Assembly: GCA_029564025.1 (NCBI GenBank) | Contig: JAKQQT010000507.1 | Coordinates: forward strand, 1-42,029 | DNA from: Armatimonadota bacterium | GTDB lineage: Bacteria > Armatimonadota > DTGP01 > JAKQQT01 | Length of the DNA: 42,029 bases | Reading direction: 5' to 3' | Program-made: the position numbers and the translations under genes | In this document: positions 1 through 42,029 of the stretch, one piece after another | Layout of the letters: the number at the start of each line of letters is the position of its first letter | Position numbering within the stretch: position 1 is the stretch's first letter | Notes under the pieces: model-generated | What the model saw: the letters and a program-made list of their open reading frames with translations, nothing else | Told to the model about the DNA's origin: nothing | The model's database searches: none

Positions 1-321
1 GGCATCGGGCTGACCCAGTCGTTCGCGCTGGAACTGGTAAGCCTGGGCATCAAGGTCAACGCTATTTGCCCCGGAAACTTCTTTGAGGGACCGCTGTGGT
101 CCGACCCCGAGAACGGCCTGTTCGCCCAGTACCTGCGGGAAGGAAAAGCGCCGGGAGCAAAGACCGTGGACGACGTGCGCAGGTTCTACGAGGCCAAGGT
201 ACCGATGGGACGCGGAGTGACCGTGGCTGACATTATGAGAGCCGTGTACTACCTGGTTGAGCAGGAGTACGAAACCGGCCAGGCGTTGCCCGTGACGGGC
301 GGACAGGTGATGTTGCACTGA
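1..321 (+). CDS. srlD: SDR-family oxidoreductase, sorbitol-6-phosphate 2-dehydrogenase-like (5'-truncated by the window edge)
   Basis: Frame 1, translated by hand: GIGLTQSFALELVSLGIKVNAICPGNFFEGPLWSDPENGLFAQYL...KVPMGRG...ETGQALPVTGGQVMLH*. The LTQSFALEL, NAICPGN and TGQ-x-x-VTGGQVM segments resemble SrlD C-termini. Not in the supplied ORF track. Confidence 0.75.
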   Translation, partial: GIGLTQSFALELVSLGIKVNAICPGNFFEGPLWSDPENGLFAQYLREGKAPGAKTVDDVRRFYEAKVPMGRGVTVADIMRAVYYLVEQEYETGQALPVTGGQVMLH

Positions 322-322
322 G

Positions 323-1951
323 ATGAGCCAGGATATACCGACAACCCAGCACGCCGTGTTACTGACCGGGCCGGACCAGGTACGGCTTGAAACCGCGAAA
401 ACCGTCCCCGCGCCGGGACCGCATCAGATTCTGGCGCGCGTGGAAGCCGTGGGGCTGTGCTTCTCCGACTTGAAACTCCTGCACCAGTTCAGCAACCACC
501 CGCGCAAGGGACCGGTCATTTCGGGGATCGATCCGGCTGTTCTGGAAGCGCTGTCCTCGTATGTGCCGGACGACAGGCCCACGGTGCCAGGTCATGAACT
601 GTCGCTCCGCATCGTCGCGGTCGGCGTGGGCGTCGCCGGATTCCGCGTGGGCGAACGCTGGTTGCCGCAACCCGACTTCCGGGGCTTCAAGACGGCCGGA
701 TCGAACGGCGCGATCGGCTACAACTTCGAGGGCGGCCTGCAGGAATACGTGCTTCTCGATGAGAGGATACTCAACGATCCGGAAACCGGGGAATCGTACA
801 TGATTTCGGTCGATGAGGCTGTCAGCGCGGCGGCGGTGGCGCTGGTGGAACCGTGGGGGTGCGTGGAATGTTCCTATGCCACCACCGAGCGGAACTGCGT
901 CAAAGCCGGCGGCCGAGTGCTTGTGATAACCGATGAAGGCGCGAATGAACTGGCCGTTCAGACGTGTTTTTCGCCCGACGGACCACCCGCTGAAATCACG
1001 CGCATCGGCGCCTGTGATGTGGACACTCTCCCGGATGGTTCGTTCGACGATGTCATCTACTTCGGCTCCCGGCGGGAGACAATCGAAGCCCTTAATGACA
1101 AGATCGCCGCCGGTGGAATCATCAACATCGTGCTGGGCGGGAAACGCATCGGCGAACCGGTGTCGGTCGGCGTCGGGCGCATCCACTACGGGCCGACGCG
1201 GTGGGTTGGAACGACCGGGTCGGATCCCGCCGAAGGGTATGCGGTGATACCCGCGAACGGGGAGTTGCGCCGGGGCGACAAAGTGGCCGTGATCGGCGCC
1301 GGCGGGCCGATGGGCCAGATGCACGTGATACGCGCGGTATGTTCCGGCATCCCGGGCCTTTCGGTGTGGGCGATGGACGTGGACGACGCCCGCTTGAAGT
1401 CGATTTCAGCCAAGGCGGAAACCCTGGCGCGCGCGAACGGCGCGGAGTTCCGGGCTGTCAACTCGAAAACGACGTCCGTCGAAGAACCCTTCACATATTA
1501 CGCTCTGATGGCTCCGATACCGGCGTTGCTGGAAAACGCGATCAACAACGCCGCGCCCGGGGCGGTCATCAATGTGTTCGCCGGTATCCCCGCGCCGGTC
1601 CGTCACGGGATCGACCTGGATGCCCTTCTCGAAAAGCGTCTCTTCGTGTTCGGAACCAGCGGCTCCGAAACGGAACACATGCGCATCGTTCTGAAAAAGG
1701 TTGTGGACGGCAGACTCGACACACTGGCCTCGGTGGACGCCGTGTCCGGCATGGCGGGCGCGGTGGACGGACTGGCGGCGGTCGAAAGCCGGACCCTCGC
1801 CGGGAAGATCCTCGTGTATCCGATGTTGCACGACTTGCCGCTGACGCCGCTTTTCTCGATCGGGGAGCGGTTTCCCACGGTTGCGTCCCGGATGGTCGAC
1901 GGGCGCTGGACCCGCGCGGCGGAAGAGGAGTTGTTACGGGTGGCGGACTGA
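323..1951 (+). CDS. Zn-dependent medium-chain dehydrogenase, L-sorbose-1-phosphate reductase (SorE)-like, with an extra Rossmann-like segment
   Basis: GLCFSDLK and PGHE Zn motifs, GYNFEGGLQEY, ALVEPWGCV, GAGGPMG nucleotide-binding loop and GTSGS. At 542 aa it is longer than a typical MDR. Confidence 0.85.
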   Translation: MSQDIPTTQHAVLLTGPDQVRLETAKTVPAPGPHQILARVEAVGLCFSDLKLLHQFSNHPRKGPVISGIDPAVLEALSSYVPDDRPTVPGHELSLRIVAVGVGVAGFRVGERWLPQPDFRGFKTAGSNGAIGYNFEGGLQEYVLLDERILNDPETGESYMISVDEAVSAAAVALVEPWGCVECSYATTERNCVKAGGRVLVITDEGANELAVQTCFSPDGPPAEITRIGACDVDTLPDGSFDDVIYFGSRRETIEALNDKIAAGGIINIVLGGKRIGEPVSVGVGRIHYGPTRWVGTTGSDPAEGYAVIPANGELRRGDKVAVIGAGGPMGQMHVIRAVCSGIPGLSVWAMDVDDARLKSISAKAETLARANGAEFRAVNSKTTSVEEPFTYYALMAPIPALLENAINNAAPGAVINVFAGIPAPVRHGIDLDALLEKRLFVFGTSGSETEHMRIVLKKVVDGRLDTLASVDAVSGMAGAVDGLAAVESRTLAGKILVYPMLHDLPLTPLFSIGERFPTVASRMVDGRWTRAAEEELLRVAD

Positions 1952-3159
1952 TGAAACGCGCGGTTGTGTTCGGTGCGGGAAACATCGGCCGGGGATTTCT
2001 GGGCCAGTTGTTCCACGAATCCGGCTACGTCACCGTTTTCGTGGATGTTCTGGAACCGCTGGTCGAAGCCCTGAACGCACGCGGCGAATACCCCGTTCGC
2101 ATCGTTGACCGCCAGACGAAAACCCTCACGGTTCGCAATGTCAGAGCCCTGCACTCGAACGACCTCGATGCCGTGGCGACAGAATTGGCGGCGGCAGATA
2201 TCGCGGCGACGGCGGTCGGCGGTCCGGTCCTCCCCCATATTGCACCCGCTTTGGCTTCGGGGATCGCCAGACGGTTCGTGAACCCCCGGGCGTTGCCGCT
2301 AAACATCATCGTCTGCGAAAACCTGATCCACGCCGGACCGCATCTGCGCGCACTGGTTCAGCGGTATCTTGACCCGTCGCTCCACGGTTTGCTGGAAGAA
2401 CGCGTCGGATTCGTTGAAGCCAGCATCGGGCGGATGGTCCCGGTGATGACGCCGGAAGTCAGGGCGGAAGATCCCCTGTTGATCGAAGTCGAGGCGTACT
2501 GCGAACTGCCGGTCGACGCCGACGGTTTCCGCGGTCCCGTACCCGACATCGCCCATCTGCTTCCGTTACCCAATTTCGGCGCGATTGTGGAGCGCAAACT
2601 GTACGTTCACAATGCCGGGCACGCGTCAGCGGCCTACCTCGGGTACCTAAGACGTTGCGAGTTTGTATGGCAGGCGGTCGAGGATCCGTTCATCCGGCGC
2701 GTCACCAGGGGCGCTATGTCGGAATCGTGCCTTGGCCTCAGCCGCAAGCACGGCGTGCCCCTGGCCGAACTGCAGGCCCACGCGGAGGACTTGCTCCGCC
2801 GATTCCACAACAAGGCGCTCGGCGACCAGGTGGCGCGGGTGGCGAAGGATCCGATGCGAAAACTGGGACCCGAGGACCGACTGATCGGCGCCGCCCGGAT
2901 GTGTCTTGAGCAGGGCGTGGAACCGTCGAACCTCGCGCTGGCGTGTGCCGCGGCCTTGCGGTTCGACGATCCGAATGATCCCTCGGCCGTCAGACTTCAG
3001 GCCGTCCGCGCGGAATCGGGCGATGAAGGCGTGTTGACGGAGGTGTGCCGACTCTCGCCCGGTCATCCCCTCCGGAGCCTGATTCTGTCCGCCGCCGAAC
3101 GCCTGTCAGGACGGCTTGACGGCGACAGCCTCGATCTCGATCAGCACGTTGAACGGTAG
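1951..3159 (+). CDS. mtlD: Mannitol-1-phosphate 5-dehydrogenase family protein
   Basis: True start is ATG 1951 (TGATG overlap with the upstream stop). Motifs MKRAVVFGAGNIGRGF, IIVCEN, IGRMVP, ERKLYVHNAGHA, RFHN, RVAKDPMRKLGPEDRL. Confidence 0.9.
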   Translation: MKRAVVFGAGNIGRGFLGQLFHESGYVTVFVDVLEPLVEALNARGEYPVRIVDRQTKTLTVRNVRALHSNDLDAVATELAAADIAATAVGGPVLPHIAPALASGIARRFVNPRALPLNIIVCENLIHAGPHLRALVQRYLDPSLHGLLEERVGFVEASIGRMVPVMTPEVRAEDPLLIEVEAYCELPVDADGFRGPVPDIAHLLPLPNFGAIVERKLYVHNAGHASAAYLGYLRRCEFVWQAVEDPFIRRVTRGAMSESCLGLSRKHGVPLAELQAHAEDLLRRFHNKALGDQVARVAKDPMRKLGPEDRLIGAARMCLEQGVEPSNLALACAAALRFDDPNDPSAVRLQAVRAESGDEGVLTEVCRLSPGHPLRSLILSAAERLSGRLDGDSLDLDQHVER

Positions 3160-3492
3160 CGCGGCCACCTGCACTGCGCTCCGGGCGGGCGGATTCGTGT
3201 GAAAAACCTCGCCGTAGATCGTATTGACGATTCCGTAGTGGCCGATGTCGGTCAGGAAGATGGTCGTTTTCAGCACATCCTCGGGACCGCAACCGGCGGC
3301 CTTCAAAGCGCCCAGCAGGTTGTCCAGAGTCTGCTTCGTCTGTTCGTGGATGTCGCCCATCACGACCGTGCGGGATTTGGGGTCCAGCGGAATCTGGCCT
3401 GAGATGAACACCAGTCCGTTGGCTTCCACAACCGGCGAGTAAGGGGCTCCGGCCGCGGCGATCGGGCCGTCGTAGGTTTTCTTGGCGGACAT
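3106..3492 (-). CDS. ridA: RidA/YjgF/UK114 family enamine/imine deaminase
   Basis: APYS, LVFISGQIPLDP, KTTIFL, PPARSAVQVAALP, IEIEAVA. GAGGA SD upstream. Confidence 0.92.
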   Translation of the reverse strand: MSAKKTYDGPIAAAGAPYSPVVEANGLVFISGQIPLDPKSRTVVMGDIHEQTKQTLDNLLGALKAAGCGPEDVLKTTIFLTDIGHYGIVNTIYGEVFHTNPPARSAVQVAALPFNVLIEIEAVAVKPS

Positions 3493-3512
3493 GTCAATTC
3501 CTCGTGCGCGGG

Positions 3513-4295
3513 TTATTCCGGGGGTGCGAAGGTCATCACATCGGGCGAATTGGCGGCAATCACCGAGTATCCCGCGCGTACGGCGATACCGGTCGCGGAT
3601 CCCCCTGCTGTATTGTAGAGAAAAGTGATGTCGGCTCCGTCTTTCCTCGATTGCCGCGTTACGAAATTCAGCAGTGCCAGTCCGATGCCTTTACCCTGCA
3701 TTTCCGGCTTCACGCTAATCCGTCCGACGTTGGCGACGCCGTTTCGCAGGGAGAACGAGCAGGCCCCGGACGGTACGCCGTCGTAGAGTCCGAACCAGTA
3801 CCACGTTTGCGGAGCACGGAAGCGAACGGTTTCCATGGCGCGGGTTTCGGAACGGGCGGGCTCGGTCAAATCGGATGTGATGATGTTGAGCCAGGTTTCG
3901 AGCGTCGCGTTCGTCACCATCGTCATGTAAACCTGGGGCTTCGTGAAGATGGAGGGCGATGCCGGATCCCAGAGCATCGTGTCCAGCGTGGGTCCGGGAT
4001 AACGCGACCAACCGGATCGCGCCAGGCGGTCGTACAGGCCGGGCGGTTGCGCCAAAGGATCGATGAGGACGGACGCTGTGCGCTTGCGCTTGTGGTAGAA
4101 GGCTTTGATGCGCTCGATCAAGGCATCGGCGTTATCGGGATCGGAGCGCAGAAGGGCGGCGTGATTCCATTCCCACAACGAAGGGGCGCGCCCGTCCGCC
4201 ACGAGACGGGCGCCGTCCCAATCTTCCATGACGTCGGCGACGGAGTCCTTCATCGCGAAATCGGCGTCGTATATGCGTTGGAGGATGTCGGTCAT
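3513..4295 (-). CDS. GNAT family N-acetyltransferase
   Basis: C-terminal motif A, ISVKPEMQGKGIGLALL. Likely start ATG 4295 (MTDILQRI); the longer ORF-track start overlaps the upstream gene. Confidence 0.8.
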   Translation of the reverse strand: MTDILQRIYDADFAMKDSVADVMEDWDGARLVADGRAPSLWEWNHAALLRSDPDNADALIERIKAFYHKRKRTASVLIDPLAQPPGLYDRLARSGWSRYPGPTLDTMLWDPASPSIFTKPQVYMTMVTNATLETWLNIITSDLTEPARSETRAMETVRFRAPQTWYWFGLYDGVPSGACSFSLRNGVANVGRISVKPEMQGKGIGLALLNFVTRQSRKDGADITFLYNTAGGSATGIAVRAGYSVIAANSPDVMTFAPPE

Positions 4296-4304
4296 GGCGA
4301 CGCG

Positions 4305-4333
4305 GTAGGGGCAGGTTACCAACCCGCCCCTGC
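4305..4333 (+). repeat. GTAG-tagged REP-like palindrome
   Basis: GTAGGGGCAGGTT-ACC-AACCCGCCCCTGC, an imperfect inverted repeat in a short intergenic gap. Confidence 0.55.
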
Positions 4334-4336
4334 ACG

Positions 4337-5302
4337 TTACAGCGTGATCCGCTTTCCTTCTTTCTGGCTCTGGTAAACAGCCTGCGCAATGCGCACGGCT
4401 TGCAGACCGTCGTTGGCGGTGATGGCCGGTTGGCGGTTTTCGCGGATGGCCGACAGGAACTCGATGACTTCCTTCTCGAAGCGCCACGGACCTTCCGGCG
4501 TCAGTTCCTTCCAGTCGCTGGAGCCTTTTTCCAGAATCTGGGATTTGCCGGTGTTGTAGTCCACCACGGCCGCGCCCTCACTGCCGTAAACTTCCACGAT
4601 GTTGGCGCTACCGGGGGTGGACCAGCTTCCTTCAATGACTCCCACGGCGCCGCTTTTCGCGCCCAGCATCATCACGCAGGAGTCTTCCACCCGGTAGTTG
4701 GGCGCATAGGCGGCGGTGAATCCGTCCACCCAGGCAACGTCGCCGGCCAGGAATCGGAAAATGTCGATGGAGTGGATGGAGGTGTCCAGCGCCGCGCCGC
4801 CGCCCGCGATATCGGGGTCTCCGAACCACTTGCCGGTCATATCCTGCCGTCCGCCGAAGCGGTTGCGGACCATCAGCACGCGTCCGAGTTTGCCGTCGTT
4901 GATGGCGGTTTTGATCTGCTCGAGGGGCGACTCGTAGCGGTGGCAGAACGCGAGCATCAGGATGGTCTTCGTGCGCTCGGCGGCGTCCACCATCGCCTGT
5001 GCTTCGGCAACCGTGCGCGCCATGGGCTTCTCGCACAGCACGGGTACGCCGGCTTCCAGGCAGGGAATCACGCCGTCGCCGTGAAACTTCGGCGGACTGC
5101 AGACGCTTACGGCGTCCGGTTTGGCGTTGGCCAGCAGTTCCTGCGGAGTCGCGAAGGATGCTGTTCCCCATTCTTTTTCGGCGCGCTCGCGGGCGGCCGG
5201 AGACGGATCGACTACAGCGCTGATCTCAACGCCGGGTTGGGCAATGTACGAGTTGCGGTGGAGTCCGGCGATACCGCCGGCGCCGATGATGGCTACTTTC
5301 AA
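4337..5302 (-). CDS. Gfo/Idh/MocA family oxidoreductase
   Basis: KVAIIGAGGIA, VLCEKPMA, GGGAALDTSIHSID. Probable TTG start at 5302 behind an AGAAGAGG SD. Confidence 0.9.
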   Translation of the reverse strand: MKVAIIGAGGIAGLHRNSYIAQPGVEISAVVDPSPAARERAEKEWGTASFATPQELLANAKPDAVSVCSPPKFHGDGVIPCLEAGVPVLCEKPMARTVAEAQAMVDAAERTKTILMLAFCHRYESPLEQIKTAINDGKLGRVLMVRNRFGGRQDMTGKWFGDPDIAGGGAALDTSIHSIDIFRFLAGDVAWVDGFTAAYAPNYRVEDSCVMMLGAKSGAVGVIEGSWSTPGSANIVEVYGSEGAAVVDYNTGKSQILEKGSSDWKELTPEGPWRFEKEVIEFLSAIRENRQPAITANDGLQAVRIAQAVYQSQKEGKRITL

Positions 5303-5424
5303 GGCAAAACCTCTTCTTTGATATTTGGGTGGGAATGCGAAAACGGAGCGGGCTGACACACGCGATCCGCCAAGGAATTATGTCACATTACGGAACCGGC
5401 AGGCCAAACACGGGGAGATGCGAC

Positions 5425-6690
5425 TCACTTGCCCTGGTTCGATAGGCGTTCGAGGACGGTGGCCGTTTCCTTGTCCCTGGGAGCAAGTTTCAGTGAATTC
5501 TGATACGCGTCGACGGCCTGGGAAACGGCGTTTGCGCGTTCGTACACGGAGCCCAGTTTGAACCAAACGTCGGCATCCGGCCGGATGGCCAGCGCGGAGC
5601 GGTACTCCTTCAAGGCGCCGTCGTTGTCGCCCGCTTCAAAGCGTTCGTCGCCGGCGAGGATGTGCCTGGCGCGTTTCTTCTCTGTCGGCGATAGCGGCTG
5701 AGACGGCGATGCGAACAGCGTGTGTTCCACGCCCAGCGTCGGGGATACCTTCGCCATTGGTCTGACCGCTCGCTGGCGGTCGGCATCACTGTCGAAATTG
5801 TAATAGGACGCAACGGCTTCCAGGTCTCTCAGATCCTCACGGTTGGTTTCCCGCCCGATTCCGGCCTGGAATCCCAAAGCCCCGCCGGGCGACTGGTTCG
5901 GAGCCAGGTCTGTTATTCGGTCCAAGCCAACCTTGCCGCCGGAGGTTCCTGCCGCGCCGACCAGGGGCTTCGACTCCGTAGAGGGCTCCGCCGCCTTGAA
6001 CGATCCGGTCGGGGCCGGCGCGGCGGCGGGAGCAGGTGCGGGCGCAGTCGCTCGGGTAAGCCGTGCCGCAGTCGGCGGTGTCACCTTCTCTCCAGAGATC
6101 GGGGCTCCGACTGCCGGAGCAGGAACGGTTATCGCGGGTACGGACGGCTTCTCCGCAACTACATTCAACTTATCCCCGCGTTGGATTTCCGTTTTTGGTT
6201 GGACTGCTGGCTTCTTGTCTGCCTCGGCCTTGGGAGATGAAACTGTGAGATTGCCGGCGGGAGGAGCCGCGCCTTTGGGCTTCGTATGATCGCGCAGTCC
6301 TTGCGGCTCGGCGGTATCGGGTACCGCAGACGCAGGTTTATGCTCCACCCGAGTTTCCTGAACCGGCGTGCGGAACGGATTGGCGTAGAAGATGAAAACG
6401 GCCGTGGCGACCACCGCAACCGGCGCGAGTGCTGGTCGCCATACGGAGCGGCGTGGGGTCGGTTGCGCCGTCAGTTCCCGACGAACCCGGCTCCACAAGC
6501 CCAAATCATCTGCGGCCGGAACGCGCGGCGCGGCGGCTTTCAGGACATACGAGGCCGCGCGGAGTTTCTCCAACTCCGACCGGCAGACGTCACAGGTCTC
6601 CAGATGGCGCTCGATGCGGCGGGACTCGGCGGGAGACAGGGCTCCCTCGAGGTATCCGGCCAACCGATTTGTCACGTGTCCCCAGGCCAT
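5425..6690 (-). CDS. Anti-sigma factor: zf-HC2/ZAS domain, TM helix, Pro/Ala-rich linker, C-terminal TPR repeats
   Basis: YLEGALS...HLETCDVC (HxxxCxxC), hydrophobic LAPVAVVATAVFIFY, TPR-like GDNDGALKEYRSALAIRP / VWFKLGSVY...AVDAYQNSLKLAP. Lies 9 nt downstream of an ECF sigma gene. Confidence 0.85.
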   Translation of the reverse strand: MAWGHVTNRLAGYLEGALSPAESRRIERHLETCDVCRSELEKLRAASYVLKAAAPRVPAADDLGLWSRVRRELTAQPTPRRSVWRPALAPVAVVATAVFIFYANPFRTPVQETRVEHKPASAVPDTAEPQGLRDHTKPKGAAPPAGNLTVSSPKAEADKKPAVQPKTEIQRGDKLNVVAEKPSVPAITVPAPAVGAPISGEKVTPPTAARLTRATAPAPAPAAAPAPTGSFKAAEPSTESKPLVGAAGTSGGKVGLDRITDLAPNQSPGGALGFQAGIGRETNREDLRDLEAVASYYNFDSDADRQRAVRPMAKVSPTLGVEHTLFASPSQPLSPTEKKRARHILAGDERFEAGDNDGALKEYRSALAIRPDADVWFKLGSVYERANAVSQAVDAYQNSLKLAPRDKETATVLERLSNQGK

Positions 6691-6699
6691 CCTCGTTGC

Positions 6700-7290
6700 C
6701 TACAATGCCTCGCTGAGGCTTTCCCTTAATTTCCGCACCGCGTAGTGAATCCTGCTCCACACCGTGCCGATGCGTGTTCCGGTTATCTCGGCGATTTCCT
6801 CGCCGGACTTGTTCTCAAAAAAGTGCAGGATGATCACCGCCCGGTGCTTCTCCGGCAACGCGTGCACCGCGTCGCGGACGGCCGATTCCGAAAACCTCTT
6901 CCAAAGCACGGATTCCGGCGATTCCGCCACGTCCGACGGCAATCGTTCGGACCAGTCAGTATCATCCGCTTGCGGGTCGGCCCGTTGTGACTCGTACCGG
7001 GCGATTTTCGACGCGTGCCTCATTGCCGTGTTGAGCGCGATACGGTACAGCCACGTGCTGAACCGGGCGTCGCCCCGGAACGTATTCAGCGACCGGAACG
7101 CCCGTATGAAAACTTCCTGTGTTACGTCCTCGGCGTCTTCAGGATACCGCAAAGCCCGGGCCACCACCCGGCCGACCATCGGCTGGTAGCGTTCCACAAT
7201 CGCCCCGAATGCGTCCGTGTCTCCCGCCCGACATCGGGCGACTGCCTGGGCATCCGGGTCCTGCGCGATTTGTCTGCCGCGTGTGAACAC
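6700..7290 (-). CDS. ECF-family RNA polymerase sigma factor (RpoE/SigW-like)
   Basis: DAEDVTQEVFIRAF, FSTWLYRIALN (region 2); LPEKHRAVIILH...EEIAEITGTRIGTVWSRIHYA (region 4.2). Confidence 0.93.
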   Translation of the reverse strand: MFTRGRQIAQDPDAQAVARCRAGDTDAFGAIVERYQPMVGRVVARALRYPEDAEDVTQEVFIRAFRSLNTFRGDARFSTWLYRIALNTAMRHASKIARYESQRADPQADDTDWSERLPSDVAESPESVLWKRFSESAVRDAVHALPEKHRAVIILHFFENKSGEEIAEITGTRIGTVWSRIHYAVRKLRESLSEAL

Positions 7291-7327
7291 TGTTGTGATT
7301 CCGCGCGGCTCCGATGTATCCGATTAC

Positions 7328-7355
7328 TCAGACTCCCGGCGCCGCGAAAACCTTC
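7328..7355 (-). promoter_or_regulatory. Candidate ECF-type (autoregulatory) promoter
   Basis: The minus strand reads GAAGGT-N16-GTCTGA, ~37 nt upstream of the sigma start. It resembles the GAACTT-N16/17-TCTGA promoters of RpoE/AlgU-type ECFs. Confidence 0.35.
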
Positions 7356-7358
7356 AAA

Positions 7359-7937
7359 TCAAGCCATCGGACCCGGTCCGCGCAATATGTGGTCCGCCAG
7401 GATTTTAACACCAATACCCACCAGTACCAGCCCTCCTGTCAGTTCCATCTGGCGGCCGAACCGTTGTCCGAGCCGCGATCCCAAACGCATACCGATGATG
7501 GTCATCACCCCGGCGACGATGCCGATTACGATGACCGCCGACCAGATGGTGACATTCAGCATGGCGAACGACAGGCCCACCGCCAAGGCGTCGATGCTGA
7601 CCGCGATGGAGAGGCTGACCATGGTGAGCCCCCGGGTCGGGTCGGAACGGTCCTGTTCATCGTCACCGCCGAGCGCACCCAGAACCGCCTTTCCGCCCAC
7701 GAGCAACAACAGCGCGAAAGCGATCCAGTGGTCCCAGGTCGAGAACGATTGCGCCAGGCGTGTGCCGGCCAGCCAGCCGATCAGCGGCATCAGCGCCTGG
7801 AACAGCCCGAAGTGGAACGAAAGACGAAACACCTGGCGCGCCGAAACACTGCCAAGGGCAACTGAACAGGCGATGGACACCGCGAAGGCGTCCATCGCCA
7901 GGCCAAAAGCGACCGCCAGTAATTCAAGGGTGCTCAC
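7359..7937 (-). CDS. mntP: Manganese efflux pump MntP
   Basis: GLAMDAFAVSI, FGLFQALMPLIGW, DHWIAF, AVSIDALAVG, ELTGGLVLVGIG. Confidence 0.93.
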   Translation of the reverse strand: MSTLELLAVAFGLAMDAFAVSIACSVALGSVSARQVFRLSFHFGLFQALMPLIGWLAGTRLAQSFSTWDHWIAFALLLLVGGKAVLGALGGDDEQDRSDPTRGLTMVSLSIAVSIDALAVGLSFAMLNVTIWSAVIVIGIVAGVMTIIGMRLGSRLGQRFGRQMELTGGLVLVGIGVKILADHILRGPGPMA

Positions 7938-7950
7938 GGCAACGGGGCTT

Positions 7951-10323
7951 TCATGCGGCTGTGATCTCCCCGACGCCTTCCACCGTTCGTCCGCCCGGCA
8001 AAACGACGATCATCCGCGTGTCTGGCGGGCCGGACGCGTGAACCTTGCAGGCGCCATCCTCGATTTCCCAGGACACCCGCACGTCGCCCCGCCGCGTGGC
8101 GACGGTTCCGTTCGCCCAGGCCAGAGGTCCGGGTTGCGGCGCGATGCGAACGGCTTCGAATCCCGGCTTCGCGGGTTGAACTCCCAGCGTCTCCGCAACG
8201 AACTCGTAAATGGGCACGCTTCCCCATCCGTGGCAGTCGGAGCGTCCGTGGATGGGATCCTCCGGCCAGGTTGTGACGTGCAGGTCGGCAAGGCCGATCC
8301 ACTGGTCGAACAACTCATAGGCGCGGTGGTACAGGCCGGCCTTCTTCAACGCGCGGAAGAGGTAGAACTGCATGGCCCAGTTCATCTGTGAAAGCGACTT
8401 ATCTTCCAGGCAGGCCAGTGCCAGGTCGGACCGCAGTTCCTCCGATGCGGCGCCGCTCAGGATCGCCCATACTTGCGGATGTACGCTGGTAGCCGGCAAT
8501 CCGGGGCTGTCGCGGAAAAGGCCGCTCTTTCCGTCCCAGCAGTAACGGCGAACGGCGGCGTTCACCTCGGCGGCACGTTCGCGGTACTCGCCGGCGCGAT
8601 GCGCGTATCCGGCCGGTTCCGCCAGTTCGGCGGCGGTCTTCAGCGCTGATGCGTACAACTGGCTGAACACCGTCGCGGGCTTGTCCGGCGAACCGGGCGG
8701 CATACCCGCGTCCCAACCCTTCACCCAGTCAAAATACGGCCAGTAGTAGAAGCCGCCGACCAGACCGTCAGGGGTGAGGCGCCGGTCAAACCAGTCCAGC
8801 ACGGAATCCACGGCGCTACGGTAACGGCGTGGTACTTCACGGTCGCCTGTTAGTGACCAGTGGTCGTAAAGCATGAATATCCAATGCAGGGCGAAACCGG
8901 GGATGATCTGCGGCACCACGGTAGGCGTTCTGCTCTGCACCAGTCCGCTGGGGTGCCAGGAGCAATGGTAATCGTGGATGGCTTTCAGCATGGGGCGTGT
9001 GTCCCCCGTCATGCACGCGGCGAACAGCGCTTCCAGGCGGGTGTCCATCGTGTACTGCAATTGCTCGTAATACGGGCAGTCTATAAATGTTTCGTGCAGA
9101 CAGCGCTGGACGGTGCGAACGCTGATGTCCCAGAGTTCCGCGTGCCTGGGGTCGGCGCTTTCGAACCGGCTTCTGACCTCCAGGGGATATCCGGTTTCGA
9201 TATAGGTGAGCGGTCGTACAACCAGTGGTTCCGCGCCGACCTTGATGTGCACGCGCACGAAACGGAATGTCCGGAACCAGAAGGGCTGGTAGGTTTCATC
9301 GGCCCCTCCGGGCCGGTAGCGGTCGTTCAGGCCGAAAATGCCGCCTTCCGCGGGATCGTCGCGAATGCCCTTTTTAACCCATGCCTGGCCTTCCTCGCCC
9401 TGTCCGTAGGCTTCGGCATACGTCAGGCGAATTTCACTGCCCTTGCCGCCCGAAACGGAAAGGCGGATGTAGCCGGTGGTCAATTCGCCTGCGTCAAGGT
9501 CGATGGTCCATTCGGAATCGGGAGGCAGTTCCGCGTCGTTGGCGAGACCGCACAAAGCGGCCGAAACGACCTTTGGCTTGACGGAACCGGTGTGGATGCC
9601 CAACGCGACTTTGCCGCAAGCCAGCCCGCGCCTGGTTTCGTACAGCGGCGGGATCGGGCGGGGCGTCAGGTTCCAGCAACTGAAGTCGGTGCACATTTTG
9701 CGGTCCGGGCTGAGGCCGGGATAAAACGGCACGGCTGGAATCCAACGCGAGTCGTCGTAGGTCTGATCGGTCCATCCGTGCGGAAGCAGGCCGCCTTCCA
9801 CGTCTTCGGTCTGGCCAAACAGTTCGGTGCCCCGTGTGGCGTGAAACCGGATTCCCTCGCCGCGCAGGACGAGCCACTGACCGTTGGTGTCCACGCACTC
9901 GCCCTCTCCGGTCCATTCGCCCTGCAGGAAGAAGCCCCCGTAAGCGGCGCGGTAGACGGATGAAATGCCGACGGAATCCATGCGGTAAGGCTCGGCGGTG
10001 TGAAAATGAAGCACACGGGCGGCCAGGATGTTCTGGCCGGCGTGGAGATACGGGGAAACATCGACGGTTTCGTAGTGCTGTCGCCAGTAGTCGCCCTTGC
10101 ACGGTCCGACCGAAACGCGTTCCCCGTTGAGAAAGAGTTCGTAGCGGCTGTCGGCGGACACGCGAACCGTCAGCCGTGCGCCCGGTTCCGCCTGGAAGGT
10201 ACGGCGGAAGTATCGGACTTCGTGCTCGCCCGGTACCGTTCTCGGTATGCCCTCGTCCCAGATCCAGTAGGCGGTCCAGTCCGGCGGAGCAATGTCGGTG
10301 GTTAATTCTCGCGGCGCATCCAT
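7951..10323 (-). CDS. Alpha-L-rhamnosidase (GH78)
   Basis: VSADSRYELFLNG, FRFVRV, DCPYYEQLQYTMDTR, TTWPE, SDCHGWGS, IAPQPG. Start ATG 10323 chosen from the AAAGGGGA SD; alternative starts run up to 10353. Confidence 0.9.
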   Translation of the reverse strand: MDAPRELTTDIAPPDWTAYWIWDEGIPRTVPGEHEVRYFRRTFQAEPGARLTVRVSADSRYELFLNGERVSVGPCKGDYWRQHYETVDVSPYLHAGQNILAARVLHFHTAEPYRMDSVGISSVYRAAYGGFFLQGEWTGEGECVDTNGQWLVLRGEGIRFHATRGTELFGQTEDVEGGLLPHGWTDQTYDDSRWIPAVPFYPGLSPDRKMCTDFSCWNLTPRPIPPLYETRRGLACGKVALGIHTGSVKPKVVSAALCGLANDAELPPDSEWTIDLDAGELTTGYIRLSVSGGKGSEIRLTYAEAYGQGEEGQAWVKKGIRDDPAEGGIFGLNDRYRPGGADETYQPFWFRTFRFVRVHIKVGAEPLVVRPLTYIETGYPLEVRSRFESADPRHAELWDISVRTVQRCLHETFIDCPYYEQLQYTMDTRLEALFAACMTGDTRPMLKAIHDYHCSWHPSGLVQSRTPTVVPQIIPGFALHWIFMLYDHWSLTGDREVPRRYRSAVDSVLDWFDRRLTPDGLVGGFYYWPYFDWVKGWDAGMPPGSPDKPATVFSQLYASALKTAAELAEPAGYAHRAGEYRERAAEVNAAVRRYCWDGKSGLFRDSPGLPATSVHPQVWAILSGAASEELRSDLALACLEDKSLSQMNWAMQFYLFRALKKAGLYHRAYELFDQWIGLADLHVTTWPEDPIHGRSDCHGWGSVPIYEFVAETLGVQPAKPGFEAVRIAPQPGPLAWANGTVATRRGDVRVSWEIEDGACKVHASGPPDTRMIVVLPGGRTVEGVGEITAA

Positions 10324-10485
10324 GGTCATTTCCCCTTTCGTGTACGTCATCAAGTTAGTTCACAGCGGCCAGCGCAGTCGAGCGTTGCGGACCGGCGCAA
10401 CCGGAGGCGTCCGCGGGCGTCCAAGTATGATGGGCGGATGTTCTTTGCTCTTATTTTCCGTCAAAACACAGGGGGTTGAAAGAAC

Positions 10486-11508
10486 ATGACACGGAATCGC
10501 TGGATGATGGCGGCAGTCGCGTTGTTTGCCGTTCAGGCCTTGAGCGTGGCGGAGACATCGAAAAACGTTTTGCTGATCGGGTGGGACGGCGCGCGCCGCG
10601 GTCACGTGGAGAAAATGCTGGAAAGGAACGAACTGCCGACGCTGGCCGCGTTGAAAGCCGAAGGGAAGATGGTGAACATCAACGTCACCACCGGCGCCAC
10701 CGACACGAAAGCAGGGTGGAGCCAGATTTTGACCGGGTATCACCCAAACACCACGGGTGTCCACTCAAACGGGAAGTACCAGCCAATCCCGAAGGGATAT
10801 ACCATTTTCGAGCGCGCTGAAAAAGCGTTTGGAGACGACAAGGTGTACACGGCGATGATCGTGGCCAAGTCCGGCCACGTGGACGCCGCGGGCCCGGTGA
10901 AAGTCCCGTATCAGCGCTGGAAGACGCGAAGCGAGAAGGGTCCGCTGAAGAACCTGCCGGAACAGGCGCGACTGCGGCGCAACGGCATGAAGGTCATCCA
11001 GGAAGGCGCTCGGCGTTTCGTCGTGGCGCCGGGCAAGCCGTACTTCAACGCGAAGGATGGAATGGACCTTTTTGTGAACGGACTGAAAACGGACGAGGCC
11101 GTTTCAACGAGGACGCTGTCCGAAATCGAGAAGAACAAGGACAAGCGGTTCCTCATTTTCGCGCATTTCGCCCGGCCGGACCACGACGGACACCAGTTCG
11201 GCGAGGGTTCGAAGGAATACAGCGCCGGCTTGAAGGAAGACGACGAGTGGACCGGCAAGATCATCAAGCGCCTCAAGGAGATGAACCTCTACAAGGACAC
11301 CACCGTGTATGTAGTGGTGGACCACGGTTTTGACGTCGGAAAGACCACCCACCGCAACGCGCCCTACGTGTTTATGGCGACCAACGACACCGAGGTCCGG
11401 CGTCCGGGCGATCGGGCGGACATCGGTCCCACCGTCCTTAAGCGCCTGGGTATCGATATCGCCAAACTGGAGCCGCCGCTTTTTGGGAAGCCGCTGACTG
11501 AACGCTGA
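10486..11508 (+). CDS. Secreted alkaline phosphatase / nucleotide pyrophosphatase superfamily protein
   Basis: Signal peptide; LLIGWDG, TDTKAGWSQILTG (Thr nucleophile region), PDHDGH and VVDHG metal-ligand motifs. Confidence 0.8.
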   Translation: MTRNRWMMAAVALFAVQALSVAETSKNVLLIGWDGARRGHVEKMLERNELPTLAALKAEGKMVNINVTTGATDTKAGWSQILTGYHPNTTGVHSNGKYQPIPKGYTIFERAEKAFGDDKVYTAMIVAKSGHVDAAGPVKVPYQRWKTRSEKGPLKNLPEQARLRRNGMKVIQEGARRFVVAPGKPYFNAKDGMDLFVNGLKTDEAVSTRTLSEIEKNKDKRFLIFAHFARPDHDGHQFGEGSKEYSAGLKEDDEWTGKIIKRLKEMNLYKDTTVYVVVDHGFDVGKTTHRNAPYVFMATNDTEVRRPGDRADIGPTVLKRLGIDIAKLEPPLFGKPLTER

Positions 11509-11584
11509 AAATAAACAGCAAAAATAGCCGCGCCGATGTGGCCGCGTCGCGAATCCGGACGTACAATTAAGGCGTCGGTGACAG

Positions 11585-11617
11585 GGGGTTTCCGAATCAC
11601 CGGAAGCCCCTTTTTTT
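11585..11617 (+). terminator. Rho-independent terminator (possibly part of an attenuator)
   Basis: GGGGTTTCCG-aatcac-CGGAAGCCCC followed by T7. Confidence 0.85.
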
Positions 11618-11687
11618 GCTGGTCTTTCGCCGGGTCCTTCGCCGGGCTGTCTGTTGCTATCGGAGGAGACGGTGGAAGGGGGATTCC

Positions 11688-14600
11688 ATGGTATACCACA
11701 AGCGTTATCTTCTGACTCTTTTGCTCTTCCTGATCCCGGCGTCTGCGTGCCTCGCCGCAACATACACCGTAACATCGGCGGACGAAGACGGCCCCGGCAC
11801 GCTGAGGCAGGCCATTACCGACGCCAACGGCGACTCGGAAGCCGACGTCATCGCCTTCAGCCTGCCGCCGCCATACGAAATCAGCGTTTCTACAAACCTC
11901 CCGGCGATGTCCCAGCCGGTTACCATCGACGGCTCGACACAGGCCGGTTTCACCGGACCGCCGCTTGTTTCCCTAGTCGGAGCGGGCGCCTCCGAAGGGC
12001 TTGTCATCGAAACCGGTGGCTGTCAGGTCAGATGCCTGAACATCCGGAACTTCACCGGCGCCGCAATCACCATCCGCTGGGGCGCGGAGAATTCAGTTAC
12101 GGGTTGCTGGCTCGGTCTGGACGCATCGGGCGAGAACGCCGTGCCCAACAACCGCGGCATTATTCTTCAATGGGGAACAACCGACAACACCATCGGCGGA
12201 TTGTCCGGCGGCGACCGGAACGTCATTTCCGGCAACACGGAAACCGGGATCCACATCACCGACTGGAGCACGTCACGCAACAAGGTGCTGGGTAACATCA
12301 TCGGTCTGAACGCCGCCGGAACGAAGGCCGTTCCCAACCGGTTGGGAGTCGCCGTTTGCTGTGACGCATCAGACAATGTCATCGGCTCCACCGCGGTCGG
12401 GGGACGGAACATCATTTCCGGCAACTATGAGGCCAATATCCAGTTCGACGACCGACTGGGCGGCAACGTCATCAGCGGCAATTACATCGGCACCACGGTC
12501 GACGGCCTGGAGGTGCCGATCGACGCCGGTATGACGAAAGGGGTTGAACTCTGGAACAGTGTCGGGCAGATAATCGGGCCGGGTAACGTCATCGCTGGTC
12601 ACACGGAAGCCGGCATCCGCATCGGTGGTGTGTATTCCGTGAACAACAGAATCATCGGCAACTGGATTGGCGTCAAGTCGAACGGTACCGAGCCTCTGCC
12701 GAACGGCGACGGCATCAAGGTTGATAACAACGCCCACGACAACACCATCGGGGGAACCTCCGAGAGCACCCGGAACATCATCTCCGGAAACTCCCAGGTC
12801 GGTGTCCGCCTCAACGGGCCGGGCGTCACCGGCAACGTTGTCTGCGGCAACTACATCGGCCTGGATCCGGTCGGTGAAAACGCTGTCAGGAACGGCGAAT
12901 ACGGCGTGGCTATCCAGGACAGGGCGTCCGGAAACACCATCGGAGGCACACAATCCGAGGCGCGCAACGTTATTTCCGGAAACCAATCGGACGGTGTGCG
13001 CCTGGAAAACCCGGGAACGACGGCCAACGTTGTATCCGGAAACTACATCGGCCTCGACGCCACGGGTTCATTCGCTGTGTCCAACGAGGGAACCGGCATC
13101 AGCGTTACGGACCAGGCTTCTCGAAATACGTTCGGCGGAACTGCTTCTGGAACGCGGAACTACATTTCGGGCAACAAGGGCTGTGGAATCTTCATCGACG
13201 GTATCGGCACCACGTCAAATGTCGTTCAGGGCAATGTCATCGGCCTGGAAAAGACGGGACTCAGCGCCGTGCCTAATGAAAACCAGGGTGTGGTTGTTGC
13301 GAACGGCGCGGTGGATACGCTGGTGGGTGGAACCGCGGCGGGCGCAGGAAACATCATCTCCGGCAACAATTCCCACGGTATCGAGGTTTCCGGCCGCGAC
13401 ACCGCGCGCACCATCGTTCAGGGAAACACCATCGGCTTGAATGTACCGCGCAACGTCACCGTCGGCAACAACGGTAACGGAATCATGGTCAGTTGGGAGA
13501 CGAGGTTCAACCTCATCGGTGGAACAGCGCCCGGCGCAGGCAACCTGGTGACCGGCAACAGTTCCGGCATCCACGTCGAGGATGCGCACGACAACGTGGT
13601 TCAGGGGAATCTCATCGGAACCGACCCGACCGGCCGCCAGAACCTCGGCGCGGGCTGGGCCGGCGTGAACATCGCCCAGGGCTCGCAGAGGAACATCATC
13701 GGAGGCGCCGGGGCCGGTGAGCGCAACATCATCGTGGGCGGCTGGTCGGGCGTGGCCCTCGTTGATTCCGGCACGGCGCACAACGTCGTTCGCGGAAACC
13801 ACATTGGCGTGGACATCACCGGGAATATCATCCTGGGCGGCGGTGACCATGCCGTGAACATACGCGAAGGCGCCCACGAAAACGACATCGGGGGACCGGG
13901 AACCGGCGACGGCAACATCATCGCTGGCTACGGAGGCAACGGTGTCGTGCTGGCAGGTAACGTGAGCCCGGTGCGGAACCGCATACTCCGCAACTCCATC
14001 CGAAACCACAATCTGCTGGGAATCGACCTGGAACCTGCCGGCGTGACGCGAAATGACGCCCGTGATAGCGACACCGGACCCAACATGTTGCAGAACTATC
14101 CGGTACTGACGTCGGCCGCCTACAGCGCAGGCAATATAGACATCACAGGCACGCTGAACAGTGTTCCGTCCACCACATTCCGGCTGGAATTCTTCAACAA
14201 CGCCCTTTACGTTGCGGGAGCCTATGGGCAGGGTGAGGTGTATCTCGGCTCGCAGAATGTGACCACCGACGCCTTCGGTAACGCGGCGTTCAACGTGTCA
14301 TTGCCCGCGCCTTCCAGGCCGGGCGCCGGGGTCACCGCGACGGCCACGGATTCCGCCGGTAACACGTCGGAGTTCAGCCTGTCCGTAAAGGTCGCCGACC
14401 TGCCCGTCGAGAGCAGTCTCGTGGTGACCAACGTGTACGATTCCGGCGAAGGCTCACTGCGGCAGGCGATACTGGATGCCAACGCCAGGGCCGGCCTGGA
14501 CACCATCACCTTCAACATCCCCGGCGGCCTCCAGCAGATAGCACCCGTTTCACCACTGCCACCAGTCACCGAATCGGTGGTCATTGACGGCACAACACAA

Positions 14601-17600
14601 CCTGGCTTCACCGGAACGCCGTTGATCGTCCTCGGCGGATGGTCCAGCGGAAACTGCGACGGCCTGGTCATCCAGGCGGACTCGTGCGTCATCAAGGCGT
14701 TGAATATCGAGGGATACGCGCGGGCCGGCATCGTTCTGGAGAGCGGCGGAAACACCGTAACCGGATGCCAAATCGGTATCGACCCGACCGGGATATACCG
14801 GTCACCGTGCACGCCGGGTATTCTGGTGCAGGGTGATAACAACATCATCGGCGGCTCCACGGCGGCGGAGCGGAACGTTATCTCGGGCAACAACAGTGCC
14901 GGAATTCTCCTGGACGGCGCCGCCGGCACGATGGTCACCGGCAACTTCATCGGCCCTGACCCGAGCGGTATGCTCGAGATCGCCAACCTGGACTCGGCTG
15001 TGCAGTTCCTCAACGGCGCCAACAACAACGTTATCGGCGGCCTGGGTGCCGGGCAGGCGAACCTGATATCCGGCAACTACGCGGCGGGTGTCGAACTGCG
15101 CGGCCCGGATGTGACACTCAACACCATCCAGGGCAATTACATCGGCGTCGACGTGACCGGGGTGGAGCCGCTGGCCAACCACTGGCTGGGCGTCCGCCTG
15201 TGTTCGGGAGCCCATCATAACACGGTGTCGAAGAACGTGATATCGGGCAACTGGCACAACGGCGTCGAGATTGCCGATACCGGTTCCGACGGTAACTCCG
15301 TCCTGCAGAACGTCATCGGATTGTGCGTGATGGGTGATGCGGCAATTCCGAACAATGCGGGTGTTGTGGTTCGGTACGGCAAGGACGCTGTGGTTGGCGG
15401 AAACACCATCTCGGGCAACATTAACAGCGGTATTGAACTGAGTGAGACTTCGGCCAACCGGGTTTATGGAAATCTGGTCGGCACGGACGTTACGGGTAGT
15501 TTGCCTCTGGGCAACATGGCTCACGGTATTGTCCTTCTTGGAGCAAGCCACGACAACGTCATCGGCGGACTGGCTCCGGGCGACGGCAATATCGTCTCTG
15601 CCAGCGGTTCCAGCGGTATTCAGTTCTACACCGAAGGAAACCGGGACAACCTGGTGCAGGGCAACATCATCGGGTTGGACATCACCGGCACGAAGCCGCT
15701 GGGCAATGCCCGTGAAGGCATCAGTCTGTGTTGCGGGGCTTCAAACAACACCATCGGAGGTACGGTGGCGAGCGCTCGCAACGTCATCTCCGGCAATTAC
15801 GGCGCCGGCGTCGGCGATTGGGCGACAAACACCCGTATTCAGGGTAACTATATCGGAACCGACGTAACAGGCGCCACCGCCGTTGGCAACGCTTACCAAG
15901 GCGCATACCTGAACTCCACTAACCCGATGGTACTCAACAACGTGGTGTCCGGCAACATGGGAGGAGGTATCGTCCTGCAGAACTCCAGCGGCGGTGTGGT
16001 GCAGGGAAATCACGTGGGGACGAATGCGGCGGGAACGGCCGCCGTCGGCAATTACTGGCAAGGCATCGGCCTGTTCTGGGCCAACAGCAACCACGTCATC
16101 GGCGGCAGTCTCCCCGGCCAGGGAAACCTGGTGTCCGGCAACTTCGGAAACGGCGTCCAGGCCAGTGAACTCAGCATCTCCAACGTTCAAATCCTCGGCA
16201 ACCGCATCGGCGTTCAGGCCGACGGCGTATTGCCTCTGCCGAACCGTCAGAACGGTATCGAGTGCTTCAGTGGCGTCACCGGCGTCACAATCGGCGGAAC
16301 GGCCGCGGGCGCCGGAAACACCGTCGCGTTCAACGGCGAGCGGGGCGTGTGGATACGCGACGGCTACAACGGCTCCTGCACAGGAATCGCCGTGCGCGGC
16401 AACTCAATTCACAGCAACACCCTCCTCGGTATCGATATCGGGCCGGAGGGTGTTACGCCCAACGATAACCTGGACGCCGACACCGGGTCGAACGGATTGC
16501 AAAACTTCCCGGTGCTTACGAAAGCCACGCTGTCAGGCGGTCAGGCGACCGTCACCGGCACGATGAACAGCAAGGCGAACACTGTTTACGCCGTCGACTT
16601 CTTCTCGGGACCCGCCTGCACCGCGCCGTGCACTCAACAGGGCGCTGTGTACCTTGGTTCGACAAGCGTGACCACGGATGCCGCCGGTTCGATACCCGTC
16701 AGCGCCACGGTTCCGTGCGCCCTGCCGGCAGGCAGTGTCATCACCGCCACGGCGACTTCTCCCACGGGCGACACCTCGGAGTTTTCAGCCGGGGTGAATC
16801 TGGTGGACTTCAAGCCCGTTCTGGCTGTGACCAATGTGGCCGTCGATGATTCGCTTGGTAACAACAACGGCGTCATCGACTACAACGAGTGCGTGAAACT
16901 CACGGTCACCTTCGGCAACACCGGGGCGACGGACGCAACCGGCGTGACGACGGGGATGAGCGTGACGACATCGGGAGTGACGGTTGTCGACGCCTCGGCT
17001 CCGGTGCCGGATATCCCGGCCGGGGGTACGCGAGCCAACACCACTCCGTACAAGATCGGCGTCTCGCCGTTATTCGTATGCGGAACACCAATCACCGGTA
17101 CGATTCAGGTGACGTGCGGGCAGGGCGTGTACAACGTCCCATTTGCCGTCGCCACCGGCACGGTTTCGTCGCCGATCACATACACGGCAACGGGACCGGT
17201 TGCCATACCGGACGGCGACCTGGCAGGCGTTGACCTACCAATCAGCGTTTCCGGACTCAGCGGTACTCTGGCGGATGTTACGGTAGCGCTGTACATCAGC
17301 CACACGTGGGATTCCGACCTGGACATCAGCCTGATCGGGCCGGACGGCACGAAGGTGGCGCTGGCGTCGGGCAGGGGAGGTTCCGGAGACAAGTTCGGGG
17401 CGGACTGCCCGGCCGGTTCGAACGATACCATCTTCGACGACACGGCGGCGAACTCCATCGCAACCGGAACGGCCCCGTTTACCGGATCCTTCCGTCCGGA
17501 ACAACCGCTCTCCGCGTTTTACGGCAAGGCGGGCGCGGCGGTGAACGGCACGTGGAAATTGCACGTGGTTGATGTCGTATCGACGGACGCGGGAACGATC

Positions 17601-17915
17601 GAATGCGCCTCTGTGACCATTCGGGAGAGAACTTGTTCGGACGGCGGCGGAACCTGCTCCGGAACGTTCATCTACGGCGACGCAAACGGAGACGGACTGG
17701 TCAATGCGGACGACGTGAAAGCGCTGTTGAAGGCGGTGGGCGGTCTGGCGCGCACGAAGCCGATGAACGGAACGGCCGATATCAGCATCGCCGCCGTTGA
17801 CACCGCACCGAAGCCCTCCGCCGATCCACGCGGATTCGGCGATGGAAAGCTGACTATGGCGGACGTGGCGCGGTTGATACGCCATCTGAACGGCAAGGAG
17901 CCGGTTTACCCGTGA
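11688..17915 (+). CDS. Giant secreted protein (2075 aa): two tandem parallel beta-helix modules, Ig-like domain, proprotein-convertase P-domain, C-terminal dockerin-like domain
   Basis: ATG 11688 behind AAGGGGGA, then a signal peptide. Two modules each start VT...G[TS]LRQAI.DAN and end QN[YF]PVLT...TATAT...TSEFS, with many GNxIG/RNVISGN repeats. P-domain: AIPD...ISHTWDSDLDISLIGPDG...GTWKLHVVD. Tail: YGDANGDGLVNADDV...GDGKLTMADV. Confidence 0.88.
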   Translation: MVYHKRYLLTLLLFLIPASACLAATYTVTSADEDGPGTLRQAITDANGDSEADVIAFSLPPPYEISVSTNLPAMSQPVTIDGSTQAGFTGPPLVSLVGAGASEGLVIETGGCQVRCLNIRNFTGAAITIRWGAENSVTGCWLGLDASGENAVPNNRGIILQWGTTDNTIGGLSGGDRNVISGNTETGIHITDWSTSRNKVLGNIIGLNAAGTKAVPNRLGVAVCCDASDNVIGSTAVGGRNIISGNYEANIQFDDRLGGNVISGNYIGTTVDGLEVPIDAGMTKGVELWNSVGQIIGPGNVIAGHTEAGIRIGGVYSVNNRIIGNWIGVKSNGTEPLPNGDGIKVDNNAHDNTIGGTSESTRNIISGNSQVGVRLNGPGVTGNVVCGNYIGLDPVGENAVRNGEYGVAIQDRASGNTIGGTQSEARNVISGNQSDGVRLENPGTTANVVSGNYIGLDATGSFAVSNEGTGISVTDQASRNTFGGTASGTRNYISGNKGCGIFIDGIGTTSNVVQGNVIGLEKTGLSAVPNENQGVVVANGAVDTLVGGTAAGAGNIISGNNSHGIEVSGRDTARTIVQGNTIGLNVPRNVTVGNNGNGIMVSWETRFNLIGGTAPGAGNLVTGNSSGIHVEDAHDNVVQGNLIGTDPTGRQNLGAGWAGVNIAQGSQRNIIGGAGAGERNIIVGGWSGVALVDSGTAHNVVRGNHIGVDITGNIILGGGDHAVNIREGAHENDIGGPGTGDGNIIAGYGGNGVVLAGNVSPVRNRILRNSIRNHNLLGIDLEPAGVTRNDARDSDTGPNMLQNYPVLTSAAYSAGNIDITGTLNSVPSTTFRLEFFNNALYVAGAYGQGEVYLGSQNVTTDAFGNAAFNVSLPAPSRPGAGVTATATDSAGNTSEFSLSVKVADLPVESSLVVTNVYDSGEGSLRQAILDANARAGLDTITFNIPGGLQQIAPVSPLPPVTESVVIDGTTQPGFTGTPLIVLGGWSSGNCDGLVIQADSCVIKALNIEGYARAGIVLESGGNTVTGCQIGIDPTGIYRSPCTPGILVQGDNNIIGGSTAAERNVISGNNSAGILLDGAAGTMVTGNFIGPDPSGMLEIANLDSAVQFLNGANNNVIGGLGAGQANLISGNYAAGVELRGPDVTLNTIQGNYIGVDVTGVEPLANHWLGVRLCSGAHHNTVSKNVISGNWHNGVEIADTGSDGNSVLQNVIGLCVMGDAAIPNNAGVVVRYGKDAVVGGNTISGNINSGIELSETSANRVYGNLVGTDVTGSLPLGNMAHGIVLLGASHDNVIGGLAPGDGNIVSASGSSGIQFYTEGNRDNLVQGNIIGLDITGTKPLGNAREGISLCCGASNNTIGGTVASARNVISGNYGAGVGDWATNTRIQGNYIGTDVTGATAVGNAYQGAYLNSTNPMVLNNVVSGNMGGGIVLQNSSGGVVQGNHVGTNAAGTAAVGNYWQGIGLFWANSNHVIGGSLPGQGNLVSGNFGNGVQASELSISNVQILGNRIGVQADGVLPLPNRQNGIECFSGVTGVTIGGTAAGAGNTVAFNGERGVWIRDGYNGSCTGIAVRGNSIHSNTLLGIDIGPEGVTPNDNLDADTGSNGLQNFPVLTKATLSGGQATVTGTMNSKANTVYAVDFFSGPACTAPCTQQGAVYLGSTSVTTDAAGSIPVSATVPCALPAGSVITATATSPTGDTSEFSAGVNLVDFKPVLAVTNVAVDDSLGNNNGVIDYNECVKLTVTFGNTGATDATGVTTGMSVTTSGVTVVDASAPVPDIPAGGTRANTTPYKIGVSPLFVCGTPITGTIQVTCGQGVYNVPFAVATGTVSSPITYTATGPVAIPDGDLAGVDLPISVSGLSGTLADVTVALYISHTWDSDLDISLIGPDGTKVALASGRGGSGDKFGADCPAGSNDTIFDDTAANSIATGTAPFTGSFRPEQPLSAFYGKAGAAVNGTWKLHVVDVVSTDAGTIECASVTIRERTCSDGGGTCSGTFIYGDANGDGLVNADDVKALLKAVGGLARTKPMNGTADISIAAVDTAPKPSADPRGFGDGKLTMADVARLIRHLNGKEPVYP

Positions 17916-17924
17916 TAACACGGA

Positions 17925-17957
17925 AGGAAGGGGGCATTTGACCTCTGCCCCCTTCCT
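17925..17957 (+). terminator. Perfect 12-bp hairpin after the giant gene (probable terminator)
   Basis: AGGAAGGGGGCA-tttgacctc-TGCCCCCTTCCT, with only a weak U-tract (GTTGT). Confidence 0.55.
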
Positions 17958-17967
17958 GTTGTAAAAT
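17938..17967 (+). promoter_or_regulatory. Sigma70-type promoter of tRNA-Ala
   Basis: TTGACC (17938-43)-N18-TAAAAT (17962-67), 9 nt before the tRNA 5' end. Confidence 0.65.
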
Positions 17968-17976
17968 CTGTGTGCT

Positions 17977-18052
17977 GGGCCTGTGGCGCAGTTGGGAGCG
18001 CGCCTCAATGGCATTGAGGAGGCCAAGGGTTCGAATCCCTTCAGGTCCACCA
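17977..18052 (+). tRNA. tRNA-Ala (anticodon GGC)
   Basis: 76-nt cloverleaf: acceptor GGGCCTG/CAGGTCC with G3:U70, anticodon arm CCTCA-ATGGCAT-TGAGG, T arm AAGGG-TTCGAAT-CCCTT, encoded CCA. Confidence 0.97.
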
Positions 18053-18064
18053 CCGGACTGTATC

Positions 18065-18094
18065 GACCCCGCCCGGAAGGGCGGGGTCTTTTTT
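18065..18094 (+). terminator. Rho-independent terminator of tRNA-Ala
   Basis: GACCCCGCCC-GGAA-GGGCGGGGTC followed by T6. Confidence 0.92.
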
Positions 18095-18112
18095 GTTTTG
18101 GAGGTTCGCACG

Positions 18113-19069
18113 ATGCGGGAAATCCAATTTGCGGGAAACCCGACGTTCCTGGTCACCGGCGGCGGCGGTTTCATCGGCTCGCACATAGCCGAAACGCTGG
18201 TCGGCATGGGGCATACCGTGCGCGTGCTGGATGACTTCAGCACCGGACACATGTCCAACATCCCGCCCGGGTGCGATGTGATCGAGGGCAGTATCACGGA
18301 TTTGGAAGTCGTGCGCTCCGCCGTGGACGGCATCGATTACATACTCCACCAGGCGGCTATTCCCAGTGTGCCGCGCAGTGTGAAAGACCCTCTGGCTTCG
18401 CACAACGCTAACGTTGACGGCACGCTGAATCTTCTCCTTGCCGCGCGCGACGCGAAAGTCCGCCGTCTTGTTTACGCATCGTCCTCCAGTGTCTACGGAG
18501 ACATGCCGACATTGCCGAAGGTCGAAACGATGCCCCCGCGCCCGAAGTCGCCGTACGCTTTGCAGAAACTGACCGCCGAGGAGTACTGCCGCATTTTCTT
18601 CGATGTGTACGGGCTTGAGACAGTGAGCCTGCGCTATTTCAATGTCTTCGGTCCGAGGCAGGATCCGAAGAGTTACTACACCGGCGTCATCGCCAAGTTC
18701 GCCACGGCACTGCTGACAGGGCAGACGCCCACCATCTTCGGAGACGGTTTCCACAGCAGGGACTTCACCTTCGTCAGCAACAACGTGCGCGCCAATCTGC
18801 TGGCTTGCACCGCGCCCGCCTCGGCCGCCGGGCAGACGATGAACGTCGCGTGCGGCGACCGAATCACGCTCAGGCAACTGCTGGACAGCATACAGGAGAT
18901 TCTGGGCACCGGCGTTCAGCCGGAATACGGCCCCGAACGTGAAGGGGACGTGCGCGACAGCCAGGCGGACATCAACAAGGCGCGGGAACTGATCGGTTAC
19001 GAACCGGCGGTCGGCTTCATCGACGGTCTTCGAACGACGATGGAGTGGTACCGAAAAACGCTGGCCTGA
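18113..19069 (+). CDS. NAD-dependent nucleotide-sugar epimerase (UDP-Glc/GlcNAc 4-epimerase, WbpP-like)
   Basis: LVTGGGGFIGSH, HQAAIPSVPRSV, YASSSSVYG, YALQK (YxxxK), LRYFNVFGPRQDP, RDFTFV. Start ATG 18113 after GGAGG; the ORF-track start runs through the tRNA. Confidence 0.92.
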   Translation: MREIQFAGNPTFLVTGGGGFIGSHIAETLVGMGHTVRVLDDFSTGHMSNIPPGCDVIEGSITDLEVVRSAVDGIDYILHQAAIPSVPRSVKDPLASHNANVDGTLNLLLAARDAKVRRLVYASSSSVYGDMPTLPKVETMPPRPKSPYALQKLTAEEYCRIFFDVYGLETVSLRYFNVFGPRQDPKSYYTGVIAKFATALLTGQTPTIFGDGFHSRDFTFVSNNVRANLLACTAPASAAGQTMNVACGDRITLRQLLDSIQEILGTGVQPEYGPEREGDVRDSQADINKARELIGYEPAVGFIDGLRTTMEWYRKTLA

Positions 19070-19165
19070 CCGGTTGTGCGCGGCGTGTCGTCAAAGACGC
19101 TATAGTTATAGAAAAGCCGCCTTTCATAAGTTGCCATTGCCAGCACGGCGGCCGACCTACGCTCA

Positions 19166-20692
19166 ATGATGAACCGAAATCTGTTTGGCGGCCTCATTCT
19201 GGCCGTGTCCCTCATGGTCTTTTCAACCGCGTGTGTCCGCGCCCAGATCATCGCAGACCGCGTGTACGGTCAACCGGACTTTGCCACCGCCCTGCCGGGC
19301 AACTCCGCCGTTCCGCCCAATGCGCGCATCAACCTGCCGTATGACGTGGCGGCCGGGCCTGAAGGTGTGTACATTTCGGACAACTATTACCACCGAGTCC
19401 TTTTCTTTCCGGGCGAGGCCGTGGAAGCCACGGCTGTTTACGGCCAGCCGAACTTCGAAAGCCTCAGCCCCAACAACGGCGGCGTAAGCGCCAACAGCCT
19501 GAACTACCCCTGGGGTGTGGCGCGCGACAGTTTCGGTGTCTACATTGCGGACGGCAACAACAACCGAGTGCTCTTCTACCCGCACGGTTCCACCACCGCC
19601 ACGCGTGTTTACGGCCAACCTTCGTTCACCTCAAACAAGGCCAACTACTACGGTTTGAACGAGAACTCGCTGTTCGGCCCGTCCTTCCTGGCTACGGACG
19701 GGACAGGCGGCCTGTACGTGGCGGATACCGGCAACAACCGCGTTCTCTTTTTTCCGCCGAACAGCACCACGGCGACGAAGGTCTGGGGCCAGCCGAAGTT
19801 CACGACGAACTACCAGGGCGCCAGCGATACCGCGGTATCTTCCCCGCGCGGGATTGCGGTCGACTCGGAAGGCCTTTATGTGGTGGATTACAATAACCAC
19901 CGGGCGTTGTTCTTCCCGCACGGTTCGACAACCGCCACACGCGTCTACGGACAGCCGGATTTCACATCGTTTTTCCCGAACGATGGAGGATGCGGACCCA
20001 ACACCCTGCAACAACCGCTGGGATGCGCCGTGGACGAGACGGGATTTTATGTGGACGACTATCTGAACAGCCGGGCGCTGTTCTGGCCGCACGGCAGTAA
20101 TGTCGCCTCGGTGGTTTACGGTCAGACGGATTTCACCACGGTGCGCCTTAACTGGAATGGAGTCACGCCGTACGGGTTCTACGCGCCGCGCTCGGTCACA
20201 ACGGATGCCACCGGCGTTTATGTTTGCGATTTTGGCGGACGGGTGCTGAGGTTTCCGAAAACCACAACCCCGATGGCGGCGAGTGTTTCGTTCTTGACGG
20301 CTCCAGTTGGCGCGCGCGCGGGGCAACCATTTGAGGTCCAGCCTTCGGCTGTTGTACGTTATTCCAACGGCGCGCAAGCGACAAACTACACAGGTAATGT
20401 GCGCATACGCATCAAGCCGGGTTCCGGTCCGTCGTGCGGAACGTTGCTCGGAACGACCACCGTGTCGGCGGTTGCCGGAATCGCGACGTTTACCAACCTC
20501 GCCATCGACAAGCCCGGAACATACGAATTGATGGTCACCACGGCCACCTTTCCCATTCCGGAAACGGTGTCTGTCACAATTGGCGCGGCGCCGGGAGAAT
20601 CGCTGGCAGGTGATGTGAACGGAGACGGTTTCTTCAATGTCGCCGATGTAGCCGCCACTCTGAAAATCGCCGCGGGGTTGTCAACACCATGA
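19166..20692 (+). CDS. Secreted NHL-repeat beta-propeller protein with Ig-like domain and a single dockerin-type repeat
   Basis: Signal peptide; about six repeats of YxxDxxNNRVLF.P...ATRVYGQPxF; Ig-like GIATFTNLAIDKPGTYEL; tail GDVNGDGFFNVADVAATLKIAAGL. Confidence 0.85.
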   Translation: MMNRNLFGGLILAVSLMVFSTACVRAQIIADRVYGQPDFATALPGNSAVPPNARINLPYDVAAGPEGVYISDNYYHRVLFFPGEAVEATAVYGQPNFESLSPNNGGVSANSLNYPWGVARDSFGVYIADGNNNRVLFYPHGSTTATRVYGQPSFTSNKANYYGLNENSLFGPSFLATDGTGGLYVADTGNNRVLFFPPNSTTATKVWGQPKFTTNYQGASDTAVSSPRGIAVDSEGLYVVDYNNHRALFFPHGSTTATRVYGQPDFTSFFPNDGGCGPNTLQQPLGCAVDETGFYVDDYLNSRALFWPHGSNVASVVYGQTDFTTVRLNWNGVTPYGFYAPRSVTTDATGVYVCDFGGRVLRFPKTTTPMAASVSFLTAPVGARAGQPFEVQPSAVVRYSNGAQATNYTGNVRIRIKPGSGPSCGTLLGTTTVSAVAGIATFTNLAIDKPGTYELMVTTATFPIPETVSVTIGAAPGESLAGDVNGDGFFNVADVAATLKIAAGLSTP

Positions 20693-22209
20693 ACTTCCGA
20701 ACAGCATCTACCGCTCTTGCCGTGCTTATCTTCGCCGCACCGGGGCAAGCCCTGGTGATGCCCGACCGCGTTTACGGACAACCGAACCTGAACGTGGTGA
20801 TTTCCAACAACCCGGACCTTCCACCCAATGGCCGGATGGTGTCTCCCAGGGGTGTCGCGGTAACCGAAGAGGGTGTTTACATCAGCGATGAGATGCTGAA
20901 TCGCGTGCTGTTTATGCCGGGTGGCTCTATCCTCGCCTCGCGGGTGTACGGACAGCCGGATTACTCAAGCACGTTTTACAACCACTACGGGCTCAATGCG
21001 TCCAGCCTGTCCCGTCCGGCAGAGGTGGAAGCCAACGATTCCGGCGTTATCATCGCGGACTGGCGAAACTCGCGCGCTCTTTTTTACCGTCCCGGTGAAA
21101 CCACAGCCAGCCGGGTATTCGGCCAACCGGGCTTTGGTTCCTCATGTCCCCAGTGGGATGGCATTTCTCCCAACAGCCTCACGTATCCTGAAAACGTATC
21201 GCTGGACGCCAACGGAGGGGCCTACGTAACTGACTCGTTCATCTGCCGGGTGCTGTATTACCCGCCGGGCAGTTCGTGGGCCACTCGTGTGTACGGCGCC
21301 GAAACCCTTTACAGCATGTTCACGGGATCGAATGAGAAGTGGATGAACAGCGCGGCAGGAACTGCCGTTTCGGCCGATGGGGTATACATTGCCGACCGCG
21401 CAAACCACCGGGTGCTGTTTTATCCTCACGGAAGCCAGTCGGCCACACGCGTCTACGGGCAACCGAACTTCACCGCGCACGTCGTGAACAACGGCGGAAT
21501 CAGCGCCAACTCGCTGTACTACCCGACGGATGTTGCCCTCGACAAGGACGGTGTGTACATCAGCGACACATACAACAAGCGCGTGCTGTTCTACCCCGGA
21601 ACCAGCACCACGGCTACCATCGTATACGGACAACCGAGCCTGAACACGGTGGTTAACTCGTCAGCGCCGGGAGACGGTATCCTCTCCGATGCCCGCGCAA
21701 TTGCGGTGGACGAATTCGCCGTCTACGTTGTGGAAACTTACCGCGCCCGGGTGGTCCGGTACCCCAAGGTGGGTGTGAATGTGCCAAGATCGTTTGAGTT
21801 CACGGGCCAACCCGGAACGGCCAAGGCAGGGGAATCCCTTTCGGAATCACCATTGGTCGTTGTAAGGAAAGCAGACGGAACCATCGCCTCGGACTTCAAC
21901 GGATTCGTCCGTGTGAAACTTGCCTCAGGTGTTGGACCTTCGTGCGCCAAACTGCTCGGAACAACGAAGTTTCCGGTGATAAACGGTGTCGCCGTGCTTG
22001 ATGATGTGCGGGTGGACACACCGGGAACGTATAAGCTGACCGCCAGTGTGGGAACGCTGACAGAGCACGACAGCGCGGAGTTCACCATCACCGCGCCGGA
22101 CCACGCGTTCAACCCGGCGGACGCCGACCACAGCGGATCCGTGACGATCACCGATGCGGTTCTGCTGTTGCGCGCATTCGCCGGTCTTGACGGCCTGACG
22201 AACGGCTGA
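20689..22209 (+). CDS. Secreted NHL-repeat beta-propeller paralog with Ig-like domain and a single dockerin-type repeat
   Basis: ATGA overlap with the upstream paralog; same RVLFYP...ATRVYGQP repeats; GVAVLDDVRVDTPGTYKL; tail ADADHSGSVTITDAVLLLRAFAGL. Confidence 0.85.
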   Translation: MNFRTASTALAVLIFAAPGQALVMPDRVYGQPNLNVVISNNPDLPPNGRMVSPRGVAVTEEGVYISDEMLNRVLFMPGGSILASRVYGQPDYSSTFYNHYGLNASSLSRPAEVEANDSGVIIADWRNSRALFYRPGETTASRVFGQPGFGSSCPQWDGISPNSLTYPENVSLDANGGAYVTDSFICRVLYYPPGSSWATRVYGAETLYSMFTGSNEKWMNSAAGTAVSADGVYIADRANHRVLFYPHGSQSATRVYGQPNFTAHVVNNGGISANSLYYPTDVALDKDGVYISDTYNKRVLFYPGTSTTATIVYGQPSLNTVVNSSAPGDGILSDARAIAVDEFAVYVVETYRARVVRYPKVGVNVPRSFEFTGQPGTAKAGESLSESPLVVVRKADGTIASDFNGFVRVKLASGVGPSCAKLLGTTKFPVINGVAVLDDVRVDTPGTYKLTASVGTLTEHDSAEFTITAPDHAFNPADADHSGSVTITDAVLLLRAFAGLDGLTNG

Positions 22210-22353
22210 TCCTTCCCCAACAAGCCTGCGCCTCCCGACGCCGTTTGTTCGCGCGGCTTTCGACATGCCTTATCATGAAGATGATTCCATGCGCCCGGAG
22301 GCTTTGTAAGGAGCATACTGGCGCACCGTCACACGGCATGGAGGCAAGTTCAC

Positions 22354-25300
22354 ATGCGACGCACCGTTACGTTCACCTGGCGCCTGGCGCTTTTGTCCGC
22401 TCTGGGCATGATGCTGATGGGACAATCCGCCCGCGCTCAGACATGGGCCGACCTCTATTACAGGAACCGTCTGCCTTTCACAATCAACAACACATCCGGA
22501 CGGGCCTTCGCCGCGTCCGAACTGGCAACCGCAACTATTCCGGCATCGCTGACCGGGGACCTCGTTCGGCCCGACGGTTCGGACATTGCCGTATATTACG
22601 ACCAGACTCCCCTGCCAACCAAGGCCATGCCGATGGGCGGCTGTGTGAAGGTTGTGTTTCCCCTGCAGTCAGCGCTGGCCACGGGTACTTCCCAGTCGGG
22701 GTACACCCTTTATTTCAATGGCTACACGGGTTTCACCCCTCCGGCCGTACCGGCCGGAATCGTCTCCTATGATTTCCGCGATGGCAATCTGCACGGTTGG
22801 AAGAGCCTTCAGGATCCCGCCAATACGGGCCAGTCGGGCTCCGATGTGGTAATCGCCCCGGATCCGCAGGACGGCGAAACCTCGATGCTGTTGCAGGCAA
22901 CCAAGTACCATCACCCGATGGCCTATGCGGACGAGATGACTCCCGTGGGCGACGCGACGATGTACTTCGCCGGCCGAGCTTACGAGGGGCAGAAGGAAGT
23001 TGCGCCGATTCAACGATTCAATACCCAGGTCCTGATGGACTCGGAAGGCGCACAGTACGTAACCGGCGCTGATATCCCGGGTGTTGGTATTGCATTGGAC
23101 TCGTACGGTTCCTATGCCATGGGAATCATGACTACCCTGGGCGCGGAAGAGGGGACGCCGGCCCGGCGGCATCCGGGCCCGGAGATAATCATCGAGGGAT
23201 ACCCGTACACCGTTAACTCGCCAAACGTGCAATACGCGACCGTTGCGACGCGGTTGAAATCCGGAACCACCTGGTTCGCCGCGGACTGGTGGCAGGCGCA
23301 GAACAGGTTCGGAAACAGCGATCCTGTTGCCGGGGGATACCGGTTGAGCGTCAACACGGCGTCCAAGATCGGCGTTCAACCAATGCCGGAAGGCAAATTG
23401 GCGCTGATGCAGTACTACACCCCGGTCTACGTGAAGTGGATGTGCCTCGTACCCGGCGGTTGGTCGGACGACGTAACGACAACCACGGGAAGCGTGGAAT
23501 CCGCCCCCGGATTGCCGCCGGGCGCGGCTGTGATCCGCGGGATTGTGTACGATTCAACCGGCGGACCGGTGTTCACAATTGCGGACGCCACCGTTACCAT
23601 CAAGGACCAGAGCAACAACACCGTTGCCACCCTTACCACGGATGTAAACGGAAAATACGAGGCACTGGTTACGGCGACAGCCACACCGCAAATCTTCACG
23701 ATATCCGCCGTGAAGGGTGAGGCCACAGGCAGTGTCCAGCAGAACGTGACGGAAAGCGTGGAATACCAGATCGACCTGGGTATAACGTATCCAAACTTCG
23801 TCACGGGAATCATCAGCGACCCGCTGGGACGGCCCATTTCGGGAGCGGCGGTCGGATTCATGCTGGACGGCGGTCCGTACGTTTACACCGGAGCCAACGG
23901 CGTTTACGTTATACCGGTTCCCATCGGAACAGCCGTCCTTGGCGCACACAAGGATGGGCGCCTGATGGCCGGTCCGAAGTGGGTGAACACGGCTCGCGGC
24001 ACGGTGACCCAGCACATGACGAGTTTCCCGGCGATTACCAATATCATCGCGGGTATGACACCCAATCCGGTGCCGGGAGGAACAGGAACCGGCAACCTGA
24101 CTGACGGCATGTACAGCACGTACTGGGAGAGCGGTTCGGTGGCCGGGGTATCGCCCACAACGCCGATTCGCATCTCATTCCCGCTGACAAATGCCACGAT
24201 CACCGAAGTGGTCGTCCACTGGAAGAACCATCCGACAGCCTGGCATATCGAACTGACCAACCAGGTGACGAATTCCAGCGGACGAAATCCTTACAACGAT
24301 ACCCGTACGTACTACAACGCGGGTGAGAACGGACCGATCGAGCGCGGTGGATATACACCGCCCGGTTCTTCAGACCGCACCGTCGTACCAATGAAGACCG
24401 CGCGCGTGACCGGCGTGAGCATGCTGTCCATCGTTATCACCGGCGTGGCCGACAGCAATCCGGTATCGATATATGAAATCGAAGTCCGCAAGCCGGAATC
24501 ATCGCTGGAAGACGCGGCGGCGGCCTTGATGGTTGCCGCGGGATTGATGCGCGCTCCGACAGACATCGATATTCAAACCCGTTGGGCATCCTATCGGGAA
24601 TCGAAGAACATCGATGTCGCCACGGCCGTGCGCCTTGCCAGGGACACGCCACTGGAATACCGTGCGTTGCGGGTTCTGGCCATCAACTACGAACCGATTA
24701 TCGAGTCTGAAGGCAACAAGAAAGTACGCTTGGTGTTCGGGTGGAACAACCCCATCACGAATAATGAGAACCACCGCAAGGATATGGAACTCGCCAGCAA
24801 CGGTTATCTGCGGATTTACATGTTGCCACAGTTCATCCTGGACGAATGGCCTCTGCACCTCGATGGAACGCGCTACACCGACGCCCAGTACCTGGCGGAA
24901 ACCCGCGCGGGGAACTGGACGAAGGTTGGCGGAGACTACAACGCCATCATCCGGCAGTTCGACCTGGTGCGCCGCGTTGACGTGGGGGACGTGGACGAAA
25001 TCTGGTTGCAAGGCATACCGGGCCTCGGCTGGTGGGAAACCACCATGGCCGGCAAAAACGCCTACTGGTGCAACTCCGGACCCGTGCCCGGCCAGACCGG
25101 CAACCGCCTGTTTATCCTCAGTGGATTCAACTACGAACGCGGCAACGACTGTATGCTTGAAGATTGGGGGCACCGCTCCGAAAGTATCCTCGGCTTCAAG
25201 GTCTACGGCGGATGGAATGCGGCCAGCGAACGCACGCTGTTCGACAAGTTCACCAGGTTCGAGAAAATCACACCGGGCAAGGCTTCGTGCGGCAACGTTC

Positions 25301-25587
25301 ACTATCCGCCGAACGGGACATCCGACTACGACTTCGCGAACACGACATACGTGTCCAGCGATGCGGACGACTGGCTGAACTACCCGAACTATCCGAGCGA
25401 GGGCGCGCCCCGGAAGATGATCAACCGAAGCGCCTGGGCGACACCGTACACCGGCGACTACCACCGCAACTACCACATCTGGTGGTTCAAGCGCTTCCCG
25501 CACGTGGCCGGCGTAGCCACCGACGGGCGACAGCACAACTGGTGGAAGTACGTGGTGTTCCTGAACGAACAACCCGAAAGCCGCTAG
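22354..25587 (+). CDS. Secreted 1077-aa multidomain protein (DUF2341-like N-terminus, carboxypeptidase-regulatory-like domains, discoidin/CBM32-like domain, degenerate dockerin, C-terminal zincin-like domain)
   Basis: Signal peptide ending ARA; WADLYYRNRLPFTINN...PDGSDIAVY; IRGIVYD...IADATVTI...TTDVNGKY; VTGIISD..GRPISGAAV; NLTDGMYSTYWES; LEDAAAALMVAAGL...IDVATAVRLAR; GFNYERGNDCMLEDWGHRSES. The domain names are pattern-based. Confidence 0.75.
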   Translation: MRRTVTFTWRLALLSALGMMLMGQSARAQTWADLYYRNRLPFTINNTSGRAFAASELATATIPASLTGDLVRPDGSDIAVYYDQTPLPTKAMPMGGCVKVVFPLQSALATGTSQSGYTLYFNGYTGFTPPAVPAGIVSYDFRDGNLHGWKSLQDPANTGQSGSDVVIAPDPQDGETSMLLQATKYHHPMAYADEMTPVGDATMYFAGRAYEGQKEVAPIQRFNTQVLMDSEGAQYVTGADIPGVGIALDSYGSYAMGIMTTLGAEEGTPARRHPGPEIIIEGYPYTVNSPNVQYATVATRLKSGTTWFAADWWQAQNRFGNSDPVAGGYRLSVNTASKIGVQPMPEGKLALMQYYTPVYVKWMCLVPGGWSDDVTTTTGSVESAPGLPPGAAVIRGIVYDSTGGPVFTIADATVTIKDQSNNTVATLTTDVNGKYEALVTATATPQIFTISAVKGEATGSVQQNVTESVEYQIDLGITYPNFVTGIISDPLGRPISGAAVGFMLDGGPYVYTGANGVYVIPVPIGTAVLGAHKDGRLMAGPKWVNTARGTVTQHMTSFPAITNIIAGMTPNPVPGGTGTGNLTDGMYSTYWESGSVAGVSPTTPIRISFPLTNATITEVVVHWKNHPTAWHIELTNQVTNSSGRNPYNDTRTYYNAGENGPIERGGYTPPGSSDRTVVPMKTARVTGVSMLSIVITGVADSNPVSIYEIEVRKPESSLEDAAAALMVAAGLMRAPTDIDIQTRWASYRESKNIDVATAVRLARDTPLEYRALRVLAINYEPIIESEGNKKVRLVFGWNNPITNNENHRKDMELASNGYLRIYMLPQFILDEWPLHLDGTRYTDAQYLAETRAGNWTKVGGDYNAIIRQFDLVRRVDVGDVDEIWLQGIPGLGWWETTMAGKNAYWCNSGPVPGQTGNRLFILSGFNYERGNDCMLEDWGHRSESILGFKVYGGWNAASERTLFDKFTRFEKITPGKASCGNVHYPPNGTSDYDFANTTYVSSDADDWLNYPNYPSEGAPRKMINRSAWATPYTGDYHRNYHIWWFKRFPHVAGVATDGRQHNWWKYVVFLNEQPESR

Positions 25588-25617
25588 GCTTTCGACACGT
25601 AAGGCTGGTTAGGTACA

Positions 25618-25640
25618 TAGGGGCCCGTACGGGCCCCTAC
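25618..25640 (-). repeat. Perfect 22-bp palindrome, GTAG-tagged REP-like, between convergent genes
   Basis: TAGGGGCCCGTACGGGCCCCTA (25618-25639). The minus strand begins GTAGGGGC, as does the element at 4305. Confidence 0.6.
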
Positions 25641-25656
25641 TGTGTTTTTGGGGAAA

Positions 25657-26661
25657 CTATCGGATGCCCAACGCCTCGGCGAGCGAATCGATGCGACGGA
25701 GTTCGGTCTGCAGATGCCCGGTCGATGCGCCGTCGAGGTAGTGCGGCATCTGGAGAAGACGGACGGACCACTCGTAAGCCGCGGCGGCCAGGCGTATCCG
25801 GTTCATCGGTACGTCCTGACCGAGGCTTTTGCCGAGTTTCTGATGGTAGACAATCAGCATATTGTCCAGCGGCACGCGCCCGTCCGGGTGATTGACACGC
25901 AGGTACATGAAGGCGATGTCCTCCGGGCCGCGTCCGATGCGCACCCCCTGCCAGTCTGTCCACACGAAAACGCCTGTTCCGTCCTGTCTCACGTTCCCGA
26001 TGTGGCAATCGCCGTGTATCAAGGTTTCGGGCAACGCCTCCAGGTGAGCCTGTGTGGCGGCGACGCTATCGATCCGTTTATCGATGATCTGGAGGCGTTC
26101 GGTGGTCAGAATGTCCTTGAAATGCGCCTTGCCGGCGAGGTGGTTCCAGCAAAGCCGGGCGTGTTGCGGCATGTCCTCCGCCTCGATGAATGAGGGTGTG
26201 CCGGAGAAGCCCAGCGCGCGAAGTTCATCGCCGCGGTTCCATAAGGCGGCGTGAAAGCGGGCCAGATCCTCGGCCGCCCGAAGGAAGTGGTCCCGTGTCC
26301 AACCCTCCAGGGGCGGAGCGGCGGGACAATCCTCCATCAGCACGGCGGTTATCTGCTTCTTATCCAGGCAAACGGCGTCCACGCGGGGTACGCGAACCGG
26401 CATACGTTCAGCAAGCATCCCGTAAAACAGCGCCTCGCGCCGGGCGCCCTCCGGATTTCCCTTCGAATCACCGGTCCGCTTCGCCTTCAGGATGCGCGTG
26501 GAACCATCGGCAAGATAGACGCGGAATCCGCCGGTGCCCCAGGGATTTTCCCCGATTACGTCAATGCGGTGAACGGATGCGGACTGGATGCCCAGCACAT
26601 CGAGAGCCTGCGAGGCAATATCGACGGAGGTGGAATGGCTGTTGGGTTCGGCGTTGCTCAT
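25657..26661 (-). CDS. Aminoglycoside phosphotransferase / choline-kinase-like family protein
   Basis: ILKAK, REALFY, LMED, LARFHA, TLIHGDCHIGN (Brenner motif), DWQ. Probable start ATG 26661. Confidence 0.85.
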   Translation of the reverse strand: MSNAEPNSHSTSVDIASQALDVLGIQSASVHRIDVIGENPWGTGGFRVYLADGSTRILKAKRTGDSKGNPEGARREALFYGMLAERMPVRVPRVDAVCLDKKQITAVLMEDCPAAPPLEGWTRDHFLRAAEDLARFHAALWNRGDELRALGFSGTPSFIEAEDMPQHARLCWNHLAGKAHFKDILTTERLQIIDKRIDSVAATQAHLEALPETLIHGDCHIGNVRQDGTGVFVWTDWQGVRIGRGPEDIAFMYLRVNHPDGRVPLDNMLIVYHQKLGKSLGQDVPMNRIRLAAAAYEWSVRLLQMPHYLDGASTGHLQTELRRIDSLAEALGIR

Positions 26662-26726
26662 TGCGATTTGCCCGTATGCGTTCAGCGGGTTTCTGAGCGA
26701 AAGGGAGTAATAACGGTGTTCACTCC

Positions 26727-28955
26727 TCAGAACTGCAGGATTACGCTGTCTCCGGCGGTTATCTTCAGCAGGCGGCGTTCCTCGGACCTCAAGTTGACAA
26801 CACGCAGGGCGAGGTCCCTGGTCCACGGATTCGTGAGGCGCAATACTCCCGTCTGCCAGTCCACGTCTTCGACGACCAGTGATTCCAGCAGATACAACCC
26901 TTCGCAGTCCGGGTCGATGAAGATGTGCCCGAACGAACTGAGCCAGTCCTCGATCCAGACGGTCCAGCCCGCGCACCAAGCGTGAGCCAGGGGTAGGATG
27001 TAGCCCTTCGGGTGTGTCCAGTCCGTGTGGAACCATTGTTCTGGAACCATACCGCGGCGAGCATTGAAGTCACCGTCCTCACGGGCGATGAACTGGCGGA
27101 AGCAGAACAGGTGGTCGCGGGCGCGGGCGAAGTAGAAGTCGTCCCGTGTGATGCGCCACAGCCTCAGCAGTTCCGGCAGGCAAATCAGTCCGTAGTTGTG
27201 CAGGTGCTGGTTCGAGGGCGAGGCGATATCACCGCCCTTGGTTCGGAAATCATACTGGCCGAGCAAGGTGTACGGCGAGAACGGAGTGTTGTACGACATC
27301 CGGAACGACAGCATGTAGTCCGCGGCGTGGCGGGACAATTCCAGCCACTCCTCATCGCCTTCCTCCTCGTACAGGTTGAGCATCGCAATGAGGGCATTAT
27401 AGCCGTCTTCTGACGTGACGCCGTACGGAACGTCCTCGGGGGCGCCGAAAAGTGATTCATTCCGTATCGATTGCGCGTAGTATCTTCCCGCTTTCACGGC
27501 GGCCTCGCGGTAGGCGGCGGAGTTCGGGAAGGGCAATCCGTCCGCGCGCGTCGTTCGGTGAGCGTCCAGCAGGGCCGGAATCCAGGAGAGACCTCCCGCC
27601 CCCTCCCACTCCTCCACATTTCCGGTTTCGAGGTGGTAGTACGTTCCAAACGAGCCGTCGTCCCTTTGAATCTTCAGGGCGAAATCCAGATTGGACTCCA
27701 CGGCGCGGCACCATAAATCGCGCCTCGCCGGGGTTATCCAAGGCGCTCTGCTGTGAAGGCCGATAATGTAGAACCAGGTAGCCTCGGCAATCGTCCGGCT
27801 CTGGGCGTAGGGAGCGGCGGGTCTCCCGGCGTTCCAACCGTGGGTCCATCCATCTTCCCTGGTCCAGCGAGGATAGAACATCCCCGCAGGCGCGATTCCC
27901 TCTTCGGCGATTCGGTCCAGCACGCTTAAGCCGGCTTGCGCCAGGTCGTTCCGTCCGGTGCGCGTGCCGTAACGGGCGAGGGCAAGGGCATAGGGGGCAC
28001 CGCTGACCCACGCGATGTGCATATCGGGCCGGTCCAGTTGTGTCGGATCAGGCCGGAAGTAGCGGTCGAAACCGGCCGTTTCGTAAAGGGTGGCTGGATC
28101 GCGGGAAAAGTGCCACTGCATCAAACCGTCGGCCGCGAGTTCGGCGGCTTCACCGCCGGAAATCCACGGTTGAAGGTCATCGGGATCGTCCTTGTACATG
28201 TCACGCAACAGAGACCGCCAACCGTCGTCGGTGACGCACGCCTCGAACGAAAACTCGACTGTTTCGGAGGGCAATACGACGAAAGAGCGCGATCTGGGCC
28301 TGGACCCGTCGGGACCGAACAGCGCGGGGCTGACCGGTTCTTCGCGCCACGGGAAGTGCAGGGACAGGTGGCTGATGCGTCCGTCGCTTCCGAAGCCGAG
28401 TCCCGATTCACCGTGGCTGAACGAAACCGGGGTGGATACGGCCGCCGCTGTGTCTGTATTCCGGAGCATCGCGAAGGGCGTCATCGTTCGGTCGGTGCGG
28501 AACCGCCAGACGGGCGAAGAAGCGGGATCATCTTCGTCAACGGGGGACCAGCGGGGGTACGAGCCTTTTCCATCCGGCCGGTTTTCGCCGTAGAAAATAC
28601 CGGGCACAAAAGGTTGCGCCTTTTTCAGTTGCACATCCCAGAAGACGTCCCAGGCGGTTTCCGCAGGCTCCATACCGAGGTACTGCGCACAGACGGTCCA
28701 ATGCGCCCGGGGAGCGAGGTCGCCAGCGACGGTAATCTCCGCGGTAATCTTCCACCGGTCGGCAATCTCGCCGGTTATCTCGAGGCCGTCCTGGGAGCGG
28801 ACGGCGTGGATCCAGCGCACCGGCTCACCGTCGCGCTCAGCAATCAGCAGGTTCGTGAGAACCGGTTGATCCGCCATGTCCAACGAAAATCGGTAAGTGT
28901 CTCCGCGGCGTTCAGCGCGAACGCGGCGGCCTAGTTCCAGGTATAGTTCAGCCAT
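26727..28955 (-). CDS. Uncharacterised large protein, probably a six-hairpin (alpha/alpha)6 glycosidase-like enzyme
   Basis: Beta-rich N-terminal third followed by helical repeats such as ALIAMLNLYEEEGDEEWLELSRHAADY and LLRLWRITRDDFYFARA, with acidic loops (GAPED, SEDG, PEQW). No signal peptide seen. Start uncertain (28955 or 29009). Confidence 0.65.
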   Translation of the reverse strand: MAELYLELGRRVRAERRGDTYRFSLDMADQPVLTNLLIAERDGEPVRWIHAVRSQDGLEITGEIADRWKITAEITVAGDLAPRAHWTVCAQYLGMEPAETAWDVFWDVQLKKAQPFVPGIFYGENRPDGKGSYPRWSPVDEDDPASSPVWRFRTDRTMTPFAMLRNTDTAAAVSTPVSFSHGESGLGFGSDGRISHLSLHFPWREEPVSPALFGPDGSRPRSRSFVVLPSETVEFSFEACVTDDGWRSLLRDMYKDDPDDLQPWISGGEAAELAADGLMQWHFSRDPATLYETAGFDRYFRPDPTQLDRPDMHIAWVSGAPYALALARYGTRTGRNDLAQAGLSVLDRIAEEGIAPAGMFYPRWTREDGWTHGWNAGRPAAPYAQSRTIAEATWFYIIGLHSRAPWITPARRDLWCRAVESNLDFALKIQRDDGSFGTYYHLETGNVEEWEGAGGLSWIPALLDAHRTTRADGLPFPNSAAYREAAVKAGRYYAQSIRNESLFGAPEDVPYGVTSEDGYNALIAMLNLYEEEGDEEWLELSRHAADYMLSFRMSYNTPFSPYTLLGQYDFRTKGGDIASPSNQHLHNYGLICLPELLRLWRITRDDFYFARARDHLFCFRQFIAREDGDFNARRGMVPEQWFHTDWTHPKGYILPLAHAWCAGWTVWIEDWLSSFGHIFIDPDCEGLYLLESLVVEDVDWQTGVLRLTNPWTRDLALRVVNLRSEERRLLKITAGDSVILQF

Positions 28956-29072
28956 AGTTATAGTAACGGTAGCGCCTGTGTATGAATGCCCGGCGTTGCT
29001 TTGCCTCACTCATTATGAAGGCACAGGGCGCCGGTAGTTCAACGCCTTGGTGATACGGAGGGTAGTGGTTTC

Positions 29073-29975
29073 ATGATAACAGCAGTCACCGGTCCGGGCG
29101 GGTTCGTTGGCCGTGCGCTTGTGAAGGCGCTCATTGAGCGGGCTGAACGTCCGGTGCTCCTCAGCCGCAACGTTGCGCGCCTGCCTGATTTCGGAGGTGC
29201 CGTTGAACCTGTTGAATGGTCTTCTACTGCCGCAACGCACCTGCCCCGCATCGATGCCGTGGTGAACCTGGCAGGCGAAACCATTTCCGGCCGCTGGACG
29301 CCGGAGAAGAAACGCGCCATTCGGGATTCCCGCGTGCTGGGCACACGCCGACTGGTCGAGGCGATTTCGCGGCTGGAACCGAAGCCCAGGGTGTTGGTTT
29401 CCGCGTCGGCAGTCGGGTATTACGGCGACAGGGGCGAGGAGGAACTGGCCGAGGACTCCGGACCGGGAACGGGCTTTCTGCCCGGGGTATGTGTGGAATG
29501 GGAATCAGAGGTCTCGAAAGCGGCCGAACCGGGCATCCGCGTCGTTATGTTGAGAATTGCGGTAGTGCTGGATTCCGGCGGGGGCGCGTTGCAACAGATG
29601 ATCACGCCCTTCAAGGCCGGGCTGGGCGGGCCGATGGGCTCCGGCAGGCAGTGGTTTCCGTGGATTCATCGAACGGACCTCGTAAACATGATTCTGGCGG
29701 CCATTGACAATGATTGGAGCGGCCCTGTGAACGCGGCGTCGCCAGGTGTCGTGCGTCAGGCGGAATTCGCGAAGGCCCTGGGTTCCGCGCTCGGCCGGCC
29801 GGCAGTCATGCCGGCGCCGGGATTTGCGCTCCGATTGATGCTGGGCGAGTTTGCCGACACACTGTTACACAGCCAGAAGGTGATTCCCGCCAAGGCGCAG
29901 ACAGAGGGATTCAAGTTCCGGTACCCGACGTTGCGCGAGGCGCTGGCCGCGTCGGTTGCGAAGCCGAGTGCGTGA
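29073..29975 (+). CDS. TIGR01777 family NAD-dependent epimerase/oxidoreductase (YfcH-like)
   Basis: TGPGGFVG, VVNLAGETI..RWT..KK..I.DSR, SASAVGYYG, GSGRQWFPWIH, GPVN. Confidence 0.92.
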   Translation: MITAVTGPGGFVGRALVKALIERAERPVLLSRNVARLPDFGGAVEPVEWSSTAATHLPRIDAVVNLAGETISGRWTPEKKRAIRDSRVLGTRRLVEAISRLEPKPRVLVSASAVGYYGDRGEEELAEDSGPGTGFLPGVCVEWESEVSKAAEPGIRVVMLRIAVVLDSGGGALQQMITPFKAGLGGPMGSGRQWFPWIHRTDLVNMILAAIDNDWSGPVNAASPGVVRQAEFAKALGSALGRPAVMPAPGFALRLMLGEFADTLLHSQKVIPAKAQTEGFKFRYPTLREALAASVAKPSA

Positions 29976-29981
29976 TACAAT
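29973..29981 (+). promoter_or_regulatory. Candidate extended -10 promoter for the sugar ABC operon
   Basis: TGaTACAAT overlapping the stop codon of the upstream gene. Confidence 0.4.
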
Positions 29982-30036
29982 TGGGGTGACTGGGGTAGCC
30001 ATCTTTACCAACTCAAACGACTGACTGAGCGTAAAG

Positions 30037-30162
30037 CGCCGTCATTTCGAGCGTCAGCGAGAAATCTGCCCCTTCGGGCCCGTATGGGCGATTGCTCGGC
30101 TCCCCGCCAGAGGGGAGCATGGATTACCCACAGATTCCTCACGTTCGTTCGGAATCACGGCG
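30037..30162. repeat. CGTC-type REP dimer (REPIN/MITE-like) with internal hairpin
   Basis: CGCCGTCATTTCGAGCGTCAGCGAGAAATCTG (30037-68) and an inverted copy at 30131-62 (24/32 identical), enclosing GCTCCCC-N6-GGGGAGC (30099-118). Confidence 0.7.
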
Positions 30163-30235
30163 AAAAATATCTAGACGGCGCACTTCCCGTACGGTCCCGT
30201 ATGGGCGACTGCATCCCGGCCCGTTTTGAACTGCC

Positions 30236-31606
30236 ATGCGGACATTCTTCATCTCGGCGATTATCCTTTTCACGGCGTTGTCGTTCATCGCGCAGTGGCG
30301 TAAGCCTCAATCTTCGCCCGCCGGAAAAACCATGCTCACCTGGGTTACCGACGACAATCCCGCGCGCCGTGAACAGATGGCGCTGTTCCGCGAGTTCTGC
30401 GTTGCGAAGGGCAGACCGGATATCGACATCAAACTCGATCCCACAAACGCCGGAATGGACAAGGTCGTTGTTCAAAGCGTGGGCGGAGTCGGGCCGGACC
30501 TTTTCGATATGTACGAACGCGGCCAACTGGTTTCGTATCACGACGCGGGGATACTGGAGGACCTGACGGACACGGCCAACCGGCGCGGATTCGGGCTCGA
30601 CATCCTGTGGCCGGCGTTGCGCGACGCCGCGACCGTGGACGGGCGCCAGTACTCCATGCCCACGAACTGCGCGTCCACGGCGCTGTTCTACAACAAGGAT
30701 CTGTTCGACAAACTGGGTGTGCCGTATCCGAAAGGCGACTGGACGTGGGACGAGTTTGTGGAGACCGCCAAACGGCTGACCCGGCGAAAGGCGGACGGAC
30801 GAGGTTATGAGTCCTACGGCGTGATGGGCTACGGTATCGAGGAGTGCATCTGGCAAGCCGGGGGGCGCTTCTTCTCCGATGACGGCACTAAATGCGTGCT
30901 GGATTCACCGGAGGCTGTCGCCGGCGCGCGGTTCTACCATGACCTGCAATACAGGCACCACGTGATGCCGACCGCCGCCGAGGAAAGCGCGATGTCCTCC
31001 GCCGGCGGGTGGGGCACGGGGAGCCTGAACTACTTCATGGGCGGTCACATCGGAATGATTGTTTCGGGCCGGTTTGCCGTCATCCAGTGGCGGAAGTACC
31101 CGAACCTCCGCATCGGCGTCGCCCCGATGCCGCACGGCCGCGAGCACGCGAACCGCCTGTTGTGGCGGTCCACCGGTGTGAACGTGCGAGGGAAGAACAA
31201 GGACGCGTCCATGCTGTTCGCCGAGTTCCTGGCGTCAGAACCTTACAACCGCAACATCAACAGCGGCGGCGACGGATTGTCGGCCATCCCGCGCTACGCG
31301 GACACCCCGGAATTCCGGTTCGATCCGAGGTTTCCGAATGAAACCGACAACGCCCTGTGGATCGAGCAGATGAAACACAGCAAGGGCCTCGAGATGACAC
31401 CGTACGCAAGCCCGTTCATCACCCAGACCATCACCGACGGCCAACGCGACCTGATCCGGAGCGGGAAGGTCGACCCGGAAACGGCGATGAAGACCGCGGC
31501 GAGAAAAATCAACGCGTTGATCCAGAGAAACATCGAGCGCGACCCGGTGGTCCGCGAACGGTACCTGGCCGACCGCGCCGTGAAAACCGGAGGAGCGAAC
31601 CCGTGA
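30236..31606 (+). CDS. Carbohydrate ABC transporter substrate-binding protein (CUT1)
   Basis: GPDLF, DGRQYSMP, ALFYNKDLFDKLGVPYPKGDWTWDEF. N-terminal hydrophobic segment without a lipobox. Confidence 0.9.
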   Translation: MRTFFISAIILFTALSFIAQWRKPQSSPAGKTMLTWVTDDNPARREQMALFREFCVAKGRPDIDIKLDPTNAGMDKVVVQSVGGVGPDLFDMYERGQLVSYHDAGILEDLTDTANRRGFGLDILWPALRDAATVDGRQYSMPTNCASTALFYNKDLFDKLGVPYPKGDWTWDEFVETAKRLTRRKADGRGYESYGVMGYGIEECIWQAGGRFFSDDGTKCVLDSPEAVAGARFYHDLQYRHHVMPTAAEESAMSSAGGWGTGSLNYFMGGHIGMIVSGRFAVIQWRKYPNLRIGVAPMPHGREHANRLLWRSTGVNVRGKNKDASMLFAEFLASEPYNRNINSGGDGLSAIPRYADTPEFRFDPRFPNETDNALWIEQMKHSKGLEMTPYASPFITQTITDGQRDLIRSGKVDPETAMKTAARKINALIQRNIERDPVVRERYLADRAVKTGGANP

Positions 31607-32616
31607 CTCCCCTCGCGCCGTCGAAGGTTCACAAGCGCGACCTGTCGGAAGTCGGCTGGTCCTTCCAACGCGCGCGCAACCGGAAGGACCTGTTCTCGGC
31701 GCTCGGTTTCCTTCTGCCCAATTTCCTCGGCTTCCTGCTGTTCACCACCTTTCCGGTCTTCGTTTCGTTGCTGGCTTCATTCACCAACTGGGACATCCGT
31801 CCCGGCGTGCCCCTGCGCTGGGTGGGCCTGCTGAATTTTCGTGACATGTTCTCGGACCCGGACTTTTACCAGTACCTCTGGAACACCGTCTACCTGATGT
31901 TCGGGATACCATTCAGCATTGCAGGCTCTCTGATACTCGCCTTGATTCTGAACCGCAAACTGAGGGGCATCGTTGCGTACCGCACGATGTTCTACATCCC
32001 GACCATCACCAGCGGGGTCGCGCTGTTCGTGATGTGGAAGGCCATCTACAATCCCGACTTCGGGTTCCTGAACCTCAGCCTGGACTGGCTGATCAGCCAT
32101 GGGGGTATCAACTGGTTCCGCGAGAACCTTCTGCACACCGCGCCGATCACGTTCGAGCAACTGCCCAAGTGGCATCTGGATCCGGACTGGGCCAAGCCGG
32201 CCCTGATACTGATGGGCATCTGGGCCGGCGTCGGCGGCGGCAACATGCTGTTGTACCTGGCAGGCCTCTCCAATATCCCGCCGGAATTGTACGAAGCCGC
32301 GGATCTTGACGGTGCGGCGCCGTGGGCGAAGTTCTGGAACGTGACCTGGCCGCAACTGGCGCCGACCACCTTCTTCGTGGTCATCATGAGCGTCATCGGC
32401 GGCCTGCAGGGAGGGTTCGAAGTCGCCCGGGTCATGACGAACGGGGGGCCGGCCGGCGCGACGACGACGCTGGGGTACTATATCTACAACAAGGCGTTTT
32501 TGGAATTCCGACTGGGTTATGCCTGCACCGTTTCGTGGACGATGTTCCTGGCGATTCTGGTGATCACGCTGATTCAGTGGCGGACCGGAAGCCGGTACGT
32601 GGAGAGCGCGACGTGA
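31603..32616 (+). CDS. Carbohydrate ABC transporter permease (MalF/UgpA-like)
   Basis: GTG 31603 (GTGA overlap); FLLPNFLG, WVGLLNF, YLAGLSNIPPELYEAADLDGA (EAA motif), TNGGP. Confidence 0.92.
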   Translation: MTPLAPSKVHKRDLSEVGWSFQRARNRKDLFSALGFLLPNFLGFLLFTTFPVFVSLLASFTNWDIRPGVPLRWVGLLNFRDMFSDPDFYQYLWNTVYLMFGIPFSIAGSLILALILNRKLRGIVAYRTMFYIPTITSGVALFVMWKAIYNPDFGFLNLSLDWLISHGGINWFRENLLHTAPITFEQLPKWHLDPDWAKPALILMGIWAGVGGGNMLLYLAGLSNIPPELYEAADLDGAAPWAKFWNVTWPQLAPTTFFVVIMSVIGGLQGGFEVARVMTNGGPAGATTTLGYYIYNKAFLEFRLGYACTVSWTMFLAILVITLIQWRTGSRYVESAT

Positions 32617-33500
32617 GCAAGCCTGCCCAGATTGCGAAGACCGTGCTGAGCCACGTCGTTCTTGCCGCTGTCGCGATGACGATGCTGGTTCCGTTCTTCT
32701 GGATGCTGGCCACCTCGTTCAAACCGCTCACCGAGGTTGAGAGCGGGCGTTTTCTGCCCGTGCAGTGGCAGACGCGCTACGAGGTCGATCCGGCCCGACC
32801 CGGCGAGTACACGCGCGTAAACAACTACCTGGAGGTTATCGCCTCAAGCGTGCCGGACCGCCGCATCCCGTTCGCTCAGTACTACTTCAACAGCCTGTTC
32901 ATCGCCGGTTGGGTAACCGTTCTGCAGGTTCTGACCAGCGCGATGGCGGCGTTTGCGTTTACCCGCATCCGGTGGCCGGGTCGCGAGCAGGTGTTCCTGA
33001 TGTACCTCGCCACGCTGATGATACCCGGCGTGGTGACGCTGATTCCCAACTACGCGCTGTTCGAGAGGCTGGGACTGCTGAACACGTATTCCGGCCTTAT
33101 CATCCCGGCGGCGTTCACTGCGTTCGGCACATTCCTTCTGCGGCAGTTCATGTTCAGCGTTCCCCTGAGCCTGGACGAAGCGGCGGAGATGGACGGCGCT
33201 TCGCGGAGTTGCATCTTCTGGGACGTCGTTCTGCCGCTCGCGAGGCCGGGCCTTATCACGCTGGCTATCTTCACGTTCATGGGCTCGTGGCAGGCGTTCT
33301 TCTGGCCGCTTGTGATGATAAAGGACGAGTGGCTCCGTACTCTGCCGATTGGCTTGCTGGTGTTCGATTCGATGCAAGGCCGCGAGACCCAGCTGATTAT
33401 GGCGGCCAGCGTGATGACGATGCTTCCGCTTGTGGTTCTGTTCGTGGTCGGACAAAAGTACTTCGTCAAGGGCATCCAATTGGGCGCCGTGAAAGGTTGA
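32613..33500 (+). CDS. Carbohydrate ABC transporter permease (MalG/UgpE-like)
   Basis: GTG 32613 (GTGA overlap); PFFWMLATSFK, YFNSLFI, FLLRQF, LDEAAEMDGA, QKYFVKGI. Confidence 0.92.
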   Translation: MSKPAQIAKTVLSHVVLAAVAMTMLVPFFWMLATSFKPLTEVESGRFLPVQWQTRYEVDPARPGEYTRVNNYLEVIASSVPDRRIPFAQYYFNSLFIAGWVTVLQVLTSAMAAFAFTRIRWPGREQVFLMYLATLMIPGVVTLIPNYALFERLGLLNTYSGLIIPAAFTAFGTFLLRQFMFSVPLSLDEAAEMDGASRSCIFWDVVLPLARPGLITLAIFTFMGSWQAFFWPLVMIKDEWLRTLPIGLLVFDSMQGRETQLIMAASVMTMLPLVVLFVVGQKYFVKGIQLGAVKG

Positions 33501-33528
33501 TGCTTCGGCGCCCGGGAGATTATCCGGG

Positions 33529-34431
33529 ATGCCGAACGATGCCAACAAACGTTACGACGCCGTGTTCGCGGGCGGGGGAGTGCGCGCCATTGCCTATGTG
33601 GGCGCGCTGGAGGTTCTGGAAGCCTGGGGATACACGTTCCGCCGGTGCATCGGAACCTCGGCCGGGGCGATGATTGCCGCGCTCGTCACGGCCGGCTACA
33701 AAGCCTCGGAACTGCGTTCCATCCTCATGCGGTTCGATTTCGCCTCCCTGCGCGATTCCGCGCCGGAAGACATCGTCCCCGCCTTTGGACCCCTGCTGAG
33801 CCTGCTCAAGGACCACGGCATTTACAAGGGCGCCCGCCTGCAGGAGTGGCTCGGTGGATTGCTGGAAGCGCGCGGTGTTCGCACCTTCGCCGACCTGCGC
33901 GATGAAACCGGGGAATACCGTTTGCGCGCCGTGACTGCCGATATCGCCAGAGGACGACTGGTGGTCCTGCCCGATGACCTTCACTATTACGGCCACAATC
34001 CCGACGCGTTCAGCCCTGCGCTGGCGGTACGAATGAGCGCGGCTCTGCCGTTTTTCTTCGAGCCGGTGGCGTTGAAACCGCGCAAGGCTCCATTCGCGGA
34101 AGCCGTGTTTGTAGACGGGGGCGTTGCCCTGAACTTCCCGTTCGATCTCTGCCGTTCGGCCGGCTTGCCGGTGCTTGGTTTTCGGGTGGCCGGGCCGGAT
34201 ACCGAACGTCCCCGCAATGTGCGCGGGCCGATCGCTTATGCCTCAGCGCTGATGGAGACTCTGCTGGGTGCGCGGGACAGGATGACAGCGGAATCGCCAC
34301 AGGTCATCACAATCACCGTTCCGAACCGGAAGGCGACCGACTTCGACCTGTCAGCCGGTCAGAAAAAGCGCCTGATGGCGTGCGGAAGAACGGCGGTGGT
34401 GGATTGGTTGGCCGCGCGCGCGAAGGACTGA
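33529..34431 (+). CDS. Patatin-like phospholipase
   Basis: GGGVR oxyanion loop, GTSAG nucleophile, AVRMSAALPFFFEP, DGG. Confidence 0.92.
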   Translation: MPNDANKRYDAVFAGGGVRAIAYVGALEVLEAWGYTFRRCIGTSAGAMIAALVTAGYKASELRSILMRFDFASLRDSAPEDIVPAFGPLLSLLKDHGIYKGARLQEWLGGLLEARGVRTFADLRDETGEYRLRAVTADIARGRLVVLPDDLHYYGHNPDAFSPALAVRMSAALPFFFEPVALKPRKAPFAEAVFVDGGVALNFPFDLCRSAGLPVLGFRVAGPDTERPRNVRGPIAYASALMETLLGARDRMTAESPQVITITVPNRKATDFDLSAGQKKRLMACGRTAVVDWLAARAKD

Positions 34432-34432
34432 C

Positions 34433-37237
34433 TCAGAGCGTGCCGGTTTCGCGAATCAGATCCACGCGCCGGCGGGTCCACTTTTCGAACTCCACAGCCC
34501 AGAAGACGATGCTTCCCGCGCCGAGGCTGACGAGCAACTGAATGCCGGTCAGCGCGTGTGTGTGGAAGATCGACTGCAGAGGCGGAAGGTAGAGGATGGC
34601 CATATGCATCACGAAAATGGTCATCGCCGCCGTCAGCAGGGGTCGGTTGGTAGCCAGGCCGATGCGGAATAGCGATTGCGTTTCGGACCGGGCGTTCAGC
34701 GCGTAGCTCATCTCGGCAGAGGTGAGCGCCGTGAAGATCATGGCGCTCCATGGTCCCGCGTGTCCGCCTTGGGTCTGGTATCCCCACACGCCCACGCACA
34801 TCGCCAGAATGCCCACCAGGAAGCCCATGACGACCATCTGGTAACCGAGTCCCTGGCTGAACGGCCCTTCGTTCTGGGGGCGCGGCCCGGAGCGCATCAC
34901 GTTCTTGTCGGCGGGTTCCAGACCGAGCGCCAGGCCGGGGATGCCGCCGGTGATGAGGTTTATCCAGAGCAGTTGCAGAACCGTAAGCGGGACGGGCATA
35001 CCAAACGCTTGCGTCAGCAGGATGCACGCCACTTGTCCGACGGTGCTGGCGATGATGTATCCGATATACCGCCGGGCGTTCCGGCAGACGGTACGGCCGA
35101 TTTCCATCGCGCGGACGAGCGTGGAGAAGTTGTCGTCCATGATCACGATGTCGGCGGAATCCTGCGCGATGTCGGTTCCGGAGACGCCCATCGCGGCGCC
35201 GATGTCCGCCTTCTGAAGCGCCGGGGCGTCATCGACGTGATGCCCGGTGATTGAAACGTTGGCGCCGCTTTTCTGGAAGGCCGTTACCAGCGCCAGGCGC
35301 TGTTCGGGTGTGATGCGCGAGAAAGCGGAAACGTCTTGAAGAACGGACGGAAGGTCTTCGTCCGGAATTTGTGCCAGTTCGGCGCCTGTCAGTACTTTGT
35401 TGTTAAACGAAATGTGCAGAGCCCGGGCGATTCTGCCGGCTGTCGGGCCGTCATCGCCGGACAGCATCACGGGCCGGATACCGGCGGACAGGCAACTCCA
35501 GATGGCCAGCCTCACGCCTTCGCGCGGCGGATGGTTCATCCCGGCCATGCCGATAAACACCAACCCGGTTTCCAGCGGCTCCACGGCGCCGTCCGGGGCT
35601 TTCTCGAGGGGACGGCACGCGATTCCGAGCACGTAAAGGCCTTCCTCAACGAGGCCGGCTTGCTTGTCGCCCAGTTCGCGGCGCAATTCGCCGGTCAGGG
35701 GGACAATCTGGTCGCCGCGCCACACGCGGTTGCACACCGAAAGCACGCTGTCGAACGAGCCTTTCGTCACAAGGAAGAATGGCGATGAGTCGCCACGGAA
35801 CAGCCAGGCAAGGGGAACATTCTGGCAGTCGCACCGCAGTTGGTGGACGGTGCTGACCCTTTTTCGTGCCGCGCTGAAGGGGGCTTCGGCGACGACCGGA
35901 TAGGCTTCATCGAGGCTTGCCTCCGGGATATCGTGCTCCGTCGCGGCCCTCACAAACGCTTCATCGACGGCCTGGGGGGCTTTTTTTCCGTTGGATTCGG
36001 CTTTGCCGCCGGGCACACAGCGGTCTTCGCGGCACATCGCCGCCAGTGCGAGCAGGATCTTCGTGGCAGGATGCGTGCGCTGTCGTCTGTGGTTCCGGGC
36101 GGTGGTGTCATGCTGATCGAGCGCGCTCTGGCCGACCAGTTCCGTGTTGTACCCGGCAATGCTGACAACGCGAACCGTCTGGTGCTCCTCGACCAGAGTG
36201 CCGGCTTTGTCCGCGCAGATAACGTTCACCGAAGCAACGTTTTCCACGCTGGACAGGCGTCGCACCAGGATGTTGTTCTCCAGCATCGTCTGCGCGCCCT
36301 GCGCCAGGGCAATCGTCATCACGCCTGGCAGGCCGATGGGGCATGCCGCCACGACCACGACAACGGCGGCGGCGATCATCTCCTCGGTGGTTTTGCCGTA
36401 CACCGCGCCTGCAGTAACAACCAGGGCCACGTCCACCATGATGGCGGCAAGAAGGACGTCGCACACCAGAGCCACTCTTTTCTGGAGGGGAGTCAGTTCG
36501 GCTCGAATCTTCGATGCGACCGGTGTCTGGACGGGCGTGTCCGCCTGCGCGTTGGCGGCCAGCACAACAGCGGCGCCGGTGCCGTGGATCACCGTGGAGC
36601 CGCGCCACAGCATGTTGTCAATCGGAGAATGACTACCGCCTTGATCGTTTCGCTTGTTGATTCGCACCGTCTCGCCTTCGGGAGTGATCTCCTGGATGCG
36701 AAGGTTACTGCTTTCTATCAGCCGCGCGTCGGCGGGAATCAGGGAACCGGCTTCCAGCAGAATCACGTCGCCGGGTTTCACTTCGTGGGCGCGAATGAGG
36801 TGTTCGGAGCCGTCGCGGTCCCGGACGCGCACCGAGGGCACGGCAATACGGCGTAATCTGGTGATGGTTCTGTCGGCGCGCGTCTCCTCGATGAAACCTA
36901 GCCCCGAGTTGATGATGATAATCAGCAGGATGGCGCTGACGTTCCGCCAGTCGGAATAGAGAAGGCTGATGGCGGCGACAGACATCAGCACCAGCATCAG
37001 CGGCGCCGAAAGCTGTTGCCAGATGATGCCGGCCGGGGTGCGCGCGGTGTCGGTTGAAAGCGCCTGCGCGGACTCGCGCCCGCGACCGTCCGTGAAATCC
37101 TCTCGCAAGGCGCGGCGCCGGGCTCGCCGTCCCGAAACCGTAGTCGGCGGAGCGGTCGGCCAGGGAGCGTCGTTGATGTACAGCGGCTGGTCGGTACGTT
37201 TCAAATGAGGCAGTTCCCCGTGCGTGGTAAAGGTCAA
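34433..37237 (-). CDS. P-type ATPase of the P2A (Ca2+-pump) scaffold with degenerate catalytic and ion-binding motifs
   Basis: PGDVILLEAGSLIPADARL, ICADKAGTL, PFSAARKR, PEQR, DAPALQKADIGAAMGVSGTDIA, DDNFSTLV, QLLWINL. Uninterrupted 934-aa ORF with a ten-TM pattern. Start uncertain. Confidence 0.88.
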   Translation of the reverse strand: MTFTTHGELPHLKRTDQPLYINDAPWPTAPPTTVSGRRARRRALREDFTDGRGRESAQALSTDTARTPAGIIWQQLSAPLMLVLMSVAAISLLYSDWRNVSAILLIIIINSGLGFIEETRADRTITRLRRIAVPSVRVRDRDGSEHLIRAHEVKPGDVILLEAGSLIPADARLIESSNLRIQEITPEGETVRINKRNDQGGSHSPIDNMLWRGSTVIHGTGAAVVLAANAQADTPVQTPVASKIRAELTPLQKRVALVCDVLLAAIMVDVALVVTAGAVYGKTTEEMIAAAVVVVVAACPIGLPGVMTIALAQGAQTMLENNILVRRLSSVENVASVNVICADKAGTLVEEHQTVRVVSIAGYNTELVGQSALDQHDTTARNHRRQRTHPATKILLALAAMCREDRCVPGGKAESNGKKAPQAVDEAFVRAATEHDIPEASLDEAYPVVAEAPFSAARKRVSTVHQLRCDCQNVPLAWLFRGDSSPFFLVTKGSFDSVLSVCNRVWRGDQIVPLTGELRRELGDKQAGLVEEGLYVLGIACRPLEKAPDGAVEPLETGLVFIGMAGMNHPPREGVRLAIWSCLSAGIRPVMLSGDDGPTAGRIARALHISFNNKVLTGAELAQIPDEDLPSVLQDVSAFSRITPEQRLALVTAFQKSGANVSITGHHVDDAPALQKADIGAAMGVSGTDIAQDSADIVIMDDNFSTLVRAMEIGRTVCRNARRYIGYIIASTVGQVACILLTQAFGMPVPLTVLQLLWINLITGGIPGLALGLEPADKNVMRSGPRPQNEGPFSQGLGYQMVVMGFLVGILAMCVGVWGYQTQGGHAGPWSAMIFTALTSAEMSYALNARSETQSLFRIGLATNRPLLTAAMTIFVMHMAILYLPPLQSIFHTHALTGIQLLVSLGAGSIVFWAVEFEKWTRRRVDLIRETGTL

Positions 37238-37381
37238 ATTCCATTCTACGCGACACGGGGCGCAAATAGGCCCTCTATCTTTTCAGGGAACCGGCAAATA
37301 CTACAATAAATGGATTCCGCCGTCCGGCGCCGGATGTCTGTCGGGCCGACGGTTTCGCGTGCATTACCACAGGAGACGGCC

Positions 37382-38122
37382 ATGACCGTGCCGACACTGC
37401 CCGAACAACACGCCATCGCGACGCATTTTCCGATTGCCATGCTGTTGACCGGAATCGTGTTCGATATGCTTGCGTCTATTGTGCGAAAACCGGTATGGCG
37501 CGCCGTGGGATTCTGGATGATGCTGGTGGGTGCCGTGATGACGATTCCCTCGGTGGTCACCGGGTGGATGACATTCTCGGATATGTACTCGAATTCGATC
37601 CCACCGGTTGTTGCGGTTCAGCACCGCTTGTTGGCTATTGTAACAACGGTCCTGGCCCTGATACTGGTCGTGCTTCGCATCGCCGATCGCGACAAGGCGA
37701 CCGGTTGGACGAGGGCGCTTCATGTGCTGGCCGGGATTGTCGCGGCTCTGGCCGTGGGCGCCACCGGGCACCTGGGAGGGCAACTGGTATTCAGGGGAGG
37801 GGCGAACGAGGTTTCGCCGGGCGCTCCTCACGCGGCCGCCCAGGCGGAGTTTACACCGCCTCCGGCCCTGGTGACGGAAGGCGAGAACCTGTTCTGGAGC
37901 GACGCCATTGGTTGCCGCGACTGCCACCGTGTCGGTGAAAGGGGTGGATTGACCGGACCGAATCTGACCTCAATCGGCACCTCGAAACCCGATGTGATGT
38001 GGCACGTGAGGCATCTTGAGGACCCCGCGGCCGTGGTGCCCGGATCCATGATGCCCAAAAACGAGAAACTGACACCTCTTCAGCGCGAGGCCCTGGCTAT
38101 GTACCTGGTTTCCCTGCGCTAG
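37382..38122 (+). CDS. DUF2231-like four-TM membrane domain fused to a monoheme cytochrome c
   Basis: ATG 37382 after AGGAG. HAIATHFPIA, VVTGW, QHR and TGHLGGQLVF, then CRDCH, GPNL and HLEDPAAVVPGSMMP. Confidence 0.85.
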   Translation: MTVPTLPEQHAIATHFPIAMLLTGIVFDMLASIVRKPVWRAVGFWMMLVGAVMTIPSVVTGWMTFSDMYSNSIPPVVAVQHRLLAIVTTVLALILVVLRIADRDKATGWTRALHVLAGIVAALAVGATGHLGGQLVFRGGANEVSPGAPHAAAQAEFTPPPALVTEGENLFWSDAIGCRDCHRVGERGGLTGPNLTSIGTSKPDVMWHVRHLEDPAAVVPGSMMPKNEKLTPLQREALAMYLVSLR

Positions 38123-38187
38123 GATCCGGCGTGACGGCCCCCGGCCCGCGCCAAAGGTGACCGGTCGCGACAAGCGGCCCGGACCTG

Positions 38188-39921
38188 ATGATGGCAAACA
38201 TGCTCATTACAGCGCGGGAAGGGCGTCTCTGGGCGCGCTTCGGTTGGAGGGACGCGGCAATCTTCGTCGCGTTCTTCGCCGCTTTGCTGGCGTTCATGCA
38301 CACGCTCCAGTTGATGACCTCCGCGCTCGATCCGCCGGCGTTCAGCATCCGACTGTCCCCTTCAGCGTTGCCCGCATATGCCTGGCGTTCCGTGGTGCGC
38401 ATGTTTCTTGCCTACGGCATCAGCCTGGCCTTCGCCCTCACCATGGGCAGAATCGCGGCGTACAACCGGCGAGCGGAACAGGTGCTGATTCCCACACTCG
38501 ATATCCTGCAGTCCATCCCGGTGCTCGGTTTCGTATCGGTAACTGTCACCGGATTCATGACGCTGTTCCCCGGATCGGTGCTCGGCCTGGAGTGCGTCAG
38601 CATCGTGGCGATTTTCTCCAGCATGGCCTGGAACATCGCGTTCAGTTTCTACCAGTCGCTGAAAACGATACCGCGCGAACTGCACGAAGCCGCCGTCAAC
38701 TTCCGGCTGACGCCATCGCAGAGGTTCATCAAGCTGGAAGTTCCGTTCGCGATGACCGGCCTCGTATGGAACAGCATGGTCAGTTTTGGAAGCGGCTGGT
38801 TCTTCCTGGCGGCCTCGGAAGCCATCACGGTGCTGAACCATAACTACCAGTTGCCGGGGCTGGGATCGTACATGGCGGAAGCGGTGCACCAGAAGGATAT
38901 TGCCGCCATAGTATGGGCGATCGCGGCGATTGTCGCCGTGGTTGTTCTGGTGGACCAGTTGTTCTGGCGGCCGGTGGTGGCGTGGGCGCAGAAATACCGT
39001 ATCGAGGGACGCGACGACGACCAACCCACCAGCGTGATACTGGACATTCTGCGCAATTCCCAGTTGCAGGCGTGGTTTACCGACCGCGTTCTGGCTCCGA
39101 CCGGCGGCTGGATCCAGCGCATTATCGGACGGATGGAGGCGCGTGAGGCGCGGCGCCCCGGCCATTCGAGGTTTTTTTCCTTGCTTCGGTGGATCATTGC
39201 GATTCCCCTGGTGATTATCGGGGCGTCGCTGGTTCTGCGCGGGGTCAGCCTGGCCGTGTTTTCGTGGACCCTGCCGATGATCGGCCACACGGCGTGGCTG
39301 GGCTTGCTGACGCTGTTGCGCGTAACGGCGGTGGTGATCCTGGCGACGATCATCTGGGTTCCGATCGGCGTGCGTATCGGTTTTTCTCCGAAACTGGCCA
39401 AAATAGCCCAGCCTCTTGTTCAGATCGGCGCGGCCTTTCCGGCCAACGTGATCTTTCCGTTGATTACGTTCGCATTCGTGGCGACCGGAGTGCCTTTGTC
39501 ATGGGGAAGCATCCTCCTGCTGATGGTCGGCACGCAGTGGTACGTGCTGTTTAACGTCATTGCCGGCGCGTTGCAGGTGCCGGCGGATTTGCGGGAAGCC
39601 GCTCAGGTTTTCGGTTTGCGGGGCTGGAACCGGTGGCGCCGGCTGGTTCTGCCGGCTATTTTCCCCTCCTGGGTTACGGGCGCGCTGACCGCCGCGGGCG
39701 GCGCCTGGAACGCCAGTATCGTCGCGGAAGTCGCTGTTTGGGGTGACACAACCCTCACGGCGCCCGGACTGGGAGCGCTGATTACCGAGACGACACAGAA
39801 GGGCGACTGGCCGGGCATCATCCTCAGCATCGCCATGATGTGCGCTTACGTGGTGTTGCTTAACCGGTTTGTGTGGCAGAAACTGTATGAAATCGCCGAA
39901 GAACGATTCCGAATGACTTAG
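38188..39921 (+). CDS. ABC transporter permease, NitT/TauT family, with two fused TM domains
   Basis: LDILQSIPVLGF; two EAA motifs (IPRELHEAA and VPADLREAA); GGAWNASIVAE. Confidence 0.9.
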   Translation: MMANMLITAREGRLWARFGWRDAAIFVAFFAALLAFMHTLQLMTSALDPPAFSIRLSPSALPAYAWRSVVRMFLAYGISLAFALTMGRIAAYNRRAEQVLIPTLDILQSIPVLGFVSVTVTGFMTLFPGSVLGLECVSIVAIFSSMAWNIAFSFYQSLKTIPRELHEAAVNFRLTPSQRFIKLEVPFAMTGLVWNSMVSFGSGWFFLAASEAITVLNHNYQLPGLGSYMAEAVHQKDIAAIVWAIAAIVAVVVLVDQLFWRPVVAWAQKYRIEGRDDDQPTSVILDILRNSQLQAWFTDRVLAPTGGWIQRIIGRMEAREARRPGHSRFFSLLRWIIAIPLVIIGASLVLRGVSLAVFSWTLPMIGHTAWLGLLTLLRVTAVVILATIIWVPIGVRIGFSPKLAKIAQPLVQIGAAFPANVIFPLITFAFVATGVPLSWGSILLLMVGTQWYVLFNVIAGALQVPADLREAAQVFGLRGWNRWRRLVLPAIFPSWVTGALTAAGGAWNASIVAEVAVWGDTTLTAPGLGALITETTQKGDWPGIILSIAMMCAYVVLLNRFVWQKLYEIAEERFRMT

Positions 39922-39934
39922 ATCAGGTGACACC

Positions 39935-41326
39935 GTGAAACAGACGACCAAAACCAATAACCCGGACCTGCGTGGCACCGTGTTGCTTTCCGCCGACAAC
40001 ATCTCGAAGTTCTACGGCGAGGGACGGCGCAGGATTCAAGTCCTTCGCGATATCTGCCTGGATATCCGCGAAGGCGAGATTGTGGTGGTGCTGGGACCGT
40101 CCGGCGCCGGCAAGTCCACGCTGTTGCGCATCCTCTCCGGCCTGTCGAAACCGTCCGGCGGACGCGTCCTTTTCCGTGGAGAACCGCACGAAGGACCCAA
40201 CGCTTCCATCGCCATCGTGTTCCAGACGTTTGCGCTATTCCCTTGGCTGACGGTGTACGAAAACGTGGAAGTCGGCGTTCTGAACTCCGACCTGTCGGAA
40301 ACACAGCGCCGGAGAAGCATCCTGAAGGCGATCGACACCATCGGTCTGGACGGTTTCGAGGACGCGTATCCGAAGGAACTGTCGGGCGGTATGCGCCAAC
40401 GCGTGGGTTTTGCCCGGGCGTTGGTGGTGGAACCGGAAATCCTGTTTATGGACGAGCCGTTTTCCACGCTGGACGTGCTGACCGCCGAAAACCTCAAAAA
40501 GGAGCTTCTCTCGCTGTGGGCGGAACGCAAAATCCCGACGAAGGCCGTGGTGCTGGTGACGCACAACATAGACGAAGCCGTGACCATGGGCGACCGATTG
40601 GTGGTGATGGGCACCGATCCGGGCAATATACGCGTGGACATGCCGGGACTGCCGCTGGAGGAACGCGCCAAAGACCATCCGGAACATATCCGCATGGTCG
40701 ACTACCTGTACGGTGTGATGACGAATCCTTCCGAGGTGGTTGCGCCGTTCGGTCCGGAAACTCCGGTCGCCATGCCGGAAGCGCCGGCCCTGCGGCCTTT
40801 CCAGGTTCTTCCGCACGTGGAAGTCGGCCAGATCACCGGACTGGTGGAACGATTGCATTCGGCCAACGACCGGGAAGACATCTACGTGGTCGGCCGGGAT
40901 CTGAACATGGAAGTCGACGACCTGTTGCCGCTGGTTCAGGCGCTTGACCTGCTGGGACTGGGCGACGTGGAGGAGGGTGACGTATTCCTGACACCGGTGG
41001 GCGTGCGGTTTGCCGACGCCGGCCTTCAGGAGCGCAAGGAGATATTCCGCGATCAGGCCCGCGAGAACGTGCAGTTGATCCGCGCAATCCTGCACGGCAT
41101 TGAATCCGATATCGCCAACCGGATCCGGTGGGACGACGTGCTGGAAGACATGGAGCGTCAGTTCACCACGGAGGAAGCCGAACGCCAGTTGGACACTGCC
41201 ATCGATTGGGGACGCTACGCCGAGTTGTTCGCCTACGACGACAGCGACGGTGTGTTCTCACGGGAGTCCGAGGAATACTCGGCCCCGCCCGAGGGCGAGG
41301 AAGGCGAATCCGAAGCAGAGGAATAG
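39935..41326 (+). CDS. ABC transporter ATP-binding protein, NitT/TauT family, with C-terminal AAA-associated domain
   Basis: GPSGAGKST, LSGGMRQRVGFARAL, MDEPFS, VTH; C-terminal DDLLP...AIDWGRYAELFAYD extension. Confidence 0.92.
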   Translation: MKQTTKTNNPDLRGTVLLSADNISKFYGEGRRRIQVLRDICLDIREGEIVVVLGPSGAGKSTLLRILSGLSKPSGGRVLFRGEPHEGPNASIAIVFQTFALFPWLTVYENVEVGVLNSDLSETQRRRSILKAIDTIGLDGFEDAYPKELSGGMRQRVGFARALVVEPEILFMDEPFSTLDVLTAENLKKELLSLWAERKIPTKAVVLVTHNIDEAVTMGDRLVVMGTDPGNIRVDMPGLPLEERAKDHPEHIRMVDYLYGVMTNPSEVVAPFGPETPVAMPEAPALRPFQVLPHVEVGQITGLVERLHSANDREDIYVVGRDLNMEVDDLLPLVQALDLLGLGDVEEGDVFLTPVGVRFADAGLQERKEIFRDQARENVQLIRAILHGIESDIANRIRWDDVLEDMERQFTTEEAERQLDTAIDWGRYAELFAYDDSDGVFSRESEEYSAPPEGEEGESEAEE

Positions 41327-41336
41327 TGGCTGGCAG

Positions 41337-41382
41337 ACGGCAGTCCGAAGCCGGCGGAGGGATGCCAGTCTCAGACCGCCGT
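41337..41382. terminator. Imperfect hairpin between convergent genes (possible terminator or REP)
   Basis: ACGGCAGTCCGA...TCAGACCGCCGT arms (10/12 complementary); no U-tract. Confidence 0.3.
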
Positions 41383-41387
41383 AATGC

Positions 41388-41753
41388 TCAGTCGCCTTGT
41401 GCCGGCGGAGGCGGGGGAGGTTCCTGAGCGCGCAACGGAACCTCGTTGCCGTTGATATAGCCGAGTTTGCGGGCCTGCGAACGGACGCCCTCGTCGGTTT
41501 GCAGATACTGAATGCGGCGCCGCAGGGCCGCATTCTCCTGCAGGTAGCGCGCTTTTTCGGCGCGTGAGGCCGCCAGGTTCGCTTCCAGATCCTTCTTCAG
41601 GCCCACCGGTTGCCATATCTTTTCGGCAAAGGCCACGAGGATCACGGCGACGATTGCCCACAGACAAAGCTTCGCCAGCGTTCCCACCGCATTTTCCCAG
41701 AAACCGGGCTTCTTGCGAGTGCGGCGGCGGTTCGTGGCGACAGGCTCACTCAT
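41388..41753 (-). CDS. Septum formation initiator family protein (FtsB/DivIC-like)
   Basis: Basic N-terminus, one TM helix, coiled coil (YLQENAALRRRIQYLQT) and ARKLGYINGNE. ATG 41753 lies 7 nt after GGAGG. Confidence 0.8.
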   Translation of the reverse strand: MSEPVATNRRRTRKKPGFWENAVGTLAKLCLWAIVAVILVAFAEKIWQPVGLKKDLEANLAASRAEKARYLQENAALRRRIQYLQTDEGVRSQARKLGYINGNEVPLRAQEPPPPPPAQGD

Positions 41754-41755
41754 CT

Positions 41756-42029
41756 TCATCCCTCCTTGAAGGTCGCGACGCGGATCAGGTTGGTGTTTCC
41801 GGACTGGCCTGCCGGGAATCCGGCGGTCAGAACCACGGTATCGCCGGGCTTGACGAGGCCCGAGTGCCGGGCGGCGCGAAAACTGTTTCTCAGGGTATCG
41901 TCCACGGTTTCGGATTGAGGCGCCATCAAAGGTGTCACGCCCCAACTGAGGGCGAGACGCCGGTAGGTCTCCGGATTGGCTGTTATACCAAGTATCGGCG
42001 ATTTGGGCCGATATCGAGCCACCATCCGG
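41756..42029 (-). CDS. pyk: Pyruvate kinase, C-terminal part (truncated by the window edge)
   Basis: VARYRP, RRLALSWGV.P, GLVKPGDTVVLTAGFP...GNTNLIRV. Confidence 0.93.
   Translation of the reverse strand, partial: RMVARYRPKSPILGITANPETYRRLALSWGVTPLMAPQSETVDDTLRNSFRAARHSGLVKPGDTVVLTAGFPAGQSGNTNLIRVATFKEG

Follow-up and report, generated by a model that had tools for sequence, protein, structure and literature searches.

Dockerin-derived tags on four secreted proteins of an uncultured Armatimonadota bacterium: members of a class-wide and probably cohesin-binding non-cellulosomal system

The question raised by this locus is what dockerin-like segments are doing on four secreted proteins, encoded within 14 kb on one strand, none of which is a cellulase. 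Cohesin-dockerin docking is best known from the cellulosomes of Gram-positive anaerobes; here it is a class of uncultured Armatimonadota that tags 1-3% of its proteins and whose genomes also encode cohesin modules. The original prediction, made on the 42,029-nucleotide stretch of DNA that was analysed (the window), was that the four genes form a local surface complex and that the tag docks their products on a scaffold. We consider it probable that the four proteins are instead ordinary members of a large tagged set, within a class-wide, non-cellulosomal cohesin-dockerin docking system; the binding that such a system implies we infer from the homology of the tag to dockerins, its number, its C-terminal position and its restriction to one class, together with the cohesin fold found in the genome and the cohesins recognised by Pfam in the class.

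The type I dockerin (PF00404) is built of a repeat in two tandem copies, in each of which a 12-residue calcium loop precedes a helix; together the copies form a compact three-helix, two-calcium fold. In the source genome (G000, an uncultured member of the Armatimonadota, 92% complete in 756 contigs) the four tagged-protein ORFs lie at 11688-17915, 19166-20692, 20689-22209 and 22354-25587, all on the + strand, and direct reading of their N-termini gives a basic start, a hydrophobic core and an A-x-A-like site, making these putative signal peptides. The prediction of four co-oriented signal-peptide genes, each with a dockerin-like segment, thus stood for all four segments, which are indeed dockerin-related, though every one of them scores below the curated Dockerin_1 cut-off of 22.9 bits when taken alone, unlike the clostridial type I dockerins. 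The first ORF, preceded by a terminator-like hairpin (11583-11612, +; a 12-bp stem, then a T run), encodes a giant secreted protein of 2075 amino acids with a signal peptide, two parallel beta-helix blocks (Pfam Beta_helix, 4.1e-17; NosD, 3.4e-13), a proprotein-convertase P-domain (P_proprotein, 7.8e-09, residues 1862-1972) and a C-terminal dockerin (17673-17912, +). The last was predicted to be a complete pair, and the pair is present: Dockerin_1 is matched over its whole length (profile positions 1-57, residues 1996-2068, 16.7 bits), and in the genome search the two in-frame matches sum to 32.1 bits. Only the first repeat is intact, however, with a canonical loop 1 and helix 1, while the second, which follows an insert of about 30 residues, is degenerate. 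This tail groups with 19 in which loop 1 is retained, a form we call type B.

The second and third ORFs encode tandem paralogs (39% identity), the start of one overlapping the stop of the other (ATGA). NHL1 (508 amino acids, 19166-20692, +) has a signal peptide, an NHL beta-propeller, an Ig-like domain and a single dockerin repeat (20609-20689, +); NHL2 (506 amino acids, 20689-22209, +) likewise ends in a single repeat (22117-22206, +). Pfam confirms the NHL repeats in both. The only PEP-CTERM-named NCBIfam model to match, ScyF, did so on the NHL1 propeller and reached 33 bits where its cut-off is 350. The repeats directly follow the Ig-like domain and end 2-5 residues before the stop, and no second repeat is hidden downstream in any frame, so that these are true single repeats, as predicted. 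A Pfam hmmscan listed no Dockerin_1 match for NHL1, NHL2 or the fourth protein, P0004, and the NHL1 tail alone gives 15.8 bits. For a profile built from the two tails and three orthologous tails, the best 20 PDB matches (from 4fl4_A at E 7.8e-10 down to 5.3e-04) are all dockerins or dockerin-bearing enzymes, with both repeats of each PDB dockerin matched, whereas calcium-binding proteins and calmodulin-type EF-hands appear only from E 7.1e-04. The relationship of the tails is therefore to dockerins of known structure and not to EF-hands in general. Against a repeat model made from the genome itself the NHL1 tail scores 32 bits, among the best repeats of the genome, and the NHL2 tail 27 bits. 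The single-repeat tail is kept in 3/3 orthologs from two other genomes (42-55% protein identity), including both members of a tandem NHL pair in one of them (G002), and G000 as a whole has about 7-9 proteins that end in a single repeat.

P0004 (1077 amino acids, 22354-25587, +; a terminator-like hairpin follows at 25618-25639, +) carries its segment internally, at 24499-24645 (+), behind a signal peptide, an N-terminal beta-rich region, CarboxypepD_reg-like domains and a CBM32-like domain and in front of a C-terminal domain. The helix-only version of a dockerin that had been predicted here was borne out: the segment consists of helix 1, a linker and helix 2, with no canonical calcium loops, the 10 homologs that extend across it conserve it, and it aligns with the commonest tail form of the genome (type C, below) with an hhalign probability of 97.2% and E 2.9e-11. 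The structural model of residues 715-769 has three helices (718-728, 738-748 and 755-768), at pLDDT below 50.

The same module is spread over the whole genome, as a count of tails suggested by the original prediction made clear. Pfam Dockerin_1 gives 49 matches in G000 at E<=1, of which 12 exceed the cut-off by themselves and a further 9 do so once in-frame matches are summed; 77 ORFs reach at least 8 bits with the genome repeat model, and the type C profile yields 80 matches. The combined census is about 83 ORFs with dockerin-derived tails, some 2% of the genes, and nearly all modules lie at the extreme C-terminus, those of a few proteins (on C528 and C749) being N-terminal. Most copies, unlike the clostridial type I dockerins, have lost one or both canonical loops. 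Type C, the commonest form, has helix 1 with no loop, then a second repeat; its profile finds a dockerin (2ccl_B, E 0.0039) as best PDB match, Pfam Dockerin_1 recognises 4/16 of its members, and by direct reading only 3/16 keep a canonical D-x-D-x-D-G second loop. The invariant columns of the alignment (G14, D42, R48, G52) are in the helices. With the helices conserved and the loops lost, a protein-binding surface fits better than a calcium site. The tag is also specific to its lineage, as predicted: at E<=1e-3 type C matches number 27-149 per genome in 8/8 genomes of the class and occur in 0/33 other genomes of the phylum, and a wider search at E<=1e-6 gave 8/8 class genomes and 1/143 others. 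The three genomes of the same family (G000, G001 and G002) have about 80-150 tails each.

If these tails dock, cohesins should be their partners, and the genome search for cohesins, another check that had been proposed, did find them outside the window. A small secreted protein of 264 amino acids on C677 has a predicted cohesin fold followed by a dockerin. The fold matches listed for its AF2 model (about 40, down to rank 48) are all cohesins, among them 5k39_A (E 8.1e-10, TMt 0.64); the model, made from a 4-sequence alignment, has pLDDT 70-84 in its beta-sandwich core and a mean of only 57. Pfam Cohesin (cut-off 24.1 bits) gives it 19.2 bits, its ortholog P0042 21.5 and the G001 ortholog 26.9, over the cut-off. 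By sequence the family profile found no cohesin in the PDB, only dockerins, through its C-terminal part; the dockerin there (residues 192-259) is of type B, like the giant's tail, and its best full-length PDB match is the Ruminococcus flavefaciens group I dockerin 5m2o_B (E 9.2e-06), which comes from another organism with other cargoes and has a shorter insert between its repeats than the giant. Three putative paralogs of the cohesin-like plus dockerin type (two on C491 and one of 288 amino acids on C677) have no Pfam cohesin match. Pfam Cohesin finds one weak or borderline match in each of the same-family genomes, G000, G001 and G002, and 4-22 matches in each of the other class genomes, G003-G007, where some proteins (in G003, G005 and G007) have three cohesin stretches and a dockerin, resembling adaptor scaffoldins. 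No such multi-cohesin protein was found in G000, G001 or G002, G000 being 92% complete in 756 contigs, and none of the cohesin proteins found has a recognisable envelope anchor; the SLH proteins of G000 are encoded elsewhere than on C677 and C491, the contigs with the cohesin genes. Weak "cohesin" matches on a 5365-amino-acid protein of C56 fall within DUF11/SdrD_B repeats and were rejected.

From these elements a mechanism can be proposed. The two amphipathic helices, with the motifs "D-x3-ALRIAAGL" and "D-A-x2-IARKVAGL", would form a small plug that binds the cohesin-type beta-sandwich of other secreted proteins, thereby tethering adhesin-like and enzyme-like cargoes into assemblies that may be extracellular or bound to the envelope. 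The C677 cohesin protein and the three cohesin-like paralogs are candidate sockets, any of which may pair with any of the tails, and calcium may or may not be needed. The docking half of the original prediction, with a protein partner for the tag, is thus plausible, cohesins being present both in the genome and in the class; the dedicated four-gene complex is not. Were the binding true, it would reveal the way in which secreted proteins of adhesin-like and enzyme-like character are organised in a little-known lineage, protein engineering would gain new docking pairs, perhaps calcium-independent, and the conserved half-dockerins would be a natural test of the minimal dockerin.

Counting against docking is the disproportion between the cohesins of the family, one Pfam match per genome and the three further cohesin-like paralogs in G000, and its 80-150 tails per genome, a ratio of tails to cohesin candidates of >20 to 1. 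This, with the fact that all four cohesin-like proteins of G000 themselves end in dockerins, would be easier to understand if the module were a class-specific export or envelope-sorting tag, the alternative named in the original prediction, read by some non-cohesin machinery as T9SS C-terminal domains or PEP-CTERM tails are, and the cohesin-like proteins were just more tagged cargo. Dozens to more than 100 unrelated signal-peptide proteins per genome share the module at their extreme C-terminus, in a single lineage, and it has a conserved end, "...ARKVAGL-D/E-x-N-P-stop", as one might expect of such a signal. We nevertheless think this reading possible but unlikely. PEP-CTERM/exosortase-type tails combine a short motif, a transmembrane helix and a basic C-terminal cluster, whereas by direct reading the tails here are amphipathic, with no hydrophobic span or basic tail, and end in "...GL-D/E-x-N-P" or similar; the T9SS C-terminal domain (Por_Secre_tail, PF18962) is a beta-sandwich of about 80-100 residues, whereas these tails are helical and of 25-80 residues, and PF18962 had no Pfam match on the four proteins. 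NCBIfam sorting-domain models, run on 16 tails and the four proteins, gave no match. In P0004 and its homologs the module is conserved at an internal position, where a signal read from the C-terminus could not lie, and the modules on C528 and C749 are N-terminal. A simpler link is offered by the homology to a known protein-docking module and the presence of cohesins in the class.

That the tails are calcium-stabilised caps or decaying remnants lacking any partner, the NHL single repeats being what is left of a lost dockerin, strikes us as improbable. A single 24-residue loop-helix would indeed be unable to form the dockerin fold alone, the NHL2 loop (D-A-D-H-S-G) is off consensus, and neither the NHL2 nor the P0004 segment is recognised by Pfam. 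A precedent for reduction comes from the passage of PMC4582956 that aligns 75 type I dockerins, where Clostridium clariflavum Clocl_2271 has a single dockerin repeat with no function assigned; as presented there it is a lone N-terminal oddity with no conservation shown, whereas the 7-9 single repeats here are C-terminal and those of the NHL proteins are kept by all three orthologs, both G002 tandem members included. The high score of the NHL1 tail also argues against decay, and type C tails lose the calcium loops and keep the helices, where a calcium cap would be expected to do the reverse. A more ambitious proposal, which we regard as speculative and doubtful, is that the NHL tails are working half-dockerins, two of which would pair in trans and rebuild the two-helix plug, so that docking to a cohesin would depend on dimerisation, all within a class-wide network of dockerins mostly lacking calcium loops and maybe calcium-independent. 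The partners would be NHL1 and NHL2, with their back-to-back genes, or two copies of one protein where the gene is single.

Least credible, and in our judgement very unlikely, is that the four genes are one co-regulated locus building a specific multi-protein surface structure, as their common strand and close spacing, the overlap of the NHL genes and the fact that only one other place in the assembly has at least three tagged ORFs within 15 kb might suggest, since the giant gene is cut off from the others by a tRNA-Ala gene (GGC; 17977-18052, +) with its own promoter-like site, by a strong terminator-like hairpin 3' of it (18065-18088, +; 10 pairs, 9 of them G-C, then a T run) and by a gene for a cytoplasmic, untagged NAD-dependent sugar epimerase/dehydratase (18113-19069, +). 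An epimerase start listed at 17972, which would run across the tRNA, is spurious. In the relatives the orthologs of P0004 (G002:C35, G001:C80) and of the NHL proteins (G002:C43, G001:C17) are on different contigs, no relative of the giant or of P0004 is among the ORFs listed around the NHL genes in these two same-family genomes, and only the NHL pair is kept together, intact in G002. Tagged genes cluster only mildly above chance: 11 pairs of neighbours lie no more than 6 kb apart, where 1000 random placements gave 6.0 +/- 2.3 such pairs and at most 13, and two of the window's three counted census members are the tandem paralogs. The predicted local complex therefore falls: the four-gene neighbourhood is not a functional unit, and the interesting unit is the genome-wide system of about 83 tagged ORFs.

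That docking system can be compared with several known ones. Clostridial type I dockerins (Xyn10B, 2ccl_B/1ohz_B; GH9, 4fl4_A) are the best PDB matches of both the NHL-tail and type C profiles, have the same 12-residue D-x-N-x-D-G-type loop followed by a helix, and are likewise C-terminal on signal-peptide proteins. Non-cellulosomal dockerin- and cohesin-like modules were reportedly treated by Peer, Smith, Bayer, Lamed and Borovok in 2009 (FEMS Microbiol Lett 291:1); the present system is like these in having dockerins on secreted non-cellulases of a non-cellulolytic lineage and small cohesin plus dockerin proteins, and unlike them in its 80-150 copies per genome, in the dominance of a lineage-specific form lacking loop 1 and in single repeats kept by orthologs. 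An Ig-like domain stands directly before many tails, full and single, and recurs there in G000, G001 and G002; in its place in the sequence, this beta-sandwich recalls the X-module of the XDoc dyads of scaffoldins (X-module plus type II dockerin), where the Ig-like module packs against the dockerin and adds to its stability and binding. A preprint on giant Omnitrophota proteins (bioRxiv 10.1101/2023.11.21.568195) describes two dockerin helices flanking a CBM35-like barrel in one repeat unit, again a non-canonical arrangement of helices beside a beta-sandwich in an uncultured lineage, but the Ig-like domains of NHL1 and NHL2 have no helix on their upstream side.

The cargoes set the system apart from clostridial cellulosomes. 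They are beta-helices, propellers, a CBM32-like and an uncharacterised domain, and searches of the four proteins gave no glycoside hydrolase family, as predicted; the beta-helix, P-domain and NHL propellers were upheld by Pfam and the CBM32-like domain by its fold, but not the peptidase-like domain, for which Pfam has no match and the closest of the ESM Atlas clusters that bear a name (M64, 0.78) is at chance level. In P0004 the CBM32 or F5-8 type C-like domain (residues 560-716; 24031-24501, +) matches 4zxe_A (Z 15.4, rmsd 3.0, 125 aligned) and many further CBM32 structures, and the shorter P0004 relatives P0013, P0014, P0018 and P0020 carry PF00754. The C-terminal domain of P0004 (residues 770-1077; 24661-25584, +) has no Pfam match and falls among unnamed ESM Atlas clusters, the named ones being no better than chance; it is conserved and enzyme-like, outside known families, with invariant residues that include D881, E882, N926, E928, R929 and G939-H940-R941-x-E943-S944. 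A distant homolog of this domain, P0019, carries PF18962 where the dockerin-like segment is absent.

The four window proteins with dockerin-like segments are best read as four plug variants of a cohesin-dockerin docking system that is non-cellulosomal and class-wide. In this account, the best supported for these sequences, dockerin-derived tags would act as plugs that dock on the cohesin-type sockets of the class. The tags are homologous to dockerins, and cohesins are encoded both in the source genome and across its class. We infer the binding of tag to cohesin and the pairing of particular tags with particular cohesins, and likewise the location of the complexes and any need for calcium.

The region at 11688-25587 holds five protein genes, all in the same orientation (plus strand), and one tRNA gene. 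The first protein, the giant (11688-17915, 2075 aa), has Pfam Beta_helix/NosD matches and a proprotein-convertase P-domain; it is followed by tRNA-Ala(GGC) (17977-18052), with a strong terminator-like hairpin on its 3' side (18065-18088), and by a cytoplasmic NAD-dependent epimerase/dehydratase (18113-19069). NHL1 (19166-20692) and NHL2 (20689-22209), the start of the latter overlapping the stop of the former, carry Pfam NHL repeats, while P0004 (22354-25587, 1077 aa) has CarboxypepD_reg as its sole Pfam match and a terminator-like hairpin after it (25618-25639). The names of P0004's homologs assign the organism to Armatimonadota. Signal-peptide-like N-termini were found by direct reading on the giant, NHL1, NHL2 and P0004. 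A promoter-like site for the tRNA lies at 17938-17967, and the tRNA and its terminator fall inside a listed ORF (17972-19069); translation of the epimerase most likely begins at ATG 18113.

The four tagged genes, broken up by the tRNA gene, the terminator and the epimerase gene, probably do not form a unit, and the single local complex of the original prediction is not borne out. In the two same-family genomes, G001 and G002, the NHL orthologs (contigs G002:C43 and G001:C17) and the P0004 orthologs (G002:C35 and G001:C80) lie on separate contigs, with no giant-like ORF beside the NHL genes among the ORFs listed. Across the source genome the tagged ORFs cluster only mildly: 11 adjacent pairs lie no more than 6 kb apart, whereas 1000 random placements gave 6.0 +/- 2.3 such pairs and at most 13. 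Only two sites, the window being one, have three tagged ORFs in a span of 15 kb, and in the window two of the three are paralogs in tandem.

The dockerin-like pair proposed for the giant stands in part: its tail covers the full Pfam Dockerin_1 profile and has a canonical first loop, but an insert of about 30 residues is followed by a degenerate second repeat, and the score of 16.7 bits lies below the 22.9 cut-off. In the genome search the two in-frame Dockerin_1 matches total 32.1 bits. The single repeats proposed for NHL1 and NHL2 hold fully, each C-terminus having exactly one loop-helix repeat directly after an Ig-like domain, with no helix-1-like motif found upstream of it. A second repeat hidden beyond the stops by frameshift or read-through was sought and is present in none of the downstream frames. 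The NHL orthologs, two tandem genes in G002 and a single one in G001, are 42-55% identical, and all three retain the single repeat; these tails are thus conserved half-dockerins rather than truncation artefacts. With a profile built from the NHL1 and NHL2 tails and the three orthologous ones, the first 20 PDB matches are dockerins or dockerin-bearing enzymes (best 7.8e-10), each of the two repeats in the PDB dockerins is matched, and calmodulin-type EF-hands start only at 7e-4. A word-index search with the Ig-plus-tail region of NHL1 returned the Ig-like domains of many proteins, and the tail only from the window's own cluster. Such a single repeat might pair in trans, might rest on the preceding Ig-like domain in the fashion of an XDoc dyad, or might bind by one helix.

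P0004 carries its segment internally, at residues ~716-765, as had been proposed, and homologs that span it conserve it in the pattern helix 1 'DAAxAxRIAxG', linker 'APxDxNAFxRWNA' and second helix 'IxxxDAVxLxxD'. Some N/D ligands of the second loop are kept in the homologs and lost in the window copy. Against a 16-member alignment of type C tails, the commonest form in the genome, the segment gives an hhalign probability of 97.2% (E 2.9e-11).

The source assembly (3.87 Mb, 756 contigs, 92% complete) gives 49 Pfam Dockerin_1 matches at E<=1, and a single-repeat model made from 44 of its loops finds 77 ORFs at >=8 bits, for a combined census of 83 ORFs. By reading, four tail forms can be distinguished. 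Both loops are intact in a few tails; about 19, the giant's among them, keep loop 1, with a second repeat better preserved in some than in others; some 7-9 are genuine single repeats; and the majority are type C, with a helix 1 that lacks its loop ('D-x3-ALRIAAGL'), a 'RLDV/RLNV' stretch and a second helix for which '...IARKVAGL-D/E-x-N-P-stop' is a frequent ending. The libraries recognise type C tails poorly: 4 of 16 are matched by Pfam Dockerin_1, their best PDB match is the dockerin 2ccl_B (E 0.0039), and NCBIfam has no relevant family for them. The invariant columns of their alignment lie in the helices, and a canonical second loop is kept in 3 of the 16 members. On contig C528 (~10000-11800, plus strand) two adjacent paralogs of 435 and 443 aa have several dockerin-like loops at the N-terminus, followed by a common domain of unknown function.

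That the tag is lineage-specific, as originally suggested, is supported by its distribution. The type C profile matches 80 times in the source genome, 114 and 149 times in G001 and G002, and 54, 42, 99, 27 and 57 times in G003 to G007, further genomes of the class, three of these eight counts resting on the best 150 candidates and so being at least the number given; none of 33 genomes from other Armatimonadota classes has a match at E<=1e-3. When the sample was widened to 151 Armatimonadota genomes (E<=1e-6, best 43 candidates scored per genome), type C tails occurred in all 8 genomes of the class and, by a single match, in 1 of the 143 remaining ones. How many tags there are, where they sit and their restriction to a single lineage would also suit the main rival explanation, in which a different machinery reads the module as a sorting or anchoring tag. 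Against this stand P0004, where the copy is internal, contigs C528 and C749, where copies are N-terminal, and the tails themselves, which have no membrane-spanning or basic stretch. A 'calcium cap' is a poor fit for tails whose helices remain conserved as their loops decay.

The window holds no cohesin, as the original prediction observed, and Pfam Cohesin finds nothing above its cut-off in the source genome. Its best weak match there (19.2-19.4 bits) is a small secreted protein of 264 aa on contig C677, itself dockerin-ended. The AF2 model of this protein has a mean pLDDT of 57, with 70-84 in the beta-sandwich core, and all of the ~40 fold-search matches listed (down to rank 48) are cohesins, among them 5k39_A (E 8.1e-10, TMt 0.64). 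Its orthologs score 21.5 bits (database homolog P0042) and, above the 24.1 cut-off, 26.9 bits (G001) on Pfam Cohesin. An exhaustive search gave 25 matches, only 3 of them spanning the cohesin module, which marks a small family and left its model with a shallow alignment.

Three small paralogs, two on contig C491 and one on C677, share a related layout of N-terminal beta-rich module and dockerin. Pfam Cohesin does not match them, sequence-profile searches of the PDB with the cohesin-like proteins matched the dockerin parts alone, and a word-index search with a C491 protein found only itself. The family has a conserved locus in which genes for a secreted propeller-like protein of ~490 aa, a cohesin-like-plus-dockerin protein and a cohesin-plus-dockerin protein lie on one strand (G001:C24:36796-40607, G002:C111:4935-8678 and, in the source genome, C677:3-2008, where the contig ends within the second gene). 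G003 to G007 have 4-22 Pfam cohesin matches each, and among the proteins of class relatives some carry three cohesin stretches with a dockerin at the C-terminus, and another joins a cohesin to a PQQ-type propeller. Taken together, the class thus has both plugs and sockets. A complex prediction that joined C677 residues 24-192 (4-row alignment) to the giant's tail (17655-17912, single sequence) scored 0.17 against a mark of 0.32, a value that weighs neither for nor against binding.

The source genome encodes SLH proteins, none of them on a contig that has a cohesin gene, and SLH-anchored cohesins were accordingly set aside. A 5365-aa ORF on contig C56 (4198-20292, minus strand) is ruled out as a scaffoldin, being made of DUF11/SdrD_B/CarboxypepD_reg repeats; its weak 'cohesin' matches are noise owing to these beta-sandwich repeats. 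It also has a lamin-tail domain and is adhesin-like in appearance.

Dockerins and cohesins outside cellulosomes are already a recognised category, reportedly treated by Peer et al. in 2009. What appears new here is a dominant loop-less tail form restricted to one class, half-dockerins conserved across orthologs, and cohesin modules in the same genome and class as the tails. In the literature searched on dockerins, where subscription journals are little covered, no account of a class-wide Armatimonadota set was found. One single-repeat dockerin is noted for C. clariflavum in a passage of PMC4582956, and an unusual dockerin-helix arrangement beside a barrel is mentioned for Omnitrophota giants (bioRxiv 10.1101/2023.11.21.568195).

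Of the cargoes proposed for P0004, the CBM32-like one is confirmed: residues 560-716 fold as a CBM32 / F5-8 type C domain (4zxe_A, Z 15.4, rmsd 3.0, 125 aligned; many CBM32 matches). With the whole model, the Foldseek list was filled by matches of the repeat domains to Ig-like and other beta-sandwich folds, and a VIA search with P0004 resolved residues 560-716 only. In the genome_contigs library no P0004 relatives were confirmed. The 'peptidase-like' label of the C-terminal domain (770-1077) has been dropped, as this domain has no Pfam family and the ESM Atlas has only unnamed clusters close to it. The domain is conserved, with D881, E882, N926, E928, R929 and G939-H940-R941-x-E943-S944 among its invariant residues, and is probably a secreted enzyme. 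The same domain (window 24661-25584; G-H-R-x-E-S, N-x-E-R and D-E invariant) forms stand-alone proteins of ~350-380 aa (G005:C209, G002:C3, G001:C63) and occurs in the Planctomycetota protein P0016, which has its own dockerin-like end, and in P0019, a protein with a T9SS tail. The P0004 ortholog of G002 (C35:59502-62663, minus strand) contains one in-frame TGA, which may reflect recoding, pseudogenisation or an error in sequencing.

Just upstream of the cluster, on the minus strand (5425-10353), lie a zinc-finger/TPR anti-sigma-like protein (5425-6690), an ECF sigma factor (6700-7290) and a GH78-type alpha-L-rhamnosidase (7951-10353), all three without a dockerin-like tail. Downstream, a 760-aa ORF without a Pfam match (26727-29009, minus strand) overlaps the 3' part of an APH-type kinase ORF (25657-27036), so that the start of one or the other is probably wrong.

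Follow-up and report, generated by a model that had tools for sequence, protein, structure and literature searches.

A single dockerin-type repeat at the C terminus of two coupled NHL-propeller paralogs and of other secreted proteins in an Armatimonadota genome

Two adjacent genes of an uncultured Armatimonadota bacterium, A and B, are most plausibly read as tandem duplicates encoding a secreted protein in which a propeller is followed by an Ig-like domain and, at the C terminus, by a tag that represents a naturally truncated single-repeat module of dockerin type, first-repeat in kind and generic rather than private to A and B; we would give this reading as a whole an even chance. The genes were analyzed within a stretch of 42,029 nucleotides, hereafter the window, belonging to the genome termed G000. 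The features of the locus are collected in Table 1.

Table 1. Positions in the window of genes A and B, their tails and Ig-loop cysteines, and the dockerin-like module of the neighboring giant protein.
Feature	Position	Strand	Description
Giant's two-repeat dockerin-like module	17676..17894	+	C-terminal end of a 2099-aa beta-helix / P-domain protein (11616..17915)
Gene A	19166..20692	+	508 aa ORF; signal peptide, NHL propeller, Ig-like domain, single dockerin-type repeat
Cys424 codon of A	20435..20437	+	Ig-like domain loop (GPSC); ortholog alignment column
Tail A, residues 482-505	20609..20680	+	Ca loop D483, N485, D487, D494 and helix 492-502; first-repeat type
A/B overlap ATGA	20689..20692	+	A stop overlaps B start; context ...CCATGAAC...
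Gene B	20689..22209	+	506 aa ORF; architecture as in A
Cys419 codon of B	21943..21945	+	Alignment column of A Cys424
Tail B, residues 477-500	22117..22188	+	Ca loop D478, D480, S482, D489 and helix; diverged repeat

Architecture of the two paralogs

The ORF coordinates and the sequence at the junction confirmed the first-pass annotation, which had described two paralogs of these lengths sharing an ATGA; by this overlap the two genes are probably translationally coupled. Over 494 aligned residues, A and B share 39% identity (E 7e-119), and their colinearity extends through the tails. In A, a six-bladed NHL propeller occupies residues ~31-364 and the Ig-like domain residues 371-473. Both proteins exceeded the Pfam cut-off of 20 bits for the NHL repeat (PF01436), with 56 bits for A and 55.4 bits for B; furthermore, the AF2 model of A (mean pLDDT 89) contains six propeller blades and matched the NHL propellers of Pizza6, PknD and TRIM proteins in Foldseek with E about 1e-19, so that membership in the NHL repeat beta-propellers is supported by score, model and structural comparison. 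Cys23 of A was considered as a lipoprotein cysteine and rejected, as it is absent from orthologs or found at varying places of their signal peptides. A promoter and terminator scan of positions 17800-22500 gave counts at shuffle level, the sole convincing terminator being located downstream of a tRNA-Ala.

The single-repeat tails

As annotated, each paralog ends after one Ca loop plus helix, and the stop codon follows the closing GL after three residues in A and after six in B. In both tails the loop is of the type D-x-[DN]-x-[DNS]-G...D, and the ligand pattern n, n+2, n+4, n+6 (backbone) and n+11 is present, n+6 corresponding to F489 in A and S484 in B; the loop of tail B is preceded by Ala, not Gly. 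A remnant second repeat past the stops was rejected, since no such segment was found beyond the stop of A or B in any frame.

Searching the PDB by sequence, the eight best matches of tail A were all dockerins (E 6.7e-4 to 0.013), as were all four matches of tail B with E<0.1 (E 0.0067-0.075). Against Pfam Dockerin_1, tail A reached 15.5 bits (E 0.02, profile positions 2-16) and stayed below the cut-off of 22.9 bits; tail B did not match this model and scored 12.6-13.6 bits with EF-hand models (EF-hand_6, 13.6 bits), and neither whole A nor whole B matched Dockerin_1 at E<=1. In all 14 orthologs of ~500 aa, one loop and one helix are retained and a shared G[LF] is followed by another 3-8 residues and the stop; the Asp at loop positions 1 and 12 does not vary in either the A set or the B set. 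The PDB matches and this conservation bear out the description of the tails as conserved Ca-loop-plus-helix units of dockerin type; judged by sequence comparison, both are dockerin-like beyond chance.

The first-pass annotation had gone further and matched the first tail to repeat 1, the second to repeat 2 of the dockerin-like module of the giant protein, thus regarding them as complementary halves. That module consists of segments at residues 2021-2044 and 2075-2093, the second loop being degenerate, and scored 16.7 bits with Dockerin_1 over residues 2020-2092, below the 22.9-bit cut-off. A repeat classifier was built from position scores of 20 first and 15 second repeats taken from two-repeat modules of the same genome; upon leave-one-out testing it correctly assigned 20 of the 20 first repeats and 12 of the 15 second repeats. 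Tail A scored +20.8 bits towards repeat 1, and all eight tails of A-type (n=6, +8.6 to +20.8) and G007-type (n=2, +10.4 and +12.0; G007 is a sister genome) lean to repeat 1. The window's tail B scored +9.5 bits, likewise towards repeat 1; among the six B-type tails (-12.6 to +9.5), five lean to repeat 1 and one to repeat 2. Hence, the parallel of the second tail with repeat 2 was not reproduced and the notion of complementary halves has to be given up: because the tails align colinearly and both score as repeat 1, B more weakly, they are, at the level of sequence, paralogous copies of one segment and not two different halves.

The same tag on other proteins of the genome

By regular expression and inspection, 33 ORFs ending in loop plus helix were found in G000, 27 with two helices and six with one. 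Those with a single helix are A, B, C375, C534, C540 and the fragment C605; the single-tail carriers comprise, besides the two NHL proteins, an S8 protease (C375), an FG-GAP protein (C534) and a beta-helix protein. The loci C375, C534 and C540 are unlinked to A/B, and no second dockerin-tailed ORF was found on their contigs. The single tail of C534 passed the Dockerin_1 cut-off of 22.9 bits with 29.3 bits, matching profile positions 1-23 of 57 only. Three partnerless proteins that are not propellers thus bear the same single tail, which does not support the earlier claim that only paired propellers dock. Because unrelated proteins of one genome carry it, the tag is a generic module of secreted proteins of this lineage, and A and B probably do not own it as an exclusive lock-and-key pair.

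A candidate receptor is encoded in the same genome: contig C677 carries a gene for a cohesin-plus-dockerin protein. All eight members of its family matched Pfam Cohesin (best E 3.4e-8), and its AF2 model matched solved cohesins with E 1.4e-9. Screening G000 with Pfam Cohesin (PF00963) gave nothing above the cut-off (best 19.4 bits), and no cohesin gene was found among the large ORFs flanking A/B in the window.

In the favored reading of a generic single-repeat tag, Ca2+ would order the tail loop, and the amphipathic helix could then dock on a cohesin-type receptor or, antiparallel, on another tail of its kind; one receptor site may in this way serve a pair of tagged proteins, as it does for group-2 dockerins of Ruminococcus flavefaciens. 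Calcium binding, docking and pairing are all predicted properties of the tails. Because A and B would be made together from one coupled message, they are the likeliest proteins to sit side by side, although the tag does not demand pairing. Several observations speak against a generic tag of this kind. Neither tail of the pair reaches the Dockerin_1 cut-off, a single helix cannot supply a hydrophobic core by itself, the additional C-terminal helix by which group-2 dockerins interlock is missing, and the flanking large ORFs include no cohesin gene; moreover, the conserved coupled tandem and a cysteine kept in pairs and not in a singleton hint at a specificity for A plus B for which a purely generic tag would not account.

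Orthologs and the possible pairing of A and B

The first alternative is an obligate 1:1 heterodimer of A and B in which the antiparallel single repeats form a composite dockerin, possibly with a disulfide between the Ig-like loops, so that only the pair docks. We regard it as unlikely, although part of the ortholog data point in its direction. The sister genome G023 contains the same tandem with the same 4-nt overlap as G000, and P0008/P0041, whose contigs are of equal length, presumably represent a third pair. The tails of A-type and of B-type are each conserved in their own right and differ systematically in the residue preceding the loop (Gly versus Ala) and in loop positions 9-11, and the B-type tails are less repeat-1-like than the A-type tails. 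The expectation that orthologs always occur in pairs held for G023 and failed for G007, the sister genome of 98% completeness: because it has one full-length member only, with intact tail, a singly occurring ortholog, which the first-pass annotation had named as evidence against its heterodimer, does exist. Together with the same tail standing alone on three unrelated proteins, and with a tail B that in the window still scores as repeat 1 and is a colinear homolog of tail A, this singleton argues against obligate pairing; relatives that share the Ig-like domain but bear two-helix modules likewise lend it no support. A complex prediction for tail A (472-508) and tail B (467-506) with two Ca scored 0.20 and 0.19, short of the 0.32 mark, and speaks neither for nor against pairing.

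The cysteine in the GPSC motif is kept in both Ig-like domains, as had been annotated (C424 in A, C419 in B). It is the only positionally conserved cysteine, with Cys at this column in 10 of 14 orthologs; because it is the only mature cysteine in P0005 and P0008, it has no conserved intrachain partner. All six members of the three pairs (two evident, one presumed) have it and the G007 singleton does not, a correlation drawn from three related lineages; the cysteine is likewise missing in P0028 and P0097. Judging by the order of strands in the model, the tail probably emerges from the Ig-like domain at the pole that also bears the Cys loop. The most specific form of the heterodimer, in which A Cys424 and B Cys419 lock the two chains by a disulfide, the F-hands, that of A of repeat-1 type and that of B drifting to repeat 2, form a dockerin in trans, and a cohesin of the C677 type binds only the composite, is improbable in our estimation. 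If it were true, the disulfide-locked A/B pair would amount to a docking device of natural origin that needs two keys, derived by duplication from a self-pairing single-repeat ancestor resembling the G007 gene.

Single EF-hand peptides and proteins dimerize on binding Ca2+, and the tails might do likewise: A with A, B with B and the protease or any other carrier through its own tail, the tandem then being a plain duplication. The tail-bearing singletons fit such homotypic pairing. So does the structure of R. flavefaciens group-2 dockerins (PDB 9GVB), in which both dockerins on the cohesin derive from the same protein and make 39 contacts with each other (PMC12270676); that pair was, however, seen on the cohesin and not free. 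Homotypic pairing also leaves the conserved divergence of A and B tails unexplained; we consider it quite unlikely.

We are equally doubtful of readings without any intermolecular role, in which the tail either packs as a Ca2+-binding cap onto the Ig-like domain of the same chain or is left over from a full dockerin in decay. A cap would be consistent with the AF2 monomer of A, which shows mean pLDDT of 71-84 in 10-residue blocks spanning residues 471-508 with no partner present. A truncation did occur, because relatives with the same Ig-like domain (C44, C673, C589 and P0154) bear full two-helix modules; a decaying remnant is nevertheless hard to reconcile with Ca ligands, helix and stop position kept in 14/14 orthologs of two paralog lines and with the recurrence of the tail on four protein types.

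Wider searches were carried out for further relatives. A metagenome scan with A yielded 55 loci, among which no close ortholog context was found: 54 showed 25-39% best-segment identity, which did not exceed 33% wherever the match spanned the greater part of the propeller, and locus L064 matched residues 478-508 of A only, with 55% identity. The Ig-like domain plus tail gave 4865 matches at E<=1e-3 among 1.84 billion representatives; all but one of the 150 matches listed are proteins of 668-6995 aa that contain the Ig-like domain in multiple copies, with 5-39 stretches matched, the exception, P0001, being the query's own protein. With regard to tails, the search was informative only through P0154, the C-terminal end of which is a full two-repeat dockerin. 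A word search with the tail region of A (residues 455-508) yielded 55 candidates and two matches, P0277 and P0278, which were rejected as tail relatives as they match through FG-GAP Ca loops and not through tails.

Comparison with known systems

As a bacterial extracellular NHL propeller, the sensor domain of PknD (PDB 1RWL/1RWI) resembles A in its six-bladed NHL fold (Foldseek E about 1e-17). Unlike PknD, A and B have neither a kinase nor a transmembrane part and carry an Ig-like domain and a docking tag instead.

EF-hand pairing offers a likeness in that a unit of one Ca loop and one helix acquires a core once it is joined by another. In the A model, DSSP assigned coil to residues 474-491 and helix to 492-502; because no helix enters the loop, the tail is an F-hand as in dockerins and not an EF-hand.

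Canonical type I dockerins (PF00404) share the loop consensus and the helix with the tails and provide the best sequence matches of both; two-repeat versions are common in G000 (27 of 33). The tails differ from them in having one repeat in place of two tandem segments of ~22 residues, in scoring below 22.9 bits in Pfam, and in the lack of a cohesin gene among the flanking large ORFs.

The closest functional parallel is found in the group-2 dockerins of R. flavefaciens FD-1 (RfDoc2, PDB 9GVB; PMC12270676, J Biol Chem 2025), two of which, each with a single repeat, bind antiparallel on one cohesin and thereby mimic a full dockerin; an extra C-terminal helix interlocks the two copies. The premise that a dockerin needs two repeats in one chain, from which the first-pass annotation had started, is outdated by this structure (PMC12270676). 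Like the tails of A and B, RfDoc2 has a single Ca loop and helix, contacting cohesin in its case, located C-terminally on functionally varied secreted proteins, and a cohesin-plus-dockerin protein is likewise encoded in the genome of A and B. Specific homology was not detectable (tail A versus 9gvb_B, E 0.31, 14.6 bits), and in contrast to RfDoc2 the A/B tails are of first-repeat type with one helix (492-502) and no interlocking C-terminal helix; they at most work like the RfDoc2 family and are not members of it. Further differences are the host, an Armatimonadota bacterium, the carriers found, namely propeller, protease, beta-helix and FG-GAP proteins, and the presence of two diverged tails encoded by coupled paralogs.

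The authors of that report describe the R. flavefaciens group-2 dockerins as the only known functional naturally truncated dockerins (PMC12270676), and our literature search turned up neither dockerin homodimers nor a single-repeat dockerin from Armatimonadota. Here, a single Armatimonadota genome has conserved single-repeat tails, in a shorter form without the extra helix, on five or more secreted proteins, none of them a known cellulosomal protein. Should the tails prove functional, half-dockerins would be a general surface-assembly tag in uncultured phyla and not an oddity of the rumen. With the coupled A/B pair, one could test on a small scale if a heterotypic dockerin of two chains can arise from single repeats after duplication, and short orthogonal docking tags of this kind could be useful for designer scaffolds.

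Results

The window is one contig of a 3.87-Mb genome bin (G000) of 756 contigs, and homologs of its proteins carry the name Armatimonadota in their sources. Two adjacent genes, A and B, are arranged head to tail, and the ORF coordinates together with an ATGA common to the stop codon of A and the start codon of B confirmed the overlapping NHL paralogs described by the first-pass annotation. The proteins share 39% identity over 494 residues, and their alignment is unbroken through both C-terminal tails. Pfam revealed NHL repeats only (56 and 55.4 bits). An AlphaFold2 model of A (mean pLDDT 89) showed a signal-peptide helix, a six-bladed propeller and an Ig-like sandwich, followed by a coil and a single helix (residues 492-502); mean pLDDT of residues 471-508 was 71-84 per 10-residue block. 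The propeller grouped with the NHL propellers of Pizza6, PknD and TRIM NHL domains in Foldseek.

Features of the window and of two further loci of its genome bin, G000
Feature	Position	Strand	Remarks
tRNA-Ala (GGC)	17977-18052	+	between giant beta-helix gene and epimerase-like gene
Strong terminator hairpin	18065-18088		after tRNA-Ala
ORF A	19166..20692	+	508 aa
Ig-like domain of A	20276-20584		residues 371-473
Tail A			residues 482-505
Shared ATGA	20689-20692	+	
ORF B	20689..22209	+	506 aa
Tail B			residues 477-500
ORF directly downstream of B	22354..25587	+	1077 aa
Loop-less two-helix stretch, dockerin-like in appearance	24505-24648	+	residues 718-765 of the 1077-aa protein
L071	C677:1217-2131	-	264 aa, secreted
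L072	C491:8237-9208	+	324 aa, secreted

The tRNA-Ala gene and its terminator imply that the long ORF 17972..19069 starts later than listed. The loop-less stretch of the 1077-aa protein is flanked on one side by a CarboxypepD_reg-type domain and on the other by a large C-terminal region for which no family match was found.

Both tails carry the dockerin/EF-hand-loop ligand pattern (n, n+2, n+4, n+6, n+11) and then an amphipathic helix closing in GL. No second-repeat-like sequence was found beyond the stop codons of A and B, in agreement with the proposal that each paralog ends after a single calcium loop plus helix. Among PDB sequences, the best eight matches of tail A were all dockerins (E 6.7e-4 to 0.013), the group-2 dockerin 9gvb_B being matched at E 0.31; all four matches of tail B with E<0.1 were dockerins as well. 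Against Pfam Dockerin_1, tail A reached 15.5 bits on profile positions 2-16, below the cut-off, and tail B gave no match. Judged by sequence, both tails are of dockerin type.

The single-repeat tail is a genuine and conserved feature. All 14 proteins of about 500 aa (eight A-like, six B-like) end in a single loop plus helix, with the stop codon 3-8 residues past G[LF]. Full-length matches at E<=1e-40 occurred in three of 301 genomes of the phylum (G000 and its sister genomes G007 and G023), all of one family. A check proposed by the first-pass annotation was whether orthologs always co-occur as half-dockerin pairs. This held for G023, where a pair shows the identical 4-nt overlap (10061..11578 and 11575..13074), and probably for a third pair, P0008/P0041, deduced solely from the equal size of their contigs; it failed for G007 (98% complete), which has a single full-length member with methyltransferase-like genes on either side. 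A search of G007 with B found no second copy, the next-best match (E 3.7e-15) covering the Ig-like domain only. Maximum-likelihood phylogeny put P0015 and P0022, the G007-type proteins, as the sister group of the B clade with 98/97 support, a placement that is unsure because B branches are long; A-types lie at the base, their branching order not settled.

Repeat-type position scores were built from the two-repeat C-terminal modules of G000 itself (20 first and 15 second repeats); in a leave-one-out check, 20/20 first and 12/15 second repeats were correctly classed. As had been proposed for A, all six A-type tails leaned to repeat 1 (+8.6 to +20.8), and so did both G007-type tails (+10.4 and +12.0). 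The parallel drawn between tail B and repeat 2 was not borne out: five of six B-type tails had a weak bias for repeat 1 (from +2.7 up to +9.5, the latter for B of the window), and only P0061 leaned to repeat 2 (-12.6). An earlier 16-module version, leaving out the mis-anchored module C43, gave the same picture. These scores mark the A tail as a first-repeat unit and the B tail as a diverged copy, moved part-way towards second-repeat features (Ala for Gly before the loop; Thr and Ile/Leu at loop positions 9-10). A and B thus end in paralogs of one segment and not in two different halves.

A canonical loop plus helix closes 33 of the G000 ORFs with 150 aa or more. By regular expression and inspection, 27 have two helices, one loop often being degenerate, and six have one: A, B, the 5'-open fragment C605 and, by Pfam, a subtilase (C375), an FG-GAP repeat protein (C534) and a right-handed beta-helix protein (C540). 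The single tail of C534 passes Dockerin_1 (29.3 bits, profile positions 1-23 only). No other dockerin-tailed ORF was found on the contigs of C375, C540 and C534 (27.6, 18.1 and 14.1 kb). Genome-wide, three layouts of C-terminal dockerin-like modules exist side by side: loop and helix 1 ahead of a second loop that is degenerate, a helix 1 without its loop followed by an intact loop and helix 2, and both loops intact. Their coexistence suggests frequent loss of one calcium site. The tails of A and B are a single-repeat dockerin-type tag, for which the best reading is that it is generic; to this we give an even chance.

No cohesin above the Pfam cut-off was found in G000. The L071 protein, however, has a cohesin fold at its N-terminus and a dockerin-like module of two repeats at its C-terminus. 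In its family, all eight members matched Cohesin (best E 3.4e-8) and five of eight Dockerin_1, and in Foldseek its model (pLDDT 76) matched solved cohesins with E values of 1.4e-9 or lower. At least one protein of the organism therefore combines cohesin with dockerin; it might serve the many dockerin-tailed proteins of G000 as adaptor or receptor. L072, whose first dockerin-like repeat passes Pfam (26.3 bits) and whose N-terminus shows very weak cohesin-likeness (12.7 bits), may be a second such protein.

The Ig-like domain of A had no Pfam match at E<=1. It also occurs in C375 and C540 and, with two-helix modules, in C44, C673, C589 and P0154. In 149 of the best 150 of 4865 matches (668-6995 aa) each protein contained 5-39 stretches matching it; it appears to be a widespread repeat domain not yet described. 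The GPSC cysteine, said to be kept in both paralogs, was indeed present (A 424, B 419) and forms the sole Cys column common to the family, filled in 10 of 14 orthologs and missing in P0015, P0022, P0028 and P0097. It is the only mature Cys of P0005 and P0008. Since it has no conserved partner in the same chain, it is either a free thiol or part of an inter-chain bond. Going by the strand order of the model, not coordinates, Cys loop and tail should exit the domain at the same pole.

Discussion

The first-pass annotation had proposed that A and B form a 1:1 heterodimer rebuilding a dockerin in trans, so that only the pair would dock. Such an obligate split dockerin is still alive as an unlikely minority view: the cysteine is filled in all six proteins of the three pairs (two shown, one inferred) and empty in the G007 singleton P0015, in a small sample of related lineages. 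Homotypic pairing is somewhat less probable again, and a role of the tails in cis, or none, we consider just as doubtful.

A precedent for single-repeat tags is found in the group-2 dockerins of Ruminococcus flavefaciens, which have a single calcium loop and are functional according to PMC12270676. There, halves cut from canonical dockerins kept binding in three of four cases, and the authors regard group-2 as the only known functional natural truncations; a single-binding mode for them had been an earlier guess in PMC2930009. In PDB 9GVB, one ScaE cohesin is bound by two antiparallel group-2 copies, joined by 39 contacts and described as 'mimicking' a full dockerin (PMC12270676).

Follow-up and report, generated by a model that had tools for sequence, protein, structure and literature searches.

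A degenerate P2A-type ATPase paralogue of an Armatimonadota bacterium, probably maintained as a pseudo-pump

The central question posed by this locus is whether a full-length P-type ATPase, in which much of the ion site and catalytic machinery has been replaced, still acts as a pump, is a gene in decay or is being retained for some other value. The window (the whole stretch of 42,029 nucleotides that was analysed, from the MAG of a wastewater bacterium) carries the gene of this protein, P0001, on the minus strand (34433..37237). The earlier note had described the frame as full-length, and it is indeed intact: the maximal ORF opens with TTG, spans 934 codons (934 aa) with zero internal stops and closes with TGA at 34433-34435. 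Translation probably starts at another TTG (37202..37204, minus strand), which is codon 12 of the maximal ORF; the database protein P0121 begins there, and a Shine-Dalgarno-like GGGGAA box lies 10 nt upstream of it. Between the gene and its divergent neighbour, a divergent-promoter stretch (37221..37330) is without cover by any RNA contig. It holds a -10-like TAGAAT on the minus strand (37244-37249) and, on the plus strand, TTTTCA-16-TACAAT (37280-37307). A promoter/terminator scan returned one promoter-like and three terminator-like sites, which is not above the yield of shuffled sequence.

The family assignment of P0001 is supported by profile, structural and phylogenetic comparisons. The Pfam models E1-E2_ATPase, Cation_ATPase and Cation_ATPase_C score above cutoff, as does the superfamily model TIGR01494 (P-type ATPase, HAD-IC; 195.2 vs a cutoff of 62.3). 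The Pfam Hydrolase model reaches 21.5, under its cutoff of 26.4, and the NCBIfam Ca-pump equivalogs TIGR01522 (464.1 vs 798.3) and TIGR01116 (416.4 vs 703.4) fall far below theirs. Among solved structures, LMCA1, SPCA1 and SERCA are its best relatives (E 5.5e-108). The AlphaFold2 model has a pLDDT of 85.4 and a pTM of 0.84, a confidence that owes much to the canonical relatives aligned with it, and Foldseek matched the model best to SPCA1a (E 3.3e-54) and LMCA1 9evc (TM 0.77/0.84). In a tree of 38 rows, the phylogeny proposed by the earlier note, P0001 nests within a clade of 12 rows labelled 99*, of which the other 11 are canonical P2A pumps (including P0003, P0004 and P0005). Its end branch of 1.53 is four times the median of 0.38, with sisters at 0.23-0.35, and this length makes the placement less sure. 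Membership in the P1B heavy-metal ATPases, raised by a CPx-like motif, was rejected: TIGR01525 scored 165.9 against 346.25, other P1B models lay far below cutoff, and the P2A architecture and the tree placement contradict it as well. The Cys preceding Pro in TM4 is the sole, local resemblance to CPx.

The deviations of P0001 become apparent when it is aligned with its 14 nearest relatives and, separately, with LMCA1. All 14 relatives are canonical (TGES, PEGL, DKTGTLT, DPPR, TGD, SPEHK, TGDGVNDAPAL, N..GE and NLVTDGLP), and P0001 reads EGET, PIGL, DKAGTLV, HPPR, SGD, TPEQR, TGHHVDD, STVGQ and NLITGGIP at those sites. The changes, all given here in minus-strand features, begin with an eroded and Arg-rich N-terminal actuator segment (residues 12-72; 37022..37204), which matches the relatives' consensus at 19%. 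Cation_ATPase_N gives no Pfam match in P0001, the pLDDT of the model is 35-52 over residues 1-60 and up to 74 at 61-70, and the A-M3 linker is also eroded. The actuator motif TGES is replaced by EGET (36668..36679), with Gly and Glu retained. In TM4, CPIGL (36329..36343) stands in place of (I/V)PEGL, and the Ca2+-ligand Glu has become Ile301, at the position of LMCA1 Glu292 and SERCA Glu309. DKAGTLV (36191..36211) replaces DKTGTLT; the phosphorylation Asp343 and Lys344 are retained, while T345A and T349V both alter columns that show no variation among 117 relatives. Two further replacements were absent from the list of the earlier note, namely QAVDE for the nucleotide-pocket motif GDPTE of the N-domain (35960..35974) and YVLG for RVLG (35624..35635), in which the equivalent of SERCA Arg560 has become Tyr535.

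The remaining changes extend from the phosphorylation machinery into the membrane. HPPR (35522..35533) replaces DPPR through D569H, and SGD (35453..35461) replaces TGD through the conservative T593S, at a Thr invariant in the 117 relatives. TPEQR (35297..35311) replaces SPEHK, converting the catalytic Lys to Arg647, a conservative change at a column that is likewise invariant in these relatives. In TGHHVDD (35228..35248), which stands for TGDGVND, the Mg2+-ligand Asp has become His666, Gly has become His667 and Asn has become Asp669, whereas Asp670 is retained; D666H and N669D lie at invariant columns and G667H at one that is at least 95% conserved. The positions reported earlier for CPIGL, DKAGTLV and TGHHVDD proved exact. 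TM5 carries ASTVGQ (35033..35050) in place of TSNxGE (Asn to Thr732, Glu to Gln735), and TM6 carries NLITGG (34943..34960) in place of NLVTDG, where the Ca2+-ligand Asp (LMCA1 Asp720) has become Gly764 and Asn760 and Thr763 are retained. In TM8, AEMSY (34703..34717) places Glu842 at the position of LMCA1 Arg795 and SERCA Glu908; the relatives carry Gln there, and Glu842 is the sole carboxylate remaining in the former ion-site core. The site II Ca2+ ligands of LMCA1 include Glu292, Asn716 and Asp720 (PMC11468904), and they were located in P0001 through its alignment with LMCA1. Two of the three side-chain ligands so defined are gone (Glu to Ile301, Asp to Gly764), and so are the Asn and Glu of TM5. 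The claim that the Ca2+ ligands and most catalytic motifs had been lost is thus borne out for ligands and for many catalytic residues; by our own count from the alignments, ~15 of the ~40 textbook catalytic or ion-site residues are changed. The replacement of KGA by KGS, listed previously as a deviation, is none, as canonical relatives, P0004 and P0031 among them, carry KGS too.

The extent of the departure from pump constraints can be expressed against 117 full-length relatives. P0001 differs at 26 of the 94 columns invariant among them and at 64 of the 189 columns with a conservation of 95% or more. In a leave-one-out comparison, the 117 relatives themselves deviate at a median of 2 and a maximum of 15 of the ~189 near-invariant columns. 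Invariant columns are kept at 72% in P0001 vs 93-95% in equally distant canonical controls. When compared with normal homologues, conserved positions are hit disproportionately, but the earlier statement that the changes concentrate on functional residues is not supported in the form given. Within P0001, replacement hardly varies with conservation class (the ratio to consensus stays at 0.59-0.72 across the ten bins), and the loss rate at other conserved columns (34%) equals that of the catalytic residues, so that the loss is not specially concentrated on the latter. The pattern looks like a general release from pump-specific constraints and not a targeted rewrite.

The reading that we favour, with moderate confidence, is that P0001 derives, in its own lineage alone, from a single-site PMR1/LMCA1-like P2A Ca2+ pump and has been freed from pumping constraints but retained as a folded, membrane-inserted and expressed pseudo-pump. 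It has probably been maintained for long and probably does not pump. With its altered residues, Ca2+ occlusion would be impossible and the Post-Albers phosphorylation cycle would most likely not be run; the retained value may reside in the fold itself, with ligand or nucleotide binding, membrane partnering and scaffolding as candidate roles. Some scope for residual chemistry is left by the retention of Asp343, Lys344, the EGET Glu, the SGD Gly-Asp and Asp670. Several points count against this reading, among them that uniform replacement over conservation classes is a signature of neutral decay too and that no orthologue sharing the substitutions was found in the collections searched; the frameshift allele described below is another.

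The flat replacement rate, along with the loss of catalytic residues at the background rate of conserved columns, would also suit a dying gene, that is, a once-canonical Ca2+ pump paralogue, redundant beside other P2A pumps, which is drifting and whose frame is open by luck or owing to recent inactivation. We regard this as unlikely, although the genomic setting offers it further support. Canonical P2A paralogues are present in the same genome, on contigs C593 (7/7 motifs) and C659 (6). Furthermore, P0001 is a single-species orphan, since no relative above 42% identity was found in any collection searched. The best non-self match was 42% in a word-indexed search of 5.8 billion proteins (7997 candidates scored), 39% when 1.84 billion representatives were searched exhaustively with HMMER, and 38% among 60 related genomes, while metagenome and genome contig scans gave matches of at most 37%, arising from a generic DIVIMDDN-type pattern. 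In a public protein collection, 15 sequences at least 90% identical cluster with P0001. The earlier note had named canonical motifs in close relatives, or frameshifted copies with dN/dS near 1, as signs against a repurposed protein. All nearest relatives are canonical, but at 38-42% identity they are not close orthologues. The two genomes of the same family each carry homologues of the DUF2231-cytochrome c neighbour, but the contigs concerned have no listed ATPase match; the patatin neighbour was found in neither genome with the query used. As the neighbour homologues have no adjoining ATPase match, there is no syntenic canonical ancestor for comparison.

As for frameshifted copies, one such allele does occur in public assemblies, alongside the intact frame, and it likewise speaks for a dying gene. 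Its site in the gene is a run of seven A (A7; T7 on the plus strand; 35981..35987), which lies in codons Gly-Lys-Lys 417-419 and is followed by C6. The deletion of 1 nt (A7 to A6) truncates P0001, with a stop after 417 aa. The allele is present on 3 public contigs (the longest of 35,358 bases), and X16, the sole RNA contig that spans the run, carries the deletion. Among shorter proteins, a search for a separate C-terminal half of this allele yielded only P0288, a 102-aa identical fragment. The allele suggests that part of the population can today dispense with the gene or has it switched off, and some strains may be in the course of losing or silencing it.

Nevertheless, several lines of evidence argue that P0001 is not a freely drifting pseudogene. 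Simulated neutral drift introduced a mean of 7.0 stops at 28% replacement and 8.5 at 35%, indels not being counted, and none of 300 frames stayed open at either level (Poisson estimate ~1e-3 to 2e-4). The earlier contention that such an open frame is unlike random decay with stops is upheld by these runs. The membrane segments are retained as well: all ten hydrophobic TM segments are preserved, and TM hydrophobicity is fully retained, with 7 charged residues in 217 TM positions vs 14.6-22.4 under simulated drift and 12 for the sum of the relatives' medians. The replacements are also more conservative than those that drift yields (mean BLOSUM62 at conserved columns of +0.08, -0.17, +0.77 and +0.11, vs -0.51 to -0.64 for drift). 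Codon usage is native, with a strong GC3 of 0.773 and a per-codon likelihood at the 72nd percentile among 896 long ORFs of the genome. Apart from these features, identical sequence occurs in 14 DNA runs from 9 studies, which contain all sampled 31-mers of the gene. P0001 is apparently transcribed: identical contigs, with 0 other letters, occur in all four metatranscriptome assemblies examined (3 studies), bearing in mind that RNA libraries may include DNA and that Logan contigs carry no expression level. These RNA contigs end at 37216-37220, and those of the neighbour start at 37331-37340. The stretches 34688-34848 and 35654-35814 are uncovered in all four runs and further gaps are run-dependent; as RNA contigs are patchy, the uncovered stretches are uninformative.

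The selection evidence assembled for the pseudo-pump is shared by another reading, which we hold to be decidedly doubtful, namely that P0001 still works as a P-type ATPase, its chemistry having been rewired for a new substrate other than Ca2+. Asp343 would be phosphorylated, Asp669-Asp670 and/or the new His residues would hold the catalytic metal, and a neutral, Gly-rich and Cys-containing TM4-6 pocket together with Glu842 would carry a proton, a soft metal or a hydrophobic ligand. The retention of Asp343, Lys344, Gly346, Thr347, the Gly-Glu of EGET, the Gly-Asp of SGD and Asp670, as well as of Lys492 (KGS), Phe454, Asn760 and Thr763, agrees with such a machine. The exchange of Asn for Asp beside the lost first Asp recurs independently in the degenerate P0264 (TGGCIDDAP), and P0249 reads TGDGVDD. 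Moreover, Ser can stand in for Thr in motif II of HAD enzymes, among which DD-type variants of motif IV also occur, and P4 flippases make use of DGET and PISL. However, at least eight catalytic-motif residues invariant in the 117 relatives have changed together (T345A, T349V, D569H, K647R, D666H, N669D, R535Y and T424V), to which G667H adds in the wider near-invariant set. The N-terminal part of the actuator and the A-M3 linker are eroded, and the retained residues do not exceed the ~65% that the background loss rate would leave by chance.

A bolder variant, which strikes us as improbable, would make P0001 an active, re-engineered P-type machine. In it, His569, His666 and His667 would form, with Asp343, Asp669 and Asp670, a putative site for a transition metal or other ligand in place of Mg2+/phosphate, the neutral Gly/Cys cavity of TM4-6 with Glu842 would take a non-Ca2+ cargo or signal, and the A7 tract would serve as an on/off slippage switch of the population. 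Lastly, an assembly or binning artefact, with the contig chimeric or riddled with errors as might occur in a fragmented MAG (here a bin of 756 contigs with 6.39% contamination), can hardly be the explanation, considering that all sampled 31-mers recur in those 14 DNA runs of 9 studies, the RNA contigs match with 0 other letters, the codon usage fits the genome and an identical protein is already in a public collection.

P-type ATPases are usually taken to be catalytic without exception, and automated annotation would call P0001 a Ca2+ or cation pump. Here, the ion site and much of the catalytic set have been shed, with the frame kept open across changes at about half of the residues. Read as a pseudo-pump, P0001 would be a further non-pumping descendant of the P-type fold, and no description of bacterial P2A pseudo-pumps was found in the literature searched. 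The weight of the case is limited, since P0001 is known from one species and a frameshift allele circulates alongside the intact one.

Among known systems, pumps of the LMCA1/PMR1/SPCA type (TIGR01522) are similar to P0001 in length and have the same ten-TM and A/P/N-domain architecture; they share with it the phospho-Asp, Asn760 (LMCA1 Asn716) and much of the P-domain scaffold. In contrast, TGES, DKTGTLT, DPPR, SPEHK and TGDGVND are all altered in P0001 and Cation_ATPase_N is unmatched, and Glu292 and Asp720, as assigned in PMC11468904, are Ile and Gly. TMEM94/ERMA resembles P0001 in possessing a full P-type-like fold whose pump status is disputed as signature motifs are missing. PMC12134183 describes it as lacking TGES, with no nucleotide visible where phosphorylation was proposed and no ATPase activity of the detergent-solubilised protein, while the opposite position is argued in PMC13322241. 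TMEM94 is, however, an old and conserved eukaryotic family, whereas P0001 has branched off from ordinary P2A pumps and is known from one bacterial species, and no specific relationship between the two is detectable. The degenerate P4-ATPase-like domain of the apicomplexan guanylate cyclase GC-beta is an earlier example of the fold being put to non-catalytic use; it differs in being eukaryotic, of the P4 subfamily and fused to a cyclase, while P0001 is a stand-alone P2A derivative without an added domain. Similar in kind are P0156, P0249 and P0264, full-length P2A relatives that, like P0001, are without several signature motifs; being 32-33% identical to it and carrying different sets of substitutions, they have degenerated independently.

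The degenerate P2A-type ATPase gene is read without interruption over 934 codons at 34433-37237 on the minus strand, and residues of its protein (P0001) are numbered here from the TTG at 37237, which is no more than the earliest start codon that the frame allows. The true start is more likely the TTG at 37204 (codon 12), on three counts: a GGGGAA box lies 10 nt 5' of it, a public 417-aa frameshifted version of the protein (P0121) starts exactly there, and RNA-library contigs of three runs terminate at 37216-37220. Contigs of the divergent neighbour start at 37331-37340, leaving 37221-37330 bare of RNA-library contigs, and this gap in coverage between the two genes hints weakly at real transcripts. 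The gene stands alone, as a patatin-like gene (33529-34431, plus strand) converges on its 3' end and a DUF2231-cytochrome c fusion gene (37310-38122, plus strand) diverges from its 5' end. In the latter, DUF2231 (a predicted membrane protein) is fused to a C-terminal cytochrome c domain with FixO/Cytochrome_CBB3-like matches, and homologues with 40-41% identity occur in both same-family genomes. Directly 3' of the fusion gene, at 38188-41326 on the plus strand, lie a long ABC permease (577 aa, two BPD_transp_1 stretches) and then an ABC ATPase with C-terminal AAA_assoc_C; the three genes may form one operon.

By homology, P0001 belongs to the P2A branch of the P-type ATPases. Pfam detects E1-E2_ATPase (99 bits), Cation_ATPase (40.1) and Cation_ATPase_C (158.5) in it, with the HAD Hydrolase domain under its cutoff (21.5 vs 26.4) and no Cation_ATPase_N. 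The top NCBIfam models are the PMR1-type and SERCA-type Ca2+-pump equivalogs, both far below their cutoffs (464.1 vs 798.3 and 416.4 vs 703.4, respectively); TIGR01494, the general P-type model, is the only one above its cutoff. The closest solved relatives are LMCA1, the Listeria single-site Ca2+ pump (E 5.5e-108), human SPCA1 and SERCA. In a 38-row maximum-likelihood tree, P0001 falls within a 99* clade with the canonical proteins P0003, P0004 and P0005, on an end branch of 1.53 as against a median of 0.38 and 0.23-0.35 for these sisters (long rows being placed less surely). Paralogues from the source genome lie elsewhere in the tree and are not ancestral to P0001. At least one complete canonical P2A pump, with all motifs, is encoded in the same genome (contig C593:784-3441), along with a second one cut by a contig end (C659:1522-3669) and further fragments at contig ends (C717:1-816 and C167:70-378); other genes therefore take care of canonical Ca2+ export.

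Judged by function-defining features, P0001 fails the Ca2+-site test and, of the five motif tests for the superfamily, four. When aligned with its 14 nearest relatives, including one canonical paralogue from the same genome, it shows EGET, PIGL, DKAGTLV, QAVDE, YVLG, HPPR, SGD, TPEQR, TGHHVDDAPAL, T.GQ and NLITGGIP where all 14 carry TGES, PEGL, DKTGTLT, GDPTE, RVLG, DPPR, TGD, SPEHK, TGDGVNDAPAL, N.GE and NLVTDGLP. The motif coordinates of the earlier note were exact on re-checking; the change of KGA to KGS, which it had also listed as a deviation, has to be withdrawn, KGS being present in canonical relatives as well. According to PMC11468904, the Ca2+ ligands of LMCA1 are Glu292, Asn716 and Asp720, while Arg795 occupies the place of SERCA Glu908. 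On this account of the ligands, the alignment of the two proteins maps these four positions to Ile301, Asn760, Gly764 and Glu842 of P0001, so that two of three ligands are lost and a lone Glu stands in TM8.

The extent of divergence was assessed against 117 full-length relatives, from which P0001 differs at 26/94 invariant columns and at 42/139, 64/189 and 91/255 columns conserved at >=98%, >=95% and >=90%, respectively. When relatives were left out one at a time, a median of 2 and a maximum of 15 of the ~189 columns conserved at >=95% were changed. The earlier note had proposed that the changes concentrate on functional residues. This holds in comparison with three canonical homologues at an equal overall distance (mean identity 41-43%): they keep 93-95% of the invariant columns and P0001 72%, while at variable columns P0001 is closer to the consensus than they are. 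It does not hold within P0001, where replacement is nearly uniform: compared with the average relative, it matches the consensus 0.72 times as often at invariant columns and 0.59-0.69 times as often in the other nine conservation classes. About 15 of ~40 textbook catalytic and ion-site residues are changed (counted from alignments, with SERCA numbering and residue roles), the same third as at other conserved columns. The heaviest loss is in the N-terminal actuator segment (19% match, 0.32 of the value in the sisters) and the lightest in TM7-10 (0.71), the remaining domains lying at 0.54-0.66. Overall, this looks as if the constraints specific to pumping had been relaxed across the board, and nothing points to a targeted rewrite.

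Several independent signs say that the product was under selection while this divergence accumulated. Neutral drift of the gene, simulated with its own base composition, kappa 2 and without indels, introduced a mean of 7.0 or 8.5 stops at 28% or 35% replaced residues, and at neither level did any of 300 runs keep the frame open, bearing out the proposal that the open frame is unlike random decay. A repeat with 200 runs per level gave means of 7.1, 8.8 and 11.9 stops at 28%, 35% and 50% (minima 1, 1 and 4). Of the 217 residues in the ten TM segments, 7 are charged, where the relatives' medians sum to 12, and simulated drift lifts the count from 7 to 14.6-22.4. Similarly, replacements at conserved columns have mean BLOSUM62 values of +0.08, -0.17, +0.77 and +0.11, whereas drift gives -0.51 to -0.64. 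The gene has native codon usage (GC1/2/3 = 0.65/0.47/0.77), and the per-codon likelihood of the frame stands at the 72nd percentile of 896 long ORFs, the other two frames being far worse. Furthermore, an AlphaFold2 model from a 70-sequence alignment (pLDDT 85.4 and pTM 0.84, a confidence that draws on the canonical relatives among the aligned sequences) matches the SPCA1a, LMCA1 and SERCA structures, with low confidence at residues 1-60, 230-243 (A-M3 linker) and two N-domain loops. The recurrence of the gene in DNA runs of nine studies and in RNA libraries, described below with its caveats, points the same way.

Searches for a close orthologue were negative. From 5.8 billion proteins, of which 7997 candidates were scored, the best non-self match had 42% identity; an exhaustive HMMER search over 1.84 billion representatives gave 39% at best, and 60 related genomes gave 38% (32-35% in the two same-family genomes). 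Nothing near P0001 was found in metagenome and genome contigs. P0121, recorded on three public contigs of up to 35,358 bases, agrees fully with P0001 over residues 12-419 before ending in PPRPSMKRL-stop, the exact product of a one-A deletion in the A7 run at 35981-35987 (T7 on the plus strand), which is followed by C6. The only RNA contig spanning this run (run X16) carries the same 1-nt deletion. The allele could be strain-level loss or variation, slippage (in DNA or transcription) or homopolymer error; the tract itself is unremarkable, because the source genome has 170 A/T runs of at least 7. The orphan status of P0001 and the frameshift allele speak for, and the signs of selection against, the reading that the gene is dying, which we consider unlikely.

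Degeneration of this kind was surveyed by scoring eight motif patterns in 265 collected proteins of >=800 residues. At least one pattern was missing in 60 of them, and four or more only in P0001 (6), P0249 (5), P0156 (4) and P0264 (4). The last three, full-length and P2A-like, differ from P0001 in their substitutions and are only 32-33% identical to it; P2A degeneration thus recurs independently. In P0156, Glu takes the place of the phospho-Asp (EKTGV); P0249 has PAAL and DKTGI, and P0264 has GKTET, TGGCIDDAP and NLITGS. The loss of the first Asp of TGDGVND, the adjacent Asn-to-Asp change and NLITG in TM6, common to P0264 and P0001, are apparently convergent.

On balance, we lean towards a pseudo-pump: a PMR1/LMCA1-like pump paralogue would have ceased pumping and then been retained for long as a folded membrane protein, its value being independent of the Ca2+ site, the actuator N-terminus and canonical Mg2+/phosphate chemistry, and part of the population may by now be able to do without it or switch it. 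This reading builds on observations: the descent and the losses, the presence in RNA libraries, and a frame, hydrophobicity and fold that are all preserved; its support comes from one species, with partial loss and a frameshift allele present. We infer that P0001 would be unable to occlude Ca2+ and to cycle, and its new role may lie in binding, sensing or partnering. An active pump with rewired chemistry could draw on the retained Asp343, Lys344, Glu of EGET, Gly-Asp of SGD and Asp670, as well as on the Asn-to-Asp change beside the lost Asp, a change that recurs in the independently degenerate P0264 and in P0249 (TGDGVDD); such a pump appears improbable. An assembly or binning artefact is hardly credible, all sampled words of the gene occurring in 14 DNA runs of nine studies (some possibly the source sample).

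These runs come from activated sludge, anaerobic digesters, bioreactors, biofilm, an oil field and wastewater, and it seems that the organism is widely distributed among engineered anaerobic or wastewater systems and varies very little in sequence. Contigs identical to the gene were also present in 4/4 RNA libraries examined, from three studies, where DNA may be present and contigs carry no expression level. A contig of RNA run X17 matches only ~36001-36379, with 255 unlike letters beyond on both sides, and is probably chimeric or foreign, sharing a conserved stretch.

A search of the openly accessible literature found no paper on bacterial P2A pseudo-pumps. Non-canonical members of the fold that can serve as precedents are TMEM94/ERMA, whose activity is disputed (PMC12134183; PMC13322241), and Plasmodium GC-beta, with a degenerate P4-like domain (PMC6592433). 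Both precedents are eukaryotic, whereas P0001 is bacterial.
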